This document shows, piece after piece, positions 1-64,000 of a stretch of DNA of 64,000 nucleotides; positions within the stretch are counted from its first letter, which is position 1; every line of letters begins with the position of its first letter. The position numbers were made by a program, and so were the translations under genes. This DNA comes from Nemertoderma westbladi. Taxonomy: Eukaryota; Animalia; Xenacoelomorpha. The notes below the pieces were generated by a model, which was given only the letters and a program-made list of their open reading frames with translations, had not been told where the DNA came from and made no database searches. The stretch lies in the NCBI GenBank assembly GCA_032718475.1, contig JAUCBJ010004969.1, positions 21,856 to 85,855 on the forward strand, in the 5' to 3' direction.

Positions 1-237
1 TTCGTCATCGAGGTGGGCGGGCGTCAGGAGACCGTCTCCATCGACAGACTCAAACCGGCCCACCTCGCTATCGATGAACCCGTCATTGTGGCCATCCCAC
101 TGCGCCGTGGTCGACCACCTACAGTGACACCCCCGGACCTCCCTCCCCCCAGTCCCTGCAATTCACCCGAACCACCGCAAACTACCATAGCAACTCGAAG
201 TGGGCGGGCCATCCGGCAGCCGGACTATTTTTATTAA
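1..237 (+). mobile_element. Ty3/Gypsy pol C-terminus (end of integrase), cut by the window edge
   Basis: Translation contains ETVSIDRLKPAH and a Pro-rich tail ending TRSGR, typical of Gypsy integrase ends; followed directly by a PPT and an LTR. Confidence 0.8.
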
Positions 238-258
238 TTCAGGTTCTGGGGGGAGCCA

Positions 259-488
259 TGTAGTGGCCATATATATATATTAGGGGTCATCGAACCTGAA
301 TTGAACTAATACTGTTGTACCTTACTGCAGTATGCACCCATCACTGCACTGTATCAACTTTCGGTTTCATGGAAACTATTGTTACAGTCAGACAGTGGCT
401 GTACCCGTAGTCATTACTAATACTGGTTTTACTTACTGCTGTACTGACTCATGTAAATATTAAACGTTGAGAGACTACGCTCTCTACA
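259..488 (+). mobile_element. 3' LTR of the Gypsy element
   Basis: Purine tract GGGGGGAG at 248-255, then TGTAG (259) ... CTACA (488) inverted termini, with an internal (TA)n run and ATTAAA. Confidence 0.7.
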
Positions 489-724
489 CAATATAATATT
501 GTCAAATGCGACTGTCAAGATGTGATGCTATAATTAACGATTAACGATACGAATTAATTAATGATTATTTTAAAATTAAAACATATTATAAAACACATTT
601 CTTACTATACTGTAAGTACACGTTCGTGGGGACTTCGCGCAGCACGAGGCCTAGTTATTATATACAAATTAAAATGCAGCGACTGTATCACAAAATCAGG
701 TTTTGAGAAATTTACCCACACCAC

Positions 725-1370
725 CAATCAATCAAAGAAAGGTGGACAGTACGTGTTCACCCCTTTTAATCTCCCCCCCCCCCACCCTTCCCAACCACCA
801 ATACATAACCGCGACATCTACCACCCACGGAAGGGTAGCACGAACTTATTTCCAATCGCACGTTAAATATGCAAAGCCAGGTGGTTTATAGGAATATAAT
901 AAACGCAGTACTCGTTTTCATTATAAGCCTCTTTGCGTTCGTCCTGTTTTGTATTTAAATATATTTCTTAAACGCAAGCTAGGACGATCTTTATAATAAT
1001 AATAACTAGGGATGCGATCAATATGTGAAGCCAGGTGGTTTATATAATAATTTAGTCAACGCAGTACTCGTCTTCATTATATGCCTCGTTGCGCTCGTCG
1101 CTTGTCCTGTTTTGTCATAAAATATTTTTCCTAAACGCAGACTGACGATCTTTATACAGTTATAACTATGCGAAGTTTCGAAACTGTGCGAGTAACTGTT
1201 GATACATCTATGTGGAGATGTGTGATATGTGGAGATGTGTGATACAACGCCAACGCATCTTATGCCGATGTAGTAATATGGGTATTGAAATAATATTAAA
1301 TCAATGTACACTCTTAAAGCTGCAGCGAAAAAATGTAGCTAATTTCCTAGGTTACATATAAAATAATAAT
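725..1370. repeat. Dispersed repeat, copy 1, with an internal ~150-bp duplication
   Basis: Highly similar to 28698-29305 in the same orientation (aatcaatcaaagaaagg...gctgcagcgaaaaaatgtag...). Confidence 0.8.
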
Positions 1371-2096
1371 ATTATTTTTAAGAACATTAATTTTACTACT
1401 TTGCAAAAATTCAATTAAAAAATAACCAGACATATACATTGTGGAATAAACTATTTCAGAAGCCTACAACAGCCATGCCATGGATTGTATTTATGTTATT
1501 ATATCTGTCATTTAACTGAGATAGCAATAGTAGTAATAGTCGAACGGTTATGCGGCCCGTCCAGCCTATAATAAACACAATTCAGTGATTGGGCTGGAAT
1601 AGCAATACTGGTTGCCTCTATTACAATTCCTCTCAGGTTAGTCTACAGCCACAACTCCCAGCAGCTAGCTCCACACCAGCAGAGACTTGACCAATAATGG
1701 GAAGGATTAAATTTGTACTCAATAATTGTGCGGTTTAATTACGTTTAGATCAATTAAAGACACATTTATTAAAGCAAATCACTTAAACTAATTAAAAACT
1801 ATAATAGAATGGCGTATGGGGATTATATCTGTATAATTTTTAAGTATAATTATTTAAATCTTATACTGTAAAACAATTAATTTCCTTTAAAAGGCAGGTT
1901 GAAAATGGCGTTTTCACCGCAATCAACTTAATTAACTAATTAACTGCTATTATCTGAGCTTCTCGAAGGCCACACGGAAATTCTACTTGGAAAATTTCTA
2001 AACTTTTGCCAAACAACATGTGTACCAAGTTTGGATAGATTTCATCAAAGAATGGCCGAGTTATTAACGTTTAAAATTGAACACGACAGAACGACA

Positions 2097-3017
2097 GTTG
2101 CTAAGTTAGTTTAACCGCTGTTCTAACGTTTGTTCCTCAGTTAGTGTAACCGCTGTTCTAATGTTTGTTCCTCAGTTAGTTTAACCGCTGTCCTAACCTT
2201 TGTTCCTCAGTTAGTTTAACCGCTGTCCTAATCTTTGTTCCTCAGTTAGTTTATCCGGTGTTCTAGCGTTTGTTCCTAAGTTAGTCTAACCGCTGTTCTA
2301 ACGTTTTGTTCCTCAGTTAGTTTAACAGCTATCCTAATATTTGTTCATCAGTTAATTAAACTGTTGTTCCTCTGTTATTTTGATTGGTGTCGTAAACTTT
2401 GTTCCTCAGTTATTTTAACCGCTGTCTTAACCTTTGTTCCTAATGGATGGCGTAACACTTGTTCCTCAGTTAGTTTACATGCTTCTAGTTCTAATCTTTG
2501 TTCCTCAGTTAGTTTAACTGCTTTCCTAATCTTTGTTCCTCAGTTAGTTTAACTGCTTTCCTAATCTTTGTTCCTCAGTTAGTTTAACTGCTTTCCTAAT
2601 CTTTGTTCCTCAGTTAGTTTAACTGCTTTCCTAATCTTTGTTCCTCAGTTAGTTTAACTGCTTTCCTAATCTTTGTTCCTTTGTTACTTTAAGAGCTGTT
2701 CTAACTTTTGTTCCTTAGTTATTTTAACTGCGCTGTCCTAACCTTTGTTCATCAGTTTTAACAGCTGTAACCTTTGTTCCCCAGTTAGTTTTATCGGTGT
2801 TCTAACATTTTTTTTTTGAGTTAGTTTAATCGCTGTCGTAACCTTTGTTTCTCTTTTAGTTTAAGTGTTGTCCTAACCTTTGTTACCCACTTAGTTGAAC
2901 CGTTGTCGTAACCTTTCTTCCTCAGTTAGTTTAATCGGTGTTCTAACCTTTTATTTCTGAGTAAATTTAATCGCAGTTGTATCCTTTGGTCCACATTTAG
3001 TTTAACTTTTGCTTAGT
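2097..3017. repeat. 35-bp minisatellite array 1
   Basis: Tandem monomers close to CTCAGTTAGTTTAACCGCTGTTCTAACGTTTGTTC, becoming more degenerate towards 3017. Confidence 0.95.
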
Positions 3018-3190
3018 TTAACCAGGCAGAAATACGGGATTATAGTGTTTTCTACAACACTGTATAATAGTTATTCTTTGAGGCATGGTTGCCTTTTCTG
3101 GCAGAGCACGGCAATAACGAAGTTGTACTTTCCTTTGAGTGATTAGTTGGCTTAAATATGATGTCGCATTCCATAGCGAAATATTCATTC

Positions 3191-3272
3191 GGTGTTGTAG
3201 CTTAGTATACTCACCCGGCTGATAACCAGAAGTTTGAAACCTAGGCACCGGGTTCGAGACCCAATATAGCCG
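3191..3272 (+). other. Degenerate tRNA-like / SINE-head sequence
   Basis: A-box-like TAGCTTAGT, anticodon-loop-like CTGATAA and T-arm GGG-TTCGAGA-CCC. D-arm and acceptor stem are poor, so it is not called a tRNA. Confidence 0.3.
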
Positions 3273-3346
3273 GTTGATATTTTTCCCTATGGAGAGCATT
3301 ATTGTATTGTCTTGTTTACATTGTATATTTATATTTTTGTTATAGA

Positions 3347-4588
3347 ATGGCAGCAATAATTGGCCTTGCTGACGTTTTGTCGGCGAGGACAAGAGTAGAG
3401 GATTGTTTCCTGGAATGTCGAGTCGTGCACGTTTTAAATGGATTAAAATCAAAGAAATTGAATAAATCTACGGCTGCTAAAGCAGCTAAAAAGGCTAGGC
3501 CTAATTATAACACAATGGTGTATTTCTTGTAAGTATTTAATATTCATTACGTTATTAGTTTTATGTTTTTTTCTGTAATTTTTCGCTAGTGAGATTCGTA
3601 GTAAGTCATTGAAGGGGATACTTCATGTGTTGGTAGACCTGGGTATTTGTGAGATTTCCCGTTTCCTCGGAGTTACGCATGTTTCTTTTCATTTTGTCTT
3701 TTTTCTTACTCTCAATGTAGTGATGAAATGTAGATGAAATATACTGTATGGAAGTTGTACATATTCCATTTTTGATTATTATCAATATTTCTAATTGGAG
3801 TAATAGTTATGGAAATTAAAAGTAATTTTTATATGCTAATCTGTAAGTGTATTCTATTTTGCAGTATTTAAAATCGATGGATTTTTTTTAAATCGAAGTT
3901 TTTTTGAATTGAAGTTTACAAATGTTAGAACTGCAGTGATATTTTTTGATATAATAATCTTTAATAAATTTATGTAGCGTAGGTGTGTTGGCTTTTGCTA
4001 ATTAATTTATCGAAATATGTTTTGCTCTAACGCAGCAGTTTTTCCTTTTGTGAGGCTTAATTTTATTTGAAATTATTTTGTTTTATTTTTGATGAGATAC
4101 CTAAATAATACGCATCATATCTTGATAGTTTTTTATTTTTTATAAATAGAAGTTACTTTTTTTGGAAAGACTCTTAATTTGAAAATTTTTAAATTTCCAT
4201 ACGTGTGTTTCTATTTTTTTATTTATTATATCATGTCTATTATTTGTGGAATTTCTTATATGGTCATGTACTTTTGAAAAATATATTTTATTTTAAATAA
4301 ATTTTTTTCAGAGATTTGACATCATCGATGATGTTTATTGTTATAAATCATGGCAACGAGCAGAGTCGCAATTTATTTCAACCCAATGTGGGTGTGGGAA
4401 CTAAGATCCGATTGTACGAGCCTGCATTTAGAGGCGATACCTCCCACAAACTACCGATATTAGTAGTGGTTATGAAGCCTGTCCGTATTATTATGACCAT
4501 GCAACCTCTTCCTGAAGTACCTATAACCGCTTTGGTGGAAAAGATGACACCCTTTAGTGTCCATGTTGAACATCTAGTATTGCGAGGT
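3347..4588 (+). CDS. Two-exon coding fragment of an unknown protein (exons 3347-3528 and 4312-4588)
   Basis: ATG at 3347, GTAAGT donor at 3529, TTTTTTTCAG acceptor ending 4311. Phase 2 joins in frame (...MVYFL-DLTSSMMFIV...). A second GTAAGT follows at 4589; no downstream exon was found. Confidence 0.6.
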
Positions 4589-4789
4589 GTAAGTTCAGTT
4601 AATTGTTGTACATTTCAATTTTAACTACATTATTAAAATATAAATTATTTTTATATTTATTTAATAACCATACTAATTACTATATAATTATAACTATATA
4701 ATATTTAATATAAATTTTTATTAAATTTTTCAATGGATATTTTATATTTGAAGTTAAATTGAAGAAATATTAACATAATCCATAATCCT

Positions 4790-5680
4790 AAGCTTTGTTC
4801 ATCAGTTAGTTTAAACGCTGTTCTAATATTTGTTCCTCAGTTAGTTTAACTGCTGTTCAAACGTTTGTTCCTACTGTTAGTGTAACGTTTGTTCCTCAGT
4901 TAGTTTATCCGCTGTTCTAACGTTTGATCCTCTGTTAGTGTAACCGTTGTTCTAACGTTTCTTCCTCAGTTAGTGTAAACGCTGTTCTAACGTTTGTTCC
5001 TCAGTTAGTTTAACCGCTGTTCAAACGTTTGTTCCTCAGTTAATGTAACCGTTGTTCTAACGTTTTACTCGGTTATTTTAACCGCTGTTTTAATGTTTGT
5101 TTCTCAGTTAGTTTAAGCGCTGTTGAAACGTTTGTTCCTCAGTTAGTGTAACCGCTGTTCTAACGTTTCTTCCTCAGTTAGTGTAAACGCTGTTCTAACG
5201 TTTGTTCCTCAGTTAGTTTAACCGCTGTTCAAACGTTTGTTCCTCAGTTAGTGTAACCGTTGTTCTAACGTTTTTCTAGGTTATTTTAACCGCTGTTTTA
5301 ATGTTTGTTCCTCAGTTAGTGTAACCGCTGTTCTAACGTTTGTTCCGCAGTTAGTCTAACCGTTGTTCTAACGTTTGTTCCTCAGTTAGTTTAACAGCTG
5401 TCCTAATCTTTGTTCCTCAGTTAGTTTAACCGCTGTTCAAACTTTTGTTTCTCAGTTAGTGTAACCGTTGTTCTAACGTTTGTTCCTCAGTTAGTGTAAC
5501 CGCTGTTGTAACGTTTGTTGCTAAGTTAGTTTAACCGCTGTTCTAACGTTTGTTCCTCAGTTAGTGTAACCGCTGTTCTAACATTTGTTCCTCAGTTAGT
5601 TTAACCACTGTCCTAACCTTTGTTCCTCAGTAAGTTTAACCGCTGTCCTAATCTTTGTTCCTCAGTTAATTTATCCTCAG
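4790..5680. repeat. 35-bp minisatellite array 2
   Basis: Same monomer as 2097-3017. Confidence 0.95.
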
Positions 5681-6048
5681 TCACAACAACCTGTTATCGA
5701 ACCAACCTCACAACCCCCCCCCCCCCCCCCCCCCCCCTTTCGTAACAAAGAAGGTAGTAGTTACTCTAGTTAGTAACTCGGTGTCACTCTTTAGAGTGTC
5801 ATGAAATGATTTATTAATTTTCCAAAATATATATGAGTGAAGGCGATGCTATCAGTTTGTGATAAACTACTTGTAAAAACAGAGATCCATTTCAGTTTGC
5901 CCTTACACAATTTAACTGTCATTTGTAAACCTTCTAACTAGGACTATTTAAGTTAAGTTTCTTATGACATTTTTAGTTTTACAATTCTCTTATCCTTCAT
6001 TAGTCTTGTTGCGCTAGTCCTGTTTTGTCTTAAAATAATTTTGTGTTA

Positions 6049-6162
6049 TATTCAGATAATGGGACTAACTTCGTGGGTGCGGAGAATGAGTTAGCCGAAG
6101 CTCTCGACATCCTGGAGGGAGATGATGTCAGGGCGGTGATGAGGAAACACCTTATAAGGTGG
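6049..6162 (+). pseudogene. Isolated fragment of a BEL/Pao integrase core
   Basis: Translates YSDNGTNFVGAENELAEALDILEGDDVRAVMRKHLIRW; SDNGTNFVGA is the BEL/Pao integrase catalytic-Asp motif. Confidence 0.8.
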
Positions 6163-6407
6163 GAGATAAACTAAAAACCCATATTAAAATACATTTTGCA
6201 CAGTACAGATGCAACTGTTGCCGGACCTGGTCCTCCGAAAAGAAGACGATGGTTGGTCATCTGGCTTCATGCTACTATGGGGGGACCGTATTTACTTACG
6301 TAAATGAGCCAGCCGATTGTCCCTGCGGAATCGCTCACCCTATCATCCATTTCAAACCACAAATGCTACAATCGTCTTTTTTCGTGGAAACACAAAACTC
6401 CAGCTAA
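6159..6407 (+). other. Cys/His-rich coding-like fragment (possible C2H2-like finger)
   Basis: LKTHIKIHFAQYRCNCCRTW...GHLASC pattern; family not recognised. Confidence 0.25.
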
Positions 6408-8515
6408 CTCCCAGTCATCCCCATCAACTCTACTCCGGAACAAGCCAGCGGCGGTGGCTCCAATAACAAACCATCAACATCGCGAGATTATAACTCTATT
6501 TCCCCAAACAATCCCTTTCAACCTCCCACCAACGGAAGCGCACACGGATGACTATTTACATATAACAATGATCTCTCCGAAACATCACTCAACTTTGAAC
6601 TAACTTTAAACGAAAATTTTTAACATATCCAAGAACATGTTAGTAACCATTTACATACTGCTTTGGGGTCTTTAGAGTCTGGCTTACAATTAACTTCATA
6701 ATGGAACGCGAAACCAGTGAGGGTTTTCAAATTGACTCCTGTTTTAAATCTAGCGGTAACAATAACCAAATTCTAGATCTGGCGCTGTCAACCATATTGA
6801 TCAGCTATTAAGTGTGTTTCTCTGCCTCGGCTCGGGTTGGCGCATAATAGCTATCGAGCAAATAACTATTGAGATTGCGTGATCCCAACGCAACCCCTAT
6901 TTAAAGGGTCAAGGCTTTAATAATTCTAAAATATTATTAAATAAACAATGTACCGTAAGCATAGACTGCCCGCTGTGGGATTGCTTTAAATACACTGTAT
7001 TGGCCGCCGCGAATTATAAGAAAATTTATAGAAAAAAAAATAATATCAAAAGAATATCAACATATAATCCTTTCTTAAAGATGTTTGATTTTTCCTATTT
7101 AAGTTTTCCAGTTAACAGAGTTAGAGTGACTGGTATTCCCCAGTTTCTGAAAGCAAACCCTTTATACTGTATAAACATTTTATATTAGAGTAATACTGAA
7201 GAACTGTCCATTCTAAGTCAACCAGAACCGATGAGGTTGTCTACGTGTTTTACAACAACCTCCCCTGTATCATAAACTCATCAACTCTCTACAAAAAGGA
7301 ATATCTATCGCGATTCGGAGATTCTATCGCTTACTTCAGAGTCGCGGTTTCTACGGACAGGAACCGCATTGCCTCGTGAACCTATAGGGGTGGGTCGGTG
7401 ACTGTCTGGGAGTGGGAAGCGACCGGTTGGAGGGTCGTAATAATATATTTTAATCTTAATAATAAGTATTCAACATCAATTATTTTATAAGTCTTGTCAA
7501 TGTATACGATTGCTAAAGACTACAGAGCTAACTTTAGGATAATCTGCTTTATATTTTTAGAATTATTATAATTAATTTTGTTATGTTTATAATGAATTGT
7601 ATCTTTTGACAAACTAATTGATGGGGGGGGGGGGGGGGGGGGCAATCAATATTCTCCCCTCCACAGGTGAAAATCTACACAAATAACAGCTTGTTTACTA
7701 CTAAAATAAAACTGCATCCTGTTCTATAGGAAAAAAACATTATAGGGGAAATTTTAGCAAATTGTGTTTATTTTAGCCGATAGACAAGATTACATGTTTA
7801 CCAAGTTTGGTATAATTTAGTCAGAGATTGAAAGAGTTACGATTTTAATGAGTTACATTATTTTGTTCCTCTAAGACAGACGATTTCTGCAAATGTATCA
7901 TACAGTCAGCAAGATATTGGAAATAAAAGTAAATTGAAATTGTGCAATTATACTTCTAAACCTTTATGAACTGAATAAAATTAACTGGAGTAGAGCAATT
8001 ATATTTGACACCTTTATGAACTGAGTAAAAAAGTACCTTGAATTACTGCAATTATACTTGCTTGAGTAAAGCAATTATATTTGGCAACTTTATGAACTGA
8101 GTAAAAAAGTAACTTGAATTACTGCAATTATACTTAATACCTTTATGAAATGTGTAAAAGTAACTGAAAGTAAAGCAATTATACTTGATACCTATATGAA
8201 CTGAATTCGTATAATTGTATTGCATTTATTATATGTATATATGTGAAAATGATTGCACAAATATTTTAAGGTATGAATATGATTTTAATTTAATTATAAT
8301 TGAATATTTGCATAGTAAATTTAAGTAATTAAGTGAAGGAAGGCCTGTGTGTAAGAATGACATTAAAAAAGTGGCACAGTGGAATAAGAGTAACATCAGT
8401 ACAGTATGTGAGGTGTGAAAGTACTAGGAGCGCTTATAAAATTAAAATTGAACTACAAGATACGAGTTGTTTCATGCCAGTAACTACTGGGTAGAACTGA
8501 GTTATGAGTTCACAA

Positions 8516-10525
8516 AAAAAAAAAAAATTCAAATTCAGAAGTGCCGAAATGACCTTCATAAGGCGCAGAAAGAGTCCCGACTCAAACAGACTACAGCGGC
8601 CAAGAATGCAGTTAAAGCTGCATCTAGGTCCCTGAACAGGCAGTACTCTGTTAATCTACAGGAGCTAATAAACCAACAGGTTGATGCCATCAATGATGCT
8701 GACGACAGCAGGCAATCATCCCAGGCATGGAAATCGATCAATCTGCTTACTGGGCGGAAAAGCCAACCAACCACCAAGGTTAAGGCTGAATCACCAGCCG
8801 ATCGCCTCAATGGTTGGAAAGCCCACTTTGAAAAGCTCCTCAATAATGACAGGGTATTTCCTGATAACTTTATAGAAGTAAAAGTATCTGAGTCTGTACT
8901 CCCAGATATTCCCATTGGCGATATCTCCTTTGCAGAAGTGAAGGCTGCTGCAAAGAGCATTAAGACCAATCGTGCCAGTGGAGTAGATGGTGTTCCCCCT
9001 GAGGTCTTTAAAATACGTTATAAGTACGAAATAAATACGAAATAAGTTTAAAGCTCATCTATCCCATCATAGTAGACATGTACCGTACAACAAGAGTCCC
9101 ACAAGAAATGAAAACAAATAAGTTGGTGCCAGTTCCCAAGAAGGGCAACCTAACACTCTATGGTTCTTTTCGGGGAATCTCATTGATCTCGATTGCTGCA
9201 AAACTATACAATAGAATTCTATTAAATCGCATCAGGGATCCCATTGAGAGACTGCTACGTGGAAATCAGAATGGGTTCCGTAAAGGTCGTGGGACCATGG
9301 AGCCCATTTTGGCACTTAGAAGGATAATTGAAGAGTTATCAAAAAAGAAAGACAGGCATCTGGCTGTTATCTTTGTTGACTTCTTCAAGGCCTTTGATTC
9401 AGTCTCTCGCTCACGTATGTTCAGCATACTTTCATTATATGGGATTCCTGATGAAATTATTGCAGCAATCAGATCAGTATACGATGGTTCGACAACATTT
9501 GTGTCTACTGTTGATGGTGACACAGAACCATTTGAAGTGTTATGGGGCGTCCTCCAAGGAGACACACTTGCACCATTCTTGTTCATTATTGTGGTTGACT
9601 ATGTTCTACGCATGTCCTTAGATCATCATAATGATGATGGGGTGATGATAACTCCACCTACTGGCTCCAGAAGTCGAGGAAATCCTGCCAAGTACCTAAC
9701 TGATCTAGACTTTGCTGATGACTTAGGAGTACTCTCAGAATCATTAGAGGGAGCCCAGCGGCTCCTCAGCTCATTAGAACATGCTGCTTCTAGTGTTGGT
9801 CTTTTTATTAACTCCAGAAAGACCAAAATTCTGACAGTTAACTTTGAAAGTCCTCAGCAAGTCTCTGATCGGATGAGCATAAGCTCAAAGGATGGTATGC
9901 TTGAGCATGTGGACGACTTCTGTTACCTGGGATCATGGATCCGGAAGTCAGGTGAGGACCTTCGAATACGTAAGGGAAAGGCATGGGCAGCCGTGAATAG
10001 GCTTTCCAGGATTTGGAAGTCACCTAGAATTAATCGGAAACTTAAGGTCCGATTATTTAGAGCAGCAGTAGTTCCAGTACTCCTCTACGGGAGTCCATGC
10101 TGGGCTCTAACTGCTGAGGACACCAAATCTCTGGATGGCTCATTCACAAGAATGCTACGCCGGGTACATTGTGTCAAGTACAATGCACACATCTCCAACC
10201 AGACACTATATAACATTGGAGGTGTCTCATTGGTTCCCCCAAGCTTGACACTAGAACAAAATCGCCTCCGCTTTGCAGGACATTGCTTTCGCCGTGAGGA
10301 CCAGCCAGTGCATAATCTTGTACTTTGGCAGCCTCATGGAGTGAATAAGCATGGTGGACAGCCCATGACTTTCTTGAGACGCATCTTAAAGGACACTGGC
10401 CTTAAAGATGCGGATGATCTAGCAAATGTCATGGGTGATAGGGAGTTGTGGCGGTGCAATTTTGTTGACAAGCCGGCACAGCATTCTTAAAAATGCAGCT
10501 GCAATGCAGCATGCCGATCCTAGTA
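8516..10525 (+). mobile_element. 5'-truncated RTE-like non-LTR retrotransposon with 13-bp TSD
   Basis: TSD TATGAGTTCACAA at 8503-8515 and 10526-10538; the empty site is visible in the inverted copies near 14440 and 20025; short (TAG)n tail; RT ORF inside. Confidence 0.9.
9078..10490 (+). pseudogene. LINE reverse transcriptase (ORF2 C-terminal part; upstream part 8528-9045 is frameshifted)
   Basis: Motifs PVPKKG, RGISL, QNGFR, FVDFFKAFDS, GVLQGDTLAPFLF, LDFADD, YLGS and RLRFAGHCFR. Confidence 0.92.
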
Positions 10526-12242
10526 GTATGAGTTCACAACCCAAAGAGACTTAAATGAATGTGTGAAGTACCGGTACATAATTTAGATAAAAAGGTCAAA
10601 GTATCAATAGGAACCAGCGGCCAAACCAAGGGGGTATCATGTGGTTGTGCAATATATCAGTTTTTACTTTACTTTACTTGCCGTTTTTTCTTACTGTTTT
10701 TTACTACCGTTTCTTTTTCTTCAATACCAGTTTTTAATTGCCTTTTTTTTCGTATTGGTTTTTATTTCCATTTTTTTTAAATAATTCCTGGACTATCGCT
10801 AAGCAGCTGAAGTGCTGCTCCGATTCGCCTCAGATTATAAAAACATTATTTAATCTCTTGATTGATATAATTATATATATAGATTTTGTAGGTACTGCAG
10901 TAGCAGAACCAGTACTGTGGCAATCCACATTTAGCGGCAGTAGTGTTGTGAAACTGGGATGAGAGTATCTGAAATACAGTAGGAGGTAGCTGTGAGACAC
11001 GGCCAACTGTTAGTATTACTATTGTAGTATTAATTCGTATAGTACTATTGCTGCAGTAATATTACTACAGCTAGCATTACTTGCAATTTAGCTATACTAT
11101 ATATATAAGTATTAGTATATAGTACTATAGCTATAGTACTGTAGCTATGTTAAATCATGGAAACTGGGCTTTAGATTAGATAAATTAATTATTATGATTA
11201 ATTAATAATTAGATTAGATTAATTTAAAGTACCACAAGAGTCACAAGACCACGGTGGGTGCTCTGGGTGGTTGGGTGCTTTCCAGTGCACAATTCCACTG
11301 CTTCCAAACCACATAACTGGTGGCTTAACAGCCTAAGTACTGGCCTACTATGTACTGAACTGATATACAGTACTTTGTAAACATAGGCCTGTCTACCTGT
11401 CACATAGGCCTGTATAGTAAAATTCTGAGAATATATGATCAGGTGATATAAACTGATTATTAATTCGAATTTGATTAGGCCTAATTCACTGCATTCTGGT
11501 GTTACCACAGGACCAAGTTTGTGTGCTACCCACCACTCCCAAATAGACAATTGACAAACTTTCATAGAGTTGCCTCAAAGAAAGGTCCTTGACACAATCA
11601 AAGGTGCAAAGTTCATCGCGACATTGAAAAAGTGCTGTAGGCCAATCCGAGCTAGAGGTACCACCAGCGGTACAGGTACATTTCGCCATAATCAAGTACC
11701 GGCTGACCGGTAATCCAGAATTATAATACAGTAATATCGGAATATGAAAATCAGTCTAAAAACACTGACTGTGTACTGCTGTATGCTACTGCTACGCTAC
11801 ACACTCTGATACTAGGACTATAATAATACAGTATCGGTACCGGCTGACCGGTAATACCTAATAGCAGTATAGCCTACCTGTAGCAATAGCAGTTGCAGTA
11901 TAGTGCCTGTCAGCCTGTAGGCTTGTGTTTGTTGAGCTGATTGCAAGAGTCCCCATATGTGATAGAGCCTGTCACTTCTATGCTATATCAGTTCAGTACA
12001 TGGTAGGCCAATACTTAGGCTGTTAGGCCACCAGTATTGGTTCTGAAGTTTGGAAGCAGTGGAATTGTGGTTTGGAAGCAGTGGAATTGTGCACTGGAAG
12101 GCACCCAACCACCCAGACCACTCACCGTGGTCTGGTGGTACTTTAAATTAATCTAATCTAATTATTAATTAATCATAATAATTAATTTATCTAATCTAAA
12201 GCCCGGTTTCCATGGTTTAACATACTGTAGCTACTGTACTAA

Positions 12243-12628
12243 GGGGCCGTCCAAGTATGACGTCTGCACTTTTCCCCAAAATGTTGACCCCCTCCCTCCC
12301 CTAAATCAGATGTCATCAGATAGGCGTTGACCACCCCCCCCCCCCCTCCCCTAAATCAGATTAAAAAAAATTTCGCGTCCTAATCACTGAAACATGGTGA
12401 CTGGTAACTGAAACAGAAGGTCGTGCTACGGGCCTTCGGGGGCTTCGAACAATTAAAATAGGCAAGCTATTTACTCTTCTGCTATATCTCTTCTAGCACC
12501 TATAAATGAACATGCTGACGTCAGATTTTGGCTGACCCCCTCCCCTCCCCTCATCAGCACGTCATCAGATTTTCCCAACCCCCCCCCCCCCCCCCCCCAA
12601 AGTGCTGACGTCATACTTGGACGGGCCC
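12243..12628. mobile_element. MITE with ~30-bp TIRs and TAA TSD (Zator- or PIF/Harbinger-like)
   Basis: GGGGCCGTCCAAGTATGACGTCTGCACTTT ... AAAGTGCTGACGTCATACTTGGACGGGCCC with TAA on both sides; absent from the paralogous arm near 11130. Confidence 0.85.
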
Positions 12629-12668
12629 TAAGCTATATTACTATATACTAATACTAATATATATTATA

Positions 12669-13663
12669 CAGTCCCGCTCACCAACAGAGTGCCATCGGAT
12701 CCGATCGGATCCAACACACTCCGACAGCTTCAAACAAGCACAATGCTAACCTACGGGGATTTAGTACTGTTTGATTCTGTTGGAGAAAATATTTCCAACA
12801 AGTTTAGTCTGTTGGAGCCCATCTGAATCTGTCTGAAATCCGTCTGAAAGTGTTTGAAATTTCTGTTGGATGTTGTTGGAAGCTATCTGAAGTTGTCTGA
12901 AGCTGTTTGAAATTGTCTGAAACTGTTGGAAGTTGTCTGAAGATGTTTGACGCCATCGGAATTTGTTGGAATTTGCCAATGCCTTACAAAAGCGTAGTTC
13001 ATTAACAAAATGTCAATCACTTTTACTCTCAATTTGAAGTGATTGTGAGGGTGTGCTATTGTCAATTATAAACCGAAACAAAGATTTGTTTCATTTAACA
13101 ATTTTTATTTACATAATTATGTCGTTAATTATATCAATTAATTAACTAGAATGCATAAACGAATTCCCCATTTCCCATTCCCCATTCATTTCAATGGTAG
13201 CCAACTTGTCTTTCTTGTATTGGGGGTAGACCACTGGTTAGCTTTCTGCTATTGTGTTATTCAAAGATAGCGGCAGGAATAAAGAGAAATACCGACCTCA
13301 CTAATGGGCTGTTCCTTCAGGTCAGCTTAAGTTACAGTGTGAATGTTCAAGGGCGCCGCCAGTGGCCAGTCCACTCTGTCGTTATTGTGGCTTTATGAAT
13401 GGAGTTCCTTTAGTAGTTTCAAAAGCTTTCATTCTATCTGCGCGCAAGAAGATGGGAGTTGAGTTGGGGTTGAGTGTGGGTGGAGTGATTGACAGGTTGT
13501 TGGAAGTTGTCTGATTCTGTTTGAAACTGTCTGAATCTGTTTGAAACTGTCTGAATCTGTTTGAAGTTGTTGGACTGTTGGAGTTTGTCTGAAAGTGTTT
13601 GAAGCTGTTGGATCAGATCGGTTCAGATCGGATCCGATGGCACTCTGTTGGTGAGCTGGACTG
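12669..13663. mobile_element. Non-autonomous Tc1/mariner-type element (TA TSD)
   Basis: TIR CAGTCC(C/A)GCTCACCAACAGAGTGCCATCGGATCCGATC at both ends, flanked by TA; internal ~10-bp repeats (TCTGAAACTG-like). Confidence 0.85.
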
Positions 13664-14694
13664 TAGCTAAATTGCAAGTACTGCTAGCTGTAGTAATACT
13701 ACATCAGCAATAGTACTATACTAATTAATACTACAATAGTAATACTAACAGTTGGCCGTGTCTCACAGCTACCTCCTACTGTATTTCAGATACTCTCATC
13801 CCGGTTTCACAACACTACTGCCACTAAATGTGGAATGCCACAGTACTGGTTCTGCTACTGCAGTACCTACAAAATATATATATATAATTATATCAATCAA
13901 GAGATTAAATAATATTTTTATAATCTGAGGCGAATCGGAGCAGCACTTAAGCTGCTTAGCGATAGTCCAGGCATTATTAAAAAAAAATGGAAAGAAAAAC
14001 CAATACGAAAAAAAAGGCAATTAAAAACTGGTATTGAAGAAAAAGATAGGGTAGTAAAAAACCGCAAGAAAAAGGCAAGTAAATCATGGTAATTAAAAAG
14101 GAAAGTCAAAACTTTTATAGGCAATAAAGTAAAAATGAATAGTAAAAACCAGGTAAAAAAAGGCATTTAAAAACTGGTGATAAAATAAGAATGTAAAAAC
14201 TAATAATAAAGAAATGGGAAGAAAACCAGTAAGAAAAAACGGCAAGTAAAGTCTGGTAGGCCTAATAGAAAATTAAAGTAAAAACTGGAAATTTGTAATA
14301 GAAAAGGAAAGTAAAAACTGATAGATTGCTCAACCACTGATACCTCCTTGGTTTGGCCGCTGGTTCCTATTGCTACTTCGATCTTTCTATCTAAACCATG
14401 TATGTACCTGTACTTCACACATTCATTTAAGTCTCTTTGGGTTGTGAACTCATAACTCAGTTCTACCCGGTAGTTACTGGTATGATTTCTTGTAGTTCAA
14501 TTTTAATTTTAATAGCGCTCATAGTACTTTCACACCTCACATACTGTACTGATGTTACTCTTATTCCACTGTGCCACTGTTTTAGTAGCATTCTTACAGG
14601 TAGGCCTTCATTAACTTAATTAGTTAAATTTACTGTGCAAATTTTCAATTATAATTAAATTAAAATCGTATTCATACCTTAAAATAATTGTGCT

Positions 14695-15005
14695 GTGTAG
14701 CGCGGCGAGATCTCCAGCGGCATCCCGGAGTTCATTATGCCGCTGGATTACCAGCCCCCCCCCCCCCCCCCTTCTTGCAGTTGAGGCCGTGGTTTAGGTC
14801 GAAGTCTGAACCACAGCCGTCACAGCGACTTGGGACCCCCACCAGTGGCCTACCGTATGATGGCTAGCGCGTCCCTGAATTCCTGTGGAGACAGGTCAAA
14901 CTGGTGTTCCGCCAATGGGACTGACGAAACCCATCCGCCTGTCTTCATCTCGGTCAGTGTATGGGCGGTATCGCCACCCTCGACGGCCGCACCCACGCCC
15001 ACCAC
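14695..15005 (-). pseudogene. CRE-clade non-LTR retrotransposon fragment (CCHC finger upstream of the RLE endonuclease)
   Basis: Minus strand reads [26 protein letters not shown], then after frameshifts [22 protein letters not shown] and [11 protein letters not shown]. Confidence 0.75.
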
Positions 15006-17874
15006 CCCTATTGAAAAGTTTTATTTTCTGCGCCGAACGCGGCGCCGGGTGCCTAAAATCCTGCGCCGGCTCCGAGCAAAACCACGCCGGGTGCAAAAAA
15101 TCCTGCGCCGGCTCTGTGCAAAACCACGCCGGGTGCAAAAGATCCTGCGCCGGCTCTGTGCAAACCCACGCCCATGCCAGGTGCAAAAATCCTGCGCCGG
15201 CTCTGTGCAATGCAAAACGCTGCGCCGGGTGAAAAATCTTCCACCGGCTCTTCAAAGCTGCACCGGGCTGACTGGTATAAAACATAAAATCTGCCTGTTA
15301 TACTGTACAGTACCTGTAGTTTATTCGGTTATCTATAATACTGCAGCTGCACTAATCCGAGTTGTTACTTAAACGAACGAAAGTTGTGGGTGGGTGAAAT
15401 GAAAATAAGGACACAGAGACGGAAAACCTTAAAGACAAATGCAACAAGTACAGTAGGTACGTTGTTTTATTCCAAAAGTGTAAAAATACGAAACAACTAC
15501 TTAAGAAACACTGCATGTAAATTTTTGTTGTCAAGTAAAGTGTACATTTTTTGAAATTACTCAAATGTTACAATATGAATTATAGACAGAATATTAAAGA
15601 CTACCGGTACTTCAGTAGGCCTAGTCCTTGTATTTATGTACTACGTTCTACTTTACTAGGCCTACATACTACGTACTGTGGTCCAGTATACGTCTATGCT
15701 ACAGATACGGTATGTCTGAATGAATAATGACTAGCTGTATGTTATGTTATGTTATTAATATCGCCAGAATAACAATAAAATATTAATTTTTGCACATGTA
15801 CGTACACGTACAGTAGATTAAAATAAAATGAACACATAGGTATCTGCAAAGTACGCTAATAAGCGTATGTATGATTTTAAGAAAAATACGGATAATGGTA
15901 TTCAGGTAAAATTAGTAAAATATTTAAAATTATAGTATATTTACAGTACTTACAGTTGGTGCATAATAATTATTAAAAAAAAATGAAATTACAGTAAAAT
16001 TAAATTAAAAAACGGCAAAGCATACTTACAGTAGGTTCAAGGGCTTCAACAACATACAGTACTAAAGCAAACATATTAATAAGGACAAGTTTACAATACT
16101 CTATAGGATACAACACAACAATACGTAGTTATACGTAACATAAATTTGGTACCGTAGGTAGTACCGTATGTCGCATAAGTAAAATATTACTGCTGAAATA
16201 AAACGCGCAAAGTAAAGTAACTACAAAAGGTAGGACAACAATTAAACATAAAAAAACACTATTTTAAAATTTAACAAAAAAAAATGTTTTTTGAGATTGA
16301 AAAAATGAAAATAATAGGTACTGTAGCTAGATTTTAATAAAAATATCGTTGTATCCGAAAGATATCGCTTTCGCTACTGCCACTTGGCGCACAGGAGTAT
16401 CACTATATATTAATTTTAATGGACATTTCGCAGTCTAGTCTATTTTTGAATATGCTCAATCATGGAGTACCAAGGGTATTACGTGCATTAACAACACTTT
16501 CCGGTAATGGTAAAGGATTCCAAATGTTTACAACGCTGTCTGCAAAGTTGTTGCGTGTTAACATTGGTGGAGTTAGGAACGAAACTGGAAGAAATTACTT
16601 CGCTCAATTTTGTCAATCCCGTTGATAAACTTGTATGTTGTTATAAGGTCGGCTAGTACACGGCGATATATTAATGTCGGTAGTTTGAGTGCAAGTAGTC
16701 GGTTTTCATATGACAACTCATCCAGCGATAGTACAACTGTACAAGGCGAGTGACCACACGGTGTTGTACTTGTTCAAGACGTTCAATATTTATCATGTCG
16801 GAGGAATGGCGAACAAACATCTGTGTCGTATTCAAGAAGAGGCCGACCACGAGCTTCCAAATATGTAAAAGTTCTTCGTATTAAATGTACGACTCGCATG
16901 GCGCGGGCTGGAGTCTTTGTGCAGTGAGCTGTGATGCTGTGAACTGGTGAAGGACAAGTCTGGTGTAAATGTAATTCCAAAATCACGTTCCTCGGTCAGT
17001 CGGTTGCCGATACAAGTGTCCATCCATTCATTGTGTAAAGGTTGCTTGGGGATTTCTAGAACCTAGATGCATGCATGACCTTGCACTTGGAGTCATTGAA
17101 CTGCAATTTCCAATGGTTACACATGTGTGTCGGTAATAAATTGTTTCATTATCAATAGTGCCATAGTATAAGTCGTTTTGTTTTATTCACTGTTCAACTT
17201 CATTCTGTCTGCCCGTTTTATTATATGTGCAGTTTTATTTATACGCGTCTATGACAGCGGTGTCTCCATCCAAATAATATAATATAAATATAGCTTATAC
17301 AATACAGCAATATTATGTAAATAAATAAACTGACTATGACCAATAGCAATAATGACTGATCAGCTGATAGCTGGTACTGTGATAGCCTACCTGCCTACTG
17401 CATAACAGCATAACTGCATAAGGTAAAATACGTAAATAAATGACCAGTTGCAGTCAGCCAGTGCTGCAGTGTGAGTTTCTTTTCTGCCTCCTGCATGGCC
17501 AGTTGTTATGTGTTGCTGTGCTGTTGGTCTGATGAACGCATGTCTGCTGTCTCAGTCTCACTGTCTGCCTGGTGCTAGGTTCGGCTGATTTCTGCGCCAG
17601 GCAAATATGTACGCCGGGTGTGCTGGGCTGATTCCTGCTCCGGCGCCGGGTCAATTTCTGCAGCGTCGACGCCGGGAATATTTCGACGCCTGCTGCGCCG
17701 AGCGCAGCATCTCTACCATTGCCAGTTCTCCGCCGGCTACGCCGGCGTAGCACATCTCTGCGCCGGCCAGTCCGGCTCATTGCCCGGCGTAGCACATTTC
17801 TGCGCCAGCTCCCGGCGCAAGTTCTAGTGCTGCGCCGAACGTGCTCGGCGTACATGTAAAACTTTTCAATAGGG
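15006..17874. mobile_element. Non-autonomous TIR DNA element with 8-bp TSD, superfamily unassigned
   Basis: TIR CCCTATTGAAAAGTTTTA ... TAAAACTTTTCAATAGGG; TSD CCCACCAC at 14998-15005 and 17875-17882; GC-rich subterminal repeats (TGCGCCGG) at both ends. Confidence 0.85.
16420..17120 (-). pseudogene. Degenerate 3' end of a CR1-type LINE ORF2
   Basis: Fragments FNDSKCKVMH, ERDFGITFTPDLSF, IRRTFTYL, RPLLEY, LEQVQHR, YENRLLALKLPTL, VVNIWNPLP and FKNRLD. Confidence 0.8.
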
Positions 17875-19354
17875 CCCACCACCTCGTCGTGGGAGAGTAC
17901 TCATAATATTAATAATAGGATTACGGCCGTTGATGTGTATTCGGTCCATGTTTCTAGGTATGCTTAATAATCAATTTGGTGCACACCACTTGTGTTTGTT
18001 TTTTTAAATAGCCCATTTAGAGGAAAAGCAGCAGGTTAATGAGGCTGGCTTTTCTAACCAAAACAATAAACGATCACTTTTCCATTCAAATATAATTGCT
18101 TTACTCAAGCAAGTATAATTGCAGTAATTTAAGTTACTTTTTTACATAAAGGTATTTTTTATATAAAGGTTTAGAAGTATAATTGCACTATTTCAATGTA
18201 CTTTTATTTCCAATATCTTGCTGAATGTTTGATAGGCCTACTCTACATCTGATGCAGAAAACAATATTTGTTTTTGTCAAGGATTTGCAGAAATCGTCTA
18301 TCTTAAAGGAACAAAATAACAAATCTACACAGATCAGATATAGTGCTGTCAGTTGAGTAGTAAGGATATTTCTGATCTTCTTTTAGGACAAAAATTTCCA
18401 GTGTACCGGTATATACAGTAGGCCTAGTTAATTCGTCACCTGATGCTAACTTTTCTCTTCATGCTGGTACCGGCAGACATGGCTATTAAGTTATCTCTCT
18501 AATCGTTGCAGATTTGTTGCATATATGATCCATTATTCCACAGGAAATGACTGACAAACAACTAATACATAATGTAACTGACATTTGTTTCAAACAAATG
18601 CAAGTTACATTATGTATTCAGTACATTGTGTGCCAGTCATGTTGCGTCGTTATGGCAAACCCCGCCATTCGTGTACAGTGTAAAGCTAAATGAGTAAATC
18701 TAAATAAGAACAAAATGTCCGTTAAATTGTTGAATTGTGCACTGGAATACAGTGGCTGAATTCGGCCAAAATTAATTATATTATGGAAACACGTTTTTGG
18801 TGATGTTGTAAAATTAATTATATTATGAAAACACGTTTCTCACCCAGACAGTCTGGCGCCAATGACACTCATAAGGTGACATTGGGTGTCACCCAGACAG
18901 TCTGGCGCCAGTCAGTGGGGTCTAACTGTCACCAAGCCGGCCAAGACTCTACTACTAATGTAGTTGAAGGGAAGATAGTTTGTCCTTGTTGCTGTTCAGA
19001 ATTAAAGTCCAGTATATCAAAAAAGCTGATTGTACATCTCCATAAAAACATTACCTAGTACATTACCCACATTGTAGACGTACTGCCCATGGTTATCGCC
19101 AACAAGGGTGAGCCGACAATCAGCTAACTGATATTGTGCATGTGTGTTTTGTGAAGTTCAATTATTTTATATTATTTTATATAATTAGTTGGCACATTAT
19201 ACTTTCTATTTAAAGTGTACATACATATAATATATCATTTGTATTCTTAAATTGTTACTTTTTCGCTCAAATATACCCAAAACCCTTTTTTCCCAATCAG
19301 GACAATTACTTTGCTGAAGATTAAGAAGTTCCGTGACTAGTACTACGTAGTAGG

Positions 19355-20225
19355 TGAATAGTACTATACTAATTAATACTACAATAGTAATACTAACAGT
19401 TGGCCGTGTCTCACAGCTACCTCCTACTGTATTTCAGATACTCTCATCCCGGTTTCACAACACTACTGCCGCTAAATGTGGAATGCCACAGTACTGGTTC
19501 TGCTACTGCAGTACCTACAAAATCTATATATATAATTATATCAATCAAGAGATTAAATAATATTTTTATAATCTGAGGCGAATCGGAGCAGCACTTAGGC
19601 TGCTTAGCGATAGTCCAGGAATTATTAAAAAAAATGGAAATAAAAACCAATACGAAAAAAAAGGCAATTAAAAACTGGTATTGAAGAAAAAGATAATAAA
19701 AACCAGTAAGAAAAAGGCAAGTAAATCATGGTGATTAAAAAGAAAAGTCAAAACTTTTATAGGTAATAAAGAAAAAATGAATAGTAAAAACCAGGTAAAA
19801 AAAGGCATTTAAAAACTGGTGATAAAATAAGAATGTAAAAACTAATAATAAAGAAATGGGAAGAAAACCAGTAAGAAAAAACGGCAAGTAAAGTAAAGTA
19901 AAAACTGATAGATTGCACAACCACATGATACCCCCTTGGTTTGGCCGCTGGTTCCTATTGATACTTTGGCCTTTCTATCTAAATCATGTACCGGTACTTC
20001 ACACATTCATTTAAGTCTCTTTGGGTTGTGAACTCATAACTCAGTTCTACCCAGTAGTTACTGGTATGATTCACAACTCGTATCTTGTAGTTTAATTAGT
20101 TTAATTTAATTAGTTAGTTTAATTTTAATAGCGCTCATAGTACTTTCACACCTCTCATACTGTACTGATGTTACTCTTATTCCACTGTGCCACTGTTTTA
20201 GTAGCATTCTTATACGTAGGCCTTA
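19355..20225 (-). repeat. Third copy of the repeat that forms the inverted duplication
   Basis: Near-identical to ~13710-14610 in the same orientation. Confidence 0.85.
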
Positions 20226-20799
20226 TACGTAGGCCTTTCGTAGGTCAGGTTGACCTGAATTAATTAGTCTGTTGAATGTGTCAGTTTGTGTTTAACCCCT
20301 GTTTTTAGATCCCCCATCACCTCTGTCAGTAACGTCTTGGCTGTCAGGTTCCTATCTACTAGTGTAAAGTTCGGTGTGTCAGTGAGGAATGACAAAGTAT
20401 CCAAACTAAAGTCTCTAACATAGTGTTGTCAGTTATTAAGTTCAGTAAAAGGCGTCATTAGGATGAGCCAATGGCAAACTGTAATTGTGGTATTGGTACC
20501 ACCCCTGTCCCGTGTCATGCAATTTTGCCATTGGATCAGAGACTCGTCACATGGTACAATCGTCGCCCCCCACATGCAGTCCTATACGTCCTCTGTATAA
20601 TACCGTGGTGTCCGTGGCAATGTCATTTGCTCCACAAATTCCAGACCTAGAAAGGCGTGGTTGGAAAGGGATCGAGCAATATTGGATCTGATCTCTAGAA
20701 CAAGAGTCTCCGAGTGTTTAACAGCTGTGAAGAGTCCGTGGTGTAGTGTGGCTTATAACTTGCCTTGGCTAATGGCGGATAGATCGATGTCGACAGGTC

Positions 20800-21175
20800 T
20801 GCCCCCATCTCTGTCTCACCCAAAACCCCACCCCAGCCCCCACCCTCATGTCTCACCCCCACCTCCCACCCCACACCCTCACGCTCTGCCCCCCACTTAC
20901 CAATCCCACCCATCCACTCTGTTCTAATCTAACCATCAATTAAATCTGTCTATTCTGGTACTCAACCGGCCTCTCTCAACCCCTGTCCCCAACCCCTTGT
21001 CCCTCATGCCCCCCCCCCCCCCCCCCCCGCCCTCCACCCCCCACCGCCTACCCCCACACTCCACCCCACCCCATCCCCCACCCCATGCCCCACCCGCCAC
21101 CCCAACCTGGCACCCCCACAACCCACATCCCACCCTCCCCACCCCCCACATACACAGACCCACACTCCCACACAC
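20800..21175. repeat. C-rich low-complexity tract (G-quadruplex-prone on the minus strand)
   Basis: Dense CCC(A/C) runs with a partial internal duplication. Confidence 0.6.
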
Positions 21176-21334
21176 GGTTTTCTGCGGTAAGTTGTCTGCT
21201 ATTTTCATTATTTGATTGTGTGGCCCTTACTTAAAAGAGCCACTCAGAAATAGGAATTACTGTGGACACTAACCACAGCAAGTAGATTGGCCCTTAAAAG
21301 GGCCGTTTGGGTTGTTAGGACTTAATGTGGGCGC

Positions 21335-21790
21335 TACACCACAGCAGGTAGAGCATCCTGGATAGTGCAATACAACTTGCACTGTCCGACATCACTAAGG
21401 TGTATGCCATCAGAGTGAAGCAAGGCTCCTCCCTGCAGCCGATGGCATAGAGCACCTTTCATGGCTATGATGCGGTCGTATTGGTTTTACCTCAGCCACG
21501 CCGCCATCCTGCTGTTTGTAGCCACACGCCACGAATCAAAATCGGGGTCCACAGGTATTCTCTTCAGGCGCTTTGACGCGGGACGATTTGTGCCCATAAA
21601 TCAGAGGAGGCCTCATTGGATGAATATTCTGTAATCATTGCCTTCAATTTGGTGACAACAAAATCTGTCTCTCTCACACACAGATCGTTGCCTCCAAACA
21701 TTATAACAATGATACAGGGTTTCTTCTCCCAATGTCTACTCCACTGGCTCCCCCTCACAATCTGGCCTCCCTGGTGACCCAGGGTTTGGG
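21335..21790 (-). pseudogene. SGNH-hydrolase ORF fragment, of the type carried by Ngaro/DIRS elements or CR1/RTEX ORF1
   Basis: PCIIVIMFGGNDL (block III) and LLHSDGIHLSDVG (block V, DxxH); interrupted by stops. Confidence 0.65.
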
Positions 21791-23728
21791 CCAGAAAGGA
21801 AATCAGTAAAGGGACTCACAAAATTGTTGGCAGCAGTCATCCCACTCCATACCACATCCCAAAAAAATAGCAGGTGAATGGTCATCAATTATTGTCAAAC
21901 TTTCACTAATAATTCGATTATGTTTGCATAAAAAACAGACATTAAGAAAATTTGGTTAGTATAATTATAAGTAGCTCAATGATGGTTCATTCACGTAAAA
22001 TTCCTGAAGAGATTGATCACTTTAAAATTGCCATCCCTACCCAGCTGCAATACGATGGACAACAAGGTAGATGAGATAAATGATATAAAATTGAGATAAA
22101 TTATTATATAGAAACAAAATGTTCCAGAACTATATATGTGTATTTATTTAATAGAATAATTTAATTATCACAACTACATTTAAAAATAAATGTATATAAT
22201 TGTGTTAATTCTAATCATACCACAAACAGCTTTCAAATAAAAAAACTATTTAGGTAGAAGAATAACTGCAAATGTAACTTGGGGCAATATAAATATCACA
22301 TTAAAAATCCTGACACGACCAAATGTATCTCATTAAGATTTGTAAAAGAAAATTATAGGGATGAGAGGGTTTCCAAAAGAATTACTTTTCAGTAGCAGTT
22401 AGAAACATGAATTAATATAATATAATAGTAATAATAATCATAAAATATGTAGTTAATTTCTTCAAACTTACTTCTATATAAATTGAAGTGATAAAGTTTG
22501 TCCTTCTTTATGATGGATGTTGTTATATGGAACCTGGCAGGTTCTACCTGCTCCGTAGCTGCATCTATTACAGCAGACTGAGCCCATCCAGATATCACCC
22601 AACCACCGCGATATCTTTTCAGTTCGTTACGGATGTGATTCCGTGCCTAATCATTAGTGACGGATTGATTGTGTCTGAGGCTATAAATAATTATTTATAC
22701 ACTAAATAACTAAATAATTTGGTACTAGGATGTTGTCAAGGATCTGAAGGTGCGAATAAGCAGACTAATGGAAATAATCACGTTACTGTGGCAGGTTATT
22801 ACAACCAAAACAATTAAATAAGTCAATATCAGGGGTTTCAGTTTATATGTATATTAATGACAAAAGATGAAACAAAGCTCTTAATAGCGTGGTAAAAGTC
22901 AGCACTTCTACAAAATACCCTATATTTCGGGCACAAAACTTACAGTGTAATAAAATGCGTTAACTAACATAACATAAGGCTTCATTATAGGTATCTGTAC
23001 GCACTGATATGGGATTTGCGTCCAGTTTCTCACCCTCTCCATATCTCGACGAGATACTAAAATATATGCCCGAGACCAATCTGTGATTGTGTGTATATTT
23101 ACTTTGGAGTTAATGTTAATCTTTATTTGATAGACTATACCAAATCTGTTACTTGAAGTACATCTTTAGGGAAGAATAACATCGGAAATTCAGTGTTCGA
23201 AAACATGTGTGGTATAATAATGTTATCCTCCTTATCAATTATCATCTTGTCCCATTTAGGTCGAAACGAGACTACCCACTCCTTGTGAACTGTGCGAAAG
23301 CATGGGCATGGTTGAACTCTAACCAGCCCATTGCCCCCTTGCTGGCGCAAACATAATCCATAGAAATCTGTATCAAAAATATATTTATATTATATGGAGA
23401 AAATATTTCGGCGAATGATTTAATAAATCCAAAACATTTTCACAATGTTGTGCATGCTACAAAAACCTTGAATAATGCAACTCAACTCAAAGTTGGTTAT
23501 GTTCTTCGGAAATTGGATAATTTAATCAGGTGTGAAGCCATTAAATCGCAGAATGCAGAAATTCAAGCACTGGTAAACAACTTCATGTGACTGTACAAGT
23601 GGCATGTCAAAATCTCATCTTCTTCTTTGTATAGAATGAAGAAATCCCATTTTAATAAAGTTGATGACCTTACAGAGGATATCCTTTCATTACACAATTA
23701 TACTAGAGACGGCGTCAAGACGCCGTTA

Positions 23729-24028
23729 AGCAAGTCGGAAGTCATCAATCAAATGTAAATTCCATCAACAAGCTGTCATTGGTGTTATTTTACCATTGCG
23801 CCTATGGCGTTTTTTCATTAATCTCTATTTTTCGAGCCCACGGCTCATGGACGAAATAGCGGAACATACCAGGGACCTTAGAATCGCGGTATCTAGCCGC
23901 TGTGAAAATTTGATCAAAATCGTTAAGAGTAGTTTTGGCTGTAGATCAGTCAGTCAGCCAGTCAGTCCAGTCAGTCAGCCAGTCAATCAGCCAACAATTC
24001 TTACAGTAATCAAGTCCTACGACTTGCT
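23729..24028. mobile_element. Helentron-associated (DINE-1/HINE-like) short element
   Basis: Inverted repeat AGCAAGTCG ... CGACTTGCT, terminal hairpin CAAGTC-CTAC-GACTTG and an internal (CAGT)n microsatellite. Confidence 0.55.
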
Positions 24029-25377
24029 AATTAATGTAAACATAAAATCAATATTGTTAATGGAACCATCAGAACGGGATAGTCGAAACACTAAGTAATG
24101 AACCTAAAGTGCAGTGTTGTAAAAGTGGGGTTAAATAGAGATATTACAGCCCAAACCACAAGCGAAGTTATGGATTACAACAGCAGAATACCTTATTATG
24201 TATTTACTGTATAATATAATGCATGATAGCCGGCAAGCAGCTCTGTTGTATATTGCAACAGATGGATGGTATACTATACTGTATCGAAAGCAATAACAAT
24301 ATTCTAACTATTATAAATTATCATACACACAATATTTTAAGATGTAAATATTTTCATTGTAGAATCCAGTGACTGCTGTACAATATCTACTGTAAAATCC
24401 CAACAATCGGGCCTAAATAATAGATACCAATGTACACAAACTACTACTGGCGAGATCGGTGCCTGATGTCTTCCCCTAAACTTGGGCGAATCAAATGCCC
24501 TGGCTAACTTGACAATCGGGGTGACCAGTCCCTAACTGGTGAGGCAGAAATACAGTCTACAGAAACAGACCAAACTCGCAAGAAAACAATACCCGCGTAG
24601 CAAATCCTAACTACCGCTAATGGACCTAAACTACTGTAGACTTGCCGTGGAGTGATTTATATGGGTATAACAAGCCAGTGGGTTGATAAAACTAGCGTAA
24701 AACAATACTGTTGACAGACAAAAGCAGTCAAAAAAAGGGTAATATCAGTAGAATAAGAATCATATAATAAGAATAAGAATCATTGAGTTGTGTAATCAAT
24801 AATCGTAATAAAAACGTACAGTATAATAGATAGCACGCAGTACACAGTGTGGTGGGCGATTGCATGCGACACAGATGGGTGTTAGGATAGGGTTAGGATG
24901 GGTAACTGGGGAAATGCAACGTGTCTACGTGTAGTCGAATTTCAAATCCCATATGACACACTGGCGGTCGAGTGGCAGGAAATCATTAAGTTGGCAATCA
25001 ATACCCCCAAAAAATATATTGAGTTTAAATTCAACAATTTTCATAGATATAAGCACAATCTTGAAGTTGATACCAGTAGCATATCTATTATACATTTCTG
25101 CATTTCCAAATAGAAGTTGTATGACTAAAAAAAAGAAAAAATTGAGTAGCGAATAATTTCCAATTAAATAAAAAGAGAGAACATCTTAACTTTTTTGTGA
25201 TAAAAAAAGGAGGGGCCTAAACAGAGAAAAAAAAAGTTGTTCATTGAAGGAAAGTAGTATAGCATAGACTTGAGCTAGTTAAGAGCAACTTAATGAGATC
25301 AACTGCAATACTCGTCTACACTAGCCAAACATTCCCAAGTTAGTTCAGGCTGCACCATTGTTGCCACCAGAACCACT

Positions 25378-26130
25378 AGGGACAATTACCCTTTCGAGAT
25401 CATGTAGATTTGAAATATTATCCATCTTTATTGCTTTGTCGTCGGGTTTGACACGGACGAAGACAGCACAGTCGAAAGTAAAGGCCGCAGAAATACAATT
25501 AGATGATTTCATCTTTGATACTGCTCGGAATAATGCCGCATGATCACGTGTCAGATGTTCTGTGACATATATCCCGTCAGTGAGACTCTTTCGGTTTCAT
25601 AAAGTGGTTTTACGCGAGGAGTGCCCATATAATTTTACTATTATGGGGCGAGAATTAACCCTGTTGGAACCGTTTGCGAGAAGAACTTCAGGGGTTTGAG
25701 TGTTCGAGCGTTTCCGACCAAGCCGGTGGAATATATCGACCTCCTTTAGGGATAGACCAATTTTAGACAACGTATCCGAGAGTAAGGACTTCTCGGAGGA
25801 GAGGTCGCGCTGTTCCGGGAGAGTGTGGATAAGGATATTAGTACGCATCGTGTACTGGCGAAGGTCATCATTCTCTGCCTGGAGAGCAGTGATATCCGCC
25901 TCGAGTTTTACCGTAGACGGTTCCAGCTTTCTTGTCGAAATTTCCAACAATGCCACTTTATCAAAAAGTAGTGGGATTTTTGCACAGTCAGACTTGATCT
26001 GTTTGATATCGCCATGGAGGTCATGAAGCCATTGTAGAAGTTTAGGGCCACATTCCTTCCAATGATTCTTCTGTCTAAGAGCTGAAGCGAGGATTTAATG
26101 CTAACTGAGTCACCGTTAACGGTACCAGTA
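25378..26130 (-). pseudogene. LINE ORF1 (coiled coil plus L1-type RRM; CR1/L2-associated type)
   Basis: ENDDLRQYTMRTNILIHTLPE, HRLG, RPIIVKL and IYVTEHLT motifs; in-frame stop at ~25597. Confidence 0.75.
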
Positions 26131-26240
26131 GTTAAACGCGTCCAGATAGCAGACTGTTTGGATTCTAGGCCTACTTTACGACATCACCGTACAGCAGTGC
26201 TCTGCAGTACAGAGTCGTGCAGTAGTAAAATCGAGGTATC

Positions 26241-26370
26241 GGATATCGAGGTAGTCATGGTCGAGTGAAAAGCTGGGTCAAAACATGGGTGGATATCGAG
26301 GTAGTCGTGGTGGATTGAAAAGCCGGGTCAAAACGTGGGTGGATATCTAGGTAGTCGCGGTCGTGTGAAG
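26241..26370. repeat. 50-bp tandem repeat (~2.5 copies)
   Basis: Units starting GGATATC(G/T)AGGTAGTC at 26241, 26291 and 26341. Confidence 0.8.
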
Positions 26371-26649
26371 GAAAACAAGGTCTAATTAAGGGTGGGTGGA
26401 AGAAGTAATCGTGGTAAGTGGAGAACAGTGTCGTAAAGGTATAATACAAAGCAAAATAATAATACAAAATGCAAATCAAAAGAAATACAAATAGGAACAA
26501 AATACAAAAAGAACAGGGAACTCTTTAAAATATTGTTCCTTCTTTTATACTCATTCAACAGCTGATATTGATAATCAGCTGTGTCAAAGCCACTTAACCA
26601 GTCAACCAAAACCTTCATTTCAAATTGGTTTCAGCCGATTAAAACATGG

Positions 26650-28545
26650 TCACCGCGTCTCAGACATTGGACATTGGGTATTAAGATACCAAGAGGTTCT
26701 GGCCGAAATAGAGGGCAAATAGTACTTCTGCCATATTTCCCAGAATTTGTTGGCTAATAATTGAGTGATTTTCCAAGCTTTGTTGCCGTATCTGTCACTA
26801 TCGACAGGTACCGAAGTGGGCAACAATGTCGTCGGCGCCTGCATAAGCAGGTGCGCTGGTGTCAAGGCTAACTGTGAGTCATTGTTGTCTGGGATCAAAG
26901 CGATGGGTCTGGTGTTCAGAACCGCTTCGATTTCTTTTAACAACGTCGTCAGTTGGTCGTCTGTCAAGATGCATTGCGTCGGTATTACTTTCGCCATAGC
27001 CGTTTTGATTGATCAATTTTCCCAAACTCCGCCTCTCCACGGAATGTCAGAAGTGTTAAAGCTCCAGACAATGTTGTGAGGATGTAGTTCATCGGAAATT
27101 TGATTTTGGTCCAACCTCCTTAAGGCTCTGGAGATTTCATTCCATGCACCCACAAAGTTAGTCCCTTGGTCGCAATAAATGGATCTGACTAATCCACATC
27201 TAGCGATAAATCGCTATAAGGCTAGGATAAAGGCGTTGGTGGTTAAATCTTTCACACATTCAATATGGACAGCTCTGCTGGCCATGCAAGTAAAGATTAA
27301 TCTCCAGCGTTTTACCTGTACCCTTTCGTGTTTCGCGATTATGGGTCCAAAACAGTCTATCCCTGTCTCAGTGAAAGGGGGTCTAAAGGCCTGTAACCTT
27401 GCTAATGGTAGTTCACTTATCTCTTGGTGTCCTATCCTCGCATGTACCTTCTTACAAATAATACAGTTATGTGTCACTGAACTCAATGCCTTACTGGGCC
27501 TAATTAGTACAAACCTCGAGCGTAAGTGTGATAGACAGTGGTGTCTACCTACGTGTTTGAGTCGTACATGTGCGTCCAGTATCATAGTGTGCTGTAACTC
27601 ATGGTGTTGCGGTATGATGATAGGATACCTAAAGTCTAATGCGAAGTCAATGTTTTGGAGTCGGGACTTGTGACAAAGTAAACCCCTGTAAATCATTGGA
27701 CTCCAACTCAAGATCGGTGAAGACTTGATCGGGTTACCCTGATTGATCGCTGTGAACTCTCATGCGAAATATCGCAATTGATAATGTTTAATAATATCAA
27801 CTTCACAACTCCCAATTTCATCCAAGGTAAGTCTTCTAGGAAAGTTGCGTTTGCCTCTGACATATTGTCTCAAACGTTTGAGCCATGCTAACTTGCGGCA
27901 CGCGTCCGTCCATGATCTAGTTAGGTTAACTATCCTGTCAACGTAAGTGTTGGTGATGTCATCAGGTAAGGTATAGTCAAAGTGTGGATACTTGTTCGGA
28001 CTTGATAGGCCCACGGGCCTTCTGGTGAGTGTCTCCCTTTCTACAATAGGTTTGTCTGAGTCCTTAAGTACTTCAATCTCCATGGTCTTACCTTTACCGT
28101 CCGCACTCAGTGAATCGACTGGTAGTAATGGTTTCAACTCTACGGTATCAGTGTGTTCCTGTGGGCTCGTAAGCCTCATAACTTTAGTCACACGTTTAGC
28201 CGTAGGCTGTAAGTCAAGTATTTTCCTTGAGCGGAGAGTGATCGCTGTTGCCACACCGTAATTGTTCAAGGAAGTCAAAATAGGTAAGTTGTTAGTACCT
28301 AATGGGTGTGTACTAGTCCGCTCCAATGGTGTCATTTCGGCTTCATAGCACACGTCGCTACTTTCCGGTTGATCGTCTAGTGGAAAGTCTGGTAGACAGT
28401 CTGGTGATGCATCTGGTGAACAATCCGGCGAAACGTCTGGTAAAATCTCCCACGGAACATATGGCGAAAGATTCGTTAGTACATCTGGTCGAGTGTCTGG
28501 TGAGATGTCTGGCGTAATGTCTGGTCTAATGTCCAGGTCATTCAA
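26650..28545 (-). pseudogene. BEL/Pao pol 3' fragment (linker, HHCC finger, integrase core)
   Basis: H..LKHVG...CIICKK, PPFTETGIDCFGP, IFTCMASRAVHIE, CDQGTNFVGA, EIEAVLNTRP, LTPAHLL and FWEIWQKYY; several stops and frameshifts. Confidence 0.9.
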
Positions 28546-28697
28546 TTTCGATCGTCCTTGTTTTCTCTTGACCTTGGCGTTGGCTATCGCTTTCGATTTT
28601 GAGTGTCAGTGTCAACAGTGTCAATTTTTATCTCGGCACCCTCCGGTATGGTGTTAGTTGTTGCGTCGAACAACGGTGGCCATTCGTCCGATGGTCG

Positions 28698-29305
28698 AAT
28701 CAATCAAAGAAAGGGGGACAGTATGTGTTCACCCCTTTAAATCTGCACCCCCCCCCCCCCCCCCCCACCCTTCCCACCCACCCACCAGTACTTTATAACT
28801 ACCGATGCCTTCAATAGGCGAAGCCAGGTATGGTTTATTGGAATATAATCAACGCAGTAGGCAGTACTCGTCTTCATTATTATAAACGTCGTTGTGCTCG
28901 TCCTGTTTTGTATTTAAACATATTTCCTAAACGCAGACTGACGATCTTTATAACTACTGATGCCTTCAATAGGCGAAGCTGGGTATGGTTAATAGGAATA
29001 TAGTCTACACAGTACTCGTCTTCATTATATGCCTCGTTGCGCTCGTCGCTCGTACTGTTTTGCATTAAAATATTTTTCCTAAACCAAGACTGACGATCTT
29101 TGTACAGTTATAACTATGCAAAGTTTCGAAACTGTGCGAGTAACTGCTGATATATCTATGTGGAGATGTGTGATACAATGCCAATGCATCGTATGCTGAT
29201 GTAGTAATATGGGTATTGAAATAATATTAAATCAATGTACACTCTTAAAGCTGCAGCGAAAAAATGTAGATAATTTCCTAGGTTAAATATAAAATAATAT
29301 ATTTA
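28698..29305. repeat. Dispersed repeat, copy 2
   Basis: Matches 725-1370. Confidence 0.8.
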
Positions 29306-29469
29306 ATTAAAAATTATAATATAGAAGTTTGGTTCCCCCCATCCTCAGATCTCAAGCTCTCACACGGCTGGACTTGTTCCTGGTGATCCTTAGTTACTAC
29401 ACCCTTCCTAACATTCCGTTCCACTCACAGTTTGCCAACAAAAATTTCCATCTCCCTGAACTGGTTCCT

Positions 29470-30063
29470 TCCTGGGCCTCGCTATCTTCCTAACTTTGGT
29501 CTGCCCTCCGGATTTTGACTTCATCGAACAGACACAAAAACCACAATACTCCCCACCACCTAACATATGGGGAGATGGCACCTACCACATTTCCCCCAAT
29601 GATTCCGTCCTGCCACATCTTCCCTACTCATCTCTCGCACACAAAACCCACAATACTCCCCTCCACCCAACATCGACTTGCTACACCTTCCACAATTTTT
29701 CCCAAGCCCCCCATCAGATCTACTCCCTGCAACATTAATCCTTATCAAGTTAGTTGACCTGTACTTCCTCTTTCTCCTAACCACAGGAATCCAATATGCT
29801 CCCTCACAAACAGGCATCTCCACTTTCTCAACCTCACCATAACTCTTTACACAGTCTGACACCAGAATATCATTCAGATCAGTAGGTTTAACAGTAAGGG
29901 TAACTGGGGATGTAACAGTTGGTGTGACAGTCGAAATGTGAGTATCAGTAGCGACAGGGGTAGGGATAGCAGTAGAACAGATGGGACAAGAGTCTAGCTT
30001 CTTACTGTAAAGCTTAGTGCATTTAGAAAAGCGAGACCAACCTGAAGATTTCCTAGCAGGCAT
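29470..30063 (-). other. Unknown ORF with repeated C4 zinc-ribbon-like motifs (frameshifted)
   Basis: MPARKSSG...CTKLYSKKLDSCPICS, a Thr/Pro linker, then CGRCSKSMLGGGEYCGFC and a second CGRCHLP/MLGGGEYCGFC across a frameshift. Confidence 0.4.
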
Positions 30064-30344
30064 TGTTAGTATTACCAATAATATGAGATATACAACTGAC
30101 AAATGAAAAAAAGTAGAATAAAATGAACAAATAAAAACAATAAAATAGTAACTATTATAGAAATTATTATTGTAGTTTATACTTATCCATGCAACAATGT
30201 TGTCGTTCACAAACAAAAATTAATTTGAAAAGCTGAAAAAGAATTATATATGTAAACTTATCAGAAATCAAATATATAACCCAAGGATGCTTATGTATTT
30301 CTATTCCACTGTGTAGTGTGTAACTTAATGAAAATTCAAATCGT

Positions 30345-30750
30345 GACATACACACAAGGATTTTTACACATACACATGTGGTACAGAAAGTTACACACAA
30401 GATTGAGTATGTTACACACGTAGTACAGTAAATTATGTAAATGGTACAGTGAGTTACAAATATGATTGAATAAGTTACACATGTGGTACAATAAGTTACA
30501 CATGATTGAGAACGTTACACACGTGGTACAATAAGTTATGCATGCACATGGTTCAGTAAGTTATACATGTGGTTCAGTAAGATATATACTGTATTTGGTA
30601 TGGTACATTAAGTTACACAAATGGTAAAGAAAGAAACACACACGGTTCAGTAAGTTACAAACATGATTGAGTAAGTCACTCACGGTGGTACAGTAAGTTA
30701 TGTGGTCCAGTAAGCTGCACATGATTGAGTACGTTCCACACACACGTGGT
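30345..30750. repeat. Degenerate minisatellite (GGTACAGTAAGTTACACA / GATTGAGTAAGTTACACA subunits)
   Basis: Recurring ~20-bp subunits. Confidence 0.75.
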
Positions 30751-31418
30751 TCAGTGCTCGCGCTTTTAGACCTTTAGCAGTTTAACCTGCTAATTTAAGT
30801 GTCTTATGATGTCTGACAGCCCGCACAAAATATGAACGCAGTAGAAGCCAGCCTAGCGCGGCGTATGACCCATGATGTTTGGGAGACTGGATTATATCAG
30901 CGAGAGTGGGATATGCTTGCTACTTTGTATTATTCGATTGTTCTCTACTATATAATCTATTTTTATTAGGGTGTACGCGGGCTCTGTCTAAAACTATAAA
31001 CTAGAATGCTATGGTGTACGAAATTTAGTATGTAGACTTACCCCTTTCAGTGGACTATATATAAGTCCTGTATTTTCTAATATATAGGAAAGATATTCGT
31101 GCAGTTATTAGTGTTTATTTCTAGGTAGGGTTCATTTTTGATAAGAGGCTGGTTTCTATTTGGTTTTATATTATAATATAATAATATATATATAATACAT
31201 AACTAAAACCATCCATAAATCGAAGCAAGGTTGAACTTGCGTCAAGCGATTACTACATTAGGCAGTATTAGTGTAACTGTACTATGTAACTGTAAGCTGT
31301 AAACTTTACTTAAGGAGAAAACAATTATTTTTATATTTTATAAACAATTTAAAGTATTAACATAAAGAGTTTAAACGGAGCAATGGATGGGTGGTGTATA
31401 GAAAAAACTCCGTTTCTT

Positions 31419-31457
31419 GCTATATTTCGATCTCCTTACGGATGACCGTCTTCAGGC
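31419..31457 (-). ncRNA. Degenerate minimal type I hammerhead ribozyme motif (Penelope/retrozyme-like)
   Basis: Minus strand: GC-CUGAAGA-C-GGUC-A-UCC-GUAA-GGA-GAUC-GAAA-UAU-A-GC. Core and stem II are intact; stem I has only 2 bp. Confidence 0.5.
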
Positions 31458-31609
31458 TGTAATTTAATAACCGGTACGATGGCCTACCAGAAATTATAAA
31501 TTGCACAAATTTGAAAATCCTGCTAAAGGGGAAATTGAAAACATTACATGTAGTTAATAGTCTACTGTAGAATTAATGAGCGAAGACAATATGTGTGAAA
31601 ATTTACGAA

Positions 31610-31992
31610 AAATGCACCAATGCAATTTAAGTACTGTATGTGTAGTTGTTCTAGTCTACAAGAAATGCGCCAATGTGAAAATAGTTAAAGTAAATTAATT
31701 AGGTACAGAATCAGGTGTAAATTTGAAAAAAATAGTTACAGCAAGTGAAAAAATTAATATGAGAGGTAAATTAAGTATATGTATTTTTGTTGTTCTAATT
31801 TACAAAAAATGCACCAATGTGGAAATAGTTAAAGTAAATTAATTAGGTACAGAATTAGGTGCAAATTTGAAAAAATAGTTACAACAAGTGAAAAAATTAA
31901 TATGAGAGGTAAATTAAGTATATATATTTTTTGTTGTTCTAATTTACAAAAAATGCACCAATGTGGAAATAGTTAAAGTAAATTAATTAGGT
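31610..31992. repeat. ~145-bp tandem repeat (~2.5 copies)
   Basis: AAATGC(A/G)CCAATGTG(A/G)AAATAGTTAAAGTAAATTAATTAGG recurs near 31662, 31807 and 31951. Confidence 0.85.
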
Positions 31993-32010
31993 CAAATTAA
32001 TCAAAACTCC

Positions 32011-32600
32011 TTCCTATGGAAATCCGACCATGAGACGGCATTCGAGAGAACTAAACTCGCTCTTCTCTCTCCTCCAATCCTCACTCCCTTCGATGCGAAT
32101 CACGAAACCAAACTCAAAACCGATGCTTCCTGCAAACCCGGTCTCAGGTACGCGCTACTTCAGCACCACGATGACAACTGGAGACTGGTCGAGTGCGGAT
32201 CGCGGTTCATTTCAGAAACTGAGTCGTGTTACGCGATGGTTGAACTTGAACATCTAGCCGTCGCCTGGGCCGCACATAAATGTAGACTTTACCTCCTGGG
32301 CCTCCCCCATTTTACTGTCATTGTCGACCACCAACCATTGGTGACAATCCTGGATCGCTATACGATTGATGCCACCAATAACACACGCCTCCAGCGGCTC
32401 AAAGCAAAACTCACTCCTTATTTCTTCACAACAGTTTGGAGGAAAGGTAAGGAGCACCACATTCCTGACGCCCTATCCCGTGCACCTGTCGATGACCCAT
32501 CCCCTGACAACCTCATCGATGATGGCGAGATGGCCTACCATCTTAATGCGGTCACCATAGCAACTGTTGCTGCCATCATGGAAGACTCAGAACACTTCGC
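32011..32600 (+). pseudogene. Ty3/Gypsy RNase H fragment
   Basis: FLWKSDHETAFERTK...TDAS...GSRFISETESCYAMVELEHLAVAWA...VDHQPL...RLQRL...PDALSRAP. Confidence 0.9.
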
Positions 32601-33419
32601 CCCCCGGGGGCTAAAGGGGCAAGAAAAGGGCCGAAAAAACGGAAAGATTCTTAGCGGTGGGTAAGAAATGGACGCGGATTGGTCGCGAGTGGGCTAAATG
32701 TAGCTTATAACTGATTCCCCGTTGGAGGTTTTGCCGACGTTGACCCTATCTGGTACACTTTTTGTCGTTTCTCATTAAGCTCAGCTTATAAAACGCGAGT
32801 GTAGTTCTTATTAGTTGTTTAGCCTCGGCTCTAGCACCTTGACATCTTCTGATTAGTTGTTTGTCCCACCCTCGCGAAAACGAAGTAATAATAAATTAAC
32901 GTAATTGGAAAGGTTTAAAAAAAATTATGCATATTAAAAAAAATATTATTGAAATAAGTACATATTTTGTCATCATTTATTTGTTATTAGAAATAAATTA
33001 AAATTGCATATATCCTCCGTTTCTCAGATATCTAATTTCTTAACTTATCTATATTTGTTATATTTAATAATTCAATTATTGCATACCTTTTTTACGCTAT
33101 ACCAATGGTGTTAAATTACTCGTCGAATGCATAACAGATTAAGAAAAGTAACAGGGAATCCCCTCATGTTATTATTTATGAGGCGTCCAGCATAGTACAA
33201 CTCCCTACTCCAATACTACAGCCAATCGGATTGCAGTATTCTTTTGTACAGGCCTTGTTCAGCTTACTAATGTTGTGATGCCTTGATATGGATGCCTGGC
33301 ATAAGGGGCCCATTTTATTCAACCAATGGGGATCGAGAATTCCCGTAGTGTTGTTCCCTGCTTGTAGTATTATCTTTTAGAAACATATACTTTTTGTTGT
33401 CCCCGTTAAGTGTAAAGCC

Positions 33420-35605
33420 CCTTCCCTTCCCAAACTCGAACTCACTGCATTATCCATTGGCGCAAGACTTTTGGTGTACATTACACAGGTATTTAGTTTC
33501 CAATTCATTCCAGCCAATATCTTTTTATGGTCAGATAGTGAAATAGCTCTACACTGGACAATGAATGGTTGTGTTAATAACGTCTATGTAAAGAATCGTG
33601 TGGATGAAATTCACCAACTATGTCCTAATGCAATATTTCGCTATGTACCAACTAAGGACAATCCGGCAGACATGCTAACTAGAGGTATTACTGCTATCAA
33701 ATTATTGTCCTCTGAATTTTGGACTTGTGGGCCGGTCTGGTTGATGTGCGTTTCTGATTGGCCAATTCAAAAAATTGTTTTCAAGGAAGAAACGGTTGCT
33801 ATTGATACCACGGTTAGCTCTTTACATACGTTGGATGAAACAGGTTCTGATGTTGATGACGTCATCAACATATCAGATTATAGTGACTATAATAAACTCT
33901 TACGTGTTACTGCATTGGTATTGCGTTTTGTTCGCCGCCTAAAGGATAGTGTTACTAATAACAGTCACAAACGTGTATATCCCACAATTGCGCCGGTCGG
34001 AGGAGGGAAAGTTCTTTCTAGTCCACTTACAGTAAATGATATCGTATTAGCAGAGATATTCCTATTGCGACGCGTACAAAGCAATATATTTAGTAAAGAG
34101 AGCAATTATTTACTATCTCTTAATTATTCTAGTACTGAGAAAGGTAAAATACCTCCGTTAGTGCATCAGTTACGGTTATTCCTAGATGACGACAATATTA
34201 TACGTTCTAGAGGTCGTATTGAACATTCTAATGTTCCTTGGCAAAAGGTCGTATTGAACATTCTAATGTTCCTTGGCAAACTAAGTTCCCCGCGATACTT
34301 CCAAGCAAACATATTTTCACTGAACTGATTATATTATCCACTCATAAGTTTAATTTCCATTGCGGTCTGTCTGACACCATCGTTCAGTTACGCCAGCGTT
34401 GGTGGATTCCACAGATAAGACAGAGAGTTCGTTCTATTATTCGTCCATGTGCGACGTGTAATCGTGTTATTGGTCGACCTTATCCAGTACCGCCACCTCC
34501 ACCACTTCCTGAGTTTCGGGTTTCAGGTTCCGTTCCATTCGAAACTACTGGCTTAGACTACACTGGTCATATATTACTCAGAGATCGCACCAAAGCCTAC
34601 ATAGCTTTGTTTACTTGCACTACTGTTAGAGCTGTACGATTAGAAGTAGTGCCAGATAATTCTACTGAATCATTCTTGTTCGCATTACGACGTTTTACCG
34701 CTCGTTCTGGTTGTCCGTCTCAATTGCTAAGCGACAACCAATCCGCCTTTATTTCAGCTGATTTAGATCTAAAGACTGTACATTCTATAGCAACTGTTCA
34801 AAATTATTTATTATCACGACATATGATTTGGACTTTTATTCCAGTTGCCTCACCTTGGATGGGAGGATTCTGGGAACGGTTGATCGGTATTGCTAAGATT
34901 GTACTAAAGAAAGTGTTAGGTCGAGCTTATATTACTTATCAAGAGTTGGTTACTGTAGCCTATGAAGTTGAAGCTTACATGAATGACAGACCCCTTACTT
35001 ACGTCACTGCGGATAGGTACGAGCCCTTACCCCTGACACCTTCCCAACTCCTATATGGTCGTCGTCTAACTGGGTTACCTTTACCCCTCATCGATAAGGA
35101 TTTTAATAAAGATCCTTCTTATGGTGAGAGACGATCCCTTACTAAACGTCATCAGCGTGTTATCACACTTATTTCTGATTGCTGGTCACATTGGAACCAT
35201 GAGTATTTAACTTCTTTACGAGAGTTCCATCGATGGAATTCTTCTGAACCCAAACATATCCCAAAAGTAGGAGATATCGTCCTAGTTGGTTCCCGTAGAC
35301 CCCGCATGCAATGGCCTCTCGGCAAGGTCATTGAACTCTTTCCTAGTAAAGACGGATGGATACGTTCTGTATCCGTAAAGACCCAAACTAGACTCTCTAA
35401 ACGTCCTATCAAACTCTTGTACCCTCTAGAGTGTCCCGTTTCACCATTAGTGGATCTATCGGATGTCCCAATTGTCCCACCAATTCGTTCACCGCAAGTT
35501 AACACTACAAAACCCCATCGTGTAGCTGCAATACGATCCCGTGAGAAACTGAAAGAATATTACGAGGATGTTTCGAATAGCGATTCATCAGTCTCAGAGA
35601 TATAG
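33420..35605 (+). pseudogene. BEL/Pao pol 3' half (end of RNase H plus integrase), 5'-truncated and frameshifted
   Basis: LPKLEL, WSDSEIAL, DNPADMLTRG, HCGL...CATC, GLDYTG, SDNQSAF, PWMGGFWERLIG and WPLGKVIELFP; a 35-bp tandem duplication at 34211-34280 shifts the frame. Confidence 0.92.
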
Positions 35606-35824
35606 ATTTATATTTTCTATGTAAACTATTTTAGTTGATATATTGTGCTATGTTTCAAAGTTTATTAGTATATGTTTATGCAATTTGAGTTATTTTCTGT
35701 ATGTGTTATTTTCTTACAATTAGTTTTTGGGGGAATTATTGAGTTATTTACTGTATGTGTTAAATTTCTTATGATTAGTTTATTGAGGAAATATTTACTT
35801 AGTTTATTCCTTGGCTGGTGGGAA

Positions 35825-36168
35825 TGTACAAAATATTATTTCATTGTGTATTTTGTTATATAAGAAAGCTTTTGTTTTTGAATCTCGCTCTTCTTTTAAG
35901 TTATTTTTAGTATGACGTAAGTAATTATCCGATTACAGTCATTCTGATATGAAGTGGGTACCGGTTTATGTTATTATTATTCTTTTTAACTTGCTTATGA
36001 CTACGTTGATTTCTGCTGTGTATGTCTGCCATGGTATCAGTAAATAGGCCTAAACATGTATGTATGCTATACCCTTAATTGAATAAATGAATCAGGAAGT
36101 ATCTTTACTTAACCCCTTATTATAAATCGCTCTCCCAAATGCTATCAAACACATACGCGGTAACAACA
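35825..36168 (+). mobile_element. Probable 3' LTR of the BEL/Pao element
   Basis: PPT-like GGCTGGTGGGAA directly before TGT (35825); AATAAA near 36083; ends ...AACAACA. The right boundary is tentative. Confidence 0.55.
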
Positions 36169-36214
36169 AACCATCGCGTTTATTTTAAGTCTGGAAATCG
36201 CAACTCCCCTATGT

Positions 36215-36813
36215 TATTTTGGGACAGCAACTGCTCTATCAGACATCTGAAACCTATCTGCCACAATTGCCATAGTGGGAAATTTACATCGTTGTTGTTT
36301 TGGTTTAACCACTACAAACGGATTATCGGAATCTTCTTAGTCTGTGTCCGCTGCAACAGAGTAATCTACACTACTATCTAATTATACTACCTGTGAAGTA
36401 CTTGGTGCTTCTATTGATCTCTTATCAACATAGTATTTTTCTAAATTTAACTTATGTTTTTCTCTTTTTCTAATAATATGACTTTCAGCAGAATCAACAG
36501 ACCCGATGTACATTTTGCGATCTGCCCTCTGATCCATTAGAAATTGGTCTTCCTTCTTTGGTATTTTGCGTGAGATTTCACATTTACAGGAAGATTCCGG
36601 ATTCAAACATTTACAAGAGGAAATATCGAAGATTAGAAGTGATTCAGTTTGAAAATGTTCCAGTTTTGATTTGTATGATGGTTTATCTTTCCGTTCTTTA
36701 TATGGCTTTAATAAGTTTCGGTATTTCAGAACATAATCCTTCAGTAACTGAACAACACGATCAACAGAAACAGTTGGCAGAGAGGCAGTTCTCCAGATGT
36801 TAATAACCTCCAA
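36215..36813 (-). pseudogene. N-terminal fragment of a DNA transposase (probably hATm-like)
   Basis: IWRTASLPTVS...YRNLLKPYK...IFDISSCKC...KIPKKEDQFLMDQRADRKMYIGSVD, and downstream PTMAIVADRFQMSDRAVA. Confidence 0.6.
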
Positions 36814-36827
36814 TGAAACAAATTTTG

Positions 36828-37169
36828 CTAATCAAATTGTTTCCCATACATTTCAAGTTCATCATTTATAGTTTCAATTATACCCTCTATGCTTGTGAAT
36901 AATCCAGGTTTAAAAGGAATTTCTATCTCATTTTTAAATGTTTCGATCTCCGAATCATAATGATACTTTCCTACCCATATGCTACTTTGATTTACTATAT
37001 TCATATATGTAGCTTGGAATTGGATTTCTTTTAATCCAGCTACCCATATTTTTCCAGGGTTTGGAAGTGGAATGGGTTGAGCCAATTCAATAGAAAACTC
37101 ACTCGGATTATTTGCTGGAAATAAGTCCATAGATGCATTTGAATATAAAGTTATATGTTTACTTGCCAT
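36828..37169 (-). pseudogene. Maverick/Polinton minor capsid (penton-like) protein, N-terminal part
   Basis: HITLYSNASMDLFPANNPSEFSIELAQPIPL...WVAGLKEIQF matches the Polinton minor-capsid N-terminus; overlaps the integrase stop; truncated near 36828. Confidence 0.75.
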
Positions 37170-37446
37170 CTCGATCAATTGTATCTATCCACACTCCTCT
37201 TTTGTAGCCTTTAAATTTAACCAAGTACTCCAGTTTAGAACCTTTCTGTCTTTGCTTGATAACTTTTTCAATAGGTAATACATTATTGTCTTGCAATACT
37301 AATTGCAATTCTTGTTCATAGAAAGTTCCTCGGATTGTTTCTCCCTTATAATCCTCTACCTCGTACATAATATATGGTTCTCTATCCATACGCATCTTAG
37401 AAATTTTGAAAATTTATTTTGTCCAATTTGGAGTATACCCTTTATT
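37159..37446 (-). pseudogene. Maverick/Polinton integrase C-terminus with chromodomain-like tail
   Basis: KGYTPNWTK*IFKI...YEVEDYKGETIRGTFYEQELQ...IEKVIK...EYLVKFKGY. Confidence 0.88.
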
Positions 37447-37465
37447 GGCGATCGTATCTTTATAG

Positions 37466-38131
37466 GCGGAGTAATTCGGGTGGTGTAACACTGCGGAGTA
37501 ATTCGGGTAGTGTAACACTGCGGAGTAATTCGGGTAGTGTAACACTGCGGAGTAATTCGGGTAGTGTAACACTGCCGAGTAATTTGGGAAGTGTAACACT
37601 GCGGAGTAATTCGGGTAGTGTAACACTGCGGAGTAATTCGGGTAGTGTAACACTGCGGAGTAATTCGGGTAGTGTAACACTGCGGACTGCGGAGTAATTC
37701 GGGTAGTGTAACACTGCGGAGTAATTCGGGTAATGTAACACTGCGGAGTAATTCGGGTAGTGTAACACTGCGGAGTAATTGGGGTAGTGTAACTCTGTGG
37801 AGTAATTCGGGTAGTGTAACTCTGCGGCGTAATTCGGGTAGTGTAACACTGCAGAGTAATTCGGGTAATGTAACACTGCGGAGTAATTCGGGTAGTGTAA
37901 CACTGCCGAGTAATTCGGGTAGTGTAACACTGTGGAGTAATTCGGGTAGTGTAACACTGCGGGGTAATTCGGGTAGTGTAACACTGCGGAGTAATTCGGG
38001 TAGTGTAACACTGCCGAGTAATTCGGGTAGTGTAACACTGTGGAGTAATTCGGGTAGTGTAACACTGCGGAGTAATTCGGGTAGTGTAACACTGCGGAGT
38101 AATTGGGGTAGTGTAACTCTGCGGCGTAATT
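37466..38131. repeat. 27-bp tandem array, subterminal in the insertion
   Basis: GCGGAGTAATTCGGGTAGTGTAACACT head-to-tail, about 24 copies, no spacers. Confidence 0.97.
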
Positions 38132-41021
38132 AGAAATCCAAAGACCACGTCGGAATGTTTTACGAGTTAGTAAAGTTTGTGCCATTTATTTTAGGGTTAT
38201 TAAAAACAAATACAGCGACGCAGTTATACAGTGCCGGGTTAATTAAAACCTCGGGGGTCCAATTGTTTATTACAACGCTTTTGGTGGATGTAAGCTGCTG
38301 GTACCATCCGGTGTACTATAAAACACCCGATTTCGGAACGTCAAGCATCCACCAAACGCGACACACGCACATCATAAAATGTGTTCCTATGAGGCGCAAA
38401 TAGAATTAATAAACATAAAACTTTTATCAGCCGTTTCTCATCATTTGTTTGTGTCAACAATTTGAGATAAAAATGTATTTTTAAACTGCATTATATGTAT
38501 AGGCTAATTCGTGTGAAAAAGCTAGACAACCGACATCCATATAGGGAGAACCATTATTAAAACTCTAATTCAAGCTAATCCTTATATATTGAGGGAAAGG
38601 AACAGGTTACATTACTGTGGACTGATTCCAACCAAATCAAGCAGGTTACAGTTTCATATTTGTCGCTGTCGGTTGTGGCCGTCGGTGTAGCGATTACACT
38701 CGGCTAATTTATAAATCCTACACTAACAAACCAACAAACATAATGAATTAGCTGTTGTTTGGATATTTATAATCACTATAGGCCTACACGATAAAGCTCC
38801 ATTATGTTTTCAAACCGGTACCGGTATGCCAGATGTTCGTTTTTCCAAATATCTTTTGTAAAATTAAACTTTGCGCAAAATTCTGCACGGTTAGTCAAAA
38901 GGTTTCAATTATGTGGAGAGGAAGACACGTTTTGTTATTCTAAATGGAGGCAGGTGGAACTACTGTATTATTGTATGACTCCAGTCTGTGTGTGTTAGGT
39001 TGCACCAATTGTTATACTGTGTTATTTTACGGACCAAGTTAGTTCTGAACAACACATAGCTCTTGTGTGACATCAATAATTCCAAATTCAACTTGGAAAA
39101 ATGCATAATTTTTTCTACACAACACATCTCCTTAAAAAAATAAACAATCCGACAATGTTTAAACTACAGATAACAGATACGGATTGTGTGATAAATATTG
39201 TTCTGAACTAACAGTGGGCCCTAAGCTATGGAGTATTGAGTTTAGGGGTTTAATTAATGCAATATTTACGATTTTTCGGTTCGATTCCAGCCAAAGAGGG
39301 TTATAAAATCACCAGAGATTACATTGTTATCTTCTTTTTTGTTTACAAAGTTCGTGTAATAGAAATTGCACATTATACTACTACTTCAACTACCATACAC
39401 ACTGTGGTACAATAATACAGTAGGTTGTGGTGGAACAAATCAAAGTGGTTGGTTTGTTTAGCCAATAATAAAGTCGGTTTGAGGACTTTAATGTGCGAAC
39501 TCAAAATCGCTATTATGATTTTATTGTACGTGATACTCATTACTTAATTAAACATACAGTCCCCCCACTTCCAACTTGTATCTATAATATTTTACTTTAA
39601 TAACCCCAATTTGTATCGGAAGGAAATACAAGACATCGCCAATCGAATTGTAAAAATATTTTTTTTCACGGAGTAGTGAAGAGACTATCGTATTGAAAAA
39701 TATATAGTCAGCCATAAGCAACTTACTGTCACTAAGTCAATAGAATAGGTTACAATTTAATGTATTTACGTCGATTTTCTCCTGAAGAGGTATGTCTATA
39801 CTGTAGTCCCCCCTGTACACTGTCCCCCCTTTCCCCACTGTACAGATATATGCAACTATATAAATGTTAATTTTACAATCAAATATCTGCTACAAATAAT
39901 TCCATGTACAATTGACAACTGATTCTGTGAGAGTGAAAATGAAACGTTATCGAACCGAATTCATTTTGAAACTATGTAAATCAGCAGATGCGAATAAGGA
40001 CTAGGAATAAGGAACAGCATAACGAATTATGTTATATGAATAAGGACTAGAGCATAACGAACGAATTATGTTATATGAATAAGAATATGTCCGTTTCCGG
40101 GCCGGAAACTGGCATTCTTTGTTTTGGTTTACGAGGCGTCAATATGTCTACGTGAATGCGAACTATATGGTTGTAGTCTCTATGTGATTGTTAATACCTG
40201 GTTCGACCCCCCGAAATACCCATTGAAGCGTGTAATTTCTATTTTGTGAAATATTTTTATTTAGCTAAGGATTTATAACCCTAACAGCGAATTTACTGCC
40301 GTTGCAAAAATAAAATCAGGTGTCTACGTGAATAATTCACCGTTACAAAGGATAATGCAGTGCTATTTTTTCTCAGATGGAGATTAGAGGGTTGTAATTA
40401 GTTCTAAGTAGATTGATTGTGCGGTACCATATTGTACGGTGCCTATAAGAGCCTTAAATATGCTTACTATAGCAGACTGCATAACCTAGAGTGATCAGAT
40501 AATGTAATGTTCTATTAATGAATTCCCTCTCCCCAGACCATTAACTGTATAATAACTAGCCTATCATATTGGCACTAAAATAAACCCTAAATTGTTTTCG
40601 AACACAAGTGGCTGGAATGGCGGCGTCACATGGAATACATAATCGGTGGAGAATCGCGAATTTTGTTAGATTATTTTCGCATTTCGAACTTAATATACAT
40701 TACATTCCCGGTAGGCCACTATAACAAACATTTTCAGACTATTGTTACTGAAGTCCCGGTTGGATAACGTAATCGTAGTGAAAAAAAATATAACTTGCGA
40801 GAATGAAAAAAAAATGACTTAATTTGATTTTGCGGGACTTTACGACTTATTACTTATGATATTACTGATGTAATAAATCGAAACGCTCCGCATAATTAAA
40901 TTATGGCATTTTTTCATTCGTGCAATAGTTATAATAATTTTACAAAGACTAGTGTTCTTTCGCTACAATTTATTACTTTCAGACGAATTTTCCCAAATAT
41001 TCAGTAAACAATTATTTTCAG

Positions 41022-43044
41022 GCGAATGTTCCCAACAATTCGCTATACAATTACCGGAATGGATTCCGACGCGAACTACATACTTCTAATGGATTTGGCG
41101 CCAATAGACGACTGTCGATACAAATTCCATAACAGCCGCTGGGTGGTGTCAGGAAAAGCAGAGCCAAGACTCCCTGGACGGTGAGCAACAACTAGATTTA
41201 AGGGAAAGCCATAGGGATGGCGGGGGGTCATCAGACGGATGAATATAGACCATATACTGTACGTATTTAATAAAATACGCTGGTGATCCGATGTCCTTCT
41301 CGTTAACCCTATTAAACCCGGGGGGGGGTCAATATGACCCCCCCCGTGGTTTTTTTATTATAATTCTGAAACAAACGCAGTTGGGAATCTGAAACTTTAT
41401 GACTTTTCCTAAAAATCTATTGTCTTCCTAGTAGTGAAAACCGTTTTCAAAAATATTAGGTACTTTTCGAGTTATAGCACCATTTTTTAACCCTACTTTT
41501 GGCACTTTTTTTGAGACGTTTTTTGAAAATTACATTTCATTAAATATGAATTGTAACATCTCTATTTTTGATTTACACCGGTTTTTTGGTGTTAGAAATT
41601 GGATGGAATTCATATAAATTGATTTAGAAATTTCAAACTTGTTTTTTTCGGTGGGTGCCAAATTTTGGTGCCAGCACCAAATTTTGAAATATGTCAATTT
41701 TGTAAATTGATTGTTTGAAACTTGTTTTTTACGCAATTGGGGTTTTTTGCGGTTCTGGATTCGATGAAATATACACGAGTTGCACCAAGCGTATCAAACT
41801 TGTATTTTTCGGTGCTGTGTGCAAATTTTGGTGCTAGCACGAAATTTTGAAAATCCATTCAATAGATAAAATTGCTTGTGACAATTTATTTCTTGCGTTT
41901 TAGAGGTTTATGGCTGTTCTGAATTCAATGGAATATATAATTATCGAACTAAACATCTCAAACTTGTATTTTTCGGATGTGGGTGCAAAATGTGGTGCTA
42001 GCACCAAATTTTGAAAACCATCAAATATATCAATTGATTGTGTCACCTTGTTTCTTGCGTTATACGGGTTTGTGATGGTTCTGAATTTAATGGAATCAGT
42101 AAAAATTTCATAAGAGTCCTCAAACTTGTATTTTTCGCCGGTGGGTGAAAATTGTTGTGCCAGCACCAAATTTTGGAAAATATGCAAATTGATCAGTAGA
42201 TAGTATCACCTTGTTTCTTGCGTTATACGGGTTTATGAGGGTCCTGAATCCGATGGAATCAATAAAAACAGCACTGGACATCGCAAAATTGTACTTTTTG
42301 GTGATGGGTACGAAATTTGGTGCTAGCACCAAAATTTGCCAAATTACGCCGAAAAATACAAGTAGCAATGATCTGGCATATTAGAAATGTATTCCATTAG
42401 AATCAGCGCCCACGAAAACCTGAAAATGTGAATTTATAGCATCGTATAAGTGAATTAAAAATTTTGTGTTCTAACTGAAAAGTGCTGGTTACTTGTTTTT
42501 TTCATTTTTTTCCTACGCAGAGAGGACTAAACAGCCATTTATAGTAATCATATCATTTTTAAATATTTTCCAATGTATTTTGCACCCCAGAAAACCTGTA
42601 TTGAAAAATAATTAGCCGAAAATGTAACTTTCAAATTTTGTGAAAATTGTGCACTACTTGTAATTTTGGTGCAGCAATATAACCACCCCAGTACATTTTT
42701 TCGAAAATTTTTTTTTTCGGTCGGATCCAGACAAGTGATACCTACGTACAAACAAAAAATCAGACGTTTTCGTAAATATTTGTAGATTTTAGAGGGAGGG
42801 GTCAATATGACCCCCTCCCGGTATTTGTACAACATTTTATAGCCCGGTACTAATAGGGTTAAGCAGTGATATTGGTGTCACTTGTGATGTATGGCATGCG
42901 GAATGTATTTAATTAATTAATCTCTATTTATTTTGCTTTACAGATTGTATATCCACCCAGATTCTCCAGCTAATGGGGAGACATGGATGAGCCAACCAGT
43001 TACATTTCACCGTCTGAAACTCACAAACAACAATCTCGATCGCC
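41022..43044 (+). pseudogene. T-box transcription factor gene fragment, two exons (41022-41180 and 42944-43044), Tbx6- or Tbx2/3-like
   Basis: Exon A: [52 protein letters not shown]. Exon B: [34 protein letters not shown]. Canonical AG/GT sites, in phase, at conserved T-box intron positions; flanking exons not found. Confidence 0.9.
41307..42858. mobile_element. Non-autonomous piggyBac-type element inside the T-box intron
   Basis: TTAA|CCCTATTA...TAATAGGG|TTAA; subterminal GGGGTCAATATGACCCC palindromes at both ends; internal diverged tandem repeats. Confidence 0.88.
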
Positions 43045-43828
43045 TTATTACCTTTTTTGCAATATTCAACCGTACCATATCATTTACTTTAAACTTAGGT
43101 TTCCGAGGTTTTTTGATCAAACCAACATAGAGCTTTTTAAAAAGAGCGGTTTCATTCATTTTGTTAACCTGATTTGGAGCCATACCTATTGTCCGATGTT
43201 TGGAATTATTATATGCAGTCACAAGGCTGGGTAATATTGTAACCCATGCTGAATTTTTCCTACGAATAAAGACTTTAAACATACGTGATTTTAATGTTCG
43301 ATTAAAACGTTCGCATATTGAGGCCTTAAATTGTGATTTCATAGTATAAAACAATACATTTTTTTGTTTAAGGTAATTGCTTACCTTTTTGTTTACAAAC
43401 TCTGAACCCATGTCACATGCAATCTTTTTTGGTATCCCACTTTCGAAAATTTTTTCTAAGACAACTATCATTTCCTTTCCAGTTTTTTGTTTCATTGGTA
43501 AAGCAAAACCTACCCTGCTAAAACAATCTATAGCAGTAATAATATAATTATAGCCTTGGTTCTCCTTCCTATATTTCTGCATATCAACAAGGTCCATCAT
43601 ATACAGATCCTGAATTCCTCCAGTAAAAATTTTAGAGGTAGGAAATTTTCTCCTCGCTTGTACGTGTAGCGTGTATGTCTCCTGAGTTTTCAGCCAATCC
43701 TTTGCTATCTTTAAGGGAACCTTTCCGGCCTTTGCAAGTTTCACGGCACTTGCGAAACCACCAGGGTGCGCAACATCGTAGTATATTCTTGACAGCTTTT
43801 GCGCGATCAGTTTCATCTTGGGAGCCAT
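43045..43828 (-). pseudogene. Maverick/Polinton retroviral-like integrase, N-terminal and catalytic part
   Basis: IYYDVAHPGGF, WLKTQETYTLH, MDLVDM, IDCFSR, CDMGSEF, ERFNRTLK, YNNSKHRTIGMAP and [10 protein letters not shown]. Confidence 0.93.
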
Positions 43829-43881
43829 CCCCTTCCATACAAACACAATTACAATTGATGTCAATATCAATATGCTTCAAC

Positions 43882-43915
<34 letters not shown>

Positions 43916-44388
43916 TATATTGTATCAAATGTTTATATATATTTCCGGAATTTGAACCGAATTAGCTGTGGATTGAGTGATTTTTCCTTCTTATTTTGGC
44001 TTTTATTTTGTATAGATTTAAATCTCTTGTTTTGGGATTTCTTATAGTTCCTCTTCTTCTTTAAATTCTTAAGCGAATAGCTACTTTGCTTATATATATA
44101 AAATACTCCTGAAGACTTACTCTTGACATCAGACTGTCAGATGATGAGTAAAAAGATCAATATTGCTGATGCTGCAAAACTAGTCCTTATGAGTGACTCT
44201 GACGACGATAAATCTATTTCGAGTTGTTCAATAATTGATTGCAAACTTAGTGGTAATACAGAAAACAGATATATCCAAAAGAGGTTCTCCCTTACCAAAC
44301 TCCAATTATTCCCTCTAAGGATGATTCTTCAAGTTGTAGTTTTAGACAAGAACCTTGTATTAGAAAGCAATTATTTTGCAAATCCTCA

Positions 44389-46640
44389 TTGCCACACACC
44401 AACACCACTATCAATACAAATGAAAACGAAGTCCATATTGACCATATTATTCCCCCTGAAAGGAAATTATTGGAGTCTGAAGAGTTTCAGGACATACCTG
44501 AAGAATTTGTCGACATATTGCTGGGGGATAAACCAAGTGAAAAATCTGAAACTGAAAGTATATCTGAAATGGTGTGTGTACCTGAAGAATTGTATGATTC
44601 ATTTACAAATCAAAACTCGCCAAATAAAAGTATTGGCCCTTGCGACAAGGAATATCTTCCAGGCGATAATGGTGATAGCAGTGATAGTAGTGAATTGGAT
44701 ATAGAGAAAATAACCCCTAATACAACCACCGCCATGAGTCCAGGTGATATTATTGATCGCAATAAACAGAGGAAAAGGGCAAAAACTGCAGATCCCAGTA
44801 AATGGAAAAAAAAACAAAGAATGGCAGCACGTTCAGCAGGAAAATCATATGTTGCAAAAACGGGAAAAACCGTAACTTCAAGACATCTGCTCGATGTAGA
44901 TTGTTCACGTTGCCCATATAAATGTGAACAAAGGGTTCTGTTACAAATACGCCAGAAAATCCTTGATGAATACTATTCAATAGGAAGTTTTGCTGGAAAA
45001 TGTAACTTTCTGTTACAACGCATGAAGTCGTGTCCAAAAAAAGCTTGCAGACCACGTGTGCTTACTCCAACTAAATCGCGACCAAGAAGCATCAGCAACA
45101 GTTTTACTTTTGTAATTAATGGTGAAGAGGTTAAAGTTTGCCGAAAGTTCTTTCTAGCTACATTAGGTATGACAAATGATTCGGCATTACGCACTGCACG
45201 CCGAGGTTGTGGTGAACAAGGAAGTTTTGTGAAAAAGGATGGGCGGGGTCGATGTCCACCTAAGAACAAAACATCAGCACAAGAAGTAGAACTTGTTCGA
45301 CAGCATATTAAAAGTTTTCCAGTAATGGAGCCACACTATGTCCTCAAAAGTAGCCTAAGAACATATTTTCAACCAGGATTAAACAAAACAGCAATGTACT
45401 TATTATATAAGGAATGGGGTAAAGCTCATGGTGTCAAGTCTCCTGTTGGGAAACAAAAATATAAGGAAATTTTGAAGGAAGATTTCAATATATCGTTCTT
45501 TGTTCCTAAGAAAGATCAATGTGTTTTGTGCAACAAGGGTGATAACTTAACTGGAGAAGAATTGAAAACATATCTTACTGACGAGAAAGAACCACACCTT
45601 AAACGCCATGAGATTGCCCAAAATGAAAAAATGCAAGATAAAGAACTTGCAAAGAAGGATCCTGCCGTAATGTCAGTAACATTTGATCTACAGGCAGTAT
45701 TGTATACACCCTGTAGTAATGTTAGTGTTATGTACTATATGCGCAAATTAAATGTATTTAACCTGACGATTTATGAACAAGCATCAAGGAATGCGTTATG
45801 TTGTGTATGGCCAGAATATATTGGAAAGCGCGGTTCCAATGAAATAGGTAGTTGCCTCCTCTATTACATAAATTCTTTACCCGATTCGATAAAACACCTA
45901 ATATTATGTTCTGACACATGTGGTGGGCAGAATCGCAATCAGTTTGTCGCAGCTATTCTTTGTATGCTGTTTGCCACTCGAAATTGGATGTTATAGACCA
46001 AAAATTTCTAGAAGCCGGGCACACCCATATGGAAGTTGATTCCATGCATAGCGCTATAGAATTTGCAAAAAAGCACCAAAAAGTATATACTCCAAATGAA
46101 TGGGAGAACATAATAGTTGCAGCTCGCAGGGACAAACCTTACCAAGTTCACATGTTACAGCAGAGTGAGATCTTTAATTTAAAAGATCTATATATAAACA
46201 AATATAAACAAATAAATAATAGAAATATAAACATTAACAATGAAAAAGTTCCATGGATGAAGACAAAATGGTTTCAGTTCCGAAAAACTAATCCCGGATC
46301 ATTTTTCTACAAAGAAAACTATGGTGATAGTGATTTTAACGAAGTATTAGTCCAAGGAAATCCACCAAAACCAAGTAAACTCACAACCAGGTCATTGAAA
46401 TCCAAACCTACAAAGAGTAAGAAAATATACTCTAGCATGTCAGAAGTATCATTAATACCTGCCAATGATAGACTGATTCCAGTATCAATTAAGAAGAAAG
46501 AAGATTTGTTAGAAATTGCAAAAAATCTTGGACTCAGTCAACATTATTACGAGTTTTATGATTCCTTACCAAGCAGTGCCAATGCATCTGATTGTCTTCC
46601 AGAACCGGACCAACATGAAGAATATGAAGTAATTGTATAA
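44389..46640 (+). pseudogene. Sola-type (Sola1-like) DDD transposase, frameshifted near 45955
   Basis: KVCRKFFLATLG, HIKSFPVMEPHY, FNISFFVPKKDQC, TFDLQAVL, KRGSNEIGSCL, SDTCGGQNRN and GHTHMEVDSMHSAIE. Candidate right terminus near 47086; no left TIR found. Confidence 0.85.
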
Positions 46641-47367
46641 ACCACGATCTGATCGCATTTACAATTACTAGGCAACAACTGTAGGCCTATAGTTATTTTT
46701 TGTAATTTTTGTAATTTAAAATTATAACATTACACAACTGGATATAAAATCATACAACCCATAACGGTAAAAAATGTAGTGCATAATGTGAGTAAAAATT
46801 GCATTTTCTGACATGGGGGCTTTTTATTATTCATGCAGTCAACTAATACCTATCATTATAATGTACATGGAAAAAACGCCTAAGTCAAACTGAAAACTTT
46901 ACATATTCAGATATAACTACTTTTTTAAGGGAAAACGCATTTTATATAATGTCTGCAATAAACTTAACTATTTTTCATTATTTGGCACAAAAATGTATTA
47001 GTAAAACACAACAGCGTGAGACATTAAAATGTGATTATCTAAAATATGAATTTTTTGACTTGGGTGGTTTTTCCTTATCTCCAACGATATAATATAGAGA
47101 TTAAATTCAAAATGTTTTTTGCTTCTAAATTTCATATAATATAGAAAGTGAGATAGTATTATTCATATTCCAGTAAAATGTCTCACAAATAAATATTATA
47201 CAGTTATTACCTACAATATATGGTTATATTAATATTAATCAGTTTTTCCTATGTATATAACCTAGCATAAAATATAAATCTAATGTTTCTAACCCTAAGC
47301 TGCTAAGTAGTTTAATTAATATTATATATAGCTAATCTAATCCTAAGTAGAAACATGCTTAGGCCTA

Positions 47368-48030
47368 TTATAAAGTAAATCGAGACATTAAATGTATAAA
47401 TTTGGGTAAAGTTAACCTAAAATTGGAAGGTGATGTCATACAAGTTATCTTACCACTCGCAAATACACAAAATGTTATTGATTTATCAAAACGTACTAAT
47501 ATATTACAAAAAATTTCGGGTTCATAGAATATTTGTATATGTGTATTATTTTCTTGGTGGAAACCAACCTAATATGATAATTTGGTAAAATTTATTTCGG
47601 GTTCATAGAATATTTGTATATGTGTATTATTTTATTGGTGGAAACCAACCTGATATGATAATTTGGTAAAATTTATTTTATATTTGAATACATGGGTATG
47701 TGAATTTATACATTGTACTTCCAAATCAATTTTAGTTTTTATTTTAATATAATTCAATACCTTATTGATGTATTTGCAACGGCCTAATATTGTAACTTTT
47801 CCACTAGAAAAAAATAATACAGTACAGTCATACTTTTTGAATATAAATTGAATTGGTTTCTGATGTAGAACACCATTTAGTTGAATACTAAGTTTATTTA
47901 AATTAATTGCATGTTCTACTTTTGGTCTACAACTGATATTACTATTTACTATTGAATAATTTGGTACAGATATAGGGATCATAGATTCAAGATTTTTAAT
48001 AGTGGCTTCATCTACTTCTGAATCAGACAT
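47368..48030 (-). pseudogene. Intronless, divergent TATA-binding-protein (TBP)-like gene next to the Polinton PolB
   Basis: Two TBP-like repeats: YSIVN...INLNKL...TVLFFSSGKVTILG and ...INFTKL...FYEPEIF...FCVFASGKITC. An in-frame 81-bp duplication (47513-47674) has a different stop in each copy; the consensus gives an open 193-aa protein. Confidence 0.75.
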
Positions 48031-48037
48031 AATTAAA

Positions 48038-48754
48038 TTAGAGTAATATTGGCGGATTATACAAATGATGAATTGGTCGAGTCACTCCTGTTTTGTAATG
48101 TCCAAATGGTAGGGAAGTATTACCATCACACCACCAACGTTTATCATCAAACAAACTTAATGTTCGCTTCGTTTCTCTAAGGATGTATAATTGATGGAGC
48201 TTTGATCCTATTTTACGACCTTCTTCATAGAGCTGTATGGCCTCCCTATAACAAGTTAAGTATGAGTTATGAGTTAACTTTTTATTTATTACTGCTCTTG
48301 TAATCCCCTTGGCTGTTTTTTTATCCTCACCACCCTTTAAACTATAAGCTTTTGGCTTCAATAGGATCCATTCAGTATATTCCATCCCCTTGTTTTCATC
48401 TTTAACCATATTGAGATTACCTTTATTTAAATTCGAGTAAAGAGGATGATCACTATCGTAATTTGAAGTATCTAATAACTTGCGATCTTTCATTGTCTTT
48501 AAAAAAATATTAAGAGAAATTCCCTTAATAATTATGAAGAATGAATCTGTATCACCTCCTGCTAGCTATAATGTACAGTTTAGTTCTTTTTCTAATGGTT
48601 TTAGCTTGTCATACAATAATGAATACATACGTAGTTTCGATAATGATAGTACAGCTTCTCCAATATATATTGGTTTATTTAAAGTAATCTTTGTTTTAGA
48701 TAAGGTATGCCCACTTAGAGAGTCTGTATATATATCAAAGTGCTTTGATAAAAG
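48038..48754 (-). pseudogene. Maverick/Polinton protein-primed DNA polymerase B, C-terminal fragment
   Basis: LNKPIYIG...LSKLRMY...GDTDSFF...DTSNYDSDHPLYS...KDE...KTAKGI...DDKRW...LPFGHY; one in-frame stop at 48566-48568. Confidence 0.9.
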
Positions 48755-50451
48755 TTGAAGGACACTTTCACATTTAAAAAGTGGCTTGGCCGTTATGGGC
48801 CACAGTACAATTTCCTCTACTAAATATTTCTAAATGTTGCGCCCCCCTGAAGTGGCGGCCGCCCCCTCCTGCCCCACACCCTAGCGGCGCCTCTGAATGT
48901 GAGTCAATGAAGCAATGAAGGTAGAATGTACAATTTGCTTACACACACATGGACCGAGGTTGTGATTCGAAAGAATCAGACATTACCAGTGAGCCTTTCT
49001 CCTGTGGGTTCTGCTCTGCCAAACTCATTAATTTCAGTTGCTCCCGGAATCCCACACAAGTAAGTCTGATGTTTCCTGCACGGAAATTGAAAGATTCCCA
49101 AGAAAGAAACTTGAGGTTTATTATACGTAGCCCCTACCTACATAAATATGAGCTTCGTAATATTGTGCCAATCTTCTGCACCTTATTTTATTCTATGAGA
49201 TATACAGTATATAATATGCCCAGTATCAATATACATTATACTATGTGTATGTGTCCTGAATTTGTATTCATTCTATGTGACGATCTAATTTAGTTTACTA
49301 GTTTATTTACTTTATTAATCTGTTATTTTCCAAGGTATTTTAGTATTATTTTTTTTTCATTTTTATTTTTTATACATTTTCCGTATCTCCTTTTAACTTT
49401 ACCTAATGGGACAACTGATTACCAGCAGAAATGATAATGTAACATGTGATATTGTGTTTTGGTTAGAATAACATGTCACTGTAACCTGTTCCTTTCCATA
49501 AATTAATATGTGAACCATAACATTTGTTCGAAACAATGTTGACGACCGACAGTCTATTGCACCTGGATCACCAGCTGTAAACAACATCCTCCACTACGAA
49601 TCCTGTAAAGAAGTTCCAGAGTTATTTACAAAGTTACGAACTGCCATATTTCTTTCAAAAATAACAAATCACTAAAAACACCCAATCTTATTCATAATAA
49701 TTTCATAATATTATTAGTTATCATATATAATTAATTTTATTTACTAAATTTTAATCTGGTGCTTATACTTTAATAATTGTAACTCAAACTGGATAATGTA
49801 TCGAATAAAAGCCCATACATTCATACATTAATATGTAACGCTTTCGGAAATCAGTTAGATTTGTCAGTTAGAGATCAGTTAGAAATCAGTTAGAAGTCAA
49901 CTATTTATTTTTAAAACCCAACGACTAAGCATTAACTTCGCAGTGAAAGTATATTTAAAAACATTTTAACAATATAAAATAGTTGAGGAATCAACTAGTT
50001 GAATAGGTCCTTCAACCGATAATTGAACCACATAATACTGTATAATCCTTTATAATTCACATACAATTTATTGATTGGTACTACCTATGTACTACACTGT
50101 ATAATGTACAGTATAACATAATATTTAAATTTGTTTCAGGTATTGTTATCTATTTCCTTTACGGTATTAGAAGAAGTCTGGAGGTGCAGACCTCTGCAGA
50201 ATATATTTTATTAAATAAACAAACCGATTGGAGTACAGCTGATGTTTCTAGACAACCAGAAATTGATGAGAATACAAGGTGAGAGATAATAGGAGATTGT
50301 ATCATATTTAACTGAAATCAATCAAAATATTACTTTAACTTAACATAGGCTTTATTTACCGATTGTCGATGAGGTAAATAAAGTATTTTACAAGACATGT
50401 AAACATAAGTATTATCATAGTAAAAAAGGTTTATCTATATAGAGAGGTTGT

Positions 50452-51525
50452 TGGGAGCTATAGGAGCCATAGGGAGCTAATGGGAGCTATGGGCAATGGG
50501 AGCTAATGGGAGCTATGGGCAATGGGAGCTATGGGAGCCAATGGGAGCTTTAGGAGCCAATGGGAGCTATAGGAGCCATAAGGAGCCATAGGGAGCTAAT
50601 GGGAGCTATAGGGAGCTATGGGCAATGGGAGCTATAGGAGCCATAAGGAGCCATAGGGAGCTAATGGGAGCTATGGGCAATGGGAGCTATGGGAGCCAAT
50701 GGGAGCTATAGGAGCCATAAGGAGCCATAGGGAGCTATAGGAGCCATAAGGAGCCATAGGGAGCTAATGGGAGCTATGGGCAATGGGAGCTAAGGGAGCC
50801 AACATTTGTAATGGGAGCAATGGGGAGACTCGTGTAATGGGAGCAATAGAGGTAATGCGAACTATAGGGAGACATTTGTAATGGGAGCAATGGGGACACT
50901 CTAGGTAATGCGATCTATAGGGAGACATTTGTAATGGGAGCAATGGGGAGACTCGGCTAATGGGAGCAATGGCTAATGGGAGCTATGGGGAGACTCGGCT
51001 AATGGGAGCAATGGGGAGACATTTGTAATGGGAGCAATGGGGAGACTCGGCTAATGGGAGCAATGGCTAATGGGAGCTATGGGGAGACTCGGCTAATGGG
51101 AGCAATGGGGAGACTCGGCTAATGGGAGCAATGGGGAGACTCGGCTAATGGGAGCAATGACCAAGGGAGCTATAGGAGCCATAAGGAGCCATAGGGAGCT
51201 AATGGGAGCTATGAGCAATGTGAGCTATGGGAGCCAATGGGAGCTATAGGAGCCATAAGGAGCTAATGAGAGCTATGGGCAATGGAGCTAATGGGAGCTA
51301 TGGGCAATGGGAGCTATAGGAGCCAATGGGAGCTATAGGAGCCATAAGGAGCCATAGGGAGCTAATGGGAGCTATAGGGAGCTAATGGGAGCTATGGGCA
51401 ATGGGAGCTATGGGAGCCAATGGGAGCTATAGGAGCCATAAGGAGCCATAGGGAGCTAATGGGAGCTATGGGCAATGGGAGCTATGGGAGCCAATGGGGG
51501 GAGCTATAGGAGCCATAGGGAGCGA
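50452..51525. repeat. G-rich minisatellite of ~10-bp subunits (ATGGGAGCTA / ATGGGAGCAA)
   Basis: About 1.07 kb of GGGAGC-centred subunits arranged in higher-order blocks. Confidence 0.95.
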
Positions 51526-52229
51526 GTGGGGGGGGGGGGGGGGCTGGTCCAAAATGGGGCAATCCCTCACTACTGATTACTAAACGTTTCAAAACTATTA
51601 ATTTTTATCCTTTGACGGAAAGTTATGTTCAATTGTCCCGTTCAACAACATTACACTGGTACACATTTGATAAAATATGTTCACAATTGTACAAATCTGG
51701 GTTTTCTGGTGGCCTATATCGTAGAAACAATAAAATAAGTATGGATAGCTAAAGTATAATTAAACAAATAAAATTCTTTATGACTCTTTTTTTTCTCCAC
51801 TCCATAGAATTATAACTCATCAGCCCCCATTAGTAACACTAATTTATCCGTTTTCACAGTGAGATCCAACTGTCACCGCTCTAGAACAACTGCGCTCGCA
51901 CCAGCGAAAACTAACGATAGAACCAGCGATAGAATATAATTTAGCCTATGAGAAAATAAATAATTTATTTTATAATTAAATAATAATTTATTATTTAAGT
52001 AAATGCTTTATAGCCATCTTGGTAATTCTTATAACTTTAAAATTATTGTAATTACTCAAATTAATTTCTACTCAATCTGCTTATTGCTTTAACCTATTTT
52101 ATTATATCATATTATAAAGGAATGTTAGTATTAATTAAAACTTACACCATGGTTCCTCCCTGAAATCTTCTGTTTCCCCCCAGTTTTCCTGGGGAAATGG
52201 GTAAAGGAAACGTTGTTCCTCCGCCGCTG

Positions 52230-52556
52230 CTATCTCTTTCTGAACATATTCCTGATACAATAATATTGATCGTACCAGTTGGAGGAGGTCCGAAGGCCTT
52301 CCACTCGCGCTTCCTCCAATGCTCGAATCTCGAGCTCTCGATCAGCCAAATCTTCCTCCCATGCCATCCCCTCTTCCTGGTCCCTCATATACCGGACGTA
52401 GGGAGTGACCGCTTCCGGCCTGCTCTCCGTGGTCTGCGTACCGACGCTTCTGGTTGTGGTTGTGTTGGTAGCGTTGGACATGGTGGTGACGGATGTAGCT
52501 GTGGTGGAGATGGGTGTTACGGAGGCGACTAGCTGGGTGCTGGTGGTGGAATCCAT
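52230..52556 (-). CDS. Small unknown ORF: Ser/Thr-rich N-terminus, SVGTQT motif, acidic helical segment
   Basis: GC-richer, coding-like sequence in AT-rich flanks, with a TATA and Inr-like pair upstream; may continue by frameshift to a GTAAG donor near 52145. Confidence 0.4.
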   Translation of the reverse strand: MDSTTSTQLVASVTPISTTATSVTTMSNATNTTTTRSVGTQTTESRPEAVTPYVRYMRDQEEGMAWEEDLADRELEIRALEEARVEGLRTSSNWYDQYYCIRNMFRKR

Positions 52557-52668
52557 GATGATGAATAGTAACTCGACAAATTGTAAACACAAAAGTTTAA
52601 AATAAAATGTGAAGTTTAAAATTAGCGTCTTGTAAAATAAATCACGTAAAATTATTCGAGCTCAAAAC

Positions 52669-52703
52669 CGATGACGAATGAAGGTCCCGTCTCGGTTTAT
52701 ATA
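52669..52703 (-). promoter_or_regulatory. Candidate TATA box plus initiator
   Basis: Minus-strand TATATAAA (52703-52696) with TCA-type Inr candidates 24 and 31 nt downstream. Confidence 0.3.
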
Positions 52704-55191
52704 GCATCAATGCAGAGGGAACAATGCAACAGATTCAACGAGAGGCGGCTTTAATTAAAGGGTTCCCAGTGATAAGTCGTTAGGAGCCAGTAGTAATTAT
52801 ATGACGGTAATAACTAGGGGATATAGCATATGAATGTTAGCCTTATTTGGGCCCTCAAGCTTATTAGCAATAGAGATATCTCGCTTGCCAGCCGGCCCTC
52901 ATGCAAATTTAGCGGCGCCAAGGCTAACGGGGCACCTCGAAGACAGTCTGGCTATAGTAGAGTAGAATCAACATACGAGTCCATAGCTAAAATACATCTG
53001 CCATGGAGCCTTCGCGTAGCACTATGCTCACCAAATATATTTATTCAGATCACCGCTATAGACATTGAGTACATATATATATATATACATACTTATTACT
53101 GGTAGTATTGTTTAATATGGATTATATAATGAATATATAATAATTATTACTGATCCGTTTTCAATTAAAATCTAGTTTATCATCAAAGTATGTAGGGAAG
53201 GGGGGGGGGGGGGGGGGTGGGGGATCTTCACTCATAATATGATGTACATCATTGTCAGTCTTCAAACAACACCAGTTTGTTTTCGTTTGTTGTGGAGGTA
53301 ATCCTTGTTAGAGCGTTGTTTCAACATGAATTATGTGACAGAGTTAAGAGACACATATCCAGCACAATCATATTCATATAGCATCTGCAATAGAATACAT
53401 GAAAAGTCAAATAACAACTCCTACTCCAATAATGGTCCAGTGTATAACATAAGGCTAAAACCTCAATTATTGTTATATCAGTTTTGAGTTAAATCTGATT
53501 CCATGAGTCGTGATCATTATATATCGATTCTCCGGTTTATTCGATTTTCGAACCCAAACAATGTAGATCCTGAGGACAGAGAATCAAGAATCCACGGTAT
53601 TACATAATTAGTAAGTGATATCTGTAAACAGTATATGTAAAAGCTTTTGTGGGATAACTGATTCGTTTGCCTTGTTGGCCAGTTCCCCCCCGGGCGCTGA
53701 ATACTCTAAAAGGGGATCTATAACTCGAATAGCGCAAGCTACCGGCTGATTGGCTGATTTGCTGTGCGAAGGAATCTGGGCTACGTTTGATTGTCCAACC
53801 AGCTTGCCCCACAGCCCTGTTTCTGTATCTGCCAATAGGATTTGAGTTGATTTTGATTTCGACCTATCACAGATCTACTGAACTGAATTTTCCTATCTGT
53901 ATGCTCTTTCTCTGTGGTGGGTGGAAGCCTTTGTAAATAAGGTTATTCTTATCAGTTTTTAGTGTTTTTGTGATTCTAAGCCAGGAAGAGAGCGGCTTTG
54001 GAATTTTATGCTCTTTCTCTGTGCCTTACACTAGTAGGCTTAATTATAAGGACATATATCCGTTATCAAATCATAACAAACTGATGACTGATTGTCACAA
54101 CTCATGCAACTCAACATACCTAATCAAATATACCTGTGCATACTTTTATATTGTTATACTGCTATTTACTGTCAGTTCTTCATAATATGGTTGATGAATT
54201 ATTATATTTGGAATAACGATAAATAACCCCGAAACCCAATATTCTTGATATACCGAAGGTAAGAGAGAAAGGTTACATATAACGATTGTGACTTATGTTA
54301 AAGTGGTTTGAAGTGAATCTAATGTTATTTGATAGACCCTACATGAGTCGGTCCGTGTTCCTTTTATATATAACTAAAATCAGTGAAGATCGGCAGATCA
54401 GTGTGCAGTATTGTGCAACATTGTGTATGAGTGAGACTGATAACGAAGCATTTCCTAAAGAATGCGCCATATATGTGAATTATAACTAAGCCATATCGTT
54501 GTGAGTAGTTTAAGTCATAACTCTGTTTGTATAGATAGAGCGCCACGTCCTAAAGTAACTGTTAATATTTCCCGAAGGTGAATAATATTGTCAGAGATTA
54601 TATAATACCGTCAGTCGAATAATACATTAGGCTTACATAGCAATAAGATTAAGCCGTCGAACCCAATCTCCCGGGTATATCCAGCGGGTGAATGATCGCG
54701 CACAGATTGGTTTCGACTAGTGTAGTGAATTAAATACTTGTCATAGGCTAAAAGTGATTTATTATCTAGAAGACATCATAATTTGGCGGGTTAAACTGCC
54801 AAAGGTCTGAAAGCGCGAACAATAACGGATATTGCTTCTTTATTGCAGTAAGCAATAAAGTTGAAAGTACCGGTCAACCGGTAAACCTGAACGGTACATC
54901 TGTAGGTCAGTAGGCCCAACTGCCAGAACCGGTACTGCTGTAGGCCCGTAGGTCCAACTGCCAGAACCGGTACTTCTGTACGTCCGTAGGCCCAACTGTC
55001 CGAACCGGTACTTACAGTACAGGTACAGCAGTATTATTCGATTTGATTATTATATGCCGGTAGGTCTTAATAATTAATCGGGGACGCCTGGTTTTTATTG
55101 GGATTTTACTTAGGCCTATTTCTGTCAGTTTTATTTATTTGTAGGTCAGTATTGAACAGAAGGCGTGTAACCCTGATCAGATTGTACAGAC

Positions 55192-55760
55192 AATTTGTAG
55201 GCTGAGCAGTTGTCTGATTGTTGTTAAGTCTGAACGGATTGCAGTGTGTGTAGATCATCTGTCCGATAAAGAACGGTTAGGAAGTAGGGGCAGCAAATGC
55301 TGTAAGGTAAACACCCAACTAAAGAATAAGTCGTACTACTGGGTTAGAACGCATACTACCTAATCATTTCGGAGTCTGCATGTCCTGTAGTTTATTTAGG
55401 CTTGAGAGGAGTCTGCCATCGTTTAGTCTGTACTTTGTTTGTGTAAGTCTGTACGGGTAGCGTATAATATTTATTTAGATAATTTGTAGGCTGGATAGTT
55501 GTCTGGCTGTTATTAGGTCTGAACGGATTGTAGTGTGTGTAGATCACCTGTCCGATAAAGAACGGTTAGGAAGTAGGGGCAGCAAATGCTGTAAGGTAAA
55601 CCCCCAACTAAAGAATAAGTCGTACTACTGGGTTAGAACGCATACTACCTAATTATTTCGGAGTCTGCATATACCGTAGTTTGTTTAGGCTTGATAGTAG
55701 TCTGTCAGTGTTCGGTCTGCATTTTGTTTGAGTAGTTTGTACGCGTAGCGTAATATTTAT
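55192..55760. repeat. ~289-bp tandem duplication upstream of the BEL gag-pol ORF
   Basis: Units starting AATTTGTAGGCTG at 55192 and 55481. Confidence 0.9.
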
Positions 55761-57196
55761 TATTCAGAGTTTATGCGATTATTCGCAACATTCATTCCCC
55801 AAGTTTGTTCCTACAATAATTGTGTTTGTTATACATACCGTTATAGTTAAATTAACCCCGGTACTACACGGGCTGCTTGGTGTAGGTAAAGACTGGTGAT
55901 TTTGTGCACCGGTCACTCCAGCAGATGCCGTGGTTCTTTTAGCTGTTCAAGTATATTTAACTACTGATTATCTGTTGTACAAGTACTCGTACCTAATTTA
56001 GGGTTTAGTGTACAGTGCTTTCCGAAAGTAATTAGTGTAGGCATTATATTTGTGTTGTAAAGTGGTTGATAGGCACGTTTGATTAGCTCTATTAACTTCT
56101 AGGTAGGAACACTCAGTGATACATAACGTAGAACCTATAGCGATACGGCTATAGGTCGTCAGGCGGTGGTATTTTCCTATCTGGACAACACAGTGTATTT
56201 ACTACTACTTATTATTTTCAAATACCGTAGTACCCTGTCCGTTGTAATAACCAGATTTCTAACCCTTTGTTAGGCTGGTTTGTAGACTTCTTGTAAAATT
56301 ACCCTGAAAATTCGTATTTTGTGTTTTTGTAAATTTTGTGTTTATTTAGAGATTGTAATCTCACCCGAATTGTACGTAATTTGTAGTATTAAGTAACTTA
56401 GGTAAATTAGCATTATTTGTTTTAGTGTCCTATAAGTAACACTTCACTGAAAGCGTACCGCTTTGTGTAGTGATTACCCCCCAGAAATAATAACATTTAT
56501 TTCAAATACTGACAAAACCCATTAAAACGGGTATATATATATTATAAATCAAATCTAACGATTTATAAATAGTAGGCCTGCCATACAACCATTAGGTCTC
56601 GATATCAGTTGGATTACTGCTCAAATAATGGTAATAAGGTAAGTAAGGTAACAAGTAACCCTTGAAATTCAGAAATTCAGTTATTTAAAATAATTGATAT
56701 ACTGGTATTTACAATAGGCTTATTATATTTATTTCTATAAAATTCAGGTTGAAATCATACCGGTATTCTGTAATTAATTCTAGTTTGTAATTATACTTAT
56801 ATATATACACTATAAGTGTAAACTGCATACCGGTATTTACGATAGGCCTATTATCTTTATTGCTATAAATTTAGGCTGAAATTATACCGGTACTTGTAAT
56901 TAATTCTAGTCCAGAATTATATATACTACAAACTGTAAGCTGTATACCGGTATTCCGATAGGCCTATTATATCTTTATATATTTGTGCTAAAATTATACC
57001 GGTATTCTGTGATAAACCTATTCTGTAATAATAGTTATATATACTATAAGCATACCGGTATTCTAATATATTATATATATCACGCTGCACTGAGTAGCAG
57101 TACCGGTAATTAATTACTAGGCTAGCAGTTAATACTGAGTTACTAGACTTGCTCAGACTGTGATACAGCAGTAGACATTCAACTGTACGCATAAGC

Positions 57197-60100
57197 ATGT
57201 CTGATACTAAGCAGAACCTGTCAGACAGTTTATTAGATGTAACTATCTGCGACTCAGATAAAGGTGTAGAACCATCTACACCTAAGTTCAGTTCACCTCC
57301 CACTGTGAGGAAGGTCATCCCTCCCGTAGTAATAAAAGAACCTAGGCTGGTCCAACATCGTAGGTCTATCATAGGCACTCGAGCTCAGGTCAAGCGGGAC
57401 CAAGAAGCAGCGGAACAGCAACAACACGCGAGCCAAGAACTTACTTCTCAACGGCCCAACAGCTCCAGTAGTGAGGATACTGTAGAACTGACACCAGAAC
57501 GCGGAGCAAAGATGAGGGATGCGGTTTATTCGGATCCCCTTCTCATCCTTCCTGCAGCCGTACTCACAAGGTTATTGATTGCAGTGGAAGAACACCAGAT
57601 CGATTGGGCGAGAAGTCAACGATCAACTAAAGATAATTATGCGGGATACACGAGTGTAGAACTGAAGTCTATTGTCGAGTCGCAATGGAACTTCCCCGGA
57701 CCCGGACTCCCATTTGATTTATCAGAAGCTGCCTGGGAAGACATACACCGGATGGGAGTAGCCAAGGAAACCATCGATCCAGCTGTGTGGAAGAGGTCCG
57801 CAGCCGGATACGCACAGGGATTCTTCAGCTCCATGGAGCGAGTGAAAGAACAACTGTTCCAACAACCTCAAGGACCTCAAGAGCAGGGACAACTGCTTTA
57901 TCAAGTTAGAGAAAGAATTCTGCGAATCAGGCTAATATTATCAGCCTTTGAAGAGGCTTCTAAAAGAAGACAAGACACGTCGTTGCAAGTTGCCGTAAAG
58001 ACTTGGTTTCAACGGGTGAGTCGCCAGGTTCAAGGAACAGCTCAGTGGAAAGCTCAGCTGGAGGAGCGCTCAACCCATGGAGAATCAGCAGACGCTACTT
58101 TTTCCCAAGTGGAAAGTGAAGCGACGGCAGAGAAACCGCATAAGAGGGATGCCATTGACATCTATCTGTCAGACTATCAACGTTTTTTAGGTGATGACGA
58201 GTTGAGGAGAAGGTTAGAGGGACTTAGCCCTAATAGTGAAGGAACCAAGCTTGTGTTGGATGCCATCGATGTGGAAATGAGGGCTGCGAATCAGGCTAAA
58301 TTTGATGAACAACTCCGCCTGACACGAGTCCAAGAAGAACAAGTAAAGAAAAAACGTATAGAAGACAGAAAGAAAGCAGCAGTAGCAGCTGCCGAAGAGG
58401 AAAGTAAAGCAGCCGAGATGGAAAGAAAAGCGGCAGCGACAGCAGCAGAAGCAAAGGCGGCAGCGGCAGAGGCAGAAGCGAAAAGTAAAGCAGCCGAGAT
58501 GGAAAGAAAAGCGGCAGCGACAGCAGCAGAAGCACAGGCGGCAGCGGCAGAGGCAGAAGCGAAAAGAAAAGCAGCTGAAATGAAAAGAAAAGTGGAAATG
58601 GCAGTGGCAGAAGCAGAACGTAGAGCGGCGGAAGAAATCACCCAATTAGAATTGGAAAACATTCAGGAGAATCAAGACTGCATAAATAAACAGTTAACAG
58701 CTAGTAATATGCAGATGATGAATCGATCTACTCCCAAAAGACAGGGATATACATCATCTGAAGAAGGCGATACCACCGATACTGAAGGCAAAGGAAATAG
58801 ATCTCGTCTAAGCAGACGTAAAAGAACATTCCACCGTCAGAAATTGCCTGAATTGCCTCCAGCTGTTAGAAGGCAACTAAATAACACCAACTTAGGTAGT
58901 ACAGAGCCCACAGACCAAATAATTAAAATAGAAAGACTCCCTACTATAGTAGATGAGCCTGAAATAATTAGGCCTGTTCTTGAAATCACCCCTTCGGTGA
59001 TAGACACACCTGTGCTCCCTGAAACTACCTCTAAATTCCCTCTGCATAGCACTAAGCTACCTGTGCCCCGTAGAACTGCCCAGGAGACAGTTCAGGTCCT
59101 GGACCCCGAGCGAAATATTCATGATTTGTCGTCCGTTGTCCCTCGTCCGCCCGCTACAACGTTGGCGACTCCCGCTTCGGCGGTCGAATGGGTGGACGAG
59201 AGACGGCGGGGGATGGATCTCCTGCTTGGGCAGATGCAGGAGACTGTCCAGCAATTCAAGGGCACAGTAAGGGAAAGTAGACTAGAGTTGCAAGAAGTGC
59301 AGCAAAGTATCGCGCTAGAACGCGATAAATTAGTAAATACTCAAAGGGGTATACCACTACCCTCGGTAACAATGTGTCAACCTGTTAGGTCTGAAGTATC
59401 TCATGCGCAAGGTGTGGAGCCTACACGCATATATACTGCTAGCGAAGTAGAAACTCCTATAGTGAACCCTATTAAGGGTAATTATAGACCTGTTGATAAT
59501 GACATTCCCTATAGACCTGATCATAATCCGAGAAATTTATATACCGATAACTCGATATTAAATAACACGATGGCCCAAGAAAGTTTTACGCGTCAAATGG
59601 CTAGAACCGAAGCCCGGCAAGCGGTGAAAGTGGGAGAGATCGTCAAGTTCAATGGAGATGAGATGAAATGGTTACCTTTTAATGAATATTACAAAGATAA
59701 CATACAGAACTCTGTACTATCTAATGGAGAGAAACTTAGATTCCTCATCGAGTGCTTGGAAGGATCTCCCAAGTTAATGGCGTTAAAGTTTATTGGACAT
59801 CCAGACGGATTAAGACAAGTTTGGGATACACTAAACATCAGGTATGGTAATAGGAATAACATCGCTGGGTATTTGTATGCAAAGTTGGTAGCGCCCCGAA
59901 AGTTTATTAGCAGCGGAATTATCGAGTTTTCCGATGAGATTCAGGAGATCTGTAGACAATTAGATTGGCTAGGTAAGTCTCAGGAGTATCAGAATGCTAT
60001 GGTTATTAGAGCAGTGGCTTCTACTCTACCGAAGGGTGGAGTAGGTACACGCTGGGATAAGAAAGTGTTATATATGATGGAACAACAACGACGAGACCCT

Positions 60101-63100
60101 ACCATGGCTGATCTCATGTCATTCCTAGATGGAGAAGTGAAATTACAGTTCCTGAAACTGTCCAGAGAGAAGACACCGGAAAACAAGGTAAGTGAAAAAC
60201 CCGTCTCTAGGAGAAAGGTAACACCAGTGTGTTATACAGACGACGGCGAAAGCCAGACTTCTCAAGGAGAAGATAGCGGGAAAGACACGGATAGATCTTA
60301 TTACATGAATAAAATACCTAAAGATCAGGTAAGTAAATTCAAGTCTCGAACAAATGACAGGAGAGAACAGGTAAGAAAAACTCCTCCTACGTCTCCCAAG
60401 AGAATTCAGGTGAGAAAGCCCGAAGAAAAGGCAGGTGTACACAATGTTACCCAAAATAAGGTAAGTAACATCAAACCGAAATGTGCGCTGTGCGACGGGA
60501 CCCACCGTTTGAATATGTGTGATGAATTCCTGAAGAAATCATTATCGGAGAGACGAGAAGTCATGTGGGATAAGCGGTTATGTTATAATTGCCTCAGACA
60601 AGGACACCAACGGCGAACCTGTTTCTCTGACATAAGGTGTGCAAAGTGTGGTGCGAAACATCATATATTGTTGCACGCTGAATTCGAGCGAAATAGTCCG
60701 AATCAGGTAAGTGATTCCGAACTACATGTCCAATTCAGTGATGTGAACGACACTGATCAATCTGAGATGGAAGGATTCTATACGGACGAGTTCTCCGACG
60801 AAAACGAATCCTGTTACATGATAAATACCACAGTGTATCGAGCACTCATTTATGAAAAAGATACAGACAGCGACTTCACTCTAACTACTTCTGAACGACA
60901 ACCATCTTGGAAAGAGCCATCTTCCAATGTAGGGATCCGAGAGTTTCCTGTGGTGCAAGTAAGGGTTAACGGACCTAAGAGGAGTTATGTAGTAAACGCC
61001 CTCCTTGACTCCGGTAGTACAGGAACATTCATCGACAAAGAGCTAGCCGAAGATATATTTGCTGGACAACCCAAGTTCCAAACTAAGCTCAACATGTCCG
61101 GCATTATGCAAGTTTGGAAATCTACAATAACAGCGGATTATTATGTAGGAGCGTTGTCCACCCCCCAGGACGAACTAGGAGAACATAGCATAAGGTCAGT
61201 GAAAATGGTGGCTATAAAGAACTTCGCTACTACTCAAGCAGACCTTTATAATTGGGATGAGGATGAGAGCATCCAACATCTTAACATACCTCGATTCCAG
61301 ACTGATTATCCTGGAGTGCAAATACTCATCGGCCAAAACGCGCATGAGGCGCTGGAGACATTAGAGAAACGGCCTGCTCAACCGCAGCCACTACAGACCT
61401 ATGCGGTAAGAACTAGAGTAGGTTGGTACTTTACTGGCCCTTCCCGTAGAACACTCAGAGAAAGACTACCGCAAGAGCGCGTCTACCAGGTGAGTGAATG
61501 GGAAGATGATACTAGTGAGGGAGACGACTTAACTGAGGGAACTCCATACTCCTCAGATAACGACGACATTCACCAGCTTTTTGATGAGGAGAATACCATC
61601 GATCTCCTTAAGGAAAACGAGGCTTGGCAAAACCAAGTGAACTTATGTCAACTTCTTTATCCATCTGAACGAGAAGCTTATAACGACGAGCTAAATGATG
61701 TCATTGAGCGTTGTAATGCCAAGACTCGAGATGAACATGCCGTACGATTCTTTACGCAAGAGGCGGTAGAGCCCAATTCCTACGATAAAGCCTTGTCAGT
61801 GGAAGAGGAAAGGGCCAAGCAGATCCAAGAGACAACTACACGTTTCCTCAAAGATCAAGGTAGGTATGAAGTCGGTCTACCTTTCCGCAAGAAAGAACCG
61901 AAGTTCATCAATAACAGACCCTTGGCGGAAAAAAGAATCGCGCAACTCCATCGACGCCTTACGGCTAATTCTTCAGCTAAAGCAATGTATCAAACACAGC
62001 TGGAGAAATTTATTAGTAAGGGATACGCGGAGAGAGTACCGGAAGAAACACCTGTGACTGAAAGAACGTATTACTTAACTCACCATTACGTTCCTAAACC
62101 CGGTAAGCCACATGAAGTGAGAGTAGTGTTTGATGGCTCCGCTCTTTACATGGGTCAATCCCTTAACTCTGAATTGTTACCCGGACCCAACTTGCTTCAA
62201 TCTTTGTTGGGAATTCTTTTAAGATTGAGACAATATTCGATTGCTTTCGCCTCCGATATAGAAGGCATGTTCTTACAAGTCAAGGTGCTAGATAGGGATC
62301 GAGATAGTCTACGATTTCTGTGGTGGCCCGAAGGAGACCTCAACCTGAAACCGGTGGAGTACTGGATGACCATCCAGGCCTTTGGGATAATCTCAAGCCC
62401 TTCCAACGCCTGTTCGGTAGTGCGTACCACTGCAGAGGACAACCGAGAGGCCTTCTCTAAGGAAGTGATCGACAACATCAAGAGAGACATATACATGGAC
62501 GACAATCTGAAGTCCCTTCCATCAGTTAAGGAAGCCATTGAGGTCGCTAAAGGAACGGTAGAGTGCTTAAAAAGAGGTGGGTTTCGATTAACAAAATTCA
62601 CCAGCAACTCCCGTGAGTTTCTGGAGTCGATCCCTGCGGAAGATCGAGGGGCGAAAGATCTAGATTTGATTAAAGATGATCTGCCAGAAACCAAGACACT
62701 CGGCTTGAAATGGGACACAGAGCGAGATATCCTGTTTTTCCAGCTAAAACAGCGAGATAATCCAGTTCGAACCAAACGGATTTGCTTAAGTATACTGAGC
62801 ACTTATTTCGATCCATTGGGATTTATTAGCCCAGTTATATTGATTGCTCGTAGTTTGGTACAACAAATGTGGCTTGAAAACCACTCATGGGACGATCCAC
62901 TTAAGGGAGAATTATTGAAGAAGTGGATGGAATGGGAAGATTCTCTGCCGGCAATCGAGGATTTTATAATTTCCCGTTCATATTTTGGTCATGTTCTCCC
63001 TACGTATTCCTATCAACTCCATGTGTTTGGAGACGCCAGCGATATGGGAATAGGTATAGTAGCCTATCTAAGGGTGGAAACTCCGGATGGAATCAAAGTC

Positions 63101-64000
63101 GCCTTGGTTACTTCTAAGGCATTAATCAACAACAAGTTGAAAGTTCCTCGAGCGGAGTTAAAAGCGGCTCTATACGCTACAGCCATCGGCCGGAATGTAA
63201 CAGAACAGATTGACTATCCATTAGAGAAAACTGTCTATTGGACCGACGCTTTACTCGTGTTAGAGTATATAACCAATGAAGTCTGTCAGTTCAGCGTCTT
63301 CGTTACCAACAGAGTAGCCATCATACTTAGTCGCACGACGATGGATCAGTGGAGACATTGCCCCGGAACGATTAATCCAGCAGACATCGCTTCCAGGGGA
63401 GCGACTCCAAAGGAATTGGTAAATACTCCCGAATGGTTAGGAGGACCCGACTTTCTCTACAGAGAAGAAGAAGAATGGCCTCCCCATCTCACAACAGCAG
63501 AGATCAGACAGGCCAAGGGAGCGGAGAAAGTTAAACCCAAAACTCGAGCGAGTAAATCGAAGTTGTTTAAACCTGCAGTTGATCTATCTGTATTATTTAC
63601 TTCCGGAGATGATGCTTTGGATCAGAAACCCACCGCCACGACTAAAGAAGTCTTAGAAATCCGTGACAAGGATTGGAAATCTGGAATACCAGATATCGCG
63701 CAAGGACTCTCACCTCTCCTGCAGAGAGCGATACGTCACTACAGTTCCTGGAATCGGCTCTGTAAAGCTGTCACCTATTTAAAACGATGTTTTCATCATC
63801 GTTACTCCGGGACAAAGACCAATAGTGATGATGCTCCATCAACATCTGCACGAGTCCATGTTGTTAAAGATCTTCCTAAATACAAGATATCCGACAGGTT
63901 TCTAAAGGAGAAGATCAGTTACCAGGAGCATGATGAAACCAACAAACAGATGCTGAGACTCCTACAATGCTATGAGGATTCCGATAAGTATTTCCTGTTA
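57197..64000 (+). CDS. BEL/Pao LTR retrotransposon Gag-Pol polyprotein (open to the window end)
   Basis: The ATG at 57197, the protease motif LLDSGS (61001) and RT YMDD (62492) were checked to share one frame. Also present: a DUF1759-like KFNGDEMKW region, three Zn knuckles (~60480-60675), VRVVFDGS, SDIEGMFLQV and RNase H motifs HVFGDAS and NPADIASRG. The ORF track lists no stop-terminated ORF in this frame. Confidence 0.93.
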   Translation, partial: MSDTKQNLSDSLLDVTICDSDKGVEPSTPKFSSPPTVRKVIPPVVIKEPRLVQHRRSIIGTRAQVKRDQEAAEQQQHASQELTSQRPNSSSSEDTVELTPERGAKMRDAVYSDPLLILPAAVLTRLLIAVEEHQIDWARSQRSTKDNYAGYTSVELKSIVESQWNFPGPGLPFDLSEAAWEDIHRMGVAKETIDPAVWKRSAAGYAQGFFSSMERVKEQLFQQPQGPQEQGQLLYQVRERILRIRLILSAFEEASKRRQDTSLQVAVKTWFQRVSRQVQGTAQWKAQLEERSTHGESADATFSQVESEATAEKPHKRDAIDIYLSDYQRFLGDDELRRRLEGLSPNSEGTKLVLDAIDVEMRAANQAKFDEQLRLTRVQEEQVKKKRIEDRKKAAVAAAEEESKAAEMERKAAATAAEAKAAAAEAEAKSKAAEMERKAAATAAEAQAAAAEAEAKRKAAEMKRKVEMAVAEAERRAAEEITQLELENIQENQDCINKQLTASNMQMMNRSTPKRQGYTSSEEGDTTDTEGKGNRSRLSRRKRTFHRQKLPELPPAVRRQLNNTNLGSTEPTDQIIKIERLPTIVDEPEIIRPVLEITPSVIDTPVLPETTSKFPLHSTKLPVPRRTAQETVQVLDPERNIHDLSSVVPRPPATTLATPASAVEWVDERRRGMDLLLGQMQETVQQFKGTVRESRLELQEVQQSIALERDKLVNTQRGIPLPSVTMCQPVRSEVSHAQGVEPTRIYTASEVETPIVNPIKGNYRPVDNDIPYRPDHNPRNLYTDNSILNNTMAQESFTRQMARTEARQAVKVGEIVKFNGDEMKWLPFNEYYKDNIQNSVLSNGEKLRFLIECLEGSPKLMALKFIGHPDGLRQVWDTLNIRYGNRNNIAGYLYAKLVAPRKFISSGIIEFSDEIQEICRQLDWLGKSQEYQNAMVIRAVASTLPKGGVGTRWDKKVLYMMEQQRRDPTMADLMSFLDGEVKLQFLKLSREKTPENKVSEKPVSRRKVTPVCYTDDGESQTSQGEDSGKDTDRSYYMNKIPKDQVSKFKSRTNDRREQVRKTPPTSPKRIQVRKPEEKAGVHNVTQNKVSNIKPKCALCDGTHRLNMCDEFLKKSLSERREVMWDKRLCYNCLRQGHQRRTCFSDIRCAKCGAKHHILLHAEFERNSPNQVSDSELHVQFSDVNDTDQSEMEGFYTDEFSDENESCYMINTTVYRALIYEKDTDSDFTLTTSERQPSWKEPSSNVGIREFPVVQVRVNGPKRSYVVNALLDSGSTGTFIDKELAEDIFAGQPKFQTKLNMSGIMQVWKSTITADYYVGALSTPQDELGEHSIRSVKMVAIKNFATTQADLYNWDEDESIQHLNIPRFQTDYPGVQILIGQNAHEALETLEKRPAQPQPLQTYAVRTRVGWYFTGPSRRTLRERLPQERVYQVSEWEDDTSEGDDLTEGTPYSSDNDDIHQLFDEENTIDLLKENEAWQNQVNLCQLLYPSEREAYNDELNDVIERCNAKTRDEHAVRFFTQEAVEPNSYDKALSVEEERAKQIQETTTRFLKDQGRYEVGLPFRKKEPKFINNRPLAEKRIAQLHRRLTANSSAKAMYQTQLEKFISKGYAERVPEETPVTERTYYLTHHYVPKPGKPHEVRVVFDGSALYMGQSLNSELLPGPNLLQSLLGILLRLRQYSIAFASDIEGMFLQVKVLDRDRDSLRFLWWPEGDLNLKPVEYWMTIQAFGIISSPSNACSVVRTTAEDNREAFSKEVIDNIKRDIYMDDNLKSLPSVKEAIEVAKGTVECLKRGGFRLTKFTSNSREFLESIPAEDRGAKDLDLIKDDLPETKTLGLKWDTERDILFFQLKQRDNPVRTKRICLSILSTYFDPLGFISPVILIARSLVQQMWLENHSWDDPLKGELLKKWMEWEDSLPAIEDFIISRSYFGHVLPTYSYQLHVFGDASDMGIGIVAYLRVETPDGIKVALVTSKALINNKLKVPRAELKAALYATAIGRNVTEQIDYPLEKTVYWTDALLVLEYITNEVCQFSVFVTNRVAIILSRTTMDQWRHCPGTINPADIASRGATPKELVNTPEWLGGPDFLYREEEEWPPHLTTAEIRQAKGAEKVKPKTRASKSKLFKPAVDLSVLFTSGDDALDQKPTATTKEVLEIRDKDWKSGIPDIAQGLSPLLQRAIRHYSSWNRLCKAVTYLKRCFHHRYSGTKTNSDDAPSTSARVHVVKDLPKYKISDRFLKEKISYQEHDETNKQMLRLLQCYEDSDKYFLL

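Follow-up and report, generated by a model that had tools for sequence, protein, structure and literature searches.

A stop-interrupted TBP-like gene in a likely Polinton remnant of Nemertoderma westbladi, with an altered TATA box predicted for its relatives

The window, i.e., the whole stretch of 64,000 nucleotides of Nemertoderma westbladi DNA that was analysed, holds a real but broken gene that belongs to the TATA-binding protein (TBP) family and lies within the likely remnant of a Polinton. We read it as a TBP-fold gene that is interrupted by stop codons and likely non-functional, that is likely native to a Polinton/adintovirus lineage, and whose intact relatives are predicted to read an altered TATA box. 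To this reading as a whole we assign a probability of about 0.6.

Results

Gene structure and related copies

The TBP-like gene is located on the minus strand (47368..48030; GC content 25.5%) directly behind a polymerase-like frame. The latter ends with a stop codon at 48040-48038, followed by a spacer of 7 nt (48031..48037) and the ATG of the TBP-like frame at 48030, which is the spacing on one strand given in the preliminary description of this DNA. The TBP-like frame extends to a stop codon at 47370-47368 and comprises 220 codons. It had been described as an open reading frame; it is, however, interrupted twice, by in-frame stops at codons 133 (47632-47634) and 154 (47569-47571), and from the ATG no more than 132 aa can be read without a stop.

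Both in-frame stops sit within a tandem duplication of 81 bp (47513..47678; two units, 2.0 copies with 97% matches). Its units differ at two positions only, and each difference makes one of the stops. The reported duplication is thus present, but the 193-aa protein obtained by collapsing it is a reconstruction that leaves out the two stops and corresponds to no frame in the DNA. The motifs that had been quoted for the protein (FFSSGKVTILG and YEPEIF...VFASGKIT) are found in the translation.

We compared the region with three public runs, which stem from two samples and two studies under one species label. The runs hold the window's own allele as well as other copies. One of the latter, about 87% identical, spans the polymerase-TBP junction including the 7-nt spacer, with 63 differences over 500 nt and 98 over 748 nt. 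Another contig, similar in depth and again about 87% identical, carries a single unit of the duplication, and we infer that both represent the same copy. Given this single unit in a related copy, the duplication is likely the derived state. The possibility of an assembly artefact was rejected: contigs from two studies break off at this block, as fits a real repeat without proving one.

Since the junction recurs in a copy of about 87% identity, it is older than the insertion in the window. Over 47666-48013, a third copy shows 84% identity before it enters unlike sequence upstream of its start, so that some copies may lack the link to the polymerase. Both observations bear on the reading that the gene is a decayed retrocopy of a host TBP/TRF, or another captured host gene, which lies behind a polymerase fragment by chance. 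The third copy speaks for it, while the recurrence of the junction in a copy about 13% diverged makes a chance insertion at the window hard to argue.

With regard to the fate of the window copy, it is conceivable that the locus is still expressed. That is, the duplication would form a new intron spliced by the host, the stops would serve as a backup via nonsense-mediated decay, and the host may have kept the viral TBP. According to passages of PMC3443670, an AGGT in a duplicated exonic unit is a prerequisite for intron gain by tandem duplication. Each of our units holds such a word (two in the block), but 30-53% of 85-nt windows taken from these genes contain AGGT in any case. According to PMC2809761, in-frame stops are over-represented in new introns of length 3n, and in-frame stops are what the duplication shows: both differences between its units are stops, with a chance probability of about 0.004 (6-7% per substitution) for a coincidence noticed post hoc. 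On the other hand, among 8 codons at which the window stands alone against two concordant copies, and which are a small part of the sites listed, silent changes number 3 and the remaining 5 alter the residue (neutral expectation 21% silent), i.e., there is no clear purifying selection at these codons. Furthermore, the likely promoter context of the gene is cut off. We consider continued expression quite unlikely. Given a frame that is stopped twice and neighbours that are all cut by insertions, the window copy is most likely dead.

TBP similarity and conserved residues

Both stop-free halves of the protein exceed the Pfam gathering score of the TBP family (PF00352; 22.9 bits) with 24.7 and 30.2 bits, respectively, which is a positive outcome of the profile check proposed in the preliminary description. 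For the read-through translation with X in place of the stops, the match to PF00352 reaches 47.4 bits (E 1.7e-12). Among the PDB sequences matched at E values up to 1, 34/35 are TBPs or TBP fusions, all of them weak matches, and the best whole-protein match to a solved TBP scores 23.3 bits.

We judged the fold of the window protein from this family match together with a folded relative, P0025. The predicted structure of P0025 is a TBP saddle (pLDDT 91.5; TM about 0.8 to solved TBPs), for which a BFVD search places TBPs of giant viruses next after the solved ones (best E 8.6e-12, identity at most 19%). The words LHQKP-x-Q and TVLFFSSGK are common to P0025 and the window protein. We judge a TBP fold of the latter to be virtually certain.

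Next, we consider individual residues, using the yeast TBP numbering from Table 1 of PMC12529657, with window positions in brackets. Retained are N69 (N29), L114, F116 (F74), F190 (F174) and F207 (F190) as well as the acidic stirrup YEPEIF (E170 and E172 of the window protein). The earlier claim that three of the four intercalating Phe are kept (F74, F174, F190) is thus borne out by the alignments, with Pro59 at the position of F99. Further changes are V71 to Asn, A101 to Gln (Gln61), V122 to Thr (T80), P191 to Cys, L205 to Cys and V213 to Thr. In one alignment, N159 and V161 correspond to Ser110 and Thr112, where the duplication makes the column unsure and shifts it in others; the canonical Q-N-I/M-V word of the N159 region is found in no alignment of the window protein. 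The canonical Asn pair N69/N159 is therefore incomplete, with N29 kept.

Divergent TBP family

A search of 1.84 billion representatives returned six weak matches. The top one, P0002, was dropped as a spurious repeat protein without TBP match; another one, P0005, led to a divergent TBP family. In a metagenome scan, 14 loci were confirmed among 80 pattern matches, about 10 of them distinct after near-duplicates. An integrase 39-41% identical to that of the window is found in 7/14 of these TBP-bearing loci. Two loci (L004 and L005) hold a P-loop ATPase with weak Pox_A32 matches. In L009-L012 and L014, we take several ORFs to be protease, major capsid and penton genes based on motifs; those tested are unnamed by Pfam and NCBIfam. 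The expectation that homologues always lie just downstream of pPolB did not hold: no polymerase match was obtained in any of the 14 loci and none was seen beside the TBP (0/14), where several loci are too short to tell. Of the 14 loci, five are short and without hallmark gene.

Two further observations concern the loci themselves. In L008, a phospholipase A2-like gene (3739-4104; 48.2 bits) lies directly behind the TBP, as in adintovirus PLA2X. In L001-L005, the TBP frame starts immediately at the upstream gene's stop and no ATG lies nearby, such that non-ATG starts, stop-start coupling or splicing may be involved.

No relatives were found by a word-index search with the X read-through (nothing among 159 candidates), by scans of viral contigs with TBP, polymerase or integrase queries, or in phage and plasmid collections. 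A scan of genome contigs yielded an ordinary eukaryote-like TBP (L015) as well as L016, a Polinton-like block in a bacterial MAG (2764-3351 on the plus strand; 917-1537 and 546-875 on the minus strand). Its ATPase we label from a motif, and its TBP keeps F99. L016 may represent a second, less altered TBP capture and as such a natural control.

The relatives' TBPs are bare cores of about 165-190 aa with a kept stirrup, in which the three Phe and N69 are nearly invariant. At the F99 column, 46/54 non-cellular rows show Pro (5 gaps, 3 Ile), and at the A101 column 46/54 show Gln (5 gaps, 3 Met), as does the window in both cases. Neither residue occurs in any of the 44 cell-like rows, 8 of which are gapped at these columns; the grouping was made by motif and rank, and the 54 rows include a few duplicates. 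The window protein lacks two near-invariant residues of the family, i.e., an Arg at the V122 position (T80) and an Asn (C188; F-C-V-F vs. V-N-V-F). Its nearest relatives (P0025, P0027, P0029, P0030) come without genomic context.

Phylogenetic placement and origin

The phylogeny comprises 59 rows, namely the window, 38/54 non-cellular rows (short rows and near-duplicates left out) and 20/44 cell-like rows, and contains neither a host paralogue set nor named viral TBPs. Here, the window falls inside a 39-row non-cellular clade with support 100/99, on a very long branch (3.46). An AU test does not reject a clade of the window with eukaryotic TBPs (p=0.152). The phylogenetic check that had been proposed therefore places the gene in the Polinton-linked clade but does not reject its placement among eukaryotic TBPs.

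We also compared both halves of the protein with profiles built without the window. The N-terminal half reaches 43.9 bits with the Polinton-type profile, compared with 11.6 for the eukaryotic and 24.1 for the overall cell-like profile, and Polinton-type sequences make up all of its 8 best BLAST subjects other than itself. For the C-terminal half, cell-like profiles score 34.9 bits vs. 25.4 for the Polinton-type profile, and the best BLAST matches are archaeal TBPs. The highest identity of the window to any row of the tree is 29%, to a Polinton-type row.

The captured host gene introduced above gains from the AU result and from a C-terminal half nearer to cell-like profiles. It is countered by the low top identity, which moreover points to a Polinton-type row, by the absence of Pro-x-Gln in 44/44 cell-like rows and by the recurring junction, such that we regard it as very unlikely. 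Instead, the gene is likely native to the Polinton lineage. This membership is based on shared derived residues, the genomic setting and the recurrence of the junction rather than on the tree by itself. The earlier proposal of a TBP-like gene of a Polinton lineage is supported on the strength of the shared residues, the Polinton genes on the family's contigs and the junction, and the earlier interpretation as a whole is partly supported.

The surrounding element

The polymerase-like 3' fragment upstream of the gene (48038..48754, minus strand) carries the words GDTDS and FDDKR, which we take to mark the tail of a Polinton pPolB. Searches of Pfam, PHROGs, NCBIfam, PDB and plasmids returned no polymerase name for it, and its look-alikes in the Atlas (0.96-0.98) are mostly unnamed clusters. 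The PolB label given earlier fits the two words, with no name from these searches. A DNA pattern of the polymerase tail led to 9 viral loci, none of which matched window proteins or carried a TBP. In the public runs, we see variation at the stop of the fragment and loose contig ends near 48758.

On the other side, a DUF7869 transposase-like insertion (44102..47090, plus strand, left end approximate; DUF7869 30.4 bits, cut-off 26) separates the TBP-like gene from an integrase; multi-copy contigs end at 47090. At the boundary 47087, a contig downstream of the TBP-like gene continues in runs X1 and X3 into sequence that has no match in 36000-49000 among those listed (1435 nt in X1), and the insertion or what follows it may be polymorphic.

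The integrase is of Polinton type and split. Its 5' part (43007..43828, minus strand; rve 37.9 bits, cut-off 32.6) and the chromodomain end of its 3' part (37159..37455, minus strand; Chromo 17.5 bits, below cut-off) are separated by about 5.6 kb of insertions. A small Cys-rich ORF of 83 aa (43632..43883, minus strand) overlaps the integrase start in another frame; L005, L009 and L012 show a like arrangement. Directly behind the integrase lies a truncated minor-capsid-like gene (36828..37169, minus strand), which is presumably penton-like. Its match is weak (13 bits, E 0.002), being the top of 481 window ORFs compared with a 3-sequence profile from related loci.

Neither ATPase, protease nor major capsid was found in the window, in which 141 ORFs taken from related loci gave matches to integrase and TBP and to nothing else; this is expected for a remnant. 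No long inverted pair bounds the element within 35500-53000, hence no terminal inverted repeats were found, and the ends of the element appear to be lost. Strand and order suggest that the integrase is part of the same element as the polymerase-TBP pair; no contig among those listed joins the two.

The split integrase contains a very high-copy repeat (41303-42862; summed contig depth above 300,000, 163-bp tandem unit), and a 27-bp tandem array (37466-38131; 24.4 copies, 92% matches) is located at its break. Also within the insertions that split the integrase, an exon-like stretch coding for a T-box (41008-41184, plus strand; 64.8 bits) is seen. It points to an animal or close kin of animals as host, and the Polinton remnant may be interleaved with a host gene. 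Pieces of LINE-type reverse transcriptase and of LTR retrotransposons (Pao peptidase, integrase, RNase H) are found at 8452-10490 (plus), 26650-28605 (minus), 31987-32664 (plus) and 33381-35605 (plus), and a G-rich tandem array of GGGAGC type covers about 1 kb at 50452-51523.

Promoter box upstream of the relatives' genes

For six TBP-bearing loci of relatives, we investigated the 60-nt windows located 15-75 nt before 31 ATGs. ATAAAC is the top 6-mer found de novo. In the form ATAAAC[AG] it precedes 11/31 genes (27-66 nt upstream of the ATGs; opposite strand 0), compared with 0.7 on average and at most 3 among 500 dinucleotide shuffles, where motif and gene list were picked after looking, related loci are included and a TBP-less Polinton control is not part of the set. 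Leaving out the related locus L014 yields 8/25, and leaving out possible poly(A) signals (AATAAA) yields 8/31. Box-bearing genes comprise two ATPases as well as putative capsid and penton genes, and 0/3 of the TBP genes in the set; two sites fall in the coding ends of neighbouring genes. No enrichment in the 31 windows is observed for TAAGA (2/31, p=0.29), TATAWAWR (2/31) or AATAAA (4/31). In L016, the locus whose TBP keeps F99, the canonical TATAAAAG precedes 2/3 genes (one contig).

In the window itself, TATAAACA (43930..43937, minus strand) is located about 50 nt before the Cys-rich ORF and overlaps the canonical TATATAAA. Variant-box words number 8 in the window vs. 9.7 expected, so this site alone is no evidence. 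A sigma-70 promoter scan gave nothing above chance and is irrelevant to a eukaryote.

The sequence statistics suggest that ATAAAC[AG] could be a private late promoter in the relatives. With regard to the idea that the factor directs transcription of its own element, this upstream box in distant relatives provides indirect support at the level of sequence.

Protein and box can be related via the two repeats of TBP. According to PMC12529657, a preference for T at box position 1 is due to P191, which belongs to the C-terminal repeat, and according to PMC1935006 the second Phe pair enters at positions 7/8; a figure legend in PMC5175364 names both Phe and both steps with unclear pairing. The changes F99 to Pro and A101 to Gln would accordingly lie in the repeat responsible for reading the box at its 3' end (positions 7/8), an orientation that we derive from PMC12529657 and PMC1935006. 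TATAAAC[AG] departs from TATAWAWR at just this end, i.e., in the part that F99/A101 would face.

Under the resulting model, the gene would be made early due to its position behind the polymerase and would then switch on late genes. The Polinton TBP would read the altered TATA box and thereby recruit host RNA polymerase II for the packaging and virion genes, and its kept acidic stirrup (E170, E172) would let it use host TFIIB. After integration, insertions would have cut up the element, and the duplication with its stops would have broken the window copy.

A different function has to be weighed for the same native accessory gene: its product could act as a decoy for host TBP partners (TFIIB, TAF1, NC2, Mot1) without reading promoters. 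The loss of one intercalating Phe and of N159, with the acidic stirrup retained, is what such a decoy would show, and KSHV ORF24 requires all four Phe according to PMC12529657. By analogy, a three-Phe TBP may bind DNA only weakly. Set against this, the three Phe and N69 hardly vary across the family, the new polar residues on the DNA face are conserved, which fits altered reading better than loss, and the upstream box is strand-specific. We thus deem a decoy unlikely and a promoter-reading role in the intact relatives reasonably probable.

Discussion

The window protein shares with cellular TBP (PF00352; yeast 1YTB, human 1CDW, archaeal) the two repeats above cut-off, the residues N69, L114, F116, F190 and F207 and the acidic stirrup, and the P0025 model shares the saddle. 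It differs by Pro at F99, Gln at A101, Asn at V71 and Cys at P191, likely also by Ser at N159 and Thr at V161, and its gene is broken by a stop-bearing duplication within a mobile element.

The precedent is KSHV ORF24, the vTBP of beta/gammaherpesviruses, as described in PMC12529657. Likewise, this is a TBP fold encoded by a virus, its DNA face is more polar, and it works with a non-canonical box (TATTWAA late promoters) and host RNA polymerase II, a pairing that is predicted for Polintons. ORF24 alone, however, has all four Phe, lacks the acidic TFIIB-binding residues, carries extra N- and C-terminal domains and depends on five partner activators, whereas the Polinton TBP consists of the bare core, with three Phe and the stirrup retained. 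The window gene is thus not a member of the herpesvirus-type vTBP system, and any likeness in the way of working is at best predicted.

Among the Nucleocytoviricota, TBP-like proteins (Heterosigma akashiwo virus 01, Terrestrivirus, ASFV B263R-like) are fold matches of the P0025 model at no more than 19% identity. These viruses mostly encode their own RNA polymerase; no RNA polymerase-subunit gene was noted in the TBP-bearing loci examined.

With Polintons/Mavericks/adintoviruses, the window has in common a chromodomain-bearing rve integrase, a 3' fragment that resembles a polymerase and a penton-like gene, all located on the same strand. It differs as a remnant without terminal inverted repeats or a match to ATPase, protease or major capsid. 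In the literature, a TBP-like label occurs in the legend of Fig. 5 of PMC8502044 (2021), for a midsize linear dsDNA virus or related element with an adintovirus-like PolB. This element is known from the legend label, and its section covers non-animal datasets. The passages of that paper considered, including section 3.4, hold no residue, promoter or family analysis of the TBP, and one supplement is without a match to the term. Beyond this label, we found no TBP of a Polinton, Maverick or adintovirus in the literature covered, which includes passages of the preprint 10.1101/697771, with Repbase, preprint supplements and subscription papers outside its scope. A term search for TBP/TATA gave no match in PMC11131425 (including one supplement file), PMC11161782, 10.64898/2026.06.19.733378 and 10.64898/2026.10.13.758929.

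The farthest-reaching variant joins two of the ideas above: Polintons would carry a one-protein late switch made of a rewired TBP and a TATAAAC-type box, and the host would domesticate it here via a stop-protected new intron, with the factor still being made. We hold this combination to be highly improbable. For the preferred reading, i.e., a dead copy with intact promoter-reading relatives, the meaning lies in the biology of the family. Polintons are without RNA polymerase, which raises the question of how the expression of their capsid and packaging genes is timed. If true, one small protein would suffice for a herpesvirus-like late switch, namely a TBP whose DNA face is altered, together with a box that matches it. 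The pairing of protein and box is directly testable and would show how far TBP specificity can be rewired with three Phe. The window copy, though broken, adds to this family a far-diverged branch and a new gene position behind a polymerase-like gene, and its 81-bp duplication is a candidate for the birth of an intron.
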